Source: a virus
Reading direction: 5' to 3' (one strand)
Length of the DNA stretch: 22,320 bases
Virus genome (UHGV): UHGV-2170153
Part shown: positions 1-22,320 of the stretch, piece by piece
How the letters are laid out: the number at the start of each line of letters is the position of its first letter
Position numbering within the stretch: the stretch's first letter is position 1
Translations under genes and position numbers: made by a program
The notes under the pieces: generated by a model
What the model was told of the DNA's origin: nothing
What the model saw: only the letters and a program-made list of their open reading frames with translations
Database searches by the model: none

Positions 1-1284
1 TTACTTCTTCGCCTCTGCAACCACTTTACTACCCACGCCGCGGTTATTGTATTCCCACATGCGGTTGTAGTTAGTGTCATTCAGATTGCGCTGTATTTCG
101 TCGTTATCATCTACGCTGCCGGTATTACCCGCAAACGGACGATTAGAGATCACCGCATCGGCCCACGGTTTAGCCGTGTTAAAACCTTCGTTGATGGCGC
201 TATCACGGATCACCACCTGACCGTTGGTATTGGCATCAACATCCAGCGAGCGGCCCAGTTGCGCCACACCATCACCGAAAGCATTGAAACGGCTGTTTAC
301 GGCGAGGAAACCGTAGTAAATGTTGGACAGCGTAGCCGGTGCAAACACATACGCTTCTTGCTGAGTACGTGAGTTCACCACGCGGAATTCGGTGTTATCG
401 AACACCACTGCGCCGCGACCAGAAACGATATCCACATCCCCTTCAATGTAGCTGTTGGTCACCAGCGTACGCGGCTGACGGTTGGTTTCCAGACGGTTCT
501 GCACACCGCTGTTGGTGACAAAGAAGGTGTTCTGACGACCGAGAATGTTAACGTTGTTAATCTGTACCTGGTCACCATCAGTACGCAGTGCCACCGCCGG
601 ATGGTTACCTGCATCTACGCTATCGCCCAGCGTGTTTTCGATGGTCAGATTTTGCAGTTGCAGGCCATTGTTTTGTGACCAGAAGACCGCAGAGCAGAGA
701 ACACCGATACTGTCGCTGCGTTTGCTCTGGCAGCTATCGTACATATACCACGCTGGTTTACCTGGCATATATTTGCCGCGCGGGTTGACGTCGTGACGCC
801 AGTCGGCAGGGCTCATGCCACCATCAAGGGAAAGCCCAATCTTCACATCAATCGGTTTTTCACCTGTACCGTACAGAGTAATTCCACCCGGAGCGGCAGG
901 GACATATACCGTTCCCTGATACTCACCAGGCATCACGGCAATATACTGGCGCTTGTTGGTACGCTTGATAATTGCCGCATCTACCGCCGCCTGAATCGTG
1001 GTATGCGTTACACCTTGAGTGCCCGCCGGGCCGACAACAAAGTCAGGTTGCGCAGGCAGGGTAATCGGGGAAGGATTCCACGCTGCAGCACCTGGTGTCA
1101 GGGATGCAAAATAGTGTTGAGCATCGAAATTCTGCGCTTCTTTTGCCGACAGAATCGGGCGAGAAGAGGTACCAGGCGCGGTTTGATCAGAAGGACGTTG
1201 ATCGGGCGGGGTTGAGCTACAGGCGGTCAGCGTCACGCCAAAAGCCAATGCCAGCGCCAGACGGGAAACTGAAAATGTGTTCAC
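1..1284 (-). CDS. ybhC: YbhC-family outer-membrane lipoprotein (pectinesterase-like), host chromosomal gene flanking the prophage
   Basis: 427-aa ORF; GTG start at 1284 with GGAG 7 nt upstream; lipoprotein signal MNTFSVSRLALALAFGVTLTAC (lipobox LTAC); recognised from memory as the E. coli gene next to attB-lambda. Confidence 0.85.
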   Translation of the reverse strand: MNTFSVSRLALALAFGVTLTACSSTPPDQRPSDQTAPGTSSRPILSAKEAQNFDAQHYFASLTPGAAAWNPSPITLPAQPDFVVGPAGTQGVTHTTIQAAVDAAIIKRTNKRQYIAVMPGEYQGTVYVPAAPGGITLYGTGEKPIDVKIGLSLDGGMSPADWRHDVNPRGKYMPGKPAWYMYDSCQSKRSDSIGVLCSAVFWSQNNGLQLQNLTIENTLGDSVDAGNHPAVALRTDGDQVQINNVNILGRQNTFFVTNSGVQNRLETNRQPRTLVTNSYIEGDVDIVSGRGAVVFDNTEFRVVNSRTQQEAYVFAPATLSNIYYGFLAVNSRFNAFGDGVAQLGRSLDVDANTNGQVVIRDSAINEGFNTAKPWADAVISNRPFAGNTGSVDDNDEIQRNLNDTNYNRMWEYNNRGVGSKVVAEAKK

Positions 1285-1330
1285 AGGTTGCTCCGGGCTA
1301 TGAAATAGAAAAATGAATCCGTTGAAGCCT

Positions 1331-1418
1331 GCTTTTTTATACTAAGTTGGCATTATAAAAAAGCATTGCTTATCAATTTGTTGCAACGAACAGGTCACTA
1401 TCAGTCAAAATAAAATCA
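1331..1418. other. attL: attL: lambda core GCTTTTTTATACTAA (1331..1345) plus P' arm with arm-type Int sites
   Basis: Exact 15-bp lambda att core; downstream sequence GTTGGCATTATAAAAAAGCATTGCTTATCAATTTGTTGCAACGAACAGGTCACTATCAGTCAAAATAAAATCATTATTTGATTTC matches the lambda P' arm from memory; sits between ybhC and int. Confidence 0.9.
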
Positions 1419-2489
1419 TTATTTGATTTCAATTTTGTCCCACTCCCTGCCTCTGTCATCACGATACTGTGATGCCATGGTGTCCGACTTATGCCCGAGA
1501 AGATGTTGAGCAAACTTATCGCTTATCTGCTTCTCATAGAGTCTTGCAGCCAAACTGCGCAACTCGTGAAAGGTAGGCGGATCCCCTTCGAAGGAAAGAC
1601 CTGATGCTTTTCGTGCGCGCATAAAATACCTTGATACTGTGCCGGATGAAAGCGGTTCACGACGAGTAGATGCAATTATGGTTTCTCCGCCAAGAATCTC
1701 TTTGCATTTATCAAGTGTTTCCTTCATTGATATCCCGAGGGCATCAACATGCAATGTTATAGGGATGGCAATTTTTACGCCTGTTTTGCTTTGCTCGACA
1801 TAAAGATATCCATCTACGATATCAGACCACTTCATTTCGCATAAATCACCAACTCGCTGCCCGGTAACAACAGCCAGTTCCATTGCAAGTCTGAGCCAAC
1901 ATGGTGATGATTCTGCTGCTTGATAAATTTTCAGGTATTCGTCAGCCGTAAGTCTTGATCTCCTTACCTCTGATTTTGCTGCGCGAGTGGCAGCGACCGG
2001 GTTTGTTGTTATATGGCCTTCAGCTATTGCCTCTCGGAATGCATCGCTCAGTGTTGATCTGATTAACTTGGCTGATGCCGCCTTGCCCTCGTCTATGTAT
2101 CCATTGAGCATTGCCGCAATTTCTTTTGTGGTGATGTCTTCAAGTGGAGCATCAGGCAGACCTCTCCTTATTGCTTTAATTTTGCTCATGTAATTTATGA
2201 GTGTCTTCTGCTTGATTCCTCTGCTGGCGAGGATTTTTTCGTAGCGATCAAGCCATGAATGTAACGTAACAGAATTATCACTGTTGATTCTCGCTGTCAG
2301 AGGCTTGTGTTTGTGTCCTGAAAATAACTCAATGTTGGCCTGTATAGCTTCAGTGATTGCGATTCGCCTGTCTCTGCCTAATCCAAACTCTTTACCCGTC
2401 CTTGGGTCCCTGTAGCAGTAATATCCATTGTTTCTTATATAAAGGTTAGGGGGTAAATCCCGGCGCTCATGACTTCGCCTTCTTCCCAT
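1419..2489 (-). CDS. int: Integrase, tyrosine recombinase (lambda Int, 356 aa)
   Basis: Translation MGRRRSHERRDLPPNLYIRNNGYYCYRDPRTGKEFGLGRDRRIAITEAIQAN... and C-terminus ...HLLGHKSDTMASQYRDDRGREWDKIEIK match lambda Int; adjacent to att. Confidence 0.97.
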   Translation of the reverse strand: MGRRRSHERRDLPPNLYIRNNGYYCYRDPRTGKEFGLGRDRRIAITEAIQANIELFSGHKHKPLTARINSDNSVTLHSWLDRYEKILASRGIKQKTLINYMSKIKAIRRGLPDAPLEDITTKEIAAMLNGYIDEGKAASAKLIRSTLSDAFREAIAEGHITTNPVAATRAAKSEVRRSRLTADEYLKIYQAAESSPCWLRLAMELAVVTGQRVGDLCEMKWSDIVDGYLYVEQSKTGVKIAIPITLHVDALGISMKETLDKCKEILGGETIIASTRREPLSSGTVSRYFMRARKASGLSFEGDPPTFHELRSLAARLYEKQISDKFAQHLLGHKSDTMASQYRDDRGREWDKIEIK

Positions 2490-2685
2490 TTCTGATCCTC
2501 TTCAAAAGGCTACCTGTTACTGGTCGATTTAAGTCAACCTTTACCGCTGATTCGTGGAATAGATACTCTCTTCCATCCTTAACCGGAGGAGGGAATATCC
2601 TGCATTCGCGCACCCATCGACGAACTGTTTCAAGGCTTCTTGGGCGTCGCTGGCGAGCGTTCCACTCCTGAAGTGTCAAGTACAT
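2467..2685 (-). CDS. xis: Excisionase (lambda Xis, 72 aa)
   Basis: MYLTLQEWNARQRRPRSLETVRRWVRECRIFPPPVKDGREYLFHESAVKVDLNRPVTGSLLKRIRNGKKAKS; ATG (cat at 2683..2685); overlaps int start as in lambda; the upstream in-frame extension in the ORF track is not used. Confidence 0.95.
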   Translation of the reverse strand: MYLTLQEWNARQRRPRSLETVRRWVRECRIFPPPVKDGREYLFHESAVKVDLNRPVTGSLLKRIRNGKKAKS

Positions 2686-2710
2686 CGCAAAGTCTCCGCA
2701 ATTACACGCA

Positions 2711-2733
2711 AGAAAAAGCCGCATTGATGCGGC
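2711..2733 (-). terminator. Candidate intrinsic terminator on minus strand between the 114-aa gene and xis
   Basis: Minus-strand hairpin GCCGCA-tcaa-TGCGGC followed by TTTTTC (plus-strand aaaaagccgcattgatgcggc). Confidence 0.45.
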
Positions 2734-2802
2734 GATGGTAGGTCTGGATATCATTGAGCAATGAACAGGCCTCACCGAGTGTGAGGCGGTGTTATTTCAT
2801 GG

Positions 2803-3147
2803 TTAGTCCTTGCGTAGCTCGCTGATTCTTCTGTAAGTCTCTGGTGCTTTGTTTCCGTGTATCTTCATTTCAGACTTCAACAGAGCAACGAGGGAATCCC
2901 ATTCGTTGAGGATGCCTTTGAATGTCGGAACGCGCTTTGCAACCTTGTCGAATGAATCTCTGATTTCTGGAATCTGCTCAACAAGTGCAACGCATCGTCG
3001 GAAATCGGCTGCGTCATGTGGAGCGCCGAAGTGATGACCATAGATATTCTTTTTCAGTCCACACGCGATTGAGGCAAGAGTTGCGCTACTGATGCCGACA
3101 TCGCCAGTCGATTGCCATTTCAAAATCTTCATAGCCAAATCTGACAT
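2803..3147 (-). CDS. Hypothetical phage protein (114 aa)
   Basis: ATG at 3147 with GGAGA 6 nt upstream; no family recognised by eye. Confidence 0.7.
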   Translation of the reverse strand: MSDLAMKILKWQSTGDVGISSATLASIACGLKKNIYGHHFGAPHDAADFRRCVALVEQIPEIRDSFDKVAKRVPTFKGILNEWDSLVALLKSEMKIHGNKAPETYRRISELRKD

Positions 3148-3219
3148 TTCTTGTCTCCATAAAACAAAACTCGCCGTAGCGAGTTCAGATAAAAGAAATC
3201 CCCGCGAGTGCGAGGATTG

Positions 3220-3504
3220 TTATTCATTGCCGATATTTACCTTTATCGCGAACACCTTTACCGGTTTATCGCCGAAGTGCAGATGTGTGATTGTCTTGAT
3301 TTCATACCCGTCATACGGGACGTCAATTCTACGGCTGGAATCGTCGCGCTTCGGATATCCCTTTGTGATAATCAGGCGGTCATATTCCCGGAACATAATT
3401 CGCTTATTCCAGTAGTCATTACACAGGCGATATTCTTCTGTTTTCTCCCCGCGAATCATGGCATCGAAGTATTCACCTTTGACGGCAAGTTGCAGGTTAG
3501 CCAC
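3220..3504 (-). CDS. Small phage protein, possibly ASCH/DUF3850-like (94 aa, GTG start)
   Basis: GTG at 3504 preceded by GGAGG (plus cctcc 3511..3515); overlaps upstream gene stop by 8 nt; N-terminus VANLQLAVKGEYFDAMIRGEKTEEYR resembles ASCH-type folds (weak, by eye). Confidence 0.6.
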   Translation of the reverse strand: MANLQLAVKGEYFDAMIRGEKTEEYRLCNDYWNKRIMFREYDRLIITKGYPKRDDSSRRIDVPYDGYEIKTITHLHFGDKPVKVFAIKVNIGNE

Positions 3505-4801
3505 GGTTAACCTCCTGCGGCGGTTCCGGTAGCGGCATCCAGTGAGTTGCTTGCTCAATACCATTACCCGGCTTAATCGTTGCATCTCCGCGCCGAAAGG
3601 TGCTTCCGGTATAGCGTGCGGAGCATATTAGCGGTTCAACCAGAGAGCTATCGAAATTCACCGAAATAAGCACGTTCTGGCCCTTTTCAGGCATTCGATC
3701 ACTACAGCTTATCCAACCATCCGGAGTTACCGGAGAGTTGCCCGACAGTCTACGCAAAACAGCCTTAACAGCCTCAATACGGTCATCATCGCAATTTTCC
3801 AGCGTATCTATGCGGTCGAGCATGATGATGGCGTTATCAATATCAGGATTGCCAGTCCACTCATTACCGCGATTGGATTCGGCAGCCTGGTTGCCAGATG
3901 CTGGTTGATTGTCGGCTTGGCTATAGCTAACAGCACGGCAGGCATCCTCTACGCCTTTAACTGCATCTGCGCAGTAGTTATAGCGATTGCATTCCACTAA
4001 CTTCTGCTTGAGATTTTCAATTGCTTGCGCGACATCAGCCTGTATTTCTGGAACTGGCGGAACGGCTGTTTGCTCTCGAACGTCATTAGTCGCTATCGGT
4101 TCTGCTGCCAACTGACTGGCATATTTGTTAATGGTAACGATAAGCTCTTGCTCAGCCTCATCCAGACAATCACCGATACCTCGCCTGTCACCGTCAAAAT
4201 CATCGAAATCGGCACGAATCTTGGCAACCTCCCGGATTGCGGACAACACCTCACTAGGAATTACCGGATAGTTGGTTGACGTTTCCGCGATTTCCCGAAA
4301 ATTATTGGTTGACGAATTCTTATTTTCCCGAAAGTTTCCGGACTGAAGCATGGCGGCGCGGCAGGCGTTAAGCGCGTTTTGCACGCGTTTAGCGTTCTGT
4401 ACTTCGTATTTAGGTGCGGCTGCCAATGCCCATAGCCAACCAATTTCATAGCTATCAGCTTTTGATAGAGCACATTCCATTTCCAGTGTTATTTTCTTAG
4501 GTACGAGTTGCCAATCATCTGGCACTACCGGCGCTGGCAGCTCGCGATACAGCGAGATTACACGACGCGGGTCCGCATATTTATCTGGCGGACACTGAAA
4601 TATCTCACCGAAACCATACTTCCTGACATCGCGCAGTTCCTCTTCATCAGTCCATGCCACCGGTTCTGCTTCCAGCGATGCCAGAGCAATCCGTGCCAGC
4701 TCTTCCGCTTCTTCTGCTGGCAGTACAACGTTGCTACCAGGTCCGTATGTTTCGCGCCACTGCTTGATTGTCAGCAGTCGCTCTTTGGTAATAGTGATCA
4801 T
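3497..4801 (-). CDS. Phage protein with C-terminal DUF551-like domain (434 aa)
   Basis: ATG at 4801 with AAGGAA upstream; ATGA overlap with upstream gene stop; C-terminus ...PDGWISCSDRMPEKGQNVLISVNF...ATHWMPLPEPP typical of DUF551 prophage proteins. Confidence 0.75.
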   Translation of the reverse strand: MITITKERLLTIKQWRETYGPGSNVVLPAEEAEELARIALASLEAEPVAWTDEEELRDVRKYGFGEIFQCPPDKYADPRRVISLYRELPAPVVPDDWQLVPKKITLEMECALSKADSYEIGWLWALAAAPKYEVQNAKRVQNALNACRAAMLQSGNFRENKNSSTNNFREIAETSTNYPVIPSEVLSAIREVAKIRADFDDFDGDRRGIGDCLDEAEQELIVTINKYASQLAAEPIATNDVREQTAVPPVPEIQADVAQAIENLKQKLVECNRYNYCADAVKGVEDACRAVSYSQADNQPASGNQAAESNRGNEWTGNPDIDNAIIMLDRIDTLENCDDDRIEAVKAVLRRLSGNSPVTPDGWISCSDRMPEKGQNVLISVNFDSSLVEPLICSARYTGSTFRRGDATIKPGNGIEQATHWMPLPEPPQEVNRG

Positions 4802-5313
4802 GCCGCGTTTCCTTCTTTCTTATTAACAATTACACCGTCATATATTTCATTAAGGTGCCCTCTCAACTCCATGCGCCTTAATGCAGATAACATGTAATCG
4901 CATTCAACCTGCTTATTTCCAGTAAATGGCTTATCGTCAGGATTACCCCAACAGCAATTACCCTTGGGCCACCCATGCACTTTCCGTACTCTTCCGTTAA
5001 CAACGTGAAGTAATCCCCAGCCAGGTGGTAAATCCTCAATTGAAATAATTCCCGGCTCACTAATAAAGAATCGCCAGTCGCCCATTCCAAGAGACGGATT
5101 TTTACGAAAACGCTTTTTTCTATCTGCCAACAAGTCAGCACGAGAACATTTCGCCTCTATCAGGCATGATGCTGAATTTCTGAATCCCATAGCATCTGGC
5201 TGTTCTCCGGTACTGGTTACAGCCATAAAGCGGTCATGAAAACAAACCTTGAACCCGTTGCGCTTAAGGAACTTGTACGCAATCTGACAGAGTTCGCGGT
5301 GTGTTAGCGCCAT
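4798..5313 (-). CDS. Hypothetical phage protein with possible PD-(D/E)xK-like nuclease motif (171 aa)
   Basis: ATG at 5313 with AAGGAGAG upstream (the track's upstream M at 5355 lacks an RBS); motif ...EQPDAMGF...CLIEAKCSRADL suggests D...E-x-K catalytic arrangement (inference by eye). Confidence 0.6.
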   Translation of the reverse strand: MALTHRELCQIAYKFLKRNGFKVCFHDRFMAVTSTGEQPDAMGFRNSASCLIEAKCSRADLLADRKKRFRKNPSLGMGDWRFFISEPGIISIEDLPPGWGLLHVVNGRVRKVHGWPKGNCCWGNPDDKPFTGNKQVECDYMLSALRRMELRGHLNEIYDGVIVNKKEGNAA

Positions 5314-5314
5314 A

Positions 5315-6022
5315 TCACTCTCCTTTGATGCGAATGCCAGTAGCGCGGATTGCATCGATGACTTCAGAAACTTTGTATGCCATTACCGTTTGGTAATCAT
5401 CGTGAAAATCTGTTCGATGAAGCATGCTGCTACGTTCCGGGAGCGTTATTTCCCGAGCATCCAGTTCCTTAACGCGTTCCTCCAGTTCGTAGACCCTGCA
5501 TTGTTCTCTATCATCAATCAGATATAACCCAAGACATTCGCTTTCTACCCAACCGCCAAAATCATGATCGTAACGCTCACATGAAAACTCACCGTCACCG
5601 TCCTTTGTTGGAATGGTGTAACTGTCTAATGGGCCACCGTACGTCGGCACATTTCCTAATGTCGGATGCTCAATCCACATAAAAAATGCACGTCCGGTTA
5701 TTGGGCAAATATCTGGCCGCCATTGGTTACGAACAGCGTTGGTTTCTGATAATTCTTCAGCGTGTTGTTTTACTTCCTCAAGCTCAACACGCAGCTTCCC
5801 TACCGTTAGCGCAATATCCTCGTTCTCCTGATCGCGGCTTTTGATGTATTGCAGGTTTCTTTCCCGTTCATCCAACAATGCCAGCGCGATATCTGGCGAA
5901 AAGTGCTTCATAAAATCGTTAAGCGCATTAATTCGCTGATCGAAAGGCATTACAGGTGCTTCACCAGCAATTTTTGTTTTTTCAGCGATTTCACGAAGCT
6001 TTTGATAATCAATCTTGCTCAC
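5315..6022 (-). CDS. Ead/Ea22-like family protein (235 aa, GTG start)
   Basis: GTG at 6022 with AAAGGAGG 6 nt upstream; N-terminal coiled-coil [17 protein letters not shown]...; resembles Ea22-like proteins of lambdoid b-region (memory, moderate). Confidence 0.65.
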
Positions 6023-6186
6023 TGGTTGCCTCCTTTGCGCCACATCGCATTCAGATATTTGTTTTGATTCACTGACGGAAAAGAATTTCTCTTAAGTAAT
6101 TCCTCTCTCGATGGCATTGGCTTTACGCGTTGGCGAATAATCATTTCTGCCGGAAGAATGCCGGGATTGTATGCAAGTCCTCTCAT
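6019..6186 (-). CDS. Small hypothetical protein (55 aa); alternative start at 6204
   Basis: ATG at 6186 with AGGAA 6 nt upstream; in operon context between coupled genes; short, so uncertain. Confidence 0.4.
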
Positions 6187-6196
6187 GGTAAATTCC

Positions 6197-6490
6197 TCAG
6201 TCATTACTGATAGCGCCATAGCGTGAGCGGTAATTACGCAGGCGCGGGTCAATTTCAGGGAAGTGGGTATATGTGGCTTTGCGGAATGGTCGGATTGATG
6301 TCTGGTAAATTCGCTCGCGTTCTTCTTTCTCTGCAAGCCATATACAATGGCGAAATTCCTTTTCCTCTTTCGTTTCCTGCGGTAGCGACATTATCCGGTC
6401 GTAGTTTTTTCCGAATTTATCCAGCACCTCCAATACGGAATTGCCGGAACAGCGGCGCGGGTCATCCGCACCATACAGAGGCGCTGGCAT
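6197..6490 (-). CDS. Hypothetical phage protein (97 aa)
   Basis: ATG at 6490 with AGGAG 6 nt upstream; basic C-terminal half. Confidence 0.65.
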
Positions 6491-6506
6491 GTTTTTCTCC
6501 TGTTGA

Positions 6507-7054
6507 TTATTTAGCTAACTTTTTCCAGATCGCTGAAACGTATTTGGCTTGGTGAATGGCATCATCAAGCGCGTTGTGGCGAGTTCCTTTGAATGGCATA
6601 TCTCGCTTAGGGTCGAATCCTATTGCCTTCCCAAGTTCGACGATTGTTCTTACGTCGCGGTCATTCCACCACTGCCACGGAACTGGCTGCCCTGTCAGCG
6701 AATAACTGTTGCGGAGAATAACGCAGTCAAATGATGCTCCATTCCCCCAAACCTGAACGAATTTGTGGTTAGCGTTCTTTATGATGAATTCAGATAACCA
6801 TGAAAGAGCCGTTGAGAGCTCTTGAGTGTTGCTGGTTAGCGATTTTCTGGCTTCTTCACTCTGTTCCATCCACCATAAAATCGTTGAAGCGTCAGGACGC
6901 GCCCGATATCGCATTGATGACTCAAGCGAGATATTTACCGAGAACTCTTCTCCTGTTTCTCCGGTATTCGGGTCAAAGAATACCGCCCAATAGAAATAAC
7001 TGGCGCGTATGGCCCGTTGCCCATTGTTTCAAGGTCAACCATCAAGTGATTCAT
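6507..7054 (-). pseudogene. DnaQ-like (DEDDh) 3'-5' exonuclease interrupted by a frameshift at a G3/C3 homopolymer (~6983..6990)
   Basis: N-terminal 39-aa frame from ATG 7054 (RBS AAGGA) encodes Exo I motif MNHLMVDLETMGNGPYAPVISIG then stops; the rest (AVFFDPNTGE...GNGASFDCVIL...HNALDDAIHQAKYV) continues in the +1 frame with no start codon; one extra G would fuse the frames into ~178 aa. Confidence 0.7.
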
Positions 7055-7062
7055 GTAAGTCC

Positions 7063-7578
7063 TTAAATTGCGTGAATAGCGTGACGAGGGAAGGGGAGAG
7101 TTACTGGTGCAAAGGGGATGTCGTCGTCAAAATCCATAGGTGGTTCGCTGTGATTTCCCTGCTGCTGAGGTTGCTGTCTTTGTTGCTGACCATTATTTCG
7201 CTGAGGTGAAGACTGTTCATTGCCTCCTTGCTTGCCACCAAGCATTTGCATGGTTCCACCAACGCCCACGATGACTTCGGTAGTGAACCGATCCTGTCCG
7301 CTTTGATCCTGCCATTTTCTTGTCCGCAATTTGCCTTCAAGATAAACCTCAGAGCCTTTTCGCAGATATTCGCTGGCAATTTCTGCCAGTTTCCCGCTCA
7401 TTACCACGCGGTGCCACTCCGTCTGCTCCTTTTGCTCTCCAGTTTGCTTATCACGCCATTGTTCTGACGTAGCAACGGTAAGGTTTGCAAATGCCGTTCC
7501 TGATGGTGAATATCTGATTTCTGGATCATGCCCAAGGCGACCAATAATGATCACCTTATTTACGCCTCTGCTTGCCAT
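7063..7578 (-). CDS. ssb: Single-stranded DNA-binding protein (171 aa) with 15-aa extension past the conserved DDDIPF tip
   Basis: [59 protein letters not shown]... OB-fold core closely resembles E. coli SSB; ...[11 protein letters not shown] then continues [15 protein letters not shown] before TAA. Confidence 0.9.
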
Positions 7579-8286
7579 TTATGCCGCCTGTTTTAGCTCG
7601 TTAACTCTGATGTTCATTACCTGAACGCATTTAGCCTGCGCCTCCTCGTTTCCAGCCATTAATTGCCAGTCACGCTGATAACGCTCGATGAGTTTTTTCT
7701 TGTCAGTTTCTGTTGACGCATAATCGCTGAAGTCTTTCAGGATTTGTTCGCAGTCAACCGATGGAGATTTCTGGTTGGTATTTTCTGGTGATGGTTTGTT
7801 ATCTGATGCTGGGATTGCCCATCCCGGCAGTGATGGAGGGAGCCAGTAAAATCCTGTTCCATCCTTCAGTTTTGCCCTGTGCCACCCCTGCTTTTTATCG
7901 AGAGATGTTTGTGCGAAACCTTCCTCAAGGTTATACAGATACCGACCGATTCCCCACTGAACGGCAGCGCGCTTCATTGCACCGGAACGACCACCTTTGA
8001 CGGCTTCTACCTGCGTGTTTTCAGCAGCATCCCATTTGGTTACCCATTCGGAATCAATCTTTATTGATATGCCGCATTCAACGCCGCCGTTGTTGGGAAT
8101 ATCGCGGTATTCATTGCGCCATCCTGCTTTGCCGCAAACATCGTCCAGGCGTTTCATGATTGCCCGGTTCGTGACATAAGCCAGCACCATAGCCCACACT
8201 TTGCCATCGCGTGTTTTACCGCTTTGCTGTATTCGCCATTCGATATCTTCAGGGCTGAATGGCTCATCGAATTTATTCAAATCCAT
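7579..8286 (-). CDS. Rad52/Rad22-family single-strand annealing protein (235 aa)
   Basis: ATG at 8286 with GAGGTGA RBS; N-terminal pattern FSPEDIEWRIQQSGKTRDGKVWAMVLAYVTNRAIMKRLDDVCGKAGWRNEY matches Rad52-type SSAP signature (memory); sits in the lambda bet position next to ssb and exonuclease. Confidence 0.7.
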   Translation of the reverse strand: MDLNKFDEPFSPEDIEWRIQQSGKTRDGKVWAMVLAYVTNRAIMKRLDDVCGKAGWRNEYRDIPNNGGVECGISIKIDSEWVTKWDAAENTQVEAVKGGRSGAMKRAAVQWGIGRYLYNLEEGFAQTSLDKKQGWHRAKLKDGTGFYWLPPSLPGWAIPASDNKPSPENTNQKSPSVDCEQILKDFSDYASTETDKKKLIERYQRDWQLMAGNEEAQAKCVQVMNIRVNELKQAA

Positions 8287-8385
8287 AATTCACCTCAGAA
8301 TGGACACGGCCCAAGGAAATAACGCTGATTTAATACTTCGACTCGGGACAAATTAAGGCATACCCGCATTCCTTCGCGGTCACCA

Positions 8386-8544
8386 TTATGGCGATACCAG
8401 AGAGCTTTCTGCGTGTACATGCGTCTCTGTAACTTGCTCTCCTTCACCGTGGTTGCAAGTGACATGAATATCTCCTTCGTTACCGATTAAATCTTTCATC
8501 TGACGAATGAATTCTTCGTCTGACCAGTTATCTGTAAAACTCAT
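8386..8544 (-). CDS. Small hypothetical protein (52 aa) in the gam position
   Basis: ATG at 8544 overlapping kil stop (ATGA); acidic sequence MSFTDNWSDEEFIRQMKDLIGNEGDIH...; no similarity to lambda Gam recognised. Confidence 0.4.
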   Translation of the reverse strand: MSFTDNWSDEEFIRQMKDLIGNEGDIHVTCNHGEGEQVTETHVHAESSLVSP

Positions 8545-8693
8545 TTCCTGCGATACCACGGAAGGTTGATAGCTGATTTCATCGCTTTATTTGCTTCAAG
8601 CCACATTTTTGAATCACCAATAAAGCTGGCTATTACTGCTTTGTTTTGTGCTGCACGAAGCATCTGGTGATTGATGGCTATTTCATTGCGCAT
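8541..8693 (-). CDS. kil: Kil-like host-killing/FtsZ-inhibitor protein (50 aa)
   Basis: MRNEIAINHQMLRAAQNKAVIASFIGDSKMWLEANKAMKSAINLPWYRRK; shares the SFIGDxKM core with lambda Kil (memory); GAGG RBS; below the ORF-track length cutoff. Confidence 0.6.
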   Translation of the reverse strand: MRNEIAINHQMLRAAQNKAVIASFIGDSKMWLEANKAMKSAINLPWYRRK

Positions 8694-8809
8694 AATAAGA
8701 CCTCAACTCTTTTCCATCCGTCACGTAATTTACGGGTGATTCGTTCAAGTAAAGATTCATTTAGTTGGAAGGCACCCATGCGAGCGCCTCCCGCGATTGC
8801 GTAAATCAT
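8678..8809 (-). CDS. cIII: cIII-like protease (FtsH) inhibitor (43 aa)
   Basis: MIYAIAGGARMGAFQLNESLLERITRKLRDGWKRVEVLLCAMK; conserved core ESLLERITRKLRDGWKR as in lambda CIII; AAGGAA RBS; found by manual translation. Confidence 0.7.
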   Translation of the reverse strand: MIYAIAGGARMGAFQLNESLLERITRKLRDGWKRVEVLLCAMK

Positions 8810-8832
8810 GGGTGGTTCCTTATGTTGGTTTA

Positions 8833-9801
8833 TTAGTAGGTTATTTTTGTTGCGAATACTTCGCCTTTTACGATGGCTGTTATGATATTTTTAGCAACAT
8901 CTTCTGATGCGCCAACCTTGATAATGTCAGCAAGTATTTTGTTATTTACTTCTTTCCGGTGAGCTTTATCCTTTGCTCTACGCTCTTCTTCGTCCTTGAT
9001 TCTTTTTTCTTCTGCTATTCTGGCTTGCTCTTTTGCTTCAGCCTCGCGCCGGATTCGTTCAGCCTCCTCCTGTGCTTTTCGGCGTTCTGCTTCAATTGCC
9101 GCCTGCTTTTCTCTTTCAGCTCGTTCTGCTGCCTCTTTTGCTTCGCGCTGTGCTCGTTGCTCGGCTTCAATGCGTTCACGCTCTGCACGTTCCGCTGCGG
9201 CCTTAGCTTCTGCTTCTCGCCTTGCTGCTGCTTCAATTTCGGCTTTTGCCTTTGCTTCGGCTTCTGCTCTGGCTTTCTCTTCAGCTTCTCTTTTTAAGCG
9301 TTCTTCATGCTCTCGCTTTTCCTGCTCCGCTTTGAGTCTTGCCTCTTCTCTTTGGCGGTCAAATTCGCGATCCATCAAAATCGCTATTTCATGGTCAGAC
9401 TCAATTTGCTTTGCGAGAGCTTCAGCTGCTGCCTTAGCTTCTTCTTCGGCTTTAATCCGTGCCTGTTCCTCCTCATAATCAGTAAGAGGCTGGCGCGCCT
9501 TGGCTTTCAGTTCATCAAGGCGATCGCGCACTGTCTTGCGGTTAGCATCAATTAGCTTTGGAATTTCCTTCAGTTCAGCAACAAGGTCTTTGCCAAGACC
9601 ATCGAGATATGTTTTCGTCTGCGCAACTTTATACGCCAGAGAAGCGATCTCCTTTCTGCCCTTTGCCGTTGTGATATCAGGCACAAAGGACATAACTTCA
9701 CGTTCAACCTTTTGGAGAATTTCTTCAATCTGGTCGGCAGACTGAAATACAGTCATCGCATTTGCTTTTTCAATAACAACTAAATCTGTTACTTCACTCA
9801 T
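8833..9801 (-). CDS. Coiled-coil Ala/Glu/Lys/Arg-rich phage protein of unknown function (322 aa)
   Basis: ATG at 9801 with GGAGGA 4 nt upstream (the track's upstream M at 9897 lacks an RBS); long low-complexity central region EAEAKAKAEIEAAARREAEAKAAAERAERERIEAEQRAQREAKE... Confidence 0.75.
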   Translation of the reverse strand: MSEVTDLVVIEKANAMTVFQSADQIEEILQKVEREVMSFVPDITTAKGRKEIASLAYKVAQTKTYLDGLGKDLVAELKEIPKLIDANRKTVRDRLDELKAKARQPLTDYEEEQARIKAEEEAKAAAEALAKQIESDHEIAILMDREFDRQREEARLKAEQEKREHEERLKREAEEKARAEAEAKAKAEIEAAARREAEAKAAAERAERERIEAEQRAQREAKEAAERAEREKQAAIEAERRKAQEEAERIRREAEAKEQARIAEEKRIKDEEERRAKDKAHRKEVNNKILADIIKVGASEDVAKNIITAIVKGEVFATKITY

Positions 9802-10092
9802 ATATCCTCCATCAAAAAAAATCGCCCTCACACTGGAGGGAAAAGAAGATTTCCAATAATCAGAACAAGTCGGCTCCTGTTTAGTTACGAGCGACATTGC
9901 TCACATAGCAGACTCGTAAATCTGCTATAGGCGCTTATTCGCATCGCATGACAACATCAAATTTTTCGAGATTACTTTGTCGCAACAATCCTTTTTCTAC
10001 GCGGTCAGCTTTTCTATAATTATCAAATTAGAAATGTTTAATTACTTCTTTCGTTTCTCGCTCTATAACTTCAACAATGTATTTCTTATTCA

Positions 10093-10371
10093 TCATTCTT
10101 CCCCCAGAGCCTTGCTGATGGCTGCCTTGGCTCGTTTGTATTCGGTTAACTCTCTGCACCCTTCGTCATGCTCGTAAATGAAGACAAGCTCTTGCAGTGC
10201 TTCAAGCAAATCAGGAGCTGCTGCTATCAGTAGCGCATCCTCCCTTTCATTTCTTGTTGCTGCTTCAATGTATGTGTCACCAATCGTCACACCATGGAAC
10301 GTAGTCATCATCTCGTTGACGTTTCTAACCGTGTACTTCCATTTACCAGGCGTACCCTTAAACTCTTTCAT
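10093..10371 (-). CDS. Hypothetical early-left protein (92 aa)
   Basis: ATG at 10371 with GAGG 5 nt upstream (track begins at in-frame GTG 10377); MKEFKGTPGKWKYTVRNVNEMMTTFHGVTIGDTYIEAATRNEREDALLIAAAPDLLEALQELVFIYEHDEGCRELTEYKRAKAAISKALGEE. Confidence 0.65.
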   Translation of the reverse strand: MKEFKGTPGKWKYTVRNVNEMMTTFHGVTIGDTYIEAATRNEREDALLIAAAPDLLEALQELVFIYEHDEGCRELTEYKRAKAAISKALGEE

Positions 10372-10393
10372 ATCCACCTCTGTTGTTTATGCC

Positions 10394-10419
10394 AAAAATA
10401 AAGGCCGACTATGCGGCCT
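10394..10419 (-). terminator. Candidate intrinsic terminator (tL1-like) on the pL transcript
   Basis: Minus-strand hairpin AGGCCG-catagt-CGGCCT followed by TTATTTTTGG; lies between the membrane-protein ORF and the 92-aa gene. Confidence 0.5.
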
Positions 10420-10423
10420 GAAA

Positions 10424-10735
10424 TTACTTAACCAATGATGCCGCATATTCAATTAGGAATAACTTAGGTGCAAGCCAAATCTTCAACCATTCGAAATTGA
10501 AGGCAATAATTAAAACACCCATAATTGAGCCAAATATAGGAACAAATACAGTGCATATATCGTAATAAACCGAAGATATAAAATGTTCATCATTTGGACG
10601 TCCATCGAAAGACGTCCATCTCTCGCCATTATTTCTTGCCGTTCTTGCAAAACTAGGAAGTTTAATTGCTGCAATTAAAAGCAACAATCCAGCCACTTGG
10701 AAAAGTGCGCTATGGACAAAACTCCATATTAGCAA
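10424..10735 (-). CDS. Putative membrane protein, possibly SieB-like superinfection exclusion; start uncertain (TTG) or gene disrupted
   Basis: Two hydrophobic segments (VHSALFQVAGLLLLIAAI, VFVPIFGSIMGVLIIAF); open frame extends upstream to 10849 with no ATG/GTG; position directly after N matches sieB in lambda/P22. Confidence 0.45.
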   Translation of the reverse strand: MLIWSFVHSALFQVAGLLLLIAAIKLPSFARTARNNGERWTSFDGRPNDEHFISSVYYDICTVFVPIFGSIMGVLIIAFNFEWLKIWLAPKLFLIEYAASLVK

Positions 10736-10854
10736 CTGATGAACAACATCAGGAATCTGTGCCTGGCTAAATGAAACAGCCGCGTCTATTCCATTGCTGG
10801 CTTTTTGCAGTAGTTCTACGAGAATCTTGTTTGCTTGTTCTTCTACATCTCACC

Positions 10855-11190
10855 TCAAATAAGTGGTTTGCTGCCTAATTTCATTTTTTGGCGACCAACA
10901 CAAGTCACCCCCATTTCACTGCGTGGCTTGCGGTAGTAAATACGGTTCTGTTTACGCTCGACTTCTTCTGCCTTCTTGCAGCGAAGGCTTCCGAGTGATG
11001 CTGCTTTTTCAGAAAGGCTTAAACGCTTTCTTGGGGCTTCCTGAACAGGTTCCTCACTGTCTGTGCCGAAGATCGAATCGATGATGTTGCATATAGCATC
11101 ACGCTCGATAGCCAGCTTTCTGCGCCGCTCATGACGGCGAGTTTTGGCATTTCCTGCAAATGTTGATTTCCCGTACACGATTACCGTCAT
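10855..11190 (-). CDS. N: Antitermination protein N with P22-type arginine-rich motif (111 aa)
   Basis: MTVIVYGKSTFAGNAKTRRHERRRKLAIERD... (ARM GNAKTRRHERRRKLAIER as in P22 gp24); C-terminus ...YYRKPRSEMGVTCVGRQKMKLGSKPLI resembles lambda N; GAGGAAAA RBS; track start at 11274 lacks an RBS. Confidence 0.85.
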   Translation of the reverse strand: MTVIVYGKSTFAGNAKTRRHERRRKLAIERDAICNIIDSIFGTDSEEPVQEAPRKRLSLSEKAASLGSLRCKKAEEVERKQNRIYYRKPRSEMGVTCVGRQKMKLGSKPLI

Positions 11191-11309
11191 GATGTTTTCC
11201 TCATGTGAAATGGCTTTGGTGGTGATGCGCCAGATGCTGATCTTCTGGTTGCTGTCGTTGCAGCTGCAATTCACATCACCGCCAAACCCATCTCGTTTGG
11301 TATCTGTTT

Positions 11310-11343
11310 GCGCTTTGTCAGCGCCCCATCGAAGTTAAAGAGC
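11310..11343 (-). promoter_or_regulatory. nutL: nutL: boxA (11343..11334, GCTCTTTAAC) and P22-type boxB hairpin GCGCTGACAAAGCGC (11324..11310)
   Basis: Minus-strand boxA-like GGCTCTTTAAC, 9-nt spacer, then boxB with GACAA pentaloop; located between pL and N. Confidence 0.8.
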
Positions 11344-11382
11344 CTGCCAATCTGTTCCGTTTGGCGTCCTGCTGATGGCTAA

Positions 11383-11411
11383 ATAGTACGATGTGTACTT
11401 TATTGAGTCAA
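11383..11411 (-). promoter_or_regulatory. pL promoter candidate (-35 TTGACT, 17-bp spacer, -10 TACTAT) embedded in operator-like repeats
   Basis: Minus-strand TTGACT (plus 11406..11411) and TACTAT (plus 11383..11388); upstream of nutL and N. Confidence 0.6.
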
Positions 11412-11474
11412 TACAAAATGTTCTAAATGCGGTTAGTTTTTTATAACACTTTGTATTTTATTGATTTATATTTT

Positions 11475-11506
11475 GGAAAAAGAAAACCCGACGCTAAGGT
11501 CGGGTT
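11475..11506 (-). terminator. Intrinsic terminator downstream of cI
   Basis: Minus-strand hairpin AACCCGAC-cttagc-GTCGGGTT followed by TTCTTTTTCC; separates the cI transcript from pL. Confidence 0.65.
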
Positions 11507-11536
11507 ATTGTTGTGTGTTTTAGAGTGGTGAGGCTG

Positions 11537-12190
11537 TTAACTAAATGTCTCTTCAGGCCACTGGCTGGCGATAACTTTCCCTACTACGGAACAGCTATCA
11601 TTGCATGGGATCATTGGATATTGCGGGTTTAGTGGTTGTAGGAACACCTGACCGCTATCCCTGATCAGTTTCTTGAAGGTAAACTCGTCACCACCAAGTC
11701 TGGCTATGCAGAAATCACCTGGCTCAACAGCCTGCTCAGGGTCAACGAGAATTAACATCCCGTCAGGAAAGCTTGGCTTGGATCCTGTTGGTGCGGTCAT
11801 GGAATTACCTTCAACTTCAAGCCAAAACGCACAATCACTGGCTTTTTTGGTTGTGCTGACCCATCTCTCCGCATCGCCTTTGGTAAAGGTTCTAAGCTCA
11901 GGCGAGAACATCCCGGCCTGAACATGAGAAAAAACAGGGTACTCATATTGTTTTTTAACGGGGGCAGATGAGTATTCGCCAACAGGTGAAAATGTACCGT
12001 CGTGGTTGAATGAGACGTTATCAATACCAAGGTATTTAAACACCACACCAATCTCGTCAAGAGATGGATGACGAGATCCGCGCAACCAGTGACCAATTCC
12101 ACCCTGCGTCATACCAAGCTCTTCAGCTAACTTCTCTTGAGTTATGCCGAGCTCTTTCATTCTGGATCTAGCCAGTTCATACCATTTCAT
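11537..12190 (-). CDS. cI: CI repressor, chimeric: heterologous HTH N-terminal domain fused to lambda-type C-terminal dimerisation/autocleavage domain (218 aa)
   Basis: C-terminal ~120 aa nearly identical to lambda cI ([37 protein letters not shown]...[11 protein letters not shown]); N-terminal [36 protein letters not shown] is a different HTH; start chosen at 12190 (AAGGG 7 nt upstream; 12196 also possible). Confidence 0.9.
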
Positions 12191-12252
12191 TTTCATACCC
12201 TTATTATTACGCTCTGTACTAAAACCATCCATGCACAAGATGTATTTTTTGT

Positions 12253-12281
12253 TTGCATTCCAAAAGTACATATCGTATTAT
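12253..12281 (+). promoter_or_regulatory. pR promoter candidate (-35 TTGCAT, 17-bp spacer, -10 TATTAT) with overlapping operator-like repeats
   Basis: TTGCAT 12253..12258 and TATTAT 12276..12281, ~20 nt upstream of the cro RBS. Confidence 0.6.
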
Positions 12282-12307
12282 TGTTTCATGGTTACTATGG
12301 AGGGCAT

Positions 12308-12523
12308 ATGAGCAACCTACGAAAATATCGAGAGTCACTGAATATCTCTCAAACAACACTTGCTAAGGCGGTTGGATGCACACAGGGAGCTATCGGACAT
12401 TGGGAATCTGGTCGTCGCTTCCCAGACCTTAAAACATGCCGTGCTCTTGTTGCGTGCCTAAACAAGTTAGGCGCAAAAGTCAGTCTTGATGACGTGTTCC
12501 CACCGGAACACAAAGCCGCTTAA
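12308..12523 (+). CDS. cro: Cro-like HTH repressor (71 aa)
   Basis: ATG at 12308 with GGAGGG RBS; MSNLRKYRESLNISQTTLAKAVGCTQGAIGHWESGRRFP... HTH; divergent from cI. Confidence 0.85.
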   Translation: MSNLRKYRESLNISQTTLAKAVGCTQGAIGHWESGRRFPDLKTCRALVACLNKLGAKVSLDDVFPPEHKAA

Positions 12524-12533
12524 TAAGCGGATC

Positions 12534-12568
12534 CGCTCTTTATCAATCTGCACCGCCGACAACGCGGT
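12534..12568 (+). promoter_or_regulatory. nutR: nutR: boxA CGCTCTTTA (12534..12542) and P22-type boxB ACCGCCGACAACGCGGT (12552..12568)
   Basis: Consensus boxA, 9-nt spacer, boxB hairpin with GACAA loop, just downstream of cro. Confidence 0.8.
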
Positions 12569-12580
12569 AACTAATTAATC

Positions 12581-12610
12581 ACTCATCGAAAGATGAGTAT
12601 TAGTGATTAT
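12581..12610 (+). terminator. Possible tR1-region hairpin
   Basis: ACTCATC-gaaa-GATGAGT stem nested within AATCACT...AGTGATT, followed by ATTATTT. Confidence 0.3.
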
Positions 12611-12632
12611 TTACCTATGGAAATAGTAAGAA

Positions 12633-12929
12633 ATGGAACAAACAAGTTACAGCAAACTATCACAGCGCGACGTTGATCGCGCTGAAACAGATTTACTCAT
12701 CAACCTGTCAACGCTTACACAGCGCGGTCTGGCAAAGATGATTGGCTGTCATGAATCGAAGATAAGCAGAACGGACTGGAGATTTATTGCTTCGGTCTTG
12801 TGTGCTTTCGGAATGGCATCAGACATCAGTCCGATTAGCAGGGCTTTTAAGTATGCGCTTGATGGAATCACAAAGAAAAAATCCCCGGTGGCCGCCGGGG
12901 ACTCTAAGCAAATTGATATGCAATTCTGA
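12633..12929 (+). CDS. cII: CII-like transcriptional activator (98 aa)
   Basis: ...KISRTDWRFIASVLCAFG...ITKKKSPVAAGDSKQIDMQF parallels lambda CII (...KKRPAATERSEQIQMEF); position after cro/nutR. Confidence 0.8.
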   Translation: MEQTSYSKLSQRDVDRAETDLLINLSTLTQRGLAKMIGCHESKISRTDWRFIASVLCAFGMASDISPISRAFKYALDGITKKKSPVAAGDSKQIDMQF

Positions 12930-12961
12930 GGGAATTACTGGATCAATCCACAGGAGTCATT

Positions 12962-13807
12962 ATGACAAATACAGCAAAAATACTCAACTTCGGCAGAGGT
13001 AACTTTGCCGAACAGGAGCTAAGAGTGGCTGATATCGATGATGGTTACACCAGATTCGCTAACGAGCTGCTGGAAGCTATCGCAAGTGCCGATTTAACCG
13101 CTCGCCAGTTGAAAGTTATGCTGGCCTACGTCCGGAAAACATATGGATTCAATAAGAAAACAGATCGAATAGCCGATGAGCAAATTGCTCAGTTAACAGG
13201 ACTGTCAAGGCAGAATGTTAACAAGGCTAAAAAAGAACTGATTTCAATGAATTGCCTGTTTATGGATGGAAATAAAATCGGTGTAAACAGGGAGGTATCT
13301 GCGTGGCAATTCAGCAAGTGTCTCCAAGTTAGCAACTTTGTCTCGAAGTTAGAGACAAAAAATGTCTCCAAATTAGAGACACTCAATGTCTCGAAGTTAG
13401 AGACACACAAAAGACATTCTTTAAAGACAAAAGAAAATATTAATAAACCCCCTATATCCCCCAAAAAAATTTCTCAGAAGTTCGACCCGCTAGAAACAGA
13501 GTTGCCTGATTGGTTATCGGCAGAAACATGGTTGTCGTGGGTTACCTATCGCAAGGAGATAGGTAAGTCGATCAAGTCTAAGCAAAGCGTCACTCAGGCT
13601 ATCAACGTTCTAAGCAGAAGTCTGGAGAAGGGATATACACCTGAAGAAATTATAAACCAGAGCATCGCCAGTGGTTGGCAGGGGATTTTTGAACCCAAGA
13701 CTCCAAAGGGGAAATCTCAACCGAGGCCGCAGCAGCGAGCTATGCAGGAAAACTTTGCCGCCAAAGATTACGGGCAAACTGAAATGCCTTCATGGGCGCA
13801 GGAGTGA
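12962..13807 (+). CDS. O: Replication initiator O-like protein (281 aa)
   Basis: MTNTAKILNFGRGNFAEQELRVADIDDGYTRFANELLEA... matches lambda O N-terminus; AGGAG RBS; iterons inside the gene. Confidence 0.9.
   Translation: MTNTAKILNFGRGNFAEQELRVADIDDGYTRFANELLEAIASADLTARQLKVMLAYVRKTYGFNKKTDRIADEQIAQLTGLSRQNVNKAKKELISMNCLFMDGNKIGVNREVSAWQFSKCLQVSNFVSKLETKNVSKLETLNVSKLETHKRHSLKTKENINKPPISPKKISQKFDPLETELPDWLSAETWLSWVTYRKEIGKSIKSKQSVTQAINVLSRSLEKGYTPEEIINQSIASGWQGIFEPKTPKGKSQPRPQQRAMQENFAAKDYGQTEMPSWAQE
13319..13470. repeat. ori: Origin of replication: four ~19-bp iterons (TGTCTC-N7-GAGACA type, e.g. tgtctcgaagttagagaca) followed by an A/T-rich tract
   Basis: Iterons start near 13319, 13339, 13363, 13387; A/T-rich 13406..13470; encode VSKLET repeats within O. 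Confidence 0.8.
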
Positions 13808-13809
13808 AC

Positions 13810-14655
13810 ATGACGCTGGATGAAAAGATCTCCCAACTGGAGAAAAAACTTGCAGAATTGAGTTCTCCGCCAATTGCTATCGAGCATACAGCTGTAGAAA
13901 TTGGCACTGGCATCTGTGAAAAACATGGTGAGTTTGAGCAGCGTAACCGTTACTCGACTGGGCCAATTAAGTTTGCCTCAAGACCTAGCGAATGCCCGGA
14001 ATGCATGAGAGATGAGCTTATTCGGCTACAGGCAGAGAAGATTAAAATCGACGAAGAATCACGTAAGCGCAATGTCGAGTTTCTGTTGAATAATCTTGAT
14101 ATTCCTGAACGATTCAAGGGTTGCACACTACAGAACTACGAGCCAGTCAACGACGATGCAAAGAGAGTGCTCAGGGTGTGTCAGGCATACGCCAGCAAAT
14201 GGCCTGAGAGGTTACAGAAAGGCGGTGGGCTGGTTATGTGCGGAAAGCCTGGTACTGGAAAGAATCATCTTGCACTGGCTATCGCCCGGCACGCAATTAC
14301 GGAACATCAAAGCTCAGCTATTTTCACAACGGCGCTGAAAATTGCCAGAGAATATAAATCAACATGGTCTAAAAACTCCACCCGCACAGAGGATGAAGTG
14401 ATCCGACAGTTCACTAAACCTGACCTGCTAATTATCGATGAGGTTGGTGTGCAGTTTGGAAGCGAGGCGGAAAAGATGATCATGTTCGAAATCATCAACA
14501 CCCGCTACGAGTGCATGAAGCCAACAATCCTGATTAGCAACCAGAGCAAAGATGAACTGTCTGCATTCATTGGTGAGCGTGTTATTGACAGGATGAATGA
14601 TGGCGGCGGGTGCACTCTTGCGTTTACATGGGATAGTTACAGGAGCAGATCGTGA
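13810..14655 (+). CDS. DnaC/IstB-type helicase loader ATPase (281 aa), in place of lambda P
   Basis: Walker A GKPGTGKNHLALAI and Walker B DLLIIDEVG; ATG 13810 with GGAG 6 nt upstream; track start 13792 overlaps O and is rejected. Confidence 0.85.
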   Translation: MTLDEKISQLEKKLAELSSPPIAIEHTAVEIGTGICEKHGEFEQRNRYSTGPIKFASRPSECPECMRDELIRLQAEKIKIDEESRKRNVEFLLNNLDIPERFKGCTLQNYEPVNDDAKRVLRVCQAYASKWPERLQKGGGLVMCGKPGTGKNHLALAIARHAITEHQSSAIFTTALKIAREYKSTWSKNSTRTEDEVIRQFTKPDLLIIDEVGVQFGSEAEKMIMFEIINTRYECMKPTILISNQSKDELSAFIGERVIDRMNDGGGCTLAFTWDSYRSRS

Positions 14656-14942
14656 CTGGAAAAGAAATCATCCTGGAATATCTGAAAACTCATGAACAAT
14701 TCTCCCCACATGAATTAGCACTGATCACCGGAATACCAAATAACAGAATCGCTCAAGCAGCAAGGCATATGGTGAAACAAGGGAATTTGAGTGTTGTTGA
14801 GCGTAAGTGGAAGACGGTTATTTATGCAAAACGCAAAGTGAAGAAGGAGCCAATTAAAAGAAATCCAGATGGTACGGGGTGGGGATGTGCAAATCCAATG
14901 ACGGCGTTTATTAATAGGGCGCTTATGGAGGTAAGGCAATGA
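14652..14942 (+). CDS. ren: Ren-like protein (96 aa, GTG start)
   Basis: MTGKEIILEYLKTHEQFSPHELALITG... parallels lambda Ren N-terminus (MTGKEAIIHYLGTHNSF, memory); AGGAG RBS; GTGA overlap with loader stop. Confidence 0.75.
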   Translation: MTGKEIILEYLKTHEQFSPHELALITGIPNNRIAQAARHMVKQGNLSVVERKWKTVIYAKRKVKKEPIKRNPDGTGWGCANPMTAFINRALMEVRQ

Positions 14943-14966
14943 CCATCTACATCACTGAGCTAATAA

Positions 14967-15000
14967 CAGGCCTGCTGGTAATCGCAGGCCTTTTTATTTG
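14967..15000 (+). terminator. Intrinsic terminator (tR2-like)
   Basis: AGGCCTGC-tggtaatc-GCAGGCCT followed by TTTTTATTTG. Confidence 0.8.
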
Positions 15001-15015
15001 GGGGAGAGGGAAGTC

Positions 15016-15456
15016 ATGAAAAAACTAACCTTTGAAATTCGATCTCCAGCACATCAGCAAAACGCTATTCACGCGGTACAGCAAATTCTTCCAGACCCAA
15101 CCAAACCAATCGTAGTAACCATTCAGGAACGCAACCGCAGCTTAGACCAAAATCGGAAGCTTTGGGCTTGCCTTGGTGACGTCTCTCGTCAGGTTGAATG
15201 GCATGGTCGCTGGCTGGATGCAGAAAGCTGGAAGTGTGTGTTTACCGCAGCATTAAAGCAGCAGGACGTTGTTCCTAACCTTGCCGGGAATGGCTTTGTG
15301 GTAATAGGCCAGTCAACCAGCAGGATGCGTGTAAGCGAATTTGCGGAGCTATTAGAGCTTATACAGGCATTCGGTACAGAGCGTGGCGTTAAGTGGTCAG
15401 ACGAAGCGCGACTGGCTCTCGAATGGAAAGCGCGATGGGGAGATCGGGCTGCATGA
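15016..15456 (+). CDS. ninB: NinB/Orf recombination protein (146 aa)
   Basis: MKKLTFEIRSPAHQQNAIHAVQQILPDPTKPIVVTIQERNRSLDQNRKLWACLGDVSRQVEWHG... matches lambda NinB. Confidence 0.92.
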   Translation: MKKLTFEIRSPAHQQNAIHAVQQILPDPTKPIVVTIQERNRSLDQNRKLWACLGDVSRQVEWHGRWLDAESWKCVFTAALKQQDVVPNLAGNGFVVIGQSTSRMRVSEFAELLELIQAFGTERGVKWSDEARLALEWKARWGDRAA

Positions 15457-15980
15457 CTATCAAATCAAATACGCCAGCACACGACAAGGACTGCTGGCAA
15501 ACGCCGCTTTGGCTTTTTGATGCACTGGATATTGAGTTTGGATTCTGGCTGGATTCGGCAGCGAGCGACAAAAATGCTCTGTGTGCTCACTGGCTAACTG
15601 AGGCCGACGACGCGCTCAATTCTGAGTGGGTAAGCCACGGTGCAATCTGGAATAACCCACCGTACAGCAATATCAGGCCGTGGGTGGAAAAAGCTGCTGA
15701 GCAGTGCATACAACAGCGACAGACGGTAGTTATGCTTGTGCCAGAGGATATGTCAGTCGGATGGTTCAGCAAGGCTCTGGAGAGTGTCGACGAAGTTCGC
15801 ATTATCACTGATGGACGGATTAATTTTATCGAACCATCGACAGGGCTGGAGAAGAAGGGAAACAGCAAAGGCTCCATGCTGCTGATTTGGCGACCGTTCA
15901 TCAGTCCTCGACGGATGTTTACTACCGTATCCAAAGCGGCATTGATGGCGATCGGGCAGGGTGTCAGGAGGGCGGCATGA
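15453..15980 (+). CDS. DNA N6-adenine methyltransferase, phage Dam-like (175 aa)
   Basis: NPPY motif ([10 protein letters not shown]); ATGA overlap with ninB stop; typical nin-region methylase. Confidence 0.85.
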
Positions 15981-16153
15981 GGCGACAGCGACGAAGTATC
16001 ACCGACATCATCTGCGAAAACTGCAAATACCTTCCAACGAAACGCTCCAGAAATAAACGCAAGCCAATCCCAAAAGAATCTGACGTAAAAACCTTCAACT
16101 ACACGGCTCACCTGTGGGATATCCGGTGGCTAAGACATCGTGCGAGGAAATGA
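15977..16153 (+). CDS. ninE: NinE (58 aa)
   Basis: [58 protein letters not shown] matches lambda NinE; AGGAGG RBS. Confidence 0.85.
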
Positions 16154-16155
16154 CA

Positions 16156-16554
16156 ATGGATTATTCACAGTTAAGTGATTTTGAAATTAACGTGGCGGTA
16201 TTCGAATCCATTCATAACGGATCACCGGATTACAAAGAAGGTGAGAATGGCGATATGGTGTTTGTCTCATTTGAGGGAGACATTGTAAACGGAGACGCAG
16301 TTGAAGTAGAAGTTGAGCGCGGATCCTTTAACCCATGCGTAAACCCAGCAGACGCATGGCCGATTATCACTGAAAACAAAATTAGCACCATGTGGATGAC
16401 AGCGGAAAAAGAATGGTGCGCATGGTCAGGAGGTGATTTAGAGGAAGGTTGTTGGGAATGGGAAAATATTCCTGACTACTGCTTCTGCGGTGAATCGCCT
16501 CTCCGCGCAGCCATGATTGTATTTCTCATGATGCAGGACGCCAATAATGCTTAG
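16156..16554 (+). CDS. Acidic hypothetical nin-region protein (132 aa)
   Basis: ATG 16156 with GAGGAA 6 nt upstream; MDYSQLSDFEINVAVFESIHNG...CWEWENIPDYCFCGESPLRAAMIVFLMMQDANNA. Confidence 0.7.
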   Translation: MDYSQLSDFEINVAVFESIHNGSPDYKEGENGDMVFVSFEGDIVNGDAVEVEVERGSFNPCVNPADAWPIITENKISTMWMTAEKEWCAWSGGDLEEGCWEWENIPDYCFCGESPLRAAMIVFLMMQDANNA

Positions 16555-16723
16555 CCCATCCCAATCCCTTCAATACCAGAAAGAAAGCGTCGAGCGAGCT
16601 TTAACGTGCGCTAACTGCGGTCAGAAGCTGCATGTGCTGGAAGTTCACATGTGTGAGCACTGCTGCGCAGAACTGATGAGCGATCCGAATAGCTCAATGT
16701 ACGAGGAAGAAGACGATGAATGA
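16547..16723 (+). CDS. ninF: NinF-like zinc-binding protein (58 aa)
   Basis: MLSPSQSLQYQKESVERALTCANCGQKLHVLEVHMCEHCCAELMSDPNSSMYEEEDDE (CxxC...CxxCC); below track cutoff, found by manual translation. Confidence 0.7.
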   Translation: MLSPSQSLQYQKESVERALTCANCGQKLHVLEVHMCEHCCAELMSDPNSSMYEEEDDE

Positions 16724-17438
16724 GTTAATAAATGGCAATGCCATCAAAATGACAAGCATTGAAATCGCTGAGTTGGTGGGTAAGCGTCATGACAATGTGA
16801 AACGTACCATCGAAACGCTGGCTAAAAATGGTGTTATCCGGCTTCCTCAAATTGAGGTTTCCGAAAGAATCAATAACTTAGGGTTCAATGTTCAGTACGA
16901 GCATTACGTCTTCGAGGGCGAACAAGGTAAGCGAGACAGTATTGTCGTTGTAGCCCAGTTGTCGCCGGAATTCACGGCTCGCCTTGTTGACCGTTGGCGA
17001 GAGCTTGAAGAAGCTGCGGTTAATATCCCAAAAACGCTACCAGAAGCGTTGCGCCTTGCTGCTGACCTTGCTGAGCAGAAAATGCAACTGGAAAACCAGC
17101 TCGCAATTGCCGCACCTAAAGTTGAGTTTGCCGATCGCGTTGGCGAGGCCAGCGGAATTTTGATTGGAAACTTTGCAAAGGTTGTTGGAATTGGTCCAAA
17201 CAAACTGTTTGCGTGGATGCGCGATCACAAAATCCTTATTGCTTCAGGTTCCCGGCGCAATGTGCCAATGCAGGAATATATGGATCGCGGCTATTTCACA
17301 GTGAAAGAAACAGCGTTCAACACAAATCACGGAATACAGATATCGTTCACCACAAAAATCACCGGGCGTGGTCAACAGTGGCTGACCAGAAGGCTGCTCT
17401 ATAGCGGAATGCTGAAAGTAACAGGGGAGGCTGCTTAA
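16716..17438 (+). CDS. Rha-family phage regulatory protein with KilA-C antirepressor-type C-terminal domain (240 aa)
   Basis: N-terminal TSIEIAELVGKRHDNVKRTIETL (Rha-like); C-terminal KLFAWMRDHKILIASGSRRNVPMQEYMDRGYFTVKE (Ant/KilAC-like); GAGGAAG RBS. Confidence 0.8.
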   Translation: MNELINGNAIKMTSIEIAELVGKRHDNVKRTIETLAKNGVIRLPQIEVSERINNLGFNVQYEHYVFEGEQGKRDSIVVVAQLSPEFTARLVDRWRELEEAAVNIPKTLPEALRLAADLAEQKMQLENQLAIAAPKVEFADRVGEASGILIGNFAKVVGIGPNKLFAWMRDHKILIASGSRRNVPMQEYMDRGYFTVKETAFNTNHGIQISFTTKITGRGQQWLTRRLLYSGMLKVTGEAA

Positions 17439-17728
17439 TGGCTAAACTACGCAAAGAAGCGCGCGGCAGAGAATGCCAGGTACGTATTTACGGCGTATGC
17501 AATGGCAACCCTGAAACTACAGTTCTGGCACATTACCGGATGGCTGGAATTTGCGGAACGGGAATGAAGCCTGACGACCTGATCGGAGCATGGGCTTGTA
17601 GCGCGTGTCACGATGAAATCGACCGACGCACCCATAAACTCGACAACAAAGACGCCAGACTTTACCACCTGGAAGGCGTGATCAGGACGCAGGCGATACT
17701 GCTGAAGGAGGGGAAGATTAAGCCATGA
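17438..17728 (+). CDS. Cys-rich nin-region protein, DUF1364-like (96 aa)
   Basis: MAKLRKEARGRECQVRIYGVCNGNPETTVLAHYRMAGICGTGMKPDDLIGAWACSACHDEID...; family call from memory, moderate. Confidence 0.7.
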   Translation: MAKLRKEARGRECQVRIYGVCNGNPETTVLAHYRMAGICGTGMKPDDLIGAWACSACHDEIDRRTHKLDNKDARLYHLEGVIRTQAILLKEGKIKP

Positions 17729-18087
17729 ACGAATATCAGTTTGTGCTTCCATACCCGCCGTCGGTGAACACCTACTGGCGAAGACGGGGAAGCCAATACT
17801 ACATCAGCGATAAAGGCCAGAAATACCGAAAAGACGTTCAGCAAATCATCCGCCAACTTAAGTTAGACATTTTCACCAAATCACGACTCCGCATCAAAGT
17901 CATCGCAGACGTTCCAGACTCCCGCCGCCGCGACCTCGACAACATCCTGAAAGGTTTACTCGACTCCCTTATCCACGCCGGATTTGCGGAAGACGACGAG
18001 CAATTCGATGACATTCGCGTAATTCGTGGTGTGAAAGTACCAGGCGGACGGCTTGGAATAAAAATCACCGAACTGGAGAACGCATGA
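17725..18087 (+). CDS. rusA: Holliday-junction resolvase RusA (120 aa)
   Basis: LPYPPSVNTYWRRRG...DSRRRDLDNILKGLLDSLIHAGFAEDDEQFDDIRVIRGVKVPGGRLGIKITE matches the RusA family. Confidence 0.9.
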   Translation: MNEYQFVLPYPPSVNTYWRRRGSQYYISDKGQKYRKDVQQIIRQLKLDIFTKSRLRIKVIADVPDSRRRDLDNILKGLLDSLIHAGFAEDDEQFDDIRVIRGVKVPGGRLGIKITELENA

Positions 18088-18272
18088 ACGCCACAATTCA
18101 AACGATACCAGAGCTTCTTATCCAGACACGAGGCAATCAGACCGAAGTGGCGAGGATGCTTTCCTGTGCAAGAGGAACAGTGCTCAAGTACAACCGAGAC
18201 AGCAAAGGCGAGCGTCACGTAATAGTTAACGGCGTCCTGATGGTCAAACAAGGCAAGAGGGGAAGACGATGA
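18084..18272 (+). CDS. ninH: NinH-like protein (62 aa)
   Basis: ...TIPELLIQTRGNQTEVARMLSCARGTVLKYNRD... parallels lambda NinH. Confidence 0.8.
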   Translation: MNATIQTIPELLIQTRGNQTEVARMLSCARGTVLKYNRDSKGERHVIVNGVLMVKQGKRGRR

Positions 18273-18892
18273 GACTCGAAAGCGTAGCTAAATTTCATTC
18301 GCCAAAAAGCCCGATGATGAGCGACTCACCACGGGCTACGGCTTCTGACTCTCTTTCCGGTACTGATGTGATGGCTGCTATGGGGATGGCGCAATCACAA
18401 GCCGGATTCGGAATGGCTGCATTCTGTGGTAAGCACGAACTCAGCCAGAACGACAAACAAAAGGCTATCAACTATCTGATGCAATTTGCACACAAGGTAT
18501 CGGGGAAATACCGTGGCGTGGCAAAGCTTGAAGGAAATACTAAGGCAAAGGTACTGCAAGTGCTCGCAACATTCGCTTATGCGGATTATTGCCGTAGTGC
18601 CGCGACGCCGGGCGCAAGATGCAGAGATTGCCACGGTACAGGCCGTGCGGTTGATATAGCCAAAACGGAGCAGTGGGGGAGAGTTGTTGAGAAAGAGTGC
18701 GGAAGATGCAAAGGTGTCGGCTATTCAAGAATGCCAGCAAGCGCCGCATATCGCGCTGTAACGATGCTAATCCCAAACCTTACTCAACCCACCTGGTCAC
18801 GCACTGTTAAGCCGCTGTATGACGCTCTGGTGGTGCAATGCCACAAAGAAGAGTCAATTGCAGACAACATTTTGAATGCGGTCACACGTTAG
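18269..18892 (+). CDS. Q: Late antiterminator Q (lambda-type, 207 aa)
   Basis: MRLESVAKFHSPKSPMMSDSPRATASDSLSGTDVMAAMGMAQSQ... near-identical to lambda Q from memory. Confidence 0.95.
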   Translation: MRLESVAKFHSPKSPMMSDSPRATASDSLSGTDVMAAMGMAQSQAGFGMAAFCGKHELSQNDKQKAINYLMQFAHKVSGKYRGVAKLEGNTKAKVLQVLATFAYADYCRSAATPGARCRDCHGTGRAVDIAKTEQWGRVVEKECGRCKGVGYSRMPASAAYRAVTMLIPNLTQPTWSRTVKPLYDALVVQCHKEESIADNILNAVTR

Positions 18893-18934
18893 CGGCATGA
18901 TTGCCACGGATGGCAACATATTAACGACATGATA

Positions 18935-18963
18935 TTGACTTTTTGAATAAAGTTGGGTAAATT
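18935..18963 (+). promoter_or_regulatory. Late promoter pR' (-35 TTGACT, -10 TAAATT) with Q-utilisation region
   Basis: TTGACT 18935..18940, 17-bp spacer, TAAATT 18958..18963, then TTGACTCAACGATGG as in lambda pR'. Confidence 0.85.
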
Positions 18964-18998
18964 TGACTCAACGATGGATAAATGCACTCGTTAAATAA

Positions 18999-19030
18999 AG
19001 CCCTGAGTTAATAGCTCGGGGCTTTTTGCG
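18999..19030 (+). terminator. Intrinsic terminator ~35-60 nt downstream of the pR' start (tR'-like; would give a short 6S-like leader RNA)
   Basis: AGCCCTGAG-ttaatag-CTCGGGGCT (one G-U pair) followed by TTTTTGCGTTTG. Confidence 0.65.
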
Positions 19031-20002
19031 TTTGCACAACAGGTAAGAGCATTCTCCCTTATGGGGCTTGGCTTAAATGCACCGAGTGCTCTTATCGTTG
19101 TGGCAGCACAACGATAGTTTTCGTCAGAGTTGGCGACTTTGCGGGTTTTTAGAAACTGACCACAAAGATAAATGCAAACGATGATTTGATGTTGATGGCG
19201 GCCTAAGAAACCAAAGTCACGGGGTCTTCCGATTCCCCGCTACCAAATTCGGCGCAGTGGCCCGCTGTGATTAATAATGGGCACCCAATAATGAGAGCGT
19301 TGGACAGTGGCGATGAGATTTCGCAACCCAGGAGCCAATAGATCGGGGATAGTGCGCATAATACCGATTGAGGTGAGTGCTGGAATAAGCATCGGGAGTC
19401 ATGACCCAACATGATGCGGGAAAGCCAGCCACCGAGAGACCCGGCAGGGTAAACCGGCCTTCCGCTTGGTTATCAAGCAATAATAGCGCTCTCATTCGTG
19501 GGTAACAACGGGCATGTCGCCTTAGTAAATCCCTCAAGGGTGCGACGCATAGACCGGTACTAGCGTCGCCGTTAGCTCCACGAAACGGAGCGCACAACAG
19601 GTAAGAGTATTTGTAGAGTTCGACTCTCTACCGTGGGATTTTTTCCGCGATGCGAGCCATAAATGCTCTTTCCGTTGTGCTGAATTAAGCGAATGCCGGA
19701 AGCAGAACCGGATCACCAAATGCGTACAGGCGTCATCGCCGCCCAGCAACAGCACAACCCAAACTTAGCCGTAGCCACTGGCTATCCTGAACTCATCAGT
19801 GATAGTTATGCTGCGGCCTTCTACGCATGACCTTCGTGAAAGCGGGTGGCAAGAGGCTGCGCTAACAACCTCCTGCCGTTTTGCCCGTGCATATCGGTCA
19901 CGAACAAATCTGATTACTAAACACAGTAGCCTGGATTTGTTCTATCAGTAATCGACCTTATTCCTAATTAAATAGAGCAAATCCCCTTATTGGGGGTAAG
20001 AC

Positions 20003-20326
20003 ATGAAGATGCCAGAAAAACATGACCTGTTAGCCGCCATTCTCGCGGCAAAGGAACAAGGCATCGGGGCAATCCTTGCGTTTGCAATGGCGTACCTTCG
20101 CGGCAGATATAATGGCGGTGCGTTTACAAAAACAGTAATCGACGCAACGATGTGCGCCATTATCGCCTGGTTCATTCGTGACCTTCTCGACTTAGCCGGA
20201 CTAAGTAGCAATCTCGCTTATATAACGAGCGTGTTCATCGGCTACATCGGTACTGACTCGATTGGTTCGCTTATCAAACGCTTCGCTGCTAAAAAAGCCG
20301 GAGTAGAAGATGGTGGAAATCAATAA
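20003..20326 (+). CDS. S: Holin S (107 aa; dual start Met1/Met3)
   Basis: [63 protein letters not shown]... matches lambda S. Confidence 0.95.
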
Positions 20327-20786
20327 TCAACGTAAGGCGTTCCTCGATATGCTGGCGTGGTCAGAGGGAACTGATAACGGACGACAGAAAACCAGAAATC
20401 ATGGTTATGACGTCATTGTAGGTGGAGAGCTATTCACTGATTACTCCGATCACCCTCGTAAACTTGTCACGCTAAACCCAAAACTCAAATCAACAGCAGC
20501 CGGTCGCTATCAGCTTCTTTCCCGTTGGTGGGATTCCTATCGTAAGCAGCTTGGCCTGAAAGACTTCTCTCCGAAAAGCCAAGACGCTGTGGCATTGCAG
20601 CAGATTAAAGAGCGTGGCGCTTTACCGATGATTGATCGCGGTGATATCCGTCAGGCTATCGATCGTTGCAGCAATATCTGGGCTTCACTGCCGGGCGCTG
20701 GTTATGGTCAGTTCGAGCATAAGGCTGACAACCTGATTGCAAAATTCAAAGAAGCTGGCGGAACGGTCAGAGAGATTGAGGTATGA
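20310..20786 (+). CDS. R: Endolysin R, lytic transglycosylase (158 aa)
   Basis: [61 protein letters not shown]... matches lambda R. Confidence 0.95.
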
Positions 20787-21220
20787 GCAGAGTCACCGCG
20801 ATTATTTCCGCTCTGGTTATCTGCATCATCGTCTGTCTGTCATGGGCTGTTAATCATTACCGTGATAACGCCATCGCCTACAAAGACCAGCGCGATAAAG
20901 CCACGTACATCATCGCTGACATGCAGAAGCGTCAACGTGATGTAGCTGAACTCGATGCCAGATATACAAAGGAACTTGCTGATGCTAACGCGACTATCGA
21001 AAGTCTCCGTGCTGATGTTTCTGCTGGGCGTAAGCGCCTGCAAGTCGCCGCCACCTGTGCAAAGTCAACGACCGGAGCCAGCAGCATGGGCGATGGAGAA
21101 AGCCCAAGACTTACAGCAGATGCTGAACTCAATTATTACCGTCTCCGAAGTGGGATCGACAGGATAACCGCGCAGGTTAACTACCTGCAGGAGTACATCA
21201 GGACGCAATGCCTTCGATGA
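20783..21220 (+). CDS. Rz: Spanin inner-membrane subunit Rz (145 aa)
   Basis: N-terminal TM segment [18 protein letters not shown], coiled-coil; ATGA overlap with R stop. Confidence 0.9.
20982..21167 (+). CDS. Rz1: Spanin outer-membrane lipoprotein Rz1 (61 aa), embedded in Rz in the +1 frame
   Basis: [36 protein letters not shown]... lipobox-like VSAC then Pro-rich; AAGGAA RBS 8 nt upstream of ATG 20982. Confidence 0.75.
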
Positions 21221-21394
21221 TAGCGATAATTTTACTCATCATCCTTCACATCTGGCTCTGTAGACAGGGTGGTGATCACTTCTGGAGTGAATCCAGATTA
21301 AACATCTCATTGCTGATGCTTGATATTGAGCATCTGGCGCGCGGTAAGGGGCTGCGTTGAGATAAGAGCCAGTTCATTACAAATACCAGGATTT

Positions 21395-21420
21395 AGCCTC
21401 GCATTCGCGGGGCTTTTTAT
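21395..21420 (+). terminator. Intrinsic terminator downstream of Rz
   Basis: AGCCTCGC-attc-GCGGGGCT followed by TTTTTATATCTG. Confidence 0.6.
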
Positions 21421-21562
21421 ATCTGAATTTCACAGCGCATCTCACGCGCATATTAACGAGAGCCTTTCAGTAAGCGAGCCTGAGAAATGCCGTTATAGGT
21501 GGCGACCTCTCTCGGGCGGCTTTTCTGTGAGACAGGCTCACTTTCTAAAAGGTAAAGACGCT

Positions 21563-22060
21563 ATGAAAGCAATCACGCTTTTTAATACACCGATCCGTGT
21601 TGATGAATCAGGAATGATCTGCCTCACTGATATGTGGAAAGCCAGTGGTAAAAGTGAATCTGAATCGCCTTACCACTACCTGCGAAACAAGCAGACCAAA
21701 GAGTTCTTAGCCGAGCTGGAGAAAAACCACGAATCTGTGGTTTTTACTGAGCGCGGTGTACACGGTGGAACATATGGCGGGAAGTTTGTTGCTTACGATT
21801 ATGCGGCTTGGTTAAACCCCGGGTTCAAGTACGCGGCCTATAAAGTCCTCGATGACTACTTCACCGGAGAACTTCAGCATCGCAACAGCTTAAGTGCGCA
21901 GCTCAACATGAAATGTCATGAGTTTGACCAGAAGAAAGACATGGCGAGCTTCTGCGGACAAGGGCTGGCAGCATGGCGCTATACGAAGCCAGTGTTGGTC
22001 GCTGAGATTAACTCCCTGGCTAACCAGCTGCAGATTACGATCCCCGGGCTTCCGGGATGA
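21563..22060 (+). CDS. KilA-N domain-containing protein (165 aa)
   Basis: ATG 21563 with AAAGGTAAAGA upstream; ...ICLTDMWKASGKSESESPYHYLRNKQTKEFLAELEK... typical KilA-N; the track's longer start at 21320 spans the terminator and is rejected. Confidence 0.7.
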   Translation: MKAITLFNTPIRVDESGMICLTDMWKASGKSESESPYHYLRNKQTKEFLAELEKNHESVVFTERGVHGGTYGGKFVAYDYAAWLNPGFKYAAYKVLDDYFTGELQHRNSLSAQLNMKCHEFDQKKDMASFCGQGLAAWRYTKPVLVAEINSLANQLQITIPGLPG

Positions 22061-22320
22061 GTGATCGTGTTATTGAATGCGCCTCCAGAGCGGGGCGCGA
22101 CTTCTCAGAGTTCATGAAAGGCGAGAAGGGCATGATGGAAGCATTGGCCTCGGTGGATGAGTTTGGCGAGCAGCTGCGCCTCAACGGCTGTGTCAATCAT
22201 CACTTTGTTAGCTACATGATGCGGAACTCGATCATGCAGGCATTCATGGACATGGCAAAAGCCGAGAGGAAAGAAGAGCGCCGGCGTAAGCTAGCGGAAG
22301 CAAAAGCAAAAGTGAAGTAG
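22057..22320 (+). CDS. Hypothetical phage protein (87 aa), ends with TAG at the window edge
   Basis: ATGA overlap with upstream stop; basic C-terminus KAERKEERRRKLAEAKAKVK; start uncertain. Confidence 0.45.
   Translation: MSDRVIECASRAGRDFSEFMKGEKGMMEALASVDEFGEQLRLNGCVNHHFVSYMMRNSIMQAFMDMAKAERKEERRRKLAEAKAKVK

Follow-up and report, generated by a model that had tools for sequence, protein, structure and literature searches.

Our results suggest that the seven minus-strand genes between xis and the recombination genes of this prophage are very probably an ordinary mosaic exo-xis (ea) accessory region, made up of independently exchangeable cassettes, and not a single machine. The genes lie in positions 2803..6490 of the window (the whole stretch of 22,320 nucleotides that was analysed), which would be the distal, non-essential part of the early-left (PL) operon of a lambdoid prophage. 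The prophage is a lambda-like one of E. coli, integrated at the lambda attachment site. Along the window, ybhC, a lambda-type int and xis are followed by the seven genes and then by a 3'-5' exonuclease gene, ssb, an Erf/Rad52-like annealase gene, N and the repressor gene; cII, O-like and DnaC-like genes lie on the opposite strand. The exonuclease gene has an apparent frameshift around 6988. The original prediction had placed the cluster in the "lambda b/ea position", which is right for the exo-xis (ea) position and wrong for the b region. It had also called this a hypervariable accessory part of the early-left operon with host-interaction cargo. Both statements agree with what we found: the gene content is mosaic and one product is Abc2, an anti-RecBCD protein. 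Its main proposal, an undescribed functional module of seven genes, is not supported.

Table 1. Genes, overlaps and terminator-like sites of the accessory region, and overlaps elsewhere in the window
Feature	Position	Strand	Details
abc2, P22-type anti-RecBCD protein 2, 97 aa	6490..6197	-	Pfam PF11043, phrog_656, PDB 8b1t
DUF2737 protein, 55 aa	6186..6019	-	PF10930 4.8e-31; ATG at 6186, GAGGAA upstream
GTGA overlap	6019..6022	-	DUF2737 stop / Ea22-like GTG start
Ea22/Ead-like protein, 235 aa, GTG start	6022..5315	-	PF13935 7.9e-18
Nuclease-like gene, 171 aa, predicted PD-(D/E)xK	5313..4798	-	1-nt gap after Ea22-like stop
ATGA overlap	4798..4801	-	171-aa gene stop / 434-aa gene start
EaA-like multi-module protein, 434 aa, C-terminal DUF551	4801..3497	-	PF04448 1.2e-21
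8-nt overlap	3497..3504	-	434-aa gene stop / ASCH GTG start
ASCH-like protein, 94 aa, GTG start	3504..3220	-	phrog_625 1.1e-50
Intergenic gap, 72 nt	3148..3219	-	Two tandem terminator-like hairpins
Terminator-like sites	3218..3197 and 3186..3167	-	Within 72-nt gap
114-aa all-alpha protein, last gene before xis	3147..2803	-	72-nt gap upstream
4-nt ORF overlaps elsewhere	13792..14655/14652..14942; 17438..17728/17725..18087; 20310..20786/20783..21220; 21320..22060/22057..22320		

The seven coding regions are real and tightly packed, and the three stop/start overlaps have the positions and lengths that had been given for them (Table 1). A Shine-Dalgarno-like purine run lies 5-8 nt 5' of every downstream start at these overlaps. 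Overlapping or abutting stop and start codons are common in early phage genes. They are also not particular to the seven-gene cluster, since they are common throughout the window, where the mechanically listed ORFs include at least four further 4-nt overlaps. The minus strand of 2400..7200 contains a single promoter-like match, which is weak, and its terminator-like hairpins are confined to the gaps flanking the 114-aa gene, at 3218..3167 and 2787..2718. This arrangement points to one transcription unit, and the seven genes would probably be read as one N-antiterminated PL transcript. An Rfam scan of the whole window returned no RNA families, and an NCBIfam scan gave no matches.

The distribution of the genes is that of a mosaic. 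Parts of the stretch can be found in 3961 of the 5,426 complete E. coli genomes searched and in 637 of the 50,697 phage records, but no genome or record has 80% or more of it in one place, and this exact allele combination is absent from both collections. All seven families occur together in 2 of 58 abc2-anchored loci, which hold 22 different family combinations, and 49 gene arrangements are seen among the 80 viral contigs whose nuclease-like gene has 97-99% identity. The loci sampled come from closely related E. coli prophages and are not independent in phylogenetic terms. In annotated relatives the same slots hold other genes (DUF4752, eaa, Lar, DUF7739, HNH). Co-occurrence of the DUF551, nuclease-like and Ea22-like genes had been proposed as a check. 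Near the nuclease-like gene, Ea22-like and DUF551 genes are each present in 77% of loci, compared to 75% and 68%, respectively, of loci without it (Fisher p=1). Both genes accompany the nuclease-like gene at background frequency, and conserved co-occurrence of the cluster's genes is largely absent. Co-occurrence and gene order exceed background in two places: DUF2737 directly follows abc2 in all 58 abc2-anchored viral contigs, and 55 of 78 loci retain the junction of the nuclease-like stop with the EaA-like start. Hence, the seven genes do not form one module, and what survives are two local linkages, one between abc2 and its strict companion DUF2737, the other between the nuclease-like gene and the N-terminus of the EaA-like protein.

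Published work already describes the exo-xis region as a mosaic in which Ea22 C-terminal domains are shuffled and the DUF551 domain is portable (PMC10834534, PMC7093339). Within the PL operon, our region has the same site, between xis and the recombination genes, as the lambda exo-xis and P22 'ea' regions. It has Ea22/Ead-like and EaA/DUF551-like genes in common with them and is likewise non-essential and strongly mosaic (PMC10834534, PMC7093339). The lambda cassette genes ea8.5, orf61, orf63 and orf60a, described in the same two papers, are absent here. A block of about 2 kb with the Ea22-like, nuclease-like and EaA-like genes shows 97% nucleotide identity to P1/P7-type plasmid prophages. In phage P7 the same order is found in the 'hea' operon (upf88.3/upf89.0/upf89.5; ~97% nucleotide identity over ~1.9 kb), but this copy belongs to a P1-type plasmid prophage, is under C1 control and has different flanking genes. 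The P7 genes are annotated only as 'unknown protein function', and RefSeq gives upf89.0 the wrong label 'minor tail protein'. That the block is common to both could reflect selection for the trio, or it could simply be a recombination patch.

It had also been claimed that none of the seven genes has an assigned function. This is wrong, as Ea22 proteins have a published pro-lysogenic phenotype (PMC7093339) and the 97-aa protein is identified by its sequence as Abc2, a RecBCD inhibitor. It matches Pfam PF11043 (Anti-RecBCD_p2) over profile positions 1-97 of 97 (7.3e-62, 206 bits vs a cut-off of 25), phrog_656 'abc2 anti-RecBCD' (1.7e-53) and, with residues 1-97 aligned to 1-97, PDB 8b1t 'Anti-RecBCD protein 2' (1.4e-56). 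Like P22 Abc2 it is 97 aa long and is encoded beside phage recombinase genes, and the match is full length with no sequence-level difference detected. The partner recombination genes do differ: a Rad52/Erf-like annealase, SSB and 3'-5' exonuclease here, erf and abc1 in P22. Members of the Abc2 family bind RecC and modify RecBCD activity (PMC9836394). Judged by its sequence identity, the protein would bind RecBCD and redirect or inhibit it, to the benefit of the annealase, SSB and exonuclease that the phage encodes immediately upstream. Functionally, abc2 is part of the recombination module. Its companion scores 106.8 bits against the DUF2737 profile PF10930 (gathering score 25).

The Ea22-like coiled-coil label stands as well. 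The Ead_Ea22 profile PF13935 matches residues 9-104 of the 242-aa ORF with 65.8 bits (gathering score 27). The protein's N-terminal module is a coiled coil and its C-terminal part is variable, and several PHROGs match separate segments of the protein. It has the N-terminal signature in common with lambda Ea22. The C-terminal domain of lambda Ea22 has been solved by NMR, whereas the C-terminal 130 residues here show no relationship to a solved chain at E<=1; a PDB search at that threshold did not return the lambda domain, and its sole match was an unrelated galactosidase (0.93). Such a difference fits the C-terminal domain shuffling reported in PMC10834534. The family to which the protein belongs has been reported to tip the decision towards lysogeny. 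In related loci, the Ea22-like genes upstream of the nuclease-like gene are 36-97% identical to ours and often partial, and additional genes are often intercalated between the two. We rejected a toxin-antitoxin or nuclease-inhibitor pairing of these neighbours because the upstream neighbour of the nuclease-like gene varies freely.

Calling the 94-aa protein ASCH-like is in line with the names of its homologues, as RefSeq proteins that are 86-95% identical to it are called 'ASCH domain-containing protein'; the Pfam ASCH profile (PF04266) aligns to 23 residues with 14.5 bits, below the cut-off of 21.2. The 114-aa protein is predicted with confidence to have an all-alpha fold, for which we found no solved relative. 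PDB sequence searches gave no matches for either protein, nor for the EaA-like and Ea22-like proteins.

The original prediction had noted a possible PD-(D/E)xK motif in the 171-aa protein, and our analysis supports it. The protein has the alpha-beta-beta-beta-alpha-beta core and the conserved D ... (D/E)xK of the superfamily. E37, D40, E53 and K55 are invariant in homologues down to 35% identity, and the family profile aligns at the catalytic motif to 3dnx (SPO1766), an MmcB-like protein. MmcB-like proteins are DNA repair proteins and archaeal Hjc proteins are resolvases. The 171-aa protein is nearest to these two groups and is a member of a large family without a Pfam model: it has no Pfam match even at E<=10 and stays below the gathering scores of MmcB-like (PF06319, 22 bits) and Hjc resolvase (PF01870). 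It is phage-borne, is 22% identical to 3dnx, and differs from MmcB-like and Hjc proteins in an extra conserved C-terminal helical part (N133 K134 Q135 E137 C138 ... R146 R147). At 50% identity the family forms at least 3,000 clusters. We found homologues in 641 phage records, among them virulent Ackermannviridae and Vibrio siphoviruses, and relatives also in unrelated bacteria. In two of these virulent phages, the homologue directly precedes a DNA primase gene. Judging from its fold, its invariant catalytic residues and the occurrence of relatives in replication modules, the protein is most likely an active Mg2+-dependent PD-(D/E)xK endonuclease, which probably acts on phage or host DNA in replication, recombination or repair. 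In RefSeq the gene appears either as a pseudogene of 179 bp or under the name "minor tail protein". One could argue that it has decayed in related prophages, where 'frameshifted' remnants are annotated. We rejected this idea, as tblastn finds the gene intact and the remnants are an annotation artefact.

It is possible to go further, but only tentatively. The 171-aa protein may represent a phage-borne PD-(D/E)xK family, lacking a Pfam model and with no published characterisation that we could find, that is dedicated to phage DNA replication or recombination. It would be coupled to a primase gene in virulent phages and, translationally, to a modular EaA/DUF551 protein, which could target or regulate it, in enterobacterial temperate phages. 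Separately, the 114-aa protein may have a new all-alpha fold and a phage-specific function.

A narrower version of this coupling, which we consider unlikely, is that the nuclease and the downstream EaA-like/DUF551 protein are a two-gene unit of enterobacterial temperate phages, with the variable EaA-like modules as adaptor or regulator and the other genes as unrelated cargo. The DUF551 label of the downstream protein was correct: PF04448 matches residues 362-429 of the 434-aa protein over the full profile (77.7 bits vs a gathering score of 22), and twelve PHROGs match different segments of the protein. The EaA-like N-terminal segment is more frequent where the nuclease-like gene is present (82% vs 28%; Fisher p=0.003 in the abc2-anchored set), although the loci are not independent. 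Among 19 other Enterobacterales genomes, about 9-11 place an EaA-like gene after the nuclease-like one (63-91% nuclease identity), and the order with its 4-nt overlap recurs in Citrobacter, Kluyvera, Klebsiella, Cedecea and Enterobacter. Rare nuclease-DUF551 fusions also exist. Together with the conserved ATGA junction, these neighbourhoods suggest that the pair may be functionally linked and not freely assorting. However, in 15 of 53 loci there is an EaA-like gene but no nuclease-like gene, and the nuclease-like gene has no EaA-like/DUF551 neighbour in any of the 16 non-enterobacterial genomes sampled or in lytic phages. Furthermore, only the first 20-330 residues of the EaA-like protein are common to the downstream neighbours of the nuclease-like gene elsewhere, and the remainder is highly variable. 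A short conserved N-terminus is what one would expect if a recombination boundary simply falls inside that gene.

It is quite improbable that the 171-aa protein is a defence effector, that is, a nuclease that protects the lysogen or excludes superinfecting phages, instead of an enzyme of phage DNA metabolism, for the following reasons. First, its gene is part of the repressed PL operon, where the minus strand offers a single weak promoter-like match, and is therefore probably silent in the lysogen. Second, a PADLOC-DB 2.0 scan of the seven proteins returned nothing for this or five others; the remaining match, of the Ea22-like coiled coil to BrxC (E=0.0065), is noise from the coiled coil. Third, homologues look like core genes beside primase in virulent phages, and the nearest groups, MmcB-like and Hjc proteins, act in repair and resolution.

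Finally, we give hardly any credence to the idea that the seven genes (or the six coupled ones) act jointly as a single undescribed defence or anti-defence module: the tight packing with three overlaps, the hypervariable slot, a genuine counter-defence protein in Abc2 and a predicted nuclease among the members speak for it, but against it stand the scattered distribution of the seven families, the background frequency of the nuclease's neighbours, noise-level PADLOC matches, overlaps that are common window-wide, and solitary nuclease relatives, found in virulent-phage replication modules and in unrelated bacteria.

The region is therefore best seen as a routine mosaic exo-xis region in which no defence or anti-defence system is hidden, and among the genes called "unknown" is the one for the well-studied Abc2. 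The pairing of DUF2737 with abc2 is possibly worth RecBCD-related assays. The 114-aa protein is of use as a confidently predicted fold without a solved relative, and the 171-aa gene represents a very widespread, predicted phage nuclease family that has no Pfam model and is mis-annotated in RefSeq.

The window spans the early genes of a lambdoid prophage inserted beside ybhC. Its seven minus-strand genes at 2803-6490 have integrase and excisionase genes on one side; beyond them lie a 3'-5' exonuclease, ssb and an Erf/Rad52-like annealase, and farther away an N-like antiterminator and a CI-like repressor. CII-like, O-like and DnaC-like genes are on the plus strand. This context places the seven genes distally in the PL operon. 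In the literature such an accessory stretch goes by the name exo-xis in lambda and ea in P22 (PMC7093339, PMC10834534); the "b/ea position" of the original prediction is imprecise, as the stretch does not belong to the b region. The PL operon also encodes, upstream of the annealase, an extremely E/A/K/R-rich 354-aa protein (phrog_1376), whose gene shows a strong AT skew (-0.615 at 9001..9500). The exonuclease gene is broken into ORFs of 39 and 135 aa by an indel near 6988: one G is absent from a G run by comparison with E. coli Combat2C1 (locus L002), where the gene is intact and encodes 182 aa. Either the gene is truly a pseudogene, or the homopolymer was misread in sequencing.

Features in and around the seven-gene stretch
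Feature	Position	Strand	Remark
Lambda-type integrase	1419..2489	-	gene neighbor of the stretch
Excisionase	end ~2685	-	between integrase and the stretch
Hairpin pair	2787..2718	-	flanks 114-aa gene
114-aa gene	2803..3147	-	
Hairpin pair	3218..3167	-	flanks 114-aa gene
Nuclease-like gene	4798..5313, ATG at 5313	-	refined, 171 aa; one base past Ea22-like stop
Ea22-like tail	5315..5360	-	...AAGI-x-VKGE
Ea22-like genes sharing this tail	L005 7367..7966, L006 7400..7990, L011 7516..7995, L020 7515..7925		comparison loci
Ea22-like gene start	GTG 6022	-	refined, 235 aa
DUF2737 gene start	ATG 6186	-	refined, 55 aa
Rv2179c-like 3'-5' exonuclease	6507..7054	-	between abc2 and ssb
354-aa protein	8833..9897	-	phrog_1376

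Reading the minus strand bears out the seven coding regions and all three predicted overlaps (GTGA at 6019..6022, ATGA at 4798..4801 and 8 nt at 3497..3504), with a purine-rich ribosome-binding site 5' of each downstream start. Three starts were reset from the longest ORFs, and the refined starts coincide exactly with the beginnings of Pfam and PHROG matches. Such stop/start overlaps are not peculiar to the cluster; there are at least four more of 4 nt among ORFs elsewhere in the window. Gaps stay at or below 10 nt from abc2 through the ASCH-like gene. The 114-aa gene is preceded by 72 nt of intergenic DNA containing two terminator-like hairpins, and two further hairpins separate it from xis; this gene looks like a separately inserted cassette. 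It is also the sole member of the set that does not tightly abut its neighbors. Only one weak promoter-like match is found on the minus strand between 2400 and 7200, and the seven genes would likely be read from a single PL-driven, N-antiterminated transcript.

The seven genes form a mosaic in which two local linkages stand out: DUF2737 goes with abc2, and the N-terminus of the EaA-like protein goes with the nuclease-like gene. Megablast found pieces of the 3.7-kb stretch in 3961 of 5426 complete E. coli genomes and in 637 phage records, but no record with 80% of it at one place (best 66-67%). In annotated relatives the same slots hold DUF4752, eaa, Lar, DUF7739 or HNH instead. Among 80 IMG/VR contigs chosen for a 97-99% identical nuclease-like gene, the window's families occur in 49 different arrangements. 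The Ea22-like gene 5' of the nuclease-like gene ranges from 36% to 97% identity, often with extra genes in between, and the gene on the 3' side has only its first 20-330 residues in common with the window's EaA-like protein. A second set of 58 contigs, anchored on abc2 and with at least 3.3 kb downstream, shows 22 family combinations: DUF2737 is always there, followed by Ea22-like (44), DUF551 (40), the 114-aa gene (21), the EaA-like N-terminus (20), ASCH (14) and the nuclease-like gene (5), and all seven occur together in only two. The original prediction had made a module conditional on conserved co-occurrence across related prophages, and judged by this the stretch is not a conserved multi-gene module; that the region is accessory and hypervariable holds.

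Because the loci in these samples are interrelated, co-occurrence figures are descriptive rather than independent tests: near the nuclease-like gene versus in loci without it, Ea22-like is found in 77% versus 75% (Fisher p = 1), DUF551 in 77% versus 68% (p = 1) and the EaA-like N-terminal segment in 82% versus 28% (p = 0.003 in the abc2-anchored set). In agreement with this last enrichment, 55 of 78 loci conserve the ATGA junction between the nuclease-like and EaA-like genes. One genome each from 35 other species was also compared: the nuclease-like gene is followed by an EaA-like gene in about 9-11 of the 19 Enterobacterales and in none of the remaining 16. The hea operon of phage P7 (upf88.3, upf89.0, upf89.5) carries the same Ea22-like/nuclease-like/EaA-like block at about 97% nucleotide identity, a sharing that either a recombination patch or selection for the block would explain. 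Otherwise dissimilar Ea22-like genes 5' of the nuclease-like gene, from different genera, share a tail (...AAGI-x-VKGE) that is probably a conserved module-boundary sequence used in recombination.

It had also been predicted that none of the genes has an assigned function. This is incorrect, since the 97-aa protein is Abc2, the anti-RecBCD protein of P22 (PF11043, 7.3e-62; PHROG "abc2 anti-RecBCD"; PDB 8b1t, 1.4e-56 over the whole length), whose mechanism is published (PMC9836394). Functionally, abc2 belongs with the upstream recombination genes. In all 58 viral contigs anchored on abc2, the 55-aa DUF2737 protein is encoded directly after it, at a distance of 14 nt or 301 nt, and divergent abc2 alleles (61-67% identical) also have it behind them; in the window the pair occupies 6019..6490 on the minus strand. 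This constancy suggests a previously undescribed functional tie to the anti-RecBCD function.

The 171-aa protein has no Pfam match even at E<=10. Close homologues (59-99% identity) are found throughout Enterobacterales, and D40 and E53-x-K55, within GEQPDA-GFR ... LIEAKCSRAD, do not vary in a 29-sequence alignment. In the AlphaFold2 model (pLDDT 77.8, pTM 0.74) D40 lies just before one strand, E53 closes the next and K55 follows immediately. The top PDB sequence match of the family profile, 3dnx, is not significant alone (E 0.4), but aligns exactly on the catalytic block; we take 3dnx to represent the MmcB-like family. MmcB is a mitomycin-C repair endonuclease of Caulobacter. An exhaustive profile search returned 3167 clusters at 50% identity (E<=1e-3), and E37, D40, E53 and K55 are still invariant in 40 members at 35-45% identity to the query; these 40 have sub-threshold Pfam matches to Hjc (7/40), MmcB-like (5/40) and UPF0102 (2/40). 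We conclude that the protein belongs to a distinct family of the PD-(D/E)xK superfamily that Pfam does not model, its closest neighbors being MmcB-like and Hjc. The predicted nuclease is probably catalytically active.

Close homologues share, in addition to the catalytic residues, invariant H5, C9 and C138 and a nearly invariant C50; these are candidates for a metal site. RefSeq/PGAP annotates the gene merely as a 179-bp "frameshifted hypothetical protein" in three comparison loci (L001 5107..5285, L002 5475..5653, L003 4997..5175), where tblastn recovers the full 171-aa frame without interruption (98-99% identity), and the P7 homologue upf89.0 (L198 3269..3784) is called "minor tail protein" in RefSeq. 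Both labels look like annotation artefacts of a family without a model.

One could argue that the nuclease serves lysogen defense. PADLOC models give no match to the seven proteins except a coiled-coil artefact, and Abc2 is the only counter-defense function demonstrated for any family in the stretch. Relatives of the 171-aa protein occur in Shewanella, Alteromonas, Salinicola, Flavobacterium and an actinobacterium, and in 641 phage records, virulent Ackermannviridae and Vibrio siphoviruses among them. In the virulent Kuttervirus EP75 (L200 3480..4097) a homologue of about 205 aa lies directly 5' of the DNA primase gene and abuts it; in the Vibrio siphovirus vB_VpS_C2 (L201 3363..3980) one of the same size overlaps the primase gene by 4 nt. 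Immediately upstream in vB_VpS_C2 are a DNA polymerase gene and two helicase genes, hence this homologue clearly sits in a replication module. This distribution and context favor a role in the phage's own DNA metabolism over lysogen defense.

The 235-aa protein carries the Ead_Ea22 coiled-coil signature, and its C-terminal part has no match among solved structures. DUF551 covers residues 362-429 of the 434-aa protein, separate segments of which are matched by twelve different PHROGs, the mark of a modular EaA-type protein. The 94-aa protein is weakly similar to Pfam ASCH (14.5 bits, cut-off 21.2), the name RefSeq gives to its close homologues. Parts of the 114-aa protein are fused to Kil, ERF, Ea22-like or dATP/dGTP pyrophosphohydrolase segments in six database proteins (P0135, P0137, P0153, P0158, P0172, P0173), which indicates deletions in decaying prophages that join the 114-aa gene to upstream PL-operon genes.

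The stretch represents a new combination of alleles in a region of a well-known kind. What remains of interest is a very widespread uncharacterized nuclease family, the strict pairing of abc2 and DUF2737, and the orphan fold of the 114-aa protein.

Follow-up and report, generated by a model that had tools for sequence, protein, structure and literature searches.

The closest described systems are the MmcB-like proteins (PF06319, formerly DUF1052), which are reported mostly from alpha-proteobacteria (PMC3424549) and are placed in the PD-(D/E)xK superfamily (PMC1189080; PMC3424549), with a link between DUF1052 and the archaeal Holliday-junction resolvases (PMC1189080). The MmcB protein of Caulobacter has been described as an SOS-regulated PD-(D/E)XK endonuclease that gives resistance to mitomycin C and cisplatin, and possibly acts together with translesion polymerases (PMC9578287). 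As an ORF without a name, the gene analysed here has long been on record (P7 Upf89.0), and the libraries and literature searched did not assign it to the MmcB-like branch of PD-(D/E)xK nucleases. Literature searches on Upf89.0, its PHROG families and MmcB-like prophage proteins found nothing, and no activity was reported for members of the phage family in the literature searched. A modelling paper on exo-xis proteins was without the nuclease-related terms searched.

The window (the whole stretch of 22,320 nucleotides analysed, virus genome UHGV-2170153) carries a minus-strand gene at 4798-5313 that encodes a protein of 171 aa, and this gene is real (Table 1). The sequence AAGGAG at 5325-5320 precedes its ATG, and one base separates the ATG from the TGA of the upstream gene (5317-5315), a gap from which translational coupling to the upstream gene may be deduced. 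At its other end, an ATGA (4801-4798) holds both the stop of the gene and the ATG of the downstream gene, and the gene is therefore taken to be translationally coupled to both neighbours. An alternative start at the in-frame ATG at 5355, which would give 185 aa, was disfavoured, as most relatives begin at MALTH. Two overlapping ORFs, 4508-4897 (plus strand) and 4878-5141 (minus strand), were taken to be spurious, since conservation follows the frame of the 171-aa protein. A run of six A in codons 65-67 raised the suspicion of frequent frameshifts, and the sole 'frameshifted' copy checked (E. coli A11) was intact. The peptide strings quoted in the preliminary description are present, and belong to the minus strand, which that description had left unstated: in the minus-strand translation PDAMGF is residues 39-44, LIEAKCSR is residues 51-58 and GNCCWGNPDDKPFTGNKQVECDY (GNCCWG...ECDY) is residues 118-140.

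Table 1. Positions in the window of the 171-aa gene, its parts and the neighbouring genes.
Feature	Position	Strand	Basis or remark
MmcB-like PD-(D/E)xK protein CDS, 171 aa (= P7 Upf89.0)	4798..5313	minus	ORF list and translation; 99% identity to P7 upf89.0 CDS
Start ATG of 171-aa gene	5313-5311	minus	
Stop TGA of 171-aa gene	4800-4798	minus	
Ribosome-binding site AAGGAGAG	5318..5325	minus	Direct sequence reading; six bases 5' of ATG, within the end of the upstream Ead/Ea22-like gene
Putative catalytic core E37-Q-P-D40 ... E53-A-K55, codons 37-55	5149..5205	minus	E37, D40, E53 and K55 invariant (68/68); strands 2 and 3
Signature helix S-R-A-D-L-L-A-D-R-K-K-R-F-R, codons 57-70	5104..5145	minus	D60, D64, K67 and R70 invariant; aligns to 3DNX and MmcB profile
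Variable loop GWPKGNCCWGNPDDKPFTGN, codons 114-133	4915..4974	minus	Least conserved stretch; Cys not conserved
C-terminal helix, codons 134-150	4864..4914	minus	Near-invariant E137 and S-A-L-R-R147; helix in both models; aligns with MmcB AARRL helix
Upstream neighbour, Ead/Ea22-like	5315..6043	minus	Pfam PF13935, E 7.9e-18; P7 Upf88.3 in same position
Downstream neighbour, 434 aa, C-terminal DUF551	3497..4801	minus	Pfam PF04448, E 1.2e-21; same operon
Abc2 anti-RecBCD	6197-6490		Leftward operon
Rv2179c-like 3'-5' exonuclease	6507-6914		Leftward operon
SSB	7063-7578		Leftward operon
Rad52-like recombinase	7579-8286		Leftward operon
LexA-like S24 repressor	11537-12271		
RusA	17725-18087		

The window is a lambdoid E. 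coli prophage adjoining ybhC, and over bases 1-2722 it shows 98.9% identity to the ybhC, int and xis genes of E. coli A11. Going left from the immunity region, the order is an N-like antiterminator, several ORFs without a Pfam match, the Rad52-like recombinase, SSB, the exonuclease, Abc2, the Ead/Ea22-like gene, the 171-aa gene, the DUF551 protein, xis and int. The right arm holds the S24-type repressor, O, a DnaC-like loader, NinB, NinX, an antirepressor, YbcO, RusA and Q. The Ead/Ea22-like gene is the usual neighbour in lambdoid phages and in P7, and is not a functional partner. A promoter and terminator scan of 3000-7000 returned three promoter-like sites (mean of 5.6 in shuffled sequence), none of them near the 171-aa gene on its coding strand, and terminator-like sites on the minus strand only near 3167-3218, which is consistent with a single long leftward operon. 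As part of an early prophage operon under a LexA-like S24 repressor, the gene would be expected to track SOS induction only indirectly.

The DNA of the gene was found in 137 phage records at 95-99% identity, mostly Stx-converting phages and also P7; the majority of Stx-converting phages have it, as do P7-type phage-plasmids. Among 5426 complete E. coli genomes, 928 (17%) carry it, and of the 1297 matching places 248 are on plasmids. It is annotated as hypothetical throughout, as were ten distant relatives looked up, and in P7 as upf89.0, 'unknown protein function'; 5 of its 516 bases are different in the P7 copy, and one amino acid is changed. The segment in common with E. coli A11 (window 4663-5331) closely brackets the gene, as do the segments in common with P7 (window 4662-5887 and 3937-4369). 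Such tight bracketing shows cassette-like exchange between lambdoid and P1-type phages.

A first protein search returned 324 relatives at E ≤ 0.001, with 56-99% identity among the 120 listed, and a profile of those relatives reached 3251 clusters at 50% identity (E ≤ 1e-3; 2435 at E ≤ 1e-10). Conservation was read from an alignment of 68 diverse members with identity down to 35%. Thirteen positions were invariant (68/68): E37, D40, E53, K55, D60, D64, K67, R70, G78, R81, W99, G100 and L101; H5, P39, S57, R58, F61, P96, E137, R146 and R147 were almost invariant, and position 27 was D or E in every sequence. The D...E-x-K spacing that had been pointed out from the letters alone is thus beyond chance, D40, E53 and K55 being kept throughout, as is E37. 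The 171-aa protein matched two PHROGs without a function strongly (phrog_9263, E 5e-123; phrog_631, E 2e-94) and phrog_5429, 'DNA repair protein', weakly; phrog_5429 was matched by 65 of the 68 relatives. Pfam and NCBIfam scans of the 171-aa protein gave no match even at E ≤ 1, a PDB sequence search with the single protein gave nothing, and NCBIfam applied to the 68 relatives gave only two weak matches to YraN.

Structure prediction and profile searches, two of the checks that the preliminary description had proposed, both supported its reading of the protein as a possible PD-(D/E)xK nuclease. AlphaFold gave a pLDDT of 87.7 and a pTM of 0.81 with 35 sequences, and 94.0 and 0.88 with 68 sequences (all five models 93-94). 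The topology common to both runs was helix 5-18, strands 23-26, 41-45 and 48-54, helix 58-64/65 and strand 80-85, followed by a hairpin (100-113), a loop and helix 134-150. Both predicted models therefore contain the alpha-beta-beta-beta-alpha-beta core that defines the superfamily, of the restriction-endonuclease-like kind. The motif residues lie where the superfamily has them, D40 immediately before strand 2 (41-45), with E53-x-K55 closing strand 3 (48-54).

With Foldseek, no PDB structure was matched at E ≤ 0.001, and 3dnx was absent from the top 50; the weak top matches were all PD-(D/E)xK nuclease domains (R2 endonuclease, AF1548, Hjc, BspD6I, Bax1, XisH and NucS). When structures were compared by Z, AF2093, SdaI, Can2, AF1548, PaqCI, NgoMIV, FokI, Hjc, NucS and VRR-NUC were found among the lower-ranked matches, and unrelated Rossmann-like cobalamin-binding domains appeared at comparably low Z, as is usual for background. 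Foldseek against predicted viral structures (BFVD) matched phage proteins named 'MmcB-like DNA repair protein' (E 7e-8 to 7e-4).

Homology to the MmcB-like family was significant in profile comparisons. The profile of the 68 sequences matched 3dnx_A over residues 14-129 (E 4e-6); a profile of close relatives only reached 3dnx non-significantly (E 0.24), so that significance required the broader alignment. A PF06319 set was collected with the SPO1766 segment of the 3dnx alignment as the query, and 27 proteins were aligned. With hhalign, the 68-member phage family matched these 27 proteins with 97.8% probability (E 1.2e-12) over 122 columns and residues 11-151, in an alignment that takes in the E-x-K-S-x-R-x-D-F-x-x-D-x-K signature and the C-terminal ALRR/AARRL helix. 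By this result and the profile match to 3dnx_A, the homology extends over the full domain. Scanned singly, 19 of the 68 relatives matched PF06319 weakly (best E 2.9e-4); one tested relative, P0253, exceeded the gathering cut-off (23.1 bits vs 22), which the 171-aa protein did not reach, having no Pfam match at E ≤ 1. By these comparisons the phage family is a divergent sister of PF06319, and one that the Pfam model misses in the case of the 171-aa protein and most of the relatives scanned. That the phage protein has a PD-(D/E)xK fold and is homologous to MmcB is very likely; that it is catalytically active is probable.

Among 80 viral loci that carry a relative, no conserved partner gene was found. 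Neighbours on the same strand, classed by sequence, were most often NinB-like (17 loci), NinG-like (14) and Ead/Ea22-like (13), and DnaB-like, phosphatase-like and RusA-like ORFs were each next to fewer than 10 of the 80. A neighbour cluster present at 21 loci was rejected, as it is an alternative-frame ORF that overlaps the gene itself. In the contigs examined, the relatives stand amid phage genes: a Providencia prophage has the order Dam, ORF, Lar-like, relative, RusA and Q, another contig has the relative a few genes upstream of RusA, and a large phage has it amid small early ORFs. Relatives are occasionally fused to an Ead/Ea22 N-terminus, a dATP/dGTP pyrophosphohydrolase or a TniB-like ATPase, and these fusions may be gene-calling read-throughs.

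The reading that we prefer, with a probability of roughly 60%, is that the gene encodes a small single-domain, metal-dependent PD-(D/E)xK DNA endonuclease that belongs to a large phage-borne sister group of the MmcB-like family. We infer its nuclease activity, its metal, its substrate and its biological role. The gene would be transcribed with the delayed-early leftward operon of the lambdoid prophage, downstream of the recombination genes. In the protein, D40 and E53 would hold Mg2+, probably aided by E37 and by the acidic residue at position 27, with K55 as the last member of the site; DNA would be held by basic residues that are invariant or nearly so (K67, R70, R81, R146 and R147). As substrate, damaged or branched DNA that arises from phage replication and recombination after induction is the most likely, and not a specific sequence. 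A role specifically in repair or on branched DNA is put forward only tentatively, as possible and somewhat doubtful. The context in its favour consists of the operon with the Rad52-like recombinase, SSB, the exonuclease and Abc2, and of the positions beside NinB, NinG, RusA and Dam in other phages. Counting against the preferred reading are the missing Pfam and NCBIfam matches of the 171-aa protein, the weak Foldseek result against the PDB, the L in place of E37 in SPO1766 and the RusA and YbcO already present in this phage; in addition, no conserved neighbour indicates a particular pathway.

The preliminary description had also presented the C-terminal half as unusually rich in Cys and Trp, and as a possible metal-binding or recognition module. 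The first part was overstated with respect to Cys, as there are 3 Cys in the C-terminal half and 4 in the N-terminal half; Trp number 3 and 1, respectively. A separate module built on these residues could be suggested by C120, C121, C138, W115 and W122, which fall within 25 residues, and by the close enterobacterial relatives, in which W122 is invariant and C138 nearly so. Across the 68 sequences, however, C9 was kept in 22, C50 in 14, C120 in 6, C121 in fewer than C120, and C138 in 9, and W122 was kept in 24. No Cys was conserved, and the three or four conserved Cys/His ligands of a zinc module were therefore not found. Even among the close enterobacterial relatives the CC pair is variable, giving way to AL, CS, WE, TD and others. 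Residues 114-133, where neither model predicts a strand or a long helix, coincide with an 8-column gap in the MmcB profile and form a variable loop within the same single domain. The elements of the C-terminal half that are conserved (P96, W99-G-L, E137 and S-A-L-R-R147) all align with MmcB. As the C-terminal half aligns with that of MmcB, including the ALRR helix, the protein is one domain without a separate metal-binding module, and conservation effectively refutes such a module, the probability left to it being negligible.

A nuclease of conflict and not of repair, directed against host or competitor DNA, against superinfecting phages or against a host defence system, is an unlikely alternative; the preliminary description had suggested anti-defence or exclusion. 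The gene belongs to the mosaic accessory 'ea' region in lambdoid phages and to the C1-controlled hea operon in P7, is exchanged as a small cassette in the segments in common with A11 and P7 (4663-5331 and 4662-5887), is patchy among complete E. coli genomes (17%) and adjoins the Lar-like restriction-alleviation gene in the Providencia prophage; beyond location in an accessory region and mobility, no result favours this reading. However, no PADLOC defence model was matched, no immunity or partner gene is conserved alongside, the nearest relatives of characterised function work in repair and junction processing and are not toxins, and the usual neighbours are recombination and replication accessory genes. 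Still less likely is a dimeric Holliday-junction resolvase of the Hjc type that serves the phage recombination module. It would suit a gene downstream of a Rad52-like recombinase and SSB and the tie of DUF1052 to archaeal resolvases (PMC1189080), and PF01870 gave weak matches in 39 of the 68 relatives (best E 1.3e-4), as did the family profile with Hjc chains (E 0.11-0.5); but all of these matches are sub-threshold and cover the catalytic core only (about 45 residues), the PF01870 model did not match the 171-aa protein, and the two relatives whose bit scores were seen had 16.9 and 17.7 vs a cut-off of 21.1. With RusA and the putative nuclease YbcO already in the phage, a plain junction-resolving role would be redundant, and RusA stands in the loci of two relatives as well. 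Inactive PD-(D/E)xK homologues are known (PMC3424549), and the protein could be one that binds DNA through a retained nuclease fold without catalysis, for instance a regulator of lysis and lysogeny like other products of the exo-xis region; yet the invariance of E37, D40, E53 and K55 in 68 sequences with identity down to 35% is unexpected for an inactivated fold, and makes this very unlikely.

Agents that damage DNA, mitomycin C among them, induce lambdoid and Stx prophages. Given such induction, the excised phage genome carries the same crosslinks or lesions, and an early MmcB-like endonuclease might incise or unhook them and so permit replication; this form of crosslink tolerance is a long shot. 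If true, it would account for the association of the gene with recombination and nin-region genes across thousands of phage lineages. If the preferred endonuclease acts on damaged or branched DNA once the prophage is induced, the yield of Shiga-toxin phages under DNA-damaging antibiotics could be influenced by it; otherwise, the 171-aa protein would be one more small phage nuclease. The MmcB-like placement gives a testable annotation to about 3000 related clusters, and Pfam and NCBIfam do not cover the 171-aa protein.

Compared with known systems, the same gene is found as P7 Upf89.0 (AAQ07564.1) and in phrog_9263 and phrog_631, entries without a function or a link to MmcB or PD-(D/E)xK. The archaeal Hjc proteins (PF01870; 1HH1, 1OB8 and 2EO0) have the same minimal core, with the catalytic D on the second strand and E-x-K on the third, and match weakly in sequence and structure, but their C-terminal half is unlike that of the phage protein. 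The MmcB-like proteins of PF06319 (3DNX, which is SPO1766 of Ruegeria pomeroyi, and MmcB of Caulobacter crescentus) are, like the phage protein, single domains of about 150-170 aa, and have in common with it the D...E-x-K-S-S/x-R-x-D-F-x-x-D-x-K signature, in which the counterpart of the signature helix is K-S-S-R-A-D-F-Q-A-D-A-K, and the C-terminal A-(L/A)-R-R-L helix. The phage protein differs from them in the additional invariant E37, which is not kept in SPO1766 (L at that position), in the invariant G-M-G-x-x-R and W-G-L, and in a longer variable loop (114-133), and the phage group is borne by phages and prophages in early operons.

The gene for the MmcB-like PD-(D/E)xK protein, together with parts of both of its neighbours, was 97% identical between the lambdoid prophage of the window and the hea operon of P7, and sequence comparison delimited the blocks common to both (see table). 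P7 is a P1-type phage, and the window prophage is lambdoid. Between E. coli A11 and the window, the common block around the gene was limited to window positions 4663-5331. The gene seems to have been transferred between unrelated phage types as a small cassette.

The A11 copy, labelled in RefSeq as a 179-base 'frameshifted' pseudogene, translated into an intact protein of 171 aa with one substitution; the pseudogene call is apparently an annotation artefact in a protein family that lacks a model. Truncated forms of the protein were numerous in databases (one cluster of 111-aa forms, for instance, had 645 members), and could result from slippage at an A6 run within the R65-K66-K67 codons of the conserved signature helix. 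Among relatives from other contigs, one was fused at its C-terminus to a dATP/dGTP pyrophosphohydrolase (P0226), one at its N-terminus to a TniB-like ATPase (P0134), and one carried an Ead/Ea22-like N-terminus (P0090). These fusions may be real or else read-through gene calls. Directly 3' of the copy in E. coli A11 lay a gene for a dATP/dGTP pyrophosphohydrolase.

Features of the window and of the loci compared with it
Feature	Position	Strand	Remarks
Host gene ybhC	1-1284
Lambda-type integrase	1419-2489
Excisionase	2467-2775
121-aa ORF	3220-3585		Listed overlap with end of DUF551 gene, 89 bases
Blocks common with P7	3937-4369 and 4662-5887		P7 locus (L002) 4427-6284
A6 run	5114-5119		Gene bases 195-200
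Abc2, P22-type anti-RecBCD protein	6197-6490	-
Rv2179c-like 3'-5' exonuclease	6507-6914	-
SSB	7063-7578	-
Rad52/22-family recombinase	7579-8286	-
354-aa ORF	8833-9897	-	phrog_1376, phrog_21365
YbcO putative nuclease	17438-17728		nin region
RusA junction resolvase	17725-18087		nin region, together with YbcO gene
A11 copy of the gene	A11 locus (L001) 8001-8516		NZ_CP028763.1 3222548-3223063

Because ybhC is followed by the integrase and excisionase genes, the start of the window is chromosomal DNA of E. coli, and ybhC directly adjoins the integrated prophage. The phrog_625 (function unknown) match of the 121-aa ORF did not begin until residue 28; translation therefore probably initiates downstream of the listed start, and the real overlap with the DUF551 gene is probably much smaller than listed. 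The 354-aa ORF had no Pfam match, and its PHROG matches were limited to two families without an assigned function; it was the largest unexplained gene of the early-left operon.

With YbcO and RusA encoded in the nin region, the number of small putative DNA nucleases in the phage rises to three or more. A compact recombination module of four genes occupied positions 6197-8286 (minus strand), and its composition (Rad52/22, SSB, exonuclease and Abc2) was unlike the lambda Red set.

Follow-up and report, generated by a model that had tools for sequence, protein, structure and literature searches.

Introduction

DnaQ-like 3'-5' nucleases are listed as a component of lambdoid Rec modules in a 2025 survey, with epsilon34 as an example (Genome Res 2025, PMC12315714). 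According to this survey, nucleases of the DnaQ type usually inhibit recombination, the Rec modules of P22 and HK620 contain no nuclease at all, and the biochemical role of the intact Rec-module nuclease has yet to be tested (PMC12315714). In E. coli, EcD (HREX) is a homolog of T4 DexA that is reported to break down 5hmC DNA and to confer protection from T4; in DexA itself, W152 and D169 are the residues that recognize 5hmC (NAR 2025, PMC12153337).

Here we describe a copy of the Rec-module nuclease gene that is split between two reading frames. It lies in UHGV virus genome UHGV-2170153, of which a stretch of 22,320 nucleotides, hereafter the window, was analyzed. A first-pass annotation, made from the sequence alone, had read the split as a single-base frameshift in a homopolymer run and had offered three explanations for it, namely a pseudogene, a sequencing or assembly indel, or a slippage-prone switch. 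We conclude that the lesion is very probably a genuine and recent 1-bp deletion that arose once, and that the window carries a null allele (pseudogene) of an accessory exonuclease of the Rec module.

Prophage context of the exonuclease gene

The window contains a lambda-like, lambdoid prophage of E. coli that is integrated adjacent to ybhC. It opens in ybhC itself (1..1284), which is followed by a tyrosine integrase gene and the early-left operon. The exonuclease gene (6507..7054, minus strand) belongs to a block of minus-strand genes with the order rad52-ssb-exonuclease-abc2, in which the gaps between genes are 0, 8 and 16 nt. The first gene of the Rec module encodes a Rad52/Rad22-type single-strand annealing protein of 235 aa (7579..8286; PF04098, E 5e-26), and the upstream neighbor of the exonuclease gene encodes a phage SSB of 171 aa (7063..7578; PF00436, E 2.1e-38). 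On the downstream side, the abc2 ORF (6197..6490) lies 16 nt past the exonuclease stop, carries its own AGGAG ribosome-binding site and encodes a full-length Abc2 anti-RecBCD protein of 97 aa (PF11043 model 1-97 of 97, E 7.3e-62). Ead/Ea22 (6043..5315, minus strand) comes next in the local gene order. All of the neighbor genes of the exonuclease are full length, and annotated relatives share the rad52-ssb-exonuclease-abc2 order, which places the gene in a Rec module. The N gene is represented by an ORF at 10855..11274 that matches the N_peptide Pfam family.

Searches of the window with Rfam (gathering threshold) and ARAGORN returned nothing. A 1.1-kb spacer (18893..20002), flanked by the Q antiterminator gene (18269..18892) and the holin gene (20003..20326), is without a convincing ORF, tRNA or Rfam match. 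E. coli relatives have no annotation in the Q-holin spacer either, and some of its sequence matches plasmids too (371 places).

Identity of the encoded enzyme

The first-pass annotation had identified the product as a DnaQ-like DEDDh exonuclease, and Pfam, invariant catalytic residues and structural matches all bear this out. Once the missing base is restored, the repaired protein covers the whole of PF16473, the Rv2179c-like 3'-5' exoribonuclease domain (model 1-177 of 177, E 6.6e-74, 247.9 bits against a cutoff of 27), and it also matches PHROG 255, annotated as 'exonuclease'. The two pieces encoded by the window lie in register on the PF16473 model. The C-terminal piece matches positions 47-177 (E 1.2e-49, 168.9 bits), and the N-terminal piece matches positions 1-23 with a score slightly below the cutoff of 27 (E 5.2e-6, 26.7 bits). 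NCBIfam gave no match for the repaired protein, and PADLOC returned no more than a weak, generic match to DEDDh (E 1.8e-4) that does not support assignment to a known defense system.

The residues of the DEDDh signature (DxE, D, H-x4-D), which correspond to D7, E9, D110, H160 and D165, are invariant in 32 homologs that share 57-87% identity with the first sequence of the set, P0003. An AlphaFold model of P0003, which is 99% identical to the repaired protein, reached a pLDDT of 92.9. The top match of this model among solved structures is T4 DexA, followed by REXO2/Orn, RNase T and RNase AS; T4 DexA (8KEL/8KEN) is also the sole solved relative found by sequence (phmmer against the PDB, 8KEL E 1.1e-13). 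The domain match, the catalytic residues and the RNase H-like DEDD fold are thus those of a PF16473 member, and what the window copy lacks is an uninterrupted single reading frame.

A one-base deletion splits the reading frame

In intact relatives the exonuclease gene is 549 nt long and encodes 182 aa, a little more than the approximately 178 aa that had been estimated for the repaired enzyme; in the window the gene measures 548 nt. Alignment to an intact copy from an E. coli prophage (NZ_CP195467.1), mEp235 and Salmonella phage epsilon34 leaves exactly one gap in the window, confirming that a single-base frameshift splits the gene. The gap falls in a GGG run on the minus strand (plus-strand CCC, 6986..6988), where the first-pass annotation had put it. 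That annotation had also suggested a comparison of the run among orthologs: the relatives have GGGG and the window has GGG (ATTGGGGCGG in relatives versus ATTGGGCGG in the window). The GGGG of intact alleles encodes G23-A24 as GGG GCG, so the lesion lies at codons 23-24, where relatives read ATT GGG GCG GTA and the window reads ATTGGGCGGTA.

The upstream fragment opens with ATG 7054, which is preceded by a good Shine-Dalgarno sequence (AAGGA). As had been described, its ORF encodes the Exo I motif (MNHLMVDLETMG; D7, E9) and stops after 39 codons (6935..7054, minus strand, from ORF reading and Pfam). It is composed of 23 native residues (MNHLMVDLETMGNGPYAPVISIG) and 16 out-of-frame residues (RYSLTRIPEKQEKSSR), followed by a TAA stop (6937..6935). 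The downstream fragment is an ORF of 135 codons (6507..6914, minus strand) that corresponds to native residues 48-182 and contains Exo II (D110) and Exo III (H160, D165). Its ATG at 6914 (Met48) lies 20 nt past the premature stop, and no clear Shine-Dalgarno sequence precedes it. The native residues 24-47 are left out of both fragments. On the AlphaFold model of P0003, the frameshift maps within beta2 (residues 19-27), and Met48 comes after beta3.

The downstream frame opens at about codon 11, and from there to codon 40 it overlaps the frame of ATG 7054. Before ATG 6914 the downstream frame contains no ATG, GTG or TTG. The earlier statement that the remainder of the domain continues in another frame without a start codon therefore holds as far as ATG 6914, but the label given to that frame, +1, does not: its offset relative to ATG 7054 is +2, which is equivalent to -1 ((7054-6914)=140=3x46+2). 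Because of this offset, a ribosome would need to slip back by one base to enter it.

The GGG allele in independent assemblies

We looked for the GGG allele in several collections. It was present in none of the 149 complete E. coli RefSeq genomes that carry the segment; this test used the 71-nt GGG version at ≥99% identity, and the top matches all spanned 72 nt, equivalent to GGGG. A 35-nt pattern that accepts either allele matched 62 IMG/VR contigs and 15 metagenome contigs, every one of them GGGG, and the exact GGG pattern was found neither in GTDB representative genomes nor in IMG/VR. The GGG allele was reached solely through an exact-protein look-up of the 135-aa C-terminal fragment, which is called on 7 contigs in this look-up and on 4 contigs in the protein collection.

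The GGG-bearing contigs come from ERZ920321, JGI 3300029567 and ERZ1304610 (L004, L005 and L006), representing at least three independent metagenome assemblies. The ERZ920321 contig was assembled with MEGAHIT (k127) from human gut (ERR1190803), and the ERZ1304610 contig is a SPAdes NODE with a coverage of ~18x, as given in the NODE name. All three fetched contigs carry GGG together with the linked SNPs of the window and form a single haplotype. L004 and L006 are 100% identical to the window over 5309..16914 (11,606 nt) and diverge to the left of 5309, and the third contig is 99.985% identical to the window over 3640..16914 (13,275 nt).

L004 and L006 part from the window at a sharp mosaic boundary, located where the ead/ea22 gene has its 3' end (window 5309; L004:11606 onward). 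Beyond it their left arm differs from that of the window, with Fic/PhdYeFM, Tad2-like and dUTPase genes and a different integrase.

Because the same allele recurs across projects, assemblers and two mosaic backgrounds, an error specific to the window is very improbable, and the shared haplotype indicates that the frameshift is real and inherited, with a single origin. In principle the assemblies may all sample one widespread clone, in which case the mutation would be real even so.

Age of the allele and predicted loss of function

The repaired 182-aa sequence is matched exactly on 161 contigs of E. coli and Shigella in the protein collection, and three synonymous and zero non-synonymous changes separate the repaired gene from the nearest intact allele. 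Among 54 intact alleles the pN/pS was 0.125, showing that the exonuclease family is under purifying selection. As the repaired protein is the same as an intact protein and the family is under selection, the allele in the window is best explained as a recent null; judged from its sequence, this copy is a recent pseudogene that has so far acquired no secondary damage.

With GGGG reduced to GGG at codons 23-24, translation from ATG 7054 would end after 39 codons, and the resulting 39-aa peptide would hold only beta-strand 1 with D7 and E9. Synthesis of the remainder (D110; H160, D165) could begin only at the internal Met48, if it occurs at all. Residues 24-47, which run from the last part of beta2 through beta3 into the beginning of the first helix, would be missing from both products, and an active DEDDh site is not expected to form. 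DEDD exonucleases require the Exo I carboxylates (D355/E357 in Klenow; D12/E14 in the epsilon subunit), and for this reason we infer a null allele; by analogy with these enzymes, activity is presumably lost. Of the explanations in the first-pass annotation, the pseudogene is the one that fits a real, inherited deletion with two incomplete fragments. The deletion probably arose on one haplotype that now appears to circulate in gut E. coli prophages.

The prophage probably stays functional in other respects, since the P22 and HK620 modules are nuclease-free, abc2 comes with a ribosome-binding site of its own and N antitermination of the pL transcript is expected to guard against Rho polarity. 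For the genes downstream, polarity is unlikely because of the AGGAG site of abc2 and the presence of the N gene.

Other damaged copies and a recurrent breakpoint

A census of gene state was taken over 104 related loci, of which the three GGG loci had entered via the look-up for that allele. The gene is intact in 89 of the 104, with GGGG or an interrupted run retained. Apart from the GGG frameshift (3 loci), small lesions comprise an insertion of one T (TTT to TTTT, gene nt ~58-61) 8 nt upstream of the G run in one locus (L101, IMGVR_UViG_2648501797_000001), and a nonsense mutation at codon 4, with a restart possible at Met5, in another (L030). The 5' end is replaced at nt 36 in one locus (L105), and in five others the 5' part is replaced and homology to the gene begins at nt 88-94. 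One locus (L060) carries the converse product, in which gene nt 1-95 are retained and the sequence then diverges. Three loci are truncated by the contig or locus end.

A perfect 8-bp inverted repeat (6962..6985, minus strand) directly follows the G run, with arms CGGTATTC (6985..6978) and GAATACCG (6969..6962) and a loop of 8 nt; the DNA fold is -6.6 kcal/mol (z -2.6). A recurrent deletion breakpoint lies at the 3' foot of this repeat, at gene nt 92-95 (between CC and GG) and ~25 nt downstream of the G run. The junctions are at L085:4060, L086:4118, L087:4169, L097:6134, L100:7881 (equivalent to L106 at about 9070) and L060:29. At least five independent internal prophage deletions end at nt 92-95, with 2-6 nt of microhomology, and their partners are unrelated right-arm DNA, namely the ninE/ninB region, sequence upstream of ybcO, the terminase large subunit gene and tail genes. 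One junction is 100% identical in the complete genome NZ_CP135658.1 (strain TUM10008), where it lies in a degraded P22-like remnant; three other junctions are absent from all 5,426 complete genomes.

We considered whether the 5'-replaced variants could be insertions of one mobile element, and rejected this as the abutting sequences all differ and no 5' fragment of the gene lies nearby. Assembly chimerism was likewise weakened as an explanation by the 100% match in a complete genome; because the junction is present in TUM10008, we take the junctions to be real deletions.

In the TUM10008 locus (L106, NZ_CP135658.1 490300-508510), PGAP labels a chimeric ORF of 165 aa '3'-5' exonuclease' and not a pseudogene. 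The chimera consists of a terminase-derived leader joined to exonuclease residues ~31-182, without Exo I. Metagenome annotations, too, list the 135-aa fragment of the window allele as a protein.

Candidate causes of the breakpoint are a hairpin/polypurine fragile site or a site-specific cut. It may be that positions 6988..6961 of the window, comprising the GGGG run, the 8-bp hairpin and an 18-nt purine-rich tract, are a fragile site that repeatedly yields exonuclease nulls and that loss is favored in lysogens, a proposal that we regard as quite improbable. The nulls counted under this proposal are the GGG deletion, the T insertion close by and six or more independent large prophage deletions with an end within CC|GG at gene nt 92-95. 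If it were true, the site would point to a site-specific break or replication stalling that shapes the decay of lambdoid prophages. The recurrent deletion endpoint beside the G run may merit separate study.

Alternative explanations

Several other readings of the split gene can be weighed against a real null allele. The sequencing or assembly indel named in the first-pass annotation would mean that the true sequence is GGGG and that the gene is intact in the organism. Homopolymer indels are a frequent error on some platforms, the repaired protein is a known intact protein and the allele occurs in 0 of 149 complete genomes, all of which would suit an artefact. However, a run of four bases is not error-prone in Illumina data, and the identical GGG allele recurs in at least three assemblies that differ in project and assembler (one at ~18x, with flanks 99.985-100% identical) and in two different mosaic contexts, leaving an artefact very unlikely. 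A phase-variable switch, in which changes in G-run length by slipped-strand mispairing would toggle the exonuclease, draws on the position of the lesion in a homopolymer and on another, independent indel in prophage L101, 8 nt farther upstream (TTT to TTTT). Known phase-variable homopolymers are typically ≥7 in length, whereas the intact run here is only four G. Its length is invariant in the 149, 62 and 15 other copies, some intact alleles interrupt it (GGT GCG, GGGT) without consequence, and all GGG copies belong to one haplotype, which argues for a single event. Neither a long mutable repeat nor length polymorphism among close relatives, as expected of a contingency locus, was found, and the slippage-prone switch proposed earlier is scarcely credible. 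Recoding would require that a programmed -1 frameshift, or termination-reinitiation with complementation between the fragments, gives active enzyme. The overlap of the frames from about codon 11 to codon 40, the hairpin 3' of the run, the location of Met48 20 nt beyond the premature stop and the fact that a -1 slip on U GGG C would give the exact wild-type sequence all favor it. Against it, the overlap (codons 11-40) contains no X XXY YYZ heptamer, the hairpin follows the run with a spacing of 0 nt and occurs in intact alleles just as well, the regional RNA fold is unremarkable (z -0.81), every relative has a single ORF, and the two fragments jointly lack residues 24-47, beta3 included. With no heptamer, no suitably spaced structure and no conserved two-frame layout, recoding seems extremely unlikely. 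A rare spontaneous -1 slip of tRNA-Gly on U GGG C may still produce wild-type protein at a very low level.

A further question is whether the loss was selected, that is, whether lysogen or phage gains an advantage from the null allele, for example if the exonuclease is mildly toxic or antagonizes recombination. The persistence of the allele in several samples and two mosaic backgrounds would fit such a scenario, as would the independent damage to the gene elsewhere (the T insertion, the early nonsense codon and several 5' deletions) and the usual inhibition of homologous recombination by DnaQ-type 3'-5' nucleases (PMC12315714). However, the family as a whole is under purifying selection (pN/pS 0.125), 89 of the 104 sampled copies (~86%) are intact, and the 5' deletions remove many other genes too and say little about the exonuclease. 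We consider selected loss unlikely.

Our preferred reading is that of an ordinary frameshift pseudogene of a known prophage accessory gene, since the presence of a nuclease in Rec modules has already been described. The apparent 'split gene' is then a true and recent loss-of-function allele whose importance is small. For annotation, 6507..7054 should be marked as a pseudogene and not as a 135-aa '3'-5' exonuclease'. Natural nulls of this kind provide ready isogenic material for studying the role of the Rec-module exonuclease, be it control of recombination or a DexA/EcD-like action on foreign DNA.

Comparison with known systems

A distant relative is Rv2179c / RNase AS of M. tuberculosis, which shares PF16473 (247.9 bits) and the fold (4OKE, 4HVJ; TM ~0.6) and is missed by phmmer against the PDB. 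RNase AS is a poly(A)-specific exoribonuclease, and Rv2179c gave PF16473 its name. This substrate preference is not transferable to the prophage protein.

T4 DexA is closer, sharing the DEDDh 3'-5' exonuclease fold (TM 0.80, Foldseek E 1.6e-12; PDB 8KEL/8KEN) and 33% identity over 163 columns (BLASTP E 2e-19), with the Exo I and Exo II motifs aligned. The prophage protein is 45 residues shorter and is without several DexA loops; DexA I89-D90, which are needed for tetramer formation, lie in an insertion that is missing from it. DexA W152 aligns with W130, and the alignment ends at DexA residue 162, before D169. EcD, a short DexA homolog in E. coli genomes, belongs to the same broad DexA-like family. 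Identity with EcD was ruled out from its termini (MIDTET.../...TIPETY, from the cloning primers, versus MNHLMVDLET.../...IWKKLAK in the prophage protein). By analogy, a defense role for the Rec-module type may be suggested as a lead only.

The closest described system is the Rec-module DnaQ-type nuclease, with epsilon34 gp34 as the prototype and further members in mEp235 and mEpX2, which is the same gene as that of the window. Over 661 nt the window is 98.6% identical at the nucleotide level to mEp235 and 90% identical to epsilon34. In the epsilon34/mEp235-type module the gene occupies the same place, closely flanked by ssb and abc2 and with the Rad52-type annealase gene upstream. Unlike the epsilon34-type nuclease gene, the window copy has lost 1 nt and with it the capacity to encode the complete enzyme.

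Follow-up and report, generated by a model that had tools for sequence, protein, structure and literature searches.

The window, by which we mean the whole 22,320-nt stretch of DNA that was analysed, contains a cluster of recombination genes that all lie on the minus strand (Table 1). In order, these are kil, small ORFs, a Rad52-type annealing protein (SSAP), an SSB, a DexA/DnaQ-like exonuclease, abc2 and a DUF2737 gene. The genes come after cIII (8678-8809) and kil, which in lambda is the position of gam-bet-exo, as the first-pass annotation had proposed. The upstream and downstream borders are formed by kil and the DUF2737-type gene, respectively, and the gene order at the latter is shared by P22, Sf6, HK75, epsilon34 and mEp235. 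Spacing within the cluster is tight, with 8 nt between ssb and the exonuclease gene and 16 nt between the exonuclease stop and abc2. This arrangement is already known, having appeared in the epsilon34 genome paper of 2008 (PMC2629481) and in a 2025 survey of lambdoid Rec modules (PMC12315714).

Table 1. Features of the recombination module and its borders, with positions in the window.
Feature	Position	Strand	Evidence or remark
kil	8541-8693	-	PF06301, E=5e-20; conserved upstream border of module
52-aa acidic ORF, P22 arf position	8386-8544	-	phrog_2123, E=1e-40
56-aa basic ORF	8295-8465	-	phrog_1723, E=9e-36
SSAP, 235 aa	7579-8286	-	PF04098 (Rad52_Rad22), E=5e-26
SSAP N-terminal annealing domain, Rad52/Sak type	about 7879-8277	-
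SSAP C-terminal three-helix domain, P22 Erf type	7582-7818	-
Phage-encoded bacterial-type SSB, 171 aa	7063-7578	-	PF00436, E=2e-38; TIGR00621, 184.7 bits
SSB DFDDDIPF	7111-7134	-	alignment with related-phage SSBs
SSB 15-aa C-terminal extension after DFDDDIPF	7066-7110	-
Exonuclease N-terminal fragment, 39 codons	6935-7054	-	PF16473 model positions 1-23, E=5e-6
Exonuclease Exo I motif, Asp7	7034-7036	-	in 39-codon fragment; sequence read directly
Exonuclease Exo I motif, Glu9	7028-7030	-	in 39-codon fragment; sequence read directly
Exonuclease 1-bp deletion site	6986-6988	-	GGG here, GGGG in intact genes
Exonuclease C-terminal fragment, 135 codons	6507-6914	-	PF16473 model positions 47-177, E=1e-49
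Exonuclease Exo II, Asp110	6726-6728	-	in 135-codon fragment
Exonuclease Exo III, His160	6576-6578	-	in 135-codon fragment
Exonuclease Exo III, Asp165	6561-6563	-	in 135-codon fragment
abc2, P22-type anti-RecBCD (RecBCD-hijacking) protein, 97 aa	6197-6490	-	PF11043, E=7e-62; phrog_656
DUF2737-type small gene (P22 orf56 equivalent)	6019-6186	-	phrog_1117, E=1e-36; conserved downstream border
Exonuclease residues are numbered as in the intact 182-aa protein.

The first-pass annotation had assigned the SSAP to the Rad52 family, and an HMM check agreed: the protein scored 91.9 bits against PF04098 (cut-off 20.3), aligned to model positions 7-153 of 153, and gave no RecT or Erf Pfam match at E<=0.01. 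An AF2 model of the SSAP (mean pLDDT 89.4) was compared with the PDB using Foldseek, and the best eight matches were to Mgm101 (9yi9) and human RAD52 (5jrb, 8rjw), each with a probability of 1.00 and E values of 1e-4 to 2e-3 at modest TM-scores of 0.24-0.50. As modelled, the N-terminal domain is a Rad52 fold (a beta-sheet packed against a helix, plus a hairpin), which places the protein within the Rad52 family. The remainder of the SSAP has another affinity: residues 157-235 (79 aa) are 63% identical to residues 134-205 of P22 Erf (E=2e-30), and the N-terminal domains of the two proteins are unrelated. This Erf domain swap was described together with the epsilon34 module (PMC2629481). In a protein library clustered at 50% identity, the SSAP matched the representatives of 8674 clusters, and among the 150 listed nearly all cover only residues 1 to ~170. 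We infer that the C-terminal domain may contact Abc2-RecBCD; alternatively, its partner could be the host SSB or another host factor.

The dedicated SSB of the first-pass annotation was likewise confirmed, and it is of the bacterial type. Aligned with its counterparts in related phages, it has the DDDIPF motif internally, 15 residues short of the C-terminus, and a central region of the Sf6/E. coli-prophage kind, not that of mEp235.

Two small ORFs lie between kil and the SSAP gene. The first-pass annotation had reported no Gam homologue and only an unrelated 52-aa acidic protein in the gam position. The first statement is literally true: Gam, lambda-Exo, RecE and YqaJ families were found in none of the 30 ORF products scanned with Pfam. 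The 52-aa ORF has no Pfam match, which indicates that it is not Gam. However, the first statement misleads because an anti-RecBCD gene, abc2, adjoins the exonuclease gene, and the second overlooks the 56-aa ORF, which overlaps the 52-aa ORF by 80 nt and belongs to a different phage protein family. NCBIfam gave no match for the SSAP, the exonuclease, Abc2 or the small ORFs. The 52-aa ORF begins with an ATG that overlaps the kil stop codon (ATGA), and it resembles P22 Arf in position, size, charge and possession of an SDEEFI motif. Homology to Arf could not be demonstrated (hhalign probability 15.8%, no PF17585 match), and we retain the ORF only as a positional analogue. One database source names a homologue of this ORF "accessory recombination function protein". 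The 56-aa ORF gave no alignment with Arf; at related loci, variable sites favour the third positions of its frame.

Directly downstream of the exonuclease gene is abc2, whose product and P22 Abc2 are 92% identical across 97 aa. The presence of abc2 beside an SSAP with an Erf-type C-terminus therefore indicates a P22-type, RecBCD-hijacking module. In the published model, Abc2 hijacks RecBCD, and phages with Abc2 apparently have no exonuclease of their own (PMC9836394). Because abc2 is in the module, resection would be supplied by RecBCD according to the P22 model (PMC9836394, PMC5928155), and dependence of the module on RecBCD and Abc2 is what that model predicts here. Recognition of abc2 thus removes the apparent paradox of an SSAP that lacks a 5'-3' exonuclease. 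We also considered a 185-aa ORF (4798-5355), in which a PD...ExK-like motif can be discerned by eye, as a candidate hidden nuclease partner. It had no Pfam or PDB sequence match, the PHROG families that it matched have no assigned function, and its single-sequence AF2 model reached a pLDDT of 53. Our main reading, to which we give a probability of roughly 0.8, is that the locus represents a recombination module, carried by a lambdoid prophage that lies beside the host gene ybhC, and that this module is of the P22 type and the epsilon34/mEp235 subtype, with RecBCD co-opted and the exonuclease an optional cassette.

By sequence comparison, the exonuclease is a DEDDh enzyme of the Rv2179c/T4-DexA family (PF16473), which is not a 5'-3' class, and its 3'-5' polarity is predicted from this family membership only. 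PADLOC matched it weakly to a generic DEDDh profile (E=2e-4). The earlier description of a DnaQ-like 3'-5' exonuclease was therefore right about the family, but the gene is not intact. When it is aligned with its counterparts in E. coli AP021890 and phage mEp235, which are intact and encode 182 aa, the gene in the window has one G too few in a GGGG run, and this shifts the frame. Because of this 1-bp deletion, the catalytic residues fall in two ORFs of different frame, with D7 and E9 apart from D110, H160 and D165, so that the five DEDDh residues are not carried by one polypeptide. The N-terminal fragment on its own scored 26.7 bits against PF16473, just below the 27-bit cut-off. As the frameshift parts Asp7/Glu9 from Asp110/His160/Asp165, the exonuclease of the present prophage is most probably inactive. 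Programmed frameshifting at the split was rejected, since there is no slippery heptamer and GGGG is in frame in all 151 E. coli and 62 viral relatives.

We also considered whether the missing G reflects faulty sequencing or assembly of the homopolymer, such that the real prophage encodes an intact exonuclease. A single base is changed, and it lies within the GGGG run. None of the 151 complete E. coli genomes that carry the exonuclease stretch has the deletion allele, and exact-pattern scans detected it in 0 GTDB species-representative genomes and 0 IMG/VR contigs, whereas 62 IMG/VR contigs have the intact allele; among the genomes and contigs scanned, the frameshift is thus private to the present sequence. 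Coverage of the window by any one complete E. coli genome reaches 55% at most. The rest of the exonuclease sequence is 98-99% identical to intact copies and has no more lesions. However, the reading frames of the SSAP, SSB, abc2, ybhC and int are full-length, which gives no sign of error-prone sequence. Furthermore, decay is common in prophage accessory genes, and databases hold other disrupted variants of this gene. We therefore treat a homopolymer error as a distinct possibility, though not the reading we favour.

The distribution of the exonuclease gene bears on its place in the module. Of 5426 complete E. coli genomes, 401 have the SSAP gene; the exonuclease stretch was detected in 151 genomes, and the entire module with the exonuclease in 140. 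The exonuclease thus accompanies about a third of the SSAP genes (~140-151 of 401). Phages differ in what lies between ssb and abc2: HK75 has nothing there, Sf6 has an HNH gene, mEp235 and epsilon34 have the exonuclease, and Bas106 has the exonuclease together with an HNH gene. The exonuclease is also absent from N7, IME10 and ECP1. Homologues that are ~60% identical adjoin xis/int at loci where neither an SSAP nor an SSB is close by. Where the gene does occur in the module, its location is fixed: at every sufficiently flanked locus among 62 viral contigs, all of them closely related and sharing the exact 31-mer used to select them, it is packed tightly between ssb (or HNH) and abc2. By an argument made previously (PMC12315714), such a constant slot is as expected of a true module member. 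DnaQ-like nucleases are listed among lambdoid Rec-module genes in the same survey, which judges that the DnaQ gene of epsilon34 probably belongs to such a module.

These data weigh on the claim from the first-pass annotation that the 3'-5' exonuclease takes the place of a 5'-3' enzyme as partner of the SSAP. In its fullest form, the SSAP, SSB and exonuclease would be a self-contained Red-like system, in which the exonuclease is a dedicated partner that docks on the SSB instead of resecting. Escherichia coli ExoI, a 3'-5' exonuclease of the DnaQ fold, docks on the SSB tail and offers a precedent. The tight packing on both sides of the exonuclease gene, its constant position in the viral contigs and the view of the epsilon34 gene as a likely module member (PMC12315714) are also consistent with such a partnership. 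However, abc2 accounts for resection, approximately two thirds of E. coli modules with SSAP, SSB and abc2 lack the exonuclease, as do HK75, N7 and IME10, and related exonucleases exist without a neighbouring SSAP or SSB. In addition, the gene is broken in the window, and the DDDIPF of the SSB is internal rather than a free C-terminus. We conclude that a self-contained Red-like system is highly improbable and that the partnership claim is not supported, because abc2 is present and the exonuclease is both dispensable and frameshifted.

What the intact protein does is a separate matter. The intact homologue matches T4 DexA (PDB 8KEL) with E=1e-13 over residues 4-161, at 31% identity by tblastn. 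DexA acts on DNA as a 3'-5' exonuclease and contributes to recombination in intron homing, and EcD (HREX), an E. coli DexA homologue, is reported to cut 5hmC DNA and protect against T4 (PMC12153337). By homology, then, the intact exonuclease may serve a DexA-like accessory or exclusion function and merely be housed in the module rather than be a recombination gene; when T-even phages superinfect, it might destroy their 5hmC DNA, as is reported for EcD, or it might scavenge nucleotides. HREX proteins are defined as DexA homologues that lack the tetramer residue D90 and have the 5hmC-recognition residues W152 and D169. In the 8KEL alignment, W152 has its equivalent in W130 and D90 stands opposite a gap, which agrees with an accessory function, as does the behaviour of the gene as a mobile, optional cassette found in many other contexts. 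In contrast, D169 aligns to F147, adjacent to D148. That EcD is the same protein was rejected: the EcD primers give the start MIDTET, and EcD was absent from the best 120 exonuclease homologues and from every fetched locus. Moreover, a fixed site inside the Rec module of close relatives suits a role in recombination equally well. We consider an accessory function of this kind unlikely. Less likely still, in our estimation, is that the intact exonuclease is a working part of the Abc2-RecBCD-SSAP pathway. In that capacity it might remove 3' tails or flaps that lack homology, making Rad52-type annealed products fit for ligation or extension, and the extended tail of the phage SSB might recruit it; if true, this would be a nuclease-SSAP partnership with polarity opposite to that of lambda Red. 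Others have already asked what an intact DnaQ/DexA-like nuclease contributes to lambdoid Rec modules.

Based on the P22-type reading, we propose the following mechanism for the module. Abc2 would bind RecC, and RecBCD would resect ends while ignoring Chi, leaving 3' single strands, an established action of P22 Abc2 that we extend to the present module from the 92% identity. The Erf-type C-terminal helical domain may then bring the SSAP to the single-stranded DNA, a recruitment that we infer, after which the Rad52-like N-terminal ring would anneal complementary strands. The phage SSB would coat single-stranded DNA and, as the Sak4-SSB pair of HK620 suggests, help the SSAP; the paper that compares the P22, HK620 and lambda modules also reports that an SSB stimulates an SSAP (PMC5928155). 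The 3'-5' DEDDh exonuclease would be an optional accessory cassette and not the resection partner. Taken together, the outcome is mainly corrective: the arrangement is common and also found in several named phages, and the gene that makes the cluster look odd is optional, and broken in the present copy.

Comparison with known systems places the module most closely beside those of epsilon34 (genes 33-36), mEp235 and mEpX2, whose gene content and order match those of the window: small ORF(s), a 235-aa Rad52-type SSAP that ends in an Erf-type domain, SSB, a 182-aa DEDDh exonuclease, abc2 and DUF2737, at 86-92% DNA identity over the module. The window differs from all three in the private 1-bp deletion in its exonuclease gene and from mEp235 in the Sf6/E. 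coli-prophage central region of its SSB. P22 (c3-kil-arf-erf-abc1-abc2-orf56) uses the same pL operon site, from kil to orf56/DUF2737. The two modules share Abc2 and the SSAP C-terminal domain, at 92% and 63% identity, and neither has a phage 5'-3' exonuclease or Gam. However, the annealing domain is of the Rad52/Sak type in the window and of the Erf type in P22, the window has no abc1 homologue, with ssb and the exonuclease gene filling the abc1 slot, and the 52-aa and 56-aa ORFs stand in place of arf.

The HK620 module (hkaM-sak4-ssb-abc2) also combines an SSAP, a cognate phage SSB and abc2 at the same operon position, and its SSB stimulates its SSAP experimentally (PMC5928155). In contrast to the window, HK620 has a RecA-like Sak4 as its SSAP and an SSB of the non-canonical DUF669 type, and it has no exonuclease. 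The intact exonuclease resembles T4 DexA (8KEL) in having the DEDDh residues D7, E9, D110, H160 and D165, whereas it is only about 31% identical, is shorter (182 versus 227 aa) and lacks the extra loops of DexA, and the gene in the window is split. Finally, lambda Red/Gam (gam-bet-exo) occupies the same position after cIII-kil, and both SSAPs belong to the wider Rad52 superfamily. Unlike lambda, the window lacks lambda Exo (5'-3') and Gam and gave no Bet/RecT-family match, and host RecBCD would be co-opted through Abc2 instead of blocked.

The recombination module is part of the early-left (pL) operon of a lambdoid prophage and is encoded on the minus strand. [quoted passage not shown] Its closest phage relatives are the mosaics N7, HK97, mEp235 and HK022, each of which covers at most 51% of the window, and none of the complete E. 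coli genomes compared with the window covers more than 55%. Beyond the module, NinB and RusA add to the recombination functions of this prophage. Visual inspection also pointed to a PD...(E)xK-like motif (PDAMGF...LIEAKCS) in a 185-aa ORF, which found no match in Pfam or by PDB sequence search and whose single-sequence AF2 model (pLDDT 53) is too poor to judge a nuclease fold.

Features of the prophage and its recombination module, in window coordinates
Feature	Position	Strand	Remarks
ybhC	1-1284	minus	host gene, 427 aa, intact
int	1419-2489		followed by xis, DUF551 protein, Ea22, recombination module, kil, cIII
185-aa ORF	4798-5355	minus	phrog_9263 and phrog_631
abc2	6197-6490	minus	97 aa; Pfam 'Bacteriophage P22 anti-RecBCD protein 2', E=7e-62
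Exonuclease, C-terminal ORF	6507-6914	minus	135 aa; Rv2179c-like DEDDh 3'-5' exonuclease domain, E=1e-49, only from model position 47
Exonuclease, N-terminal ORF	6935-7054	minus	first 39 codons, Asp7-x-Glu9 motif; other frame than 135-aa ORF
ssb	7063-7578	minus	bacterial-type SSB, 171 aa
SSB C-terminal stretch	7066-7134	minus	DFDDDIPF plus 15-aa extension
SSAP gene	7579-8286	minus	235 aa; Pfam Rad52_Rad22, whole model, E=5e-26
ORF56	8295-8465	minus	56 aa, basic; PHROG family different from that of ORF52
ORF52	8386-8544	minus	52 aa, acidic; ATG overlaps kil stop; position of P22 arf
N	10855-11274		after cIII
cI-type repressor	11537-12271		after N
cII, O, DnaC-like loader, NinB, Dam, NinX, antirepressor, RusA, Q		plus
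NinB	14998-15456	plus	Orf-family recombination mediator, nin region; E=1e-54
RusA	17725-18087	plus	Holliday-junction resolvase, nin region; E=1e-16

The single-strand annealing protein (SSAP) belongs to the Rad52 family, as the first-pass annotation had proposed. It matched neither RecT nor Erf in Pfam, and its AlphaFold2 model, built from 51 diverse homologues (mean pLDDT 89.4), found yeast Mgm101 and human RAD52 as the only significant matches among solved structures. Over its last 79 residues the protein shares 63% identity with the C-terminal domain of P22 Erf, and the N-terminal domains are unrelated; in the model, residues 179-234 form a separate three-helix unit at the C-terminus. The SSAP is a chimera that carries an Erf-type C-terminal domain on a different N-terminal domain, and this 'Erf domain swap' has already been noted for phage epsilon34 (PMC2629481). 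A search with the SSAP against 1.8 billion proteins, each representing one 50%-identity cluster, returned 8674 matches; among the 150 listed, nearly all cover only residues 1 to ~170, with tails that vary.

The observation that the module lacks a Gam homologue is literally true, but the RecBCD problem is handled otherwise, through abc2, which begins 16 nt past the exonuclease stop and encodes a product 92% identical to P22 Abc2. In P22, Abc2 binds RecC, and RecBCD no longer responds to Chi but still resects DNA, onto which the phage recombinase is proposed to be loaded instead of RecA (PMC9836394). Because of the 92% identity of Abc2 and the Erf-type C-terminal domain of the SSAP, a P22-like scheme is the best-supported mechanism for this module. 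From such close homology, Abc2 would bind RecC and yield a Chi-blind, resecting RecBCD; we infer that the SSAP would be recruited via its Erf-type domain, and the phage SSB may assist it, by analogy with the Sak4-SSB pair of HK620 (PMC5928155). With abc2 present, an SSAP without a 5'-3' exonuclease is therefore no paradox.

Two small ORFs lie between kil and the SSAP gene, ORF52 in the gam position; they share 80 nt, read in different frames. ORF52 has an SDEEFI motif in common with P22 Arf, but a profile comparison gave only 15.8% probability and the Pfam Arf family was not matched, so we treat it as a positional analogue. ORF56 has at least as good a claim to be a real gene, because variable sites across 36 related loci favour the third positions of its frame. 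Public databases also contain many 82-aa fusions, in which the start of ORF52 is joined to the end of ORF56 at differing junctions.

Profile search confirmed the proposed SSB. Since a 15-aa extension follows DFDDDIPF, the usual partner-binding tip does not lie at its C-terminus. In phages Sf6 and Bas106, an HNH endonuclease gene is found exactly at the point between DIPF and the extension (L003 1145-1700; L006 1390-1480); the SSB there terminates in ...DIPF and the HNH protein terminates with the same 14 residues (46 nt identical). This pattern resembles a homing-type insertion into ssb at its 3' end.

The proposed DnaQ-like 3'-5' exonuclease held as to family, but the gene is split by a frameshift. 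An intact homologue matched T4 DexA (PDB 8KEL) with E=1e-13, and DexA is a 3'-5' exonuclease (PMC12153337), so the protein did not classify as a 5'-3' enzyme. Aligned to the intact 549-bp genes found in E. coli AP021890 and phage mEp235, the window gene lacks a single G in a GGGG run at 6986-6988 and is otherwise 98-99% identical. As written, the sequence is predicted to encode no active exonuclease, because the Exo I acidic residues are separated from Asp110, His160 and Asp165 (numbered as in the intact 182-aa protein). All 151 complete E. coli genomes that carry the exonuclease stretch are free of the deletion, and an exact 30-mer spanning it had zero matches in GTDB species-representative genomes and IMG/VR; the matching intact 31-mer occurs in 62 IMG/VR contigs. 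The deletion is therefore private to the window sequence, either as a real inactivating mutation or as a homopolymer error. In three database variants (P0012, P0013 and P0014), the first ~32 residues are swapped for unrelated sequence, always immediately before GETGEEF, a sign that the 5' end of the gene may have been disrupted or rearranged independently in other lineages of the sequence.

Comparison across phages and genomes does not support the exonuclease as the nuclease partner of the SSAP, which the first-pass annotation took it to be. What lies between ssb and abc2 varies: HK75 has nothing there, and neither, by annotation, do N7, IME10 and ECP1; Sf6 has an HNH endonuclease; mEp235, mEpX2, epsilon34 and g341c have the exonuclease; and Bas106 has both. 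Among complete E. coli genomes, 401 carry the SSAP gene, 151 the exonuclease stretch and 140 the whole module with exonuclease (about one third). Counting the other way, in the 62 viral contigs, which were picked by the exact 31-mer and are close relatives, the allele lies between ssb (or HNH) and abc2 at every locus with sufficient flank. Homologues of ~60% identity lie beside xis/int in other enterobacterial prophages, as free 189-190-aa genes directly upstream of xis/int (L011 4001-4573; L014 4001-4570), and the same DexA/Rv2179c-like domain forms the C-terminus of an 823-aa protein in mEp460_ev081 (L008 1578-4049); neither SSAP nor SSB was found near these three loci. The domain adjoins a DNA polymerase in a Rhodobacter phage, the family occurs in 1855 phage records, among them all T4-like phages, and sporadic DnaQ-type genes near int have been noted (PMC12315714). 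We read the exonuclease as an optional cassette of the module and not as its resection nuclease.

By analogy, the intact enzyme might possibly trim 3' ends, like DexA in T4 intron homing, or exclude 5hmC phages, an activity reported for EcD, a DexA homologue of E. coli (PMC12153337) that differs in sequence from the window exonuclease. 'Bacterial' DexA homologues (HREX), which reach their highest abundance in Escherichia, Citrobacter and Klebsiella, were proposed as an anti-T4 defence in that paper, which does not address whether they are prophage genes and in whose text the word 'prophage' is absent. All DexA homologues that we located in such genomes lie within prophages, and 'bacterial' HREX genes may largely be prophage genes.

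Taken together, the first-pass annotation correctly recognized a known, common module type, and its omission of abc2 and of the frameshift changes what that recognition means. The arrangement was already in print: the 2008 genome paper on epsilon34 has exactly the gene set found here, naming Abc2 together with a 'possible endonuclease ... unusual in this context', an SSB of bacterial type and an Erf-like protein whose similarity is confined to the C-terminus (PMC2629481). Compared with the P22 map (c3-kil-arf-erf-abc1-abc2-orf56), the window reads cIII-kil-ORF52/ORF56-SSAP-ssb-exonuclease (frameshifted)-abc2-DUF2737, with the same borders and the middle exchanged.

Follow-up and report, generated by a model that had tools for sequence, protein, structure and literature searches.

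[quoted passage not shown] Placing one glycine after the tip (SSB+Gly) leaves no detectable chi binding and gives small colonies and impaired growth (PMC3045619), and the pockets of ExoI and RecQ hold both the side chain and the alpha-carboxylate of the tip Phe (PMC3159472). In the SSB of phage HK620 (HkaK), Sak4 is recruited by the extreme C-terminal residues, without which recombineering fails (Hutinet et al. 2018, PMC5928155). The "SSB-1" proteins of lambdoid recombination (Rec) modules were called unstudied in a 2025 survey of those modules, in which the extension described below is unmentioned (PMC12315714). Our literature search found no paper describing this extension, the string LPFPRH occurred in no searchable paper, and such an extension of phage and conjugative-element SSBs is apparently undescribed so far.

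The window, that is, the whole 22,320-nucleotide stretch of virus genome UHGV-2170153 that was analyzed, represents the early part of an HK97/N7/mEp235-like lambdoid prophage of mosaic make-up. Its ssb gene (7063..7578, minus strand, as are all genes and parts described here) has an ATG start and encodes a 171 amino acid protein of the SSB-1 type beginning MASRGVNKV, as judged from the ORF list, the translation, and Pfam and PDB matches. The OB-fold ssDNA-binding domain (residues 6-105; 7264..7563) matches PF00436 at 131 bits against a cutoff of 26, and residues 1-142 align to E. coli-type SSBs in the PDB with E=1e-66 and about 70% identity. A Gly/Gln/Pro-rich linker (about residues 113-145; 7144..7242), disordered by its composition and a pLDDT of about 30, leads to the conserved acidic tip (residues 146-156; 7111..7143), in which the DDDIPF codons occupy 7128..7111 and residues F150, D152, P155, and F156 are invariant across 38 aligned relatives. 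The OB fold, the linker, and D-D-D-I-P-F are those of a bacterial-type homotetrameric SSB, but the acidic motif is not the extreme C-terminus because 15 residues follow F156 (residues 157-171; 7066..7110). None of the solved SSBs found in a PDB sequence search extends past residue 156 of the window protein. The extension in the window is the modal sequence of the group of SSBs with capped tips, and it conforms to the pattern by which we define that group, 14-16 residues after ...IPF that match A-P-[VI]-[TG]-L-x-[FY]-P-x-x-hydrophobic-hydrophobic-x-x-[ILV]-COOH.

On direct reading, the TAA stop (7065..7063) overlaps the AAGGA ribosome-binding site of the next gene (7061..7065) within a Shine-Dalgarno-like TAAGGA, and the exo ATG (7054..7052) lies 5 nt further downstream. 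A sequence-only reading of this DNA had described 15 residues beyond DDDIPF before TAA, with the stop lying where the exonuclease ribosome-binding site sits; both observations proved correct, and 7063..7110 is exactly the extension plus its stop. The same overlap is seen in relatives, ahead of either exo or abc2. An AlphaFold2 model built from a 38-sequence alignment (mean pLDDT 50.7) gave a beta-barrel OB domain at modest confidence, and the linker, tip, and extension were predicted to be disordered, with pLDDT about 30. Between the Phe codon and the exo ATG (7111..7054), no stop interrupts the -1 frame with respect to ssb, and exo lies in that frame; in the absence of a proper slippery heptamer, this is probably due to chance. 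A programmed frameshift at CCC TTT G, an idea weighed on the sequence alone, was dropped for that reason and because it had no comparative support.

Four tightly packed genes make up the recombination module, and the same order is annotated in relatives, as for the SSB-1 type of lambdoid Rec module. The stop of a Rad52/Rad22-family single-strand annealing protein gene (7579..8286; PF04098, 91.9 bits) abuts the ssb start; ssb is followed by a gene for an Rv2179c-like (DnaQ-fold) 3'-5' exonuclease, exo (6507..7054), and the last gene is abc2 (6197..6490; PF11043, 206 bits), specifying an anti-RecBCD protein. The exo gene, whose intact orthologue scores 247.8 bits to PF16473, is disrupted by a 1-nt deletion at a GGG run (6986..6988) that is GGGG in all relatives. 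The deletion splits the 182 amino acid orthologue into a 39-codon N-terminal ORF (ATG at 7054) and a 135 amino acid ORF (6914..6507). It is private to the window: all 25 relatives have the intact 182 amino acid gene, and the frameshift is either a homopolymer sequencing error or genuine prophage decay. The recombination module was matched in 1030 of 5426 complete E. coli genomes, about a fifth, and the same 516-nt ssb is annotated in RefSeq in E. coli prophages (ET826, strain W). Two RefSeq assemblies labeled E. coli DH5alpha (hits H46 and H50) contain the prophage module at 98.7% identity, with the same score as E. coli W; this is unexpected for a K-12 derivative and may reflect strain mislabeling.

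The extension is widespread. Among 90 complete phage and prophage loci chosen by SSB homology alone, 65 have the same or nearly identical 15 residues. So do 116 of the 120 best-matching protein clusters (75-98% identity), which span Escherichia, Klebsiella, Salmonella, Citrobacter, and Enterobacter; the length is always 15 residues, and the pattern in the top clusters is [AS]P[VIL]TLPFPRH[ATV][IVM][HY][AV][IL]. The SSB cores of mEp235, epsilon34, and HK75 are only about 69% identical, yet their 15 residues are identical; ECP1 has an identical extension on a core about 95% identical, and two further loci (L092 and L093) encode an SSB 100% identical to the window protein. In ECP1, HK75, and CP-1639, there is no exo and abc2 directly follows ssb, and the extension is still present. 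The extension is thus a feature of ssb rather than of the exonuclease gene, and its link to the exo ribosome-binding site is incidental. A scan of viral contigs for the codons of MDFDDDIPF, whatever follows, returned 120 stretches, of which 73 stop at once and 47 (39%) run on for 14-15 residues; variants among the latter include AHPFLQYPELIHAI. The consensus of the extensions is A-P-[VI]-[TG]-L-x-[FY]-P-R-H-hydrophobic-I-x-x-I. Extended SSB genes adjoin either Rad52-type or Sak4-type (AAA_24) annealase genes, and they lie upstream of exo, abc2, or unrelated small genes.

More distant extensions of 15-16 residues, with a common A[IV][HY]x[IL] ending, were found in SSBs of integrative conjugative elements (ICEs): IGFGYDCSRVAIHAL, MGFGYGMAQSAVYCL, and LGHGYGICRKAIYAIS. 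Their N-terminal half is different ([ILM]G[FH]GY...), and the loci are from Chimaeribacter (L012), Cedecea (L065), and Trabulsiella (L076). In all three, the ssb neighbors include genes for TopB and an STY4534-family ICE replication protein, with PilL2 and a TIGR03759-family gene additionally confirmed for Cedecea and Chimaeribacter; these loci are PFGI-1-class ICEs. The hits of a GTDB scan with the SSB were for the most part canonically ending ssb genes of host chromosomes, and the only informative loci were these three and L013. Phage-type and ICE-type extended SSBs were recovered independently from a library of representatives at 50% identity, a noisy set with many frameshifted entries that provided only a few further examples. 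An IMG/VR contig (2850998136_000004; L228) has a related SSB-exo pair lacking exactly the 45 nt (...CCATTT followed directly by TAAGGACTGATATG). It has no endonuclease gene despite the missing 45 nt and represents either a precise loss or a pre-extension state; because the absence is exact, the extension behaves as a discrete 15-codon unit. One protein (P0119) combines the full extension with a tip of the recoded kind that goes with the endonuclease, MNFDDSDIPF, and may be an allele from which an HNH gene was precisely lost or a cleavage-immune unoccupied site.

Selection on the 45 nt was assessed by counting substitutions along a minimum spanning tree of the distinct sequences with Nei-Gojobori path counting. 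For the loci chosen by SSB homology, the extension has 19 synonymous and 6 non-synonymous changes (omega ~0.12, P=6e-7), compared with 170 and 80 for the OB domain (omega ~0.14, P=4e-52) and 65 and 27 for the first 50 exo codons (omega ~0.12, P=1e-22). For loci chosen by the tip codons only, the extension has 88.5 synonymous and 80.5 non-synonymous changes (omega ~0.33, P=2e-12). In a clade picked by its amino acid pattern, a selection that is partly circular, omega for the extension is 0.07. All of these counts are raw with respect to multiple hits and come from short sequences, and their direction is robust. These substitution patterns indicate that the peptide itself, not just the DNA, is constrained, and to a degree equal to that of the OB domain. 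We consider it close to certain that the extension is a real and conserved feature, under selection and native to ssb. Shared by 65 of 90 loci and evolving at omega ~0.12, it has neither the private lesion nor the neutral codons of a pseudogene or artifact. Two of the three origins initially suggested for the extension, stop codon loss and sequencing error, are thus rejected: phages, prophages, and ICEs that have diverged all keep the frame, length, and stop position, and the codons are under purifying selection. The same evidence supports the third, a deliberately altered SSB.

The other 25 of the 90 homology-selected loci stop right after the Phe. Twenty-three have an intact HNH gene at once downstream, one (phiKp_30) has a decayed HNH remnant, and one (L124) is cut by the contig end; all alleles of the clade ending in ...IPF with readable downstream DNA thus have an HNH gene or its remnant exactly after the Phe codon. 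Two unrelated HNH types occupy the ssb 3' end. The S135-type cassette (HNH_3 plus zf-His_Me_endon in Pfam) starts directly behind the TTT codon, taking the place of all DNA as far as abc2, and CP-1639, which has the same MNFDDEIPF tip plus the extension, is its uninterrupted counterpart. Ahead of the Sf6 gp26 type lies a recoded ssb tip, a terminal MNFDDSDIPF with many synonymous changes, and the end of the HNH ORF is in frame with extension codons 2-15 and retains the same stop. The junction reads ...GACGACGATATCCCCTTTGCACCAGTA... where unoccupied and ...GATTCGGATATTCCGTTCTAG... at the recoded site. The GenBank note on Sf6 gene 26 records, without explanation, 14 contiguous shared amino acids; gp26 and the extension have them in common because the HNH ORF reads into the old extension in frame. 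When 2.2 Mb of DNA was scanned for other ORFs ending in an extension-like motif, only the Sf6-type HNH was found. In Klebsiella phage phiKp_30 (L011), the remnant is a 204-nt sequence between ssb and exo (2694-2897) that keeps the 5' start and 3' tail of an Sf6-type HNH gene, the middle being deleted; the tail, no longer translated, has a clustered change from ATTCAC to GCATAT.

The gp26 family comprises 554 phage records, its homology ends at about residue 137, and gp26 is about 35% identical to the intron-encoded I-KsaII (Staphylococcus Kayvirus polA). Family members are found in Sf6 (L005, 1706-2185), Bas106 (L006), Vibrio D70 (L172), Klebsiella K54_rec2 (L173), and Pseudomonas PPpW-3 (L175). 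Those of D70, PPpW-3, and K54_rec2 lie directly after genes that terminate at tips (...DYSDDIPF, ...PPMDFDDQIPF, and ...DFDDDRS, respectively) and end about 10 residues past the last histidine, without an extension-like tail. On this evidence, the tail is native to ssb, and the HNH genes have invaded the most conserved piece of ssb DNA. Family membership and recurrent position together suggest that gp26-type genes are a homing-endonuclease lineage aimed at the ssb 3' end in unrelated phages. ES18 HNH and epsilon34 DnaQ-like genes were treated as probable Rec-module nucleases in the recent survey (PMC12315714), and both views may be valid. An origin of the extension as the scar of an HNH deletion was rejected: the tail is missing from HNH homologues elsewhere, homologous extensions occur on distant SSBs that have no HNH at all, and simple deletion does not convert one junction sequence into the other.

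We infer that the canonical ...IPF alleles of the clade are secondary, HNH insertion at the Phe/Ala junction having restored a free tip, and that capped and uncapped alleles coexist because homing endonucleases target the ssb 3' end. SSB orthologues with a stop immediately behind DDDIPF, which the sequence-only reading had thought could count against a genuine extension, do exist (Sf6, Bas106, S135); they appear, however, to be derived by homing-endonuclease insertion and not to represent an uncorrupted original. There is no HNH gene between ssb and exo in the window, and its ssb is an unoccupied, endonuclease-free allele.

We propose that the extension is an ancient, selectively maintained short linear motif that defines a subclass of mobile-element SSBs, present in lambdoid/P22-like recombination modules and PFGI-1-class ICEs. 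It would bury the tip Phe and remove its free alpha-carboxylate; ssDNA coating by the capped SSB would persist, and chi, ExoI, RecQ, PriA, and others would not dock on it canonically. Since SSB+Gly loses chi and the partner pockets read the Phe carboxylate, a 15-residue addition should block canonical docking, and masking of the tip with a predicted loss of host partners is a sound expectation from the published experiments. The new conserved hydrophobic C-terminus would be displayed and, presumably, recognized by some other partner, which may be a host protein. A constrained motif probably binds something because simple masking needs no conserved sequence. The alignments also argue against masking alone, as the acidic tip is as conserved as in host SSBs, which pure masking would leave unexplained; the predicted disorder of the tail is consistent with a linear motif.

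The neighboring annealase is unlikely to be the partner, because a 99-100% identical annealase sits beside both capped and uncapped SSBs and because extended SSBs are also found with the unrelated Sak4 type and in ICEs. Among the neighbors (Rad52- or Sak4-type annealase; exo, abc2, and others downstream), no gene that co-varies with the extension emerged. A host protein or SSB itself would be a more plausible reader than the annealase. The hexapeptide P-[VI]-[TG]-L-x-[FY] in the extension resembles the clamp-binding motif QLxLx[LF] (QLSLPL in Hda), and is a lead only. The extension is dispensable at least in the laboratory, as Sf6, S135, and Bas106 are viable without it.

We regard the specific mechanism, in which the tip is capped and the protein retargeted, as evenly balanced between right and wrong. 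Our best overall explanation, a native conserved extension that acts in this way and HNH-bearing alleles that are secondary, is somewhat probable as a whole. A broader proposal is more doubtful, though possible: that these proteins form a "stealth" or retargeted SSB class in Enterobacterales mobile elements, in which the cap turns the hub off for host enzymes and on for another reader, for which the beta sliding clamp would be a candidate given the resemblance to its binding motif, and homing endonucleases toggle the cap off. If this were true, element ssDNA coated by capped SSB would be handled differently from host ssDNA.

Other explanations can be weighed against capping and retargeting. 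The extension might be a regulatory tail, either a degron at the C-terminus or a pro-peptide removed by cleavage, so that the SSB is short-lived or becomes tip-competent only after processing. This would account for the conservation of both tip and extension, and the canonical form must be functional since the Phe-truncated alleles arising from endonuclease insertion are viable. The last five residues are also mostly non-polar (AIHAI, AIHAL, AVYCL) and are the portion that the ICE variants have in common with it; Parsell, Silber, and Sauer reportedly found in 1990 that non-polar C-termini are degradation signals in E. coli. However, the extension lacks a protease site and any known consensus for a degron (ssrA-like LAA and similar), and conservation is stronger over residues 2-10 (PVTLPFPRH; omega 0.19) than over the last five (omega 0.39), a pattern not expected of a simple C-terminal degron. 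We consider a regulatory tail unlikely.

Far less probable still is that the 45 nt are a genomic by-product, kept for translational coupling, mosaic-boundary recombination, or as a homing target, and that the peptide is irrelevant. Substitutions are overwhelmingly synonymous in frame (19 vs. 6 overall, and 7 of 7 in L142, where the stop is also kept), distant variants with quite different DNA keep the length and the amino acid pattern, and L228 has the same stop/ribosome-binding site arrangement without the 45 nt. These observations outweigh those that prompted the idea: the 45 nt are 100% identical among many phages whose flanks differ by 9-14%, the ssb stop overlaps the downstream ribosome-binding site in every context, the junction after the Phe codon is a recurrent point of recombination or insertion, and the HNH ORF retains the same stop. 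An artifact or a recent stop loss in this prophage, as part of a decaying element, might be suspected from the unique homopolymer frameshift in the adjacent exo, which does place errors or decay nearby. The chance of this is negligible: the same ORF end is shared by RefSeq genomes, phage isolates (epsilon34, mEp235, HK75, ECP1), and viral contigs from metagenomes, two of the loci encode the identical protein, and these comparative data already refute an artifact.

The capped proteins constitute a large natural class of SSB in which the tip is retained beneath a conserved peptide cap, and they are present in well-known phages (epsilon34, HK75, mEp235) and in conjugative elements. They provide a testable handle on how mobile elements tell their own ssDNA from that of the host. 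They bear on recombineering, in which portability is set by cognate SSB/annealase pairs, on phage-host conflict, and on the way homing endonucleases exploit the most conserved stretch of ssb. In annotation, extended ssb ORF ends should not be "corrected".

Several known systems can be compared directly with the window locus. The I-KsaII and HNH_3/zf-His_Me families account for the canonical-tip alleles, and such genes are absent from the window; the S135-type HNH matches HNH_3, and the repeated location of these genes suggests cleavage specificity for the ssb 3' end. The HK620 SSB provides a precedent for a phage SSB tail that recruits a specific recombination partner, but it is a distant, unrelated SSB and ends in NDYPPF, with a free aromatic terminus and no post-tip extension. 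Sf6 gp27, of the ES18-type SSB-1 proteins (Casjens et al.; PMC12315714), belongs to the same family, occupies the same slot between a Rad52-like annealase gene and a nuclease gene or abc2, and is 97% identical to the window SSB over residues 1-156; unlike the latter, it terminates at ...DSDIPF as a result of the HNH gene that follows its Phe codon. A post-tip extension is absent from the solved SSB structures and described families searched. In SSB+Gly (Naue et al. 2011, PMC3045619), the tip is likewise extended, there beyond Phe177, but that protein is a laboratory mutant with one added residue, whereas the window extension is natural, 15 residues long, conserved, and selected. The E. coli, bacterial, and plasmid SSBs resemble the window protein in their OB fold (PF00436), their disordered Gly/Gln/Pro linker, and an identical tip sequence; in the window, by contrast, the tip is followed by 15 conserved residues, and its Phe is without a free carboxylate.

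Follow-up and report, generated by a model that had tools for sequence, protein, structure and literature searches.

A probable start-codon-loss allele of the Sf6 gene 34 family downstream of N in a phage pL operon

What becomes of a phage gene whose reading frame lies open behind a good ribosome-binding site and has no start codon there? The question is raised by a 22,320-nucleotide stretch of DNA from a lambda-like phage (UHGV virus genome UHGV-2170153; hereafter the window), in which the antiterminator gene N (10855..11190, minus strand, start ATG at 11190) is followed on the same strand by an open frame for a membrane protein. The N product has 111 aa and a P22-type arginine-rich N-terminus, and profile matches assign the gene to Pfam PF25694 N_peptide (E=1.1e-25) and to phrog_271. 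Its stop codon (TGA, 10857-10855) shares bases with the Shine-Dalgarno (SD) sequence GAGGTGAG at 10849..10856 (minus), which is the native ribosome-binding site of the gene that follows. Read directly from the sequence, this SD is followed by an ATG (10848-10846, minus) and immediately by a TAG (10845-10843), a start-stop pair that lies in the frame of N and is offset by 1 nt from the frame of the membrane protein. The latter is open from 10849 (GAT GTA GAA GAA CAA GCA...), is closed on its 5' side by an in-frame TGA at 10852-10850, and contains no ATG or GTG before codon 52, nor any ahead of the first transmembrane (TM) helix. Its first canonical start is a TTG at codon 39 (10733..10735, minus), which has no SD. 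As judged by anti-SD duplex energies, the site preceding the ATG-TAG pair is the only good SD of the region (-6.9 kcal/mol, against +0.3 kcal/mol for the TTG); alternative in-frame starts, including the near-cognates ATT, CTG and ATA, were examined and none has an SD. A first-pass annotation had described this layout, namely a frame open up to 10849 with no ATG or GTG start, a first candidate TTG at 10735 that lacks a ribosome-binding site, and a ribosome-binding site with ATG-TAG, 1 nt out of frame, directly after the N stop. The minus-strand coordinates, the duplex energy and the sequence bear out each of these points. It had also offered two explanations: a sieB-like gene disrupted by a small indel, or an unusual coupling or reinitiation arrangement. 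We asked what best explains the locus.

The frame itself belongs to a conserved phage gene family. Its 140 codons (10424..10846, minus, ending in TAA at 10426-10424) encode two TM segments and match phrog_3054 over its full length (E=8.7e-52; frame residues 2-141 against profile positions 1-137 of 137), a family annotated as 'unknown function'. The protein of Sf6 gene 34 (AAQ12224) is 98.6% identical in amino acid sequence to the window copy over 140 residues, and the nearest annotated relatives besides Sf6 are CUS-3 ECRS218_0047 and HF4s_0037, a 'TM helix-containing protein'. We identified 480 database homologues of 120-161 aa, all from Enterobacteriaceae and all named 'hypothetical', none with a Pfam domain. 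An alignment of homologues (A2) shows 47 very conserved N-terminal residues, beginning M-[E/N]-E-Q-A-N-K-I-L, then a hypervariable middle with two hydrophobic helices, and finally a conserved 21-aa C-terminus, WLKIWLAPKL(F/Y)LIEYAASLVK. The window copy has the same conserved blocks around two hydrophobic helices. It shares this plan with its Sf6, CUS-3 and HF4s relatives, together with the SD, the terminator 3' of the gene and a location behind N or ral in the pL operon; the start codon is what differs, being GTA in the window and ATG in all other relatives except one, which has GTG.

The product is predicted to be a small two-TM inner-membrane protein. An AlphaFold2 model (pLDDT 79.8) has three helices, at residues 2-72, 93-116 and 119-139; its matches in BFVD were confined to family members, and no PDB entry came within E<=1 (best 3.4). 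Searches for a function gave a sub-threshold match to DUF1031 in Pfam and nothing in NCBIfam or PADLOC. Because pN/pS is 0.15-0.35 within each length class of the family, we consider gp34 a real gene under purifying selection. At the same time, about 11 of 112 surveyed copies (~10%), in IMG/VR proviruses, are truncated by frameshift, nonsense mutation or deletion, leaving for example 33, 54, 63, 246, 303, 339 or 384 nt. Such a rate indicates that the gene often decays in prophages and that its loss is common and tolerated.

The family has further features that we record here. In E. coli prophages it falls into at least three length classes (121, 140 and 149 aa) across the loci collected (L001-L114), and remoter relatives are found among Vibrio phages, Salmonella phages of the FSL SP-058 type (~72 kb) and Escherichia phages of ~146 kb. 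We take the FSL SP-058-type and ~146 kb Escherichia phages to be virulent; if so, the family is not specific to lysogeny. The combination of conserved ends with a hypervariable core could reflect an arms race or recombination at the conserved gene ends.

Alignment of the junction between N and gp34 (A1: window, Sf6, CUS-3 and HF4s) locates the change in the window. In the relatives, the gene starts at an ATG 8 nt after the N stop, and its SD, GAGGTGA, overlaps that stop. More than 110 orthologues, including Sf6 gene 34, CUS-3 ECRS218_0047, HF4s_0037 and many E. coli prophages, read ...GGTGA[G/T]AT-ATG-GAA-GAA-CAA, so that the SD is kept as GGTGA[G/T] ahead of the ATG; at the same junction the window reads ...GGTGAGAT-GTA-GAA-GAA-CAA. 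The alignment contains no gap, and the junction has the same length in all four sequences. Set side by side, HF4s has GAGGTGAGATATGGAAGAACAAGCA and the window GAGGTGAGATGTAGAAGAACAAGCA: two transitions, ATATGG to ATGTAG, turn the start ATG into GTA, and the same two transitions generate ATG-TAG two bases upstream of the old start. The GTA codon (10844..10846, minus) aligns with the initiator methionine of the family, which was found in 30 of 30 homologues in alignment A2, and with position 1 of the phrog_3054 profile. Thus the earlier suggestion of a gene disrupted at its start holds, since each orthologue examined has an ATG, or in one case a GTG, exactly where the window has GTA, and the small indel that had been proposed gives way to two base substitutions. 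The family typically has a functional start, ATG or rarely GTG, 5-8 nt after the SD GGTGA, and the window copy has none. It is a member of phrog_3054 by descent, departing from the family in its start codon only, and is best described as a start-less allele. Overall, sequence comparison makes it likely that the locus carries Sf6 gene 34 (phrog_3054), an accessory phage gene that is conserved though uncharacterised, in the form of an allele that has lost its start codon.

The route to this allele can be read in part from its relatives. We scanned IMG/VR with ATRTRGAAGAACAAGCAAACAAGAT and pooled the matches with the annotated loci; 113 of these loci read ATATGG at the start site, one reads ATGTGG and none reads ATGTAG. 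The single ATGTGG copy is from E. coli strain 3CM (locus L004, NZ_CM137008, WP_167814875), where RefSeq annotates a GTG start, and from -41 to +152 it differs from the window solely at the third base of the start codon. The simplest path would be ATG to GTG to GTA, with the 3CM allele representing the one-step intermediate: the A-to-G step would give GTG, still a start, and the G-to-A step GTA, no longer a start. The A-to-G step in 3CM and the window may be of common descent, though identity from -41 to +152 says little on this point, as that stretch is conserved in all copies. Compared with the other 140-aa copies, the only private substitution of the window copy is this G-to-A change in the third base of the start codon, and the closest gene body (locus L102) differs from it at just two further positions. 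Since the rest of the gene is intact and its sole private substitution sits in the start codon, the comparison points to a recent loss. The lack of further decay in the frame fits a very recent loss, but would fit continued weak use as well.

How would such an allele behave? Whether they are recruited by the SD or have just terminated at the N stop, ribosomes would meet only the out-of-frame AUG. An initiation complex formed there should terminate immediately on the UAG and be released, leaving the 140-codon frame essentially untranslated, at an expected level no higher than ~0.01-1% of that from an ATG. In E. coli, codons other than AUG, GUG, UUG and four near-cognates initiate at ~0.01-1% of the AUG level (bioRxiv 10.1101/063800), a range that covers the class to which GUA belongs; the paper lists no separate value for this codon. 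Reinitiation in the gp34 frame should likewise be negligible, because the codon overlapping the AUG is GUA. The window allele would thus be null or severely reduced, and the gene is most likely switched off. In lambda, RNA polymerase modified by N resists both Rho and intrinsic terminators. If the same applies here, ~420 nt of untranslated RNA ahead of the terminator at 10419-10402 should not be strongly polar on the downstream genes of the pL operon, and this expected lack of polarity with a termination-resistant polymerase may be why the phage tolerates loss of the start.

From the same comparison we regard the ATG-TAG pair as a mutational by-product and not as an evolved element. Counting SD cores followed by ATG-stop gives a single case in the window, that at the N/gp34 junction, compared with ~2.4 expected in shuffled sequence, so the motif is statistically unremarkable; it is present at the junction because the native SD of the gene is re-used. 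The idea of an unusual coupling or reinitiation arrangement finds no support among relatives either. More than 110 orthologous loci were compared, and 0 of 113 loci other than the window have ATG-TAG; the 5,426 complete E. coli genomes and the JGI metagenome contigs lack it as well, and the codon that overlaps it, GTA, is not a start codon.

The strongest competing explanation is that the allele is leaky. Initiation on the AUG and termination on the UAG could be followed by reinitiation on the overlapping GUA, or the GUA could be used directly, giving a hypomorph, kept by selection, in which a membrane protein that may be costly is made in small but functional amounts. The geometry of AUG-UAG over GUA does mirror that of AUGUGA sites, at which termination feeds reinitiation on an overlapping GUG (Kohl et al., PMC9841429), and start-stops in E. 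coli do bind ribosomes (Meydan et al., bioRxiv 10.1101/520783). The frame is also intact, and the allele is present in two assemblies. However, a frame should still be intact in any case soon after a single mutation, no other lineage conserves the arrangement, and GUA is neither a start nor a near-cognate and belongs to a class initiating at ~0.01-1% of AUG. Against the initiator anticodon it has a wobble at G1 and a mismatch at A3. We consider leaky expression unlikely, though less so than any other alternative. A stronger form of the idea is more doubtful still: AUG-UAG over GUA could be a working throttle that captures ribosomes arriving from N or brought in by the SD, releases most of them and lets a small fraction reinitiate, supplying trace levels of a costly early membrane protein in this phage lineage. 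If true, nature would here provide an example of a start-stop that mediates reinitiation on a codon that is not a start; we think it improbable.

Comparison with known start-stop sites clarifies both the resemblance and its limits. Like the E. coli start-stop minimal ORFs in yecJ and hslR (bioRxiv 10.1101/520783), the window site consists of an SD, an AUG and an immediate stop (GAGGTGAG-ATG-TAG, 10856-10843), and here as at AUGUGA sites the ribosome would be expected to bind and be released without making a peptide. The known sites, however, are located inside or in front of ORFs with a start of their own, or overlap a real GUG, whereas the start-stop in the window overlaps GUA, is shared by no orthologue and replaces the only start of its gene instead of modulating it. 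The canonical GUG that overlaps both a 5' AUG and the stop at AUGUGA sites is absent. The 3CM prophage has a usable GTG start in an AUGUG ambiguous site of the type studied in PMC9841429. It shares with the window the A-to-G change that creates the out-of-frame ATG; in 3CM, this ATG opens a 10-codon ORF (L004 1663-1695; ATG TGG AAG AAC AAG CAA ACA AGA TTC TCG TAG) and no start-stop.

Could a shorter protein be made instead? The TTG at 10735, as the first canonical in-frame start, opens the longest ORF that a mechanical search would report, and its product would be an N-terminally truncated protein of 103 aa. This is very unlikely to be real. Besides having no SD (+0.3 kcal/mol), such a product would miss the best-conserved stretch of the family, residues 1-38; none of the orthologues starts there, and the assembly index contains no record of the 103-aa protein.

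A sequencing or assembly error that corrupted a normal ATG or GTG is about as improbable. The decisive G-to-A change is indeed a single base, private to the lineage of the window. Searching the assembly index for exact copies of the N protein and of the 92-aa protein encoded downstream, we retrieved two ENA contigs. One, ERZ1304089 NODE_696 (38,300 bp, coverage 11), is 100% identical to window positions 7855-14190; the other, ERZ1304610 NODE_567 (41,688 bp, coverage 18.5), is identical over 2,679 bp. ATGTAG is present on each of them, and on neither is a gene called between N and the 92-aa gene. The index lists three samples for the ERZ1304089 contig and two for the ERZ1304610 contig, plus further similar places. 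Because the identical allele is present in two separate metagenome assemblies, on contigs of different length, sequencing error is an unlikely origin of the GTA allele; substitution errors seldom survive consensus at 11x or 18.5x depth. The two accession numbers are close, so a single study or host lineage may be the source of both contigs, and their independence is uncertain. The other collections searched did not contain the allele. Among the 5,426 complete E. coli genomes there was no exact match to the window variant, 3CM being the best with one mismatch; none of 107 matching stretches in IMG/VR read ATGTAG; the INPHARED phages gave no contiguous match to the variant; the JGI metagenome contigs contained neither ATGTAG nor ATGTGG; and the GTDB representative genomes gave one unrelated MAG contig, whose start reads ATATGG, and no copy of the window variant.

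Least plausible of all, and refuted by the alignment, is a small indel that shifted the frame of the ATG, or a programmed frameshift that joins the ATG to the membrane ORF: the ATG is indeed one nucleotide out of frame, but alignment A1 is ungapped, the TAG follows the ATG directly, there is no slippery sequence, and the initiator tRNA, as read from the sequence, could not re-pair on GAU (-1) or UGU (+1). The first-pass annotation had allowed that reads might reveal an indel restoring an ATG-initiated frame; this is not what explains the site, the allele being identical in the two assemblies.

The membrane gene had also been called sieB-like. SieB was rejected as a candidate: the frame has no Pfam SieB (PF14163) match at E<=1, lambda SieB gave a BLASTP E of 66, and PADLOC gave no match. 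The name therefore does not stand, and the family is phrog_3054, that of Sf6 gene 34. The likeness is one of type and place, since SieB of lambda and P22 is, like the window gene, a small membrane protein of the early-left region near N and ral. SieB is a superinfection-exclusion protein, marked by an exclusion or abortive-infection phenotype and by expression in the lysogen from a promoter of its own. The orientation differs, however: lambda sieB lies on the strand opposite to N (NC_001416), whereas the window gene shares the orientation of N and is coupled to it.

We conclude that this is an ordinary start-codon-loss event in a catalogued phage gene, with no wider biological consequence. Its value is mainly for annotation, for which the correct label would be "Sf6 gp34-family gene, start codon lost"; gene callers pass over the gene, as happened on the two ENA contigs, or would call a spurious 103-aa protein from the TTG. 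Beyond that, ATG, GTG and GTA at one SD form a natural allelic series that could be used in tests of start-stops and reinitiation, and the allele would show that the lineage of the window can do without an early membrane protein that is widespread among phages.

The surroundings of the junction have the features of a pL operon. A pL-like promoter, TTGACT-17-TACTAT at 11383..11411 (minus), was found by promoter scan at a position that matches the pL annotation of Sf6, and it would drive both N and the gp34-family gene; the scan found no promoter-like site inside N upstream of the latter. Directly 3' of the gp34-family gene is an intrinsic-terminator-like hairpin, AGGCCGCATAGTCGGCCT, with a T run (10392..10419, minus), and the hairpin is kept in Sf6, CUS-3 and HF4s. 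Between pL and N, a nutL-like site read from the sequence (11310..11343, minus) comprises boxA GCTCTTTAAC at 11343-11334 and boxB GCGCTGACAAAGCGC at 11324-11310. We take boxB to be P22-type by comparison with the P22 nut sites; a P22-type boxB (GCGCTGACAAAGCGC) in the upstream nutL is consistent with the P22-type N-terminus of N. The N protein itself looks mosaic, joining the P22-type arginine-rich N-terminus (GNAKTRRHERRRKLAIER) to what we take to be a phage-21-like C-terminus (ASLGSLRCKKAEEVERKQNRIYY...GSKPLI), again by reference to P22 gene 24 and phage 21 N.

Two further observations concern other parts of the window. Between the repressor gene and pL, at 11485-11506, is a perfect 8-bp hairpin, AACCCGAC...GTCGGGTT, which scores as terminator-like on both strands and has its T run on the minus strand. 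Finally, a 354-aa ORF at 8833-9897 (minus) encodes an extremely charged, repetitive coiled-coil with runs such as EAEAKAKAE and REAEEKAR. Its start is uncertain, since the assembly index calls a 322-aa product, and its relatives are labelled 'TolA', 'coiled-coil domain-containing protein' or 'antitoxin protein', the last with the note 'Gam antitoxin protein; similar to phage phi80 Agt'.

Follow-up and report, generated by a model that had tools for sequence, protein, structure and literature searches.

The segment from 10855 to 12568 of the window (the whole 22,320-nucleotide stretch of DNA analysed) is, with high confidence from its sequence, the lysogeny control and early antitermination region (immC) of a lambda-like E. 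coli prophage, and it reads as a classic immunity-cassette swap. The mosaic is real and is textbook lambdoid mosaicism, not specific to the window; its modules were all already known from P22, lambda and Shiga-toxin (Stx) phages, and the region is ordinary. The original description proved accurate in its factual points and its reading holds, with some shifts of emphasis given below. How the region binds its operators, its immunity specificity, the cleavage of cI and antitermination by N are predicted by homology. The whole composite was found unbroken at approximately 98% identity (97.6–98.9%) in prophages of several unrelated E. coli strains (Brazilian, swine, rat, chicken and human in origin), and at least 80% of 10700–12700 was covered in 50 of 5426 complete genomes; partial matches occurred in roughly 2100 E. 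coli genomes. The original prediction held that no single known phage would match the region without breakpoints; this stood for named phages, none of which was found to span it unbroken, and failed for E. coli prophages such as Br_190_kylling. The features of the region are as follows.

10855–11190, minus strand: N gene, 111 aa, a chimera (ORF, Pfam and alignments)
10858–10962, minus strand: C-terminal 35 residues of N, VERKQNRIYYRKPRSEMGVTCVGRQKMKLGSKPLI, a lambda-N-type RNA polymerase-binding domain
11101–11154, minus strand: codons of the arginine-rich motif (ARM), N residues 13–30, GNAKTRRHERRRKLAIER, the boxB-binding part (18/18 identical to P22 gp24)
11310–11343, minus strand: nutL, with boxA GCTCTTTAA (11335–11343) and boxB GCGCTGACAAAGCGC (11310–11324), by P22 identity
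11383–11411, minus strand: pL, with −35 TTGACT, 17-nt spacer and −10 TACTAT (consensus scan)
11384–11458, unstranded: oL1 (11384–11400), oL2 (11409–11425) and oL3 (11442–11458), by matches to AP005153 operators
11476–11506, minus strand: intrinsic terminator of the cI transcript, stem AACCCGAC/GTCGGGTT plus T tract
11537–12196, minus strand: cI repressor, 219 aa from ATG 12196, with an alternative ATG at 12190 (Pfam and alignments)
11945–11956, minus strand: joint in the cI linker, codons KKQ/YEYPVF, non-lambda upstream and lambda-like downstream
12203–12231, strand opposite pR: putative pRM, TGGATG-17-AATAAT
12205–12280, unstranded: oR3 (12205–12221), oR2 (12231–12247) and oR1 (12264–12280), by matches to AP005153 operators
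12253–12281, plus strand: pR, with −35 TTGCAT, 17-nt spacer and −10 TATTAT, overlapped by oR1 (scan)
12308–12523, plus strand: cro, 71 aa, HTH_3 type (Pfam)
12534–12568, plus strand: nutR, with boxA CGCTCTTTA (12534–12542) and boxB ACCGCCGACAACGCGGT (12552–12568), by P22 identity
12574–12604, plus strand: hairpin between nutR and cII, at the tR1 position (−12.8 kcal/mol, z = −3.07)
12633–12929, plus strand: cII, 98 aa, Nil2/SH2026Stx1 type (Pfam Phage_CII, E = 2e-31)
12642–12655, minus strand: putative cII-box-like TTGC-N6-TTGT

The prophage sits at the lambda attachment site, adjoining ybhC; the lambda attP core comes next, at 1331. The ORF at 1–1284 had a PHROG match as a phage gene; this assignment was rejected, the ORF being the host gene ybhC. 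The window covers the left (early) half of the prophage. As predicted, Int, Q and the lysis genes were of lambda type at 97–100% identity (Int, 351/356; Q, 206/207; S, 105/107; R, 154/158). We considered a decaying, cryptic prophage whose switch no longer works, given that the early half alone is visible and that, in the next gene downstream of N, GTA replaces the ATG present in N7 and Br_190. However, N, cI, cro, cII, O, the DnaC-like loader, Q, S and R are intact; the cI protein is 100% identical to that of the isolated phage vB_EcoP-683R2 (683R2) and Cro to that of Nil2 (one residue off 683R2 Cro); and conservation extends to the promoters, the six operators, the two nut sites and the terminators. 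A dead switch is unlikely, and it was rejected given these intact genes and conserved control sites.

cI carries an N-terminal HTH_3 domain (Pfam, E = 8e-11) and a C-terminal Peptidase_S24 domain (E = 9e-29); its cleavage site (Ala94-Gly95) and dyad (Ser132/Lys175) align with the lambda residues, and by this domain content it is predicted to be a self-cleaving repressor of the LexA/lambda-cI (Peptidase S24) kind. The C-terminal 136 residues were nearly those of lambda cI (133/136 identical; 94.1% nucleotide identity over the 405 nt from 11543 to 11947), whereas the N-terminal 83 were not (17/83). Identity to lambda rose from 31–47% to 96% within about 10 nt at the YEYPVF codons (11945–11947), and the blastn match to lambda stopped at 11947. 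The comparison with lambda thus located the recombination joint, which had been predicted in the cI linker, at approximately 11947/11948. The same joint is common to Nil2, 683R2 and many Stx phages. The N-terminal domain, predicted to be heterologous, does differ from lambda but is of a known type: it is identical in 683R2 (81/81), Dewey and Louie, and 78 of 81 residues are shared with Nil2 and other O157 Stx phages, the full protein being ~97% identical to Nil2-type Stx-phage cI. The DNA-binding domain is thus a known immunity type and no orphan. The lambda-like half of cI might instead reflect strong purifying selection on a common ancestor with no recombination joint; S24 C-terminal domains are generally conserved better than HTH domains, and P22 c2 shares 60/132 residues with this C-terminal domain. 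Such an account is highly improbable and was rejected on the abruptness of the nucleotide change and on the conservation of silent sites across the 405 nt, which selection on the protein would not produce; the terminator after cI is lambda-like as well.

This terminator (11485–11506, minus strand; −12.4 kcal/mol, z = −4.5) is followed by TTTCTTTTT. It is homologous to the hairpin just downstream of lambda rexB (88.9% identity to lambda 35799–35834), and its stem shows a compensatory change from A-U to G-C. In agreement with the predicted absence of rex genes, only 30 nt separated the cI stop codon from the terminator stem, rexA and rexB were absent between them, and the 346 bp separating cI from N contained no minus-strand ORF of at least 30 aa. 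In lambda, by contrast, rexA-rexB are inserted between the same two landmarks, cI and the terminator.

The six predicted operators, 17 bp each with the core TAC-N5-GTA, matched those annotated in the Stx1-converting phage AP005153 at 15–16 of 17 bases and lay at homologous positions. Cro is a paralogue of the cI N-terminal domain (BLASTP, 22/62 identical, E = 6e-13), the recognition helices of the Cro/cI pair being TQGAIGHW and TQGGIGHW. The region is not imm-lambda, as it showed no nucleotide-level resemblance to the oR, oL or cro of lambda. The shared cI N-terminal domain, Cro and six operators suggest that it belongs to the Nil2/683R2 immunity group. Nil2-type immunity probably corresponds to the lambda-related CI Clade I described in PMC8951638.

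The pL transcript should start near 11376, within the conserved CATCAGCAGGACGC (11364–11377), a start sequence common to lambda and P22. From the placement of pRM, cI mRNA would be leaderless or near-leaderless, and the hairpin between nutR and cII may act as tR1, judging by its position.

The original prediction paired a P22-type ARM in N with P22-type GACAA boxB hairpins at both nut sites. A mismatch to P22 on alignment would have spoken against this pairing; the alignment showed full identity instead, with the ARM and both boxB sequences identical to P22. The nutL boxB equals P22 boxB-left (15/15) in a block 87–88% identical to P22, and the nutR boxB equals P22 boxB-right (17/17) in a 37-nt block that is 94.6% (35/37) identical. 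The pattern of boxA plus GACAA hairpin occurred exactly twice in the 22.3 kb, at nutL (11310–11343, minus strand) and nutR (12535–12567, plus strand), with 0.00 matches expected from shuffles; at nutR, GACAA lies within a 7-nt loop with unpaired C/C flanks, exactly as in P22. The minimum-energy fold of the 51-nt nutL context did not contain the boxB hairpin, and the nutL and nutR contexts were no more stable than shuffled sequences (z = −0.5 and −0.8). As the folding tests gave no support, the evidence for the nut sites is P22 sequence identity and position rather than thermodynamics. An Rfam scan of 9500–14000 (E ≤ 1) gave two chance-level matches (mir-290 and DicF), with no nut and no oop.

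N has a Shine-Dalgarno sequence, GAGGA, 9 nt 5' of its ATG, and matches Pfam PF25694 (N_peptide; 90.5 bits against a cut-off of 27.9). Residues 1–42 were 40/42 identical to P22 gp24, residues ~43–66 were unlike both P22 and lambda, and the C-terminal 35 residues were 20/35 identical to lambda N. The Pfam match spans only profile positions 1–76 of 100 and the C-terminus aligns with lambda N, so N is a hybrid protein, with a P22-type N-terminus and a lambda-type RNA polymerase-binding C-terminus. Likeness to gp24 stops short of the last 35 residues, and N would be of the P22 class in RNA recognition alone. That is, the P22-type N of the original prediction stood for the first ~42 residues and nutL and did not stand for the last 35 residues, which are lambda-N-like. 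Consistently, 10857–10924 was 98–100% identical in nucleotides to the lambda-type N of 683R2, and a sequence search of full-length N against the PDB found lambda N alone (6GOV, E = 2.2e-6). A PDB search with the ARM peptide gave no match, chains of <20 residues presumably being excluded there; PDB 1A4T is cited in PMC11480772 as the structure of the P22 ARM-boxB complex. No NCBIfam model matched N or cII, and PADLOC found no defence-system match among the ORFs flanking N. PMC3526286 distinguishes three regions through which N makes its interactions. Literature searches, in which Nil2 cI was likewise covered, found no paper on the exact N allele with a P22 ARM and a lambda C-terminus.

That a P22-type N protein can work with a swapped C-terminus has a precedent in phages L and ST64T (PMC8022706): in their gp24, a P22-type N-terminus (96% over 75 aa) is followed by a C-terminus that is unrelated and has been exchanged, and this protein and P22 gp24 can reportedly replace each other in function. 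The C-terminus of ST64T gp24 (KKNRIYYR...QKQRGKSIP) is distantly of the same kind as that of the window N but differs in sequence, and the joint lies further downstream (~residue 75, against ~residue 42/66 in the window N); overall, 64/113 residues are identical.

The likeness to P22 is thus limited to particular parts. Across 11065–11383 the nucleotide identity to P22 was just 72.6%, and the N leader (11216–11285) and N residues 43–76 are not P22-like. P22 gp24 ends in ...LLPGVALYAAGHRKSKQITAR, whereas the C-terminal third of the window N is of lambda type, and the repressor, Cro and cII of the window belong to types unrelated to P22 c2, cro and c1. 'P22-type' N is therefore an allele family rather than a transfer from P22: the hybrid N occurs at 94–95% amino-acid identity in 87 phage records, including the Stx1 phage SH2026Stx1 and many Stx2a phages. 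A recent and unique recombinant of P22 (or a close Salmonella relative) with lambda, formed in the window's own genome, would fit the ARM and both boxB and, on the lambda side, the cI C-terminal domain, int, Q, S and R, but it is the least probable account and was rejected as already contradicted by the many silent differences from P22 across N-nutL, by an existing E. coli allele (SH2026Stx1) matching there at 94.7%, by the unbroken composite in other strains and by a cI joint shared with other phages.

The segment map points instead to known E. coli phages. SH2026Stx1 matched 10854–11383 (94.7%) and 12533–12969 (99.1%), with nothing between, whereas 683R2 matched 11364–12523 (98.0%) and 10847–10935 (97.8%). 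Within the region, lambda matched 11543–11947 and the terminator only, and P22 matched 11065–11383 and nutR only. The SH2026Stx1 group (SH2026Stx1 and about 85 Stx2a/Stx1a records) has the hybrid N (107/113), nutL, pL start and nutR-cII (cII, 99% nucleotide identity to SH2026Stx1) in common with the window, but it differs completely in cI, cro and operators and carries several ORFs between cI and N. 683R2, Dewey and Louie share with the window the oL-terminator-cI-oR-cro stretch, without rexAB, and the last 26 N codons; unlike the window, they have a lambda-type N ARM (MDAQTRRRERRA), lambda-type nutL and nutR with a GAAAA loop, and lambda cII. Lambda itself differs further, in that its Cro has the lambda Cro fold (the window Cro being HTH_3), its operators differ, its cII is 31% identical and its N ARM and boxB are not of the P22 type. 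The Nil2-type O157 Stx phages (Nil2, AJ413274; the Stx1-converting phage AP005153; 2851; 1717; YYZ-2008) show 90% nucleotide identity to the window over cI-cro-cII, with cI at 78/81 plus 132/136, six operators at homologous positions and the same lambda joint; their N (HK97-like) and the boxB cassette between cro and cII differ, and extra ORFs directly follow cI where the window has the terminator. The cI/cro cassette occurs in three phages, each with its own matched N/boxB pair: the lambda motif with GAAAA boxB in 683R2, a third type in Nil2 and the P22 type in the window.

From this map we infer an origin by homologous recombination at short conserved linkers, in which an SH2026Stx1-like N-nutL...nutR-cII frame would have come to carry a 683R2-like oL-cI-oR-cro cassette. 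The left joint would fall within the conserved start of the pL transcript (11364–11383), and the right one past the cro stop codon and ahead of boxA (12523–12533); the joints within cI (~11947) and within N (~11072 and ~10991) would be older. The Br_190_kylling prophage matched 10723–12969 in one piece (97.6%), with N differing at 3/111 residues, and the prophage of E. coli W (ATCC 9637) matched 10991–12969 at 97.3%, its N switching at ~residue 58–66 to a P22/21-type C-terminus (...LPEVALYAAGYRRQKLITAR). Both prophages differ from the window in their replication genes.

By homology, the switch would work as follows. cI dimers would bind the three operators at pL and the three at pR via the HTH_3 N-terminal domain, and the lambda-type C-terminal domain would give dimerisation, cooperativity and RecA-stimulated self-cleavage at Ala94-Gly95 through Ser132 and Lys175; therefore, the prophage should be SOS-inducible. 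cI would be transcribed alone, ending at the strong terminator. Upon induction, Cro and N would be produced, the P22-type ARM of N would bind the GACAA-looped boxB hairpins at both nut sites, and boxA would recruit Nus factors, while the lambda-type C-terminus of N would engage RNA polymerase and so make it resist the terminators downstream of pL and pR.

Two further ideas, taken together, are speculative and rather doubtful. The window and E. coli W have near-identical immunity regions (97–98%) and the same P22 ARM but different N C-termini (lambda-type and P22/21-type, respectively); the polymerase-binding module might be swapped adaptively, e.g., for Nus-factor dependence or for escape from anti-N functions of either the host or a prophage. 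If so, natural N pairs would be a ready-made test set. In addition, this cI and lambda cI could form inactive heterodimers in one cell, because their dimerisation/cooperativity domains are near-identical yet their operators differ; two heteroimmune prophages would then be coupled in their stability or induction.

The correct annotation is a region of the Nil2/683R2 immunity group, predicted to be SOS-inducible, with P22-class N specificity and without rex exclusion genes. Past annotation its significance is small; it illustrates, cleanly and at good resolution, the modular theory of how lambdoid phages evolve. N's RNA-binding motif travels together with both of its RNA targets despite the exchangeable immunity cassette between them, and the points of exchange fall on short conserved sequences (the pL transcript start and boxA) and also, within genes, at domain boundaries (the cI linker and the N C-terminus).

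We assigned each segment of the region to its best-matching known sequence, which gave the following module map:

10854–11383: Stx1 phage SH2026Stx1, 94.7%
11065–11383: P22, 72.6%
11364–12523: Escherichia phage vB_EcoP-683R2 (683R2), 98.0%
11479–11514: terminator, lambda, 88.9%
11543–11947: lambda, 94.1%
12533–12969: SH2026Stx1, 99.1%, an unrelated repressor lying between its two segments
12534–12570: nutR, P22, 94.6%

The map shows the classical pattern of a substituted immunity cassette. Its left joint lay within the 20-bp overlap 11364–11383, i.e., the conserved pL transcript start common to lambda, P22 and the window phage (CATCAGCAGGACGC), and the right joint lay between the cro stop (12523) and nutR boxA (12534). 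A perfect small hairpin (CCGCTT-AAT-AAGCGG, 12516–12530) spans the cro stop codon just before boxA and is conserved in the O157 Stx phage Nil2 (AJ413274) and in the E. coli strain Br_190_kylling (Br_190).

The antitermination elements were located as follows:

10855–11190, minus strand: N, 111 aa, GAGGA 9 nt upstream of ATG
11310–11343, minus strand: nutL, GCTCTTTAACTTCGATGGGGCGCTGACAAAGCGC
12534–12568, plus strand: nutR, CGCTCTTTATCAATCTGCACCGCCGACAACGCGGT

The original prediction had assigned a P22 arginine-rich motif (ARM) to N and P22-type boxB hairpins to both nut sites. Residues 13–30 of N (GNAKTRRHERRRKLAIER) were the same as in P22 gp24, the N homologue of P22, and each boxB sequence equalled its P22 counterpart, which bears out both assignments. 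Identity to P22 reached 40 of 42 for N residues 1–42 and 35 of 37 for the nutR block, and N matched Pfam N_peptide (PF25694) with 90.5 bits. When the window was searched for boxA with a GACAA hairpin, only nutL and nutR matched, where chance would give none. The GACAA loop would take a GNRA-like fold, as in PDB 1A4T, an entry cited in PMC11480772. Following the lambda and P22 paradigms, N would bind boxB with its loop in this fold, boxA would recruit Nus factors, and terminators would be read through.

N itself is a patchwork, a point absent from the original prediction. Its last 35 residues (VERKQNRIYYRKPRSEMGVTCVGRQKMKLGSKPLI) were identical to the lambda N C-terminus at 20 of 35 positions and showed 98–100% nucleotide identity to the lambda-type N of 683R2, whereas the P22 gp24 C-terminus was quite unlike them. 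Sliding identity set apart the stretches of N–nutL: nutL was P22-like (87–88%), the N leader (11216–11285) was unlike P22, the ribosome-binding site and N codons 1–39 were P22-like (77–95%), codons ~40–66 were particular to the window allele, and the gene from ~10992 on resembled the N7 and 683R2 types. Mogridge et al. reportedly found in 1998 that the N-terminus of N binds boxB, the central part NusA and the C-terminus RNA polymerase. A three-region architecture of N is also stated in the literature (PMC3526286). Given this architecture, a protein with a P22-type N-terminus and a lambda-type C-terminus would recognise RNA as P22 does and contact the polymerase in the lambda manner. P22-type N with swapped C-termini has been described for phage L/ST64T and reported functional (PMC8022706), and our sequence check confirmed the swap. 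The same hybrid N was found at full length with ~94% identity in 87 phage records, e.g., SH2026Stx1 and many Stx2a phages. A prophage of E. coli W (ATCC 9637; NC_017664) has the same immunity cassette at 97.3% and the same N residues 1–57, but after residue 57 (window ~10991) its N carries a P22/21-type C-terminus (...LPEVALYAAGYRRQKLITAR). This N combines the same ARM with another naturally occurring C-terminus, the second such variant, and again points to frequent exchange at the N domain boundary.

Directly downstream of N, a gene for a small membrane-like protein (phrog_3054; 10424–10846, minus strand) has lost its start codon (GAGATGTAGAAGAA in the window vs. GAGATATGGAAGAA in phage N7 and the Br_190 prophage). 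The longest ORF left starts at TTG (10735) and encodes 103 aa; the gene product had no match in PADLOC or Pfam.

Six 17-bp sites, each homologous in location to a putative operator annotated in the Stx1-converting phage AP005153, agreed with these operators at 15–16 of 17 positions; they are listed with the repressor gene:

11384–11400: putative operator oL1
11409–11425: putative operator oL2
11442–11458: putative operator oL3
11537–12196, minus strand: cI, lambda-like C-terminal part, non-lambda N-terminal domain
12205–12221: putative operator oR3
12231–12247: putative operator oR2
12264–12280: putative operator oR1

As proposed from the sequence alone, the C-terminal half of cI was lambda-like (133/136 identical over the last 136 residues) and the N-terminal domain differed (17/83 over the first 83). 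Nucleotide identity to lambda rose from 31–47% to 96% at the YEYPVF codons (~11947), where the joint had been placed. The Ala-Gly cleavage site (94–95), Ser132 and Lys175 were all in place. The DNA-binding domain called heterologous is a known immunity type; the 683R2 cI protein was 100% identical to that of the window, Nil2 cI was identical at 78/81 plus 132/136 residues, and Nil2 Cro was identical to window Cro. Stx phages carry a lambda-related CI clade with 61% overall identity to lambda CI (PMC8951638), which may include this allele. The –10 elements of pL (TTGACT-17-TACTAT) and pR (TTGCAT-17-TATTAT) were overlapped by oL1 and oR1, respectively. Cro and the cI N-terminal domain were paralogues with a nearly identical recognition helix, as would be expected of two proteins reading the same operators. 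By analogy with lambda and P22, cI would repress at the six operators, Cro would compete with it, and SOS would trigger cI cleavage. A weak predicted pRM (TGGATG-17-AATAAT) would give a leaderless cI mRNA, and a cII-dependent promoter is predicted from TTGC-N6-TTGT at 12642–12655. In the cII 3' end, where lambda has its oop RNA terminator, lies a strong terminator-like hairpin (12878–12905, minus strand; 11 pairs, then a T run), for which Rfam gave no match.

The same cI/cro cassette was accompanied in each phage by its own matched N motif and boxB, of lambda type in 683R2, a third type in Nil2 and P22 type in the window. These three matched types around one cassette show that the split N–nutL/nutR unit is inherited together, with the exchangeable cassette lying within it. 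Compared with Nil2, which has cro and cII in common with the window, the replaced stretch amounts to only ~70 nt and contains boxB and the tR1-position hairpin (12543–~12612). This micro-cassette (12543–12612) is completely different in Nil2, its flanks (cro on the left, cII on the right) are ~90% Nil2-like, and exchange took place at boxA on one side and at the ribosome-binding region of cII on the other.

The original prediction also held that cI is followed directly by a terminator, with no rex genes. A strong intrinsic terminator with a T tract (11485–11506, –12.4 kcal/mol, z = –4.5) indeed lay 30 nt past the cI stop, an interval too short for rexAB. It was homologous, with a compensatory stem change, to the hairpin that directly follows rexB in lambda (AATAACCCGACCTTAGCGTCGGGTTTTCTTT in the window vs. 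AATAACCCGGCCTCAGCGCCGGGTTTTCTTT in lambda); therefore, rexAB reads as an insertion in lambda between two landmarks that are adjacent in the window and 683R2. The absence of rexAB is the simpler state, is common and is no peculiarity of the window.

Host gene ybhC occupied window 1–1330, and homology to lambda and HK97 started at 1331, corresponding to lambda attP core position 27724. With lambda homology starting at the attP/attB core, 1–1345 carries attL, and the window therefore represents the early half of a lambdoid prophage that occupies the lambda attachment site in an Escherichia chromosome. The ybhC ORF also matched PHROG, which reflects how that library delimits its prophages and was set aside as an artefact. 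Int (351/356), Q (206/207), S (105/107) and R (154/158) were nearly identical to lambda, in line with the lambda type predicted for Int, Q and the lysis genes. Identity to lambda was low for cII (31%) and O (34%), and a DnaC-like loader takes the place of lambda P. The O-like replication gene (12962–13807) contains four 17-bp iterons (GTCTC-N7-GAGAC, 13320–13403), presumably the origin, and is followed by the loader gene (13792–14655). Between cIII/kil and the N-proximal genes, 8833–9897 (minus strand) encodes a 354-aa protein whose coiled-coil segment is long, highly repetitive and rich in Glu/Ala/Lys/Arg; related phages label the protein 'TolA' or 'coiled-coil'. Coverage of the full 22 kb did not exceed 55% in any complete E. 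coli genome or phage record, as is usual among lambdoid prophages.

The expectation that no single known phage spans the region unbroken stood for the phage collection, in which no record reached 80% of 10700–12700, but not for E. coli genomes, 50 of 5426 complete ones covering at least 80%. Several did so in a single unbroken alignment at 98–98.9%, and Br_190 matched 10723–12969 at 97.6%. The composite arrangement is not unique to the window. The factual statements of the original prediction were all confirmed and its reading was correct, and the genes, motifs, sites, identities to characterised homologues and segment boundaries can be regarded as established at the sequence level. The region is a textbook lambdoid mosaic: described phages contain every one of its modules at 94–100% identity, and sequenced E. 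coli prophages repeat the complete arrangement. As nucleotide identity to P22 is low, 'P22-type' must refer to an old family of alleles that resides in E. coli phages and not to a recent import.
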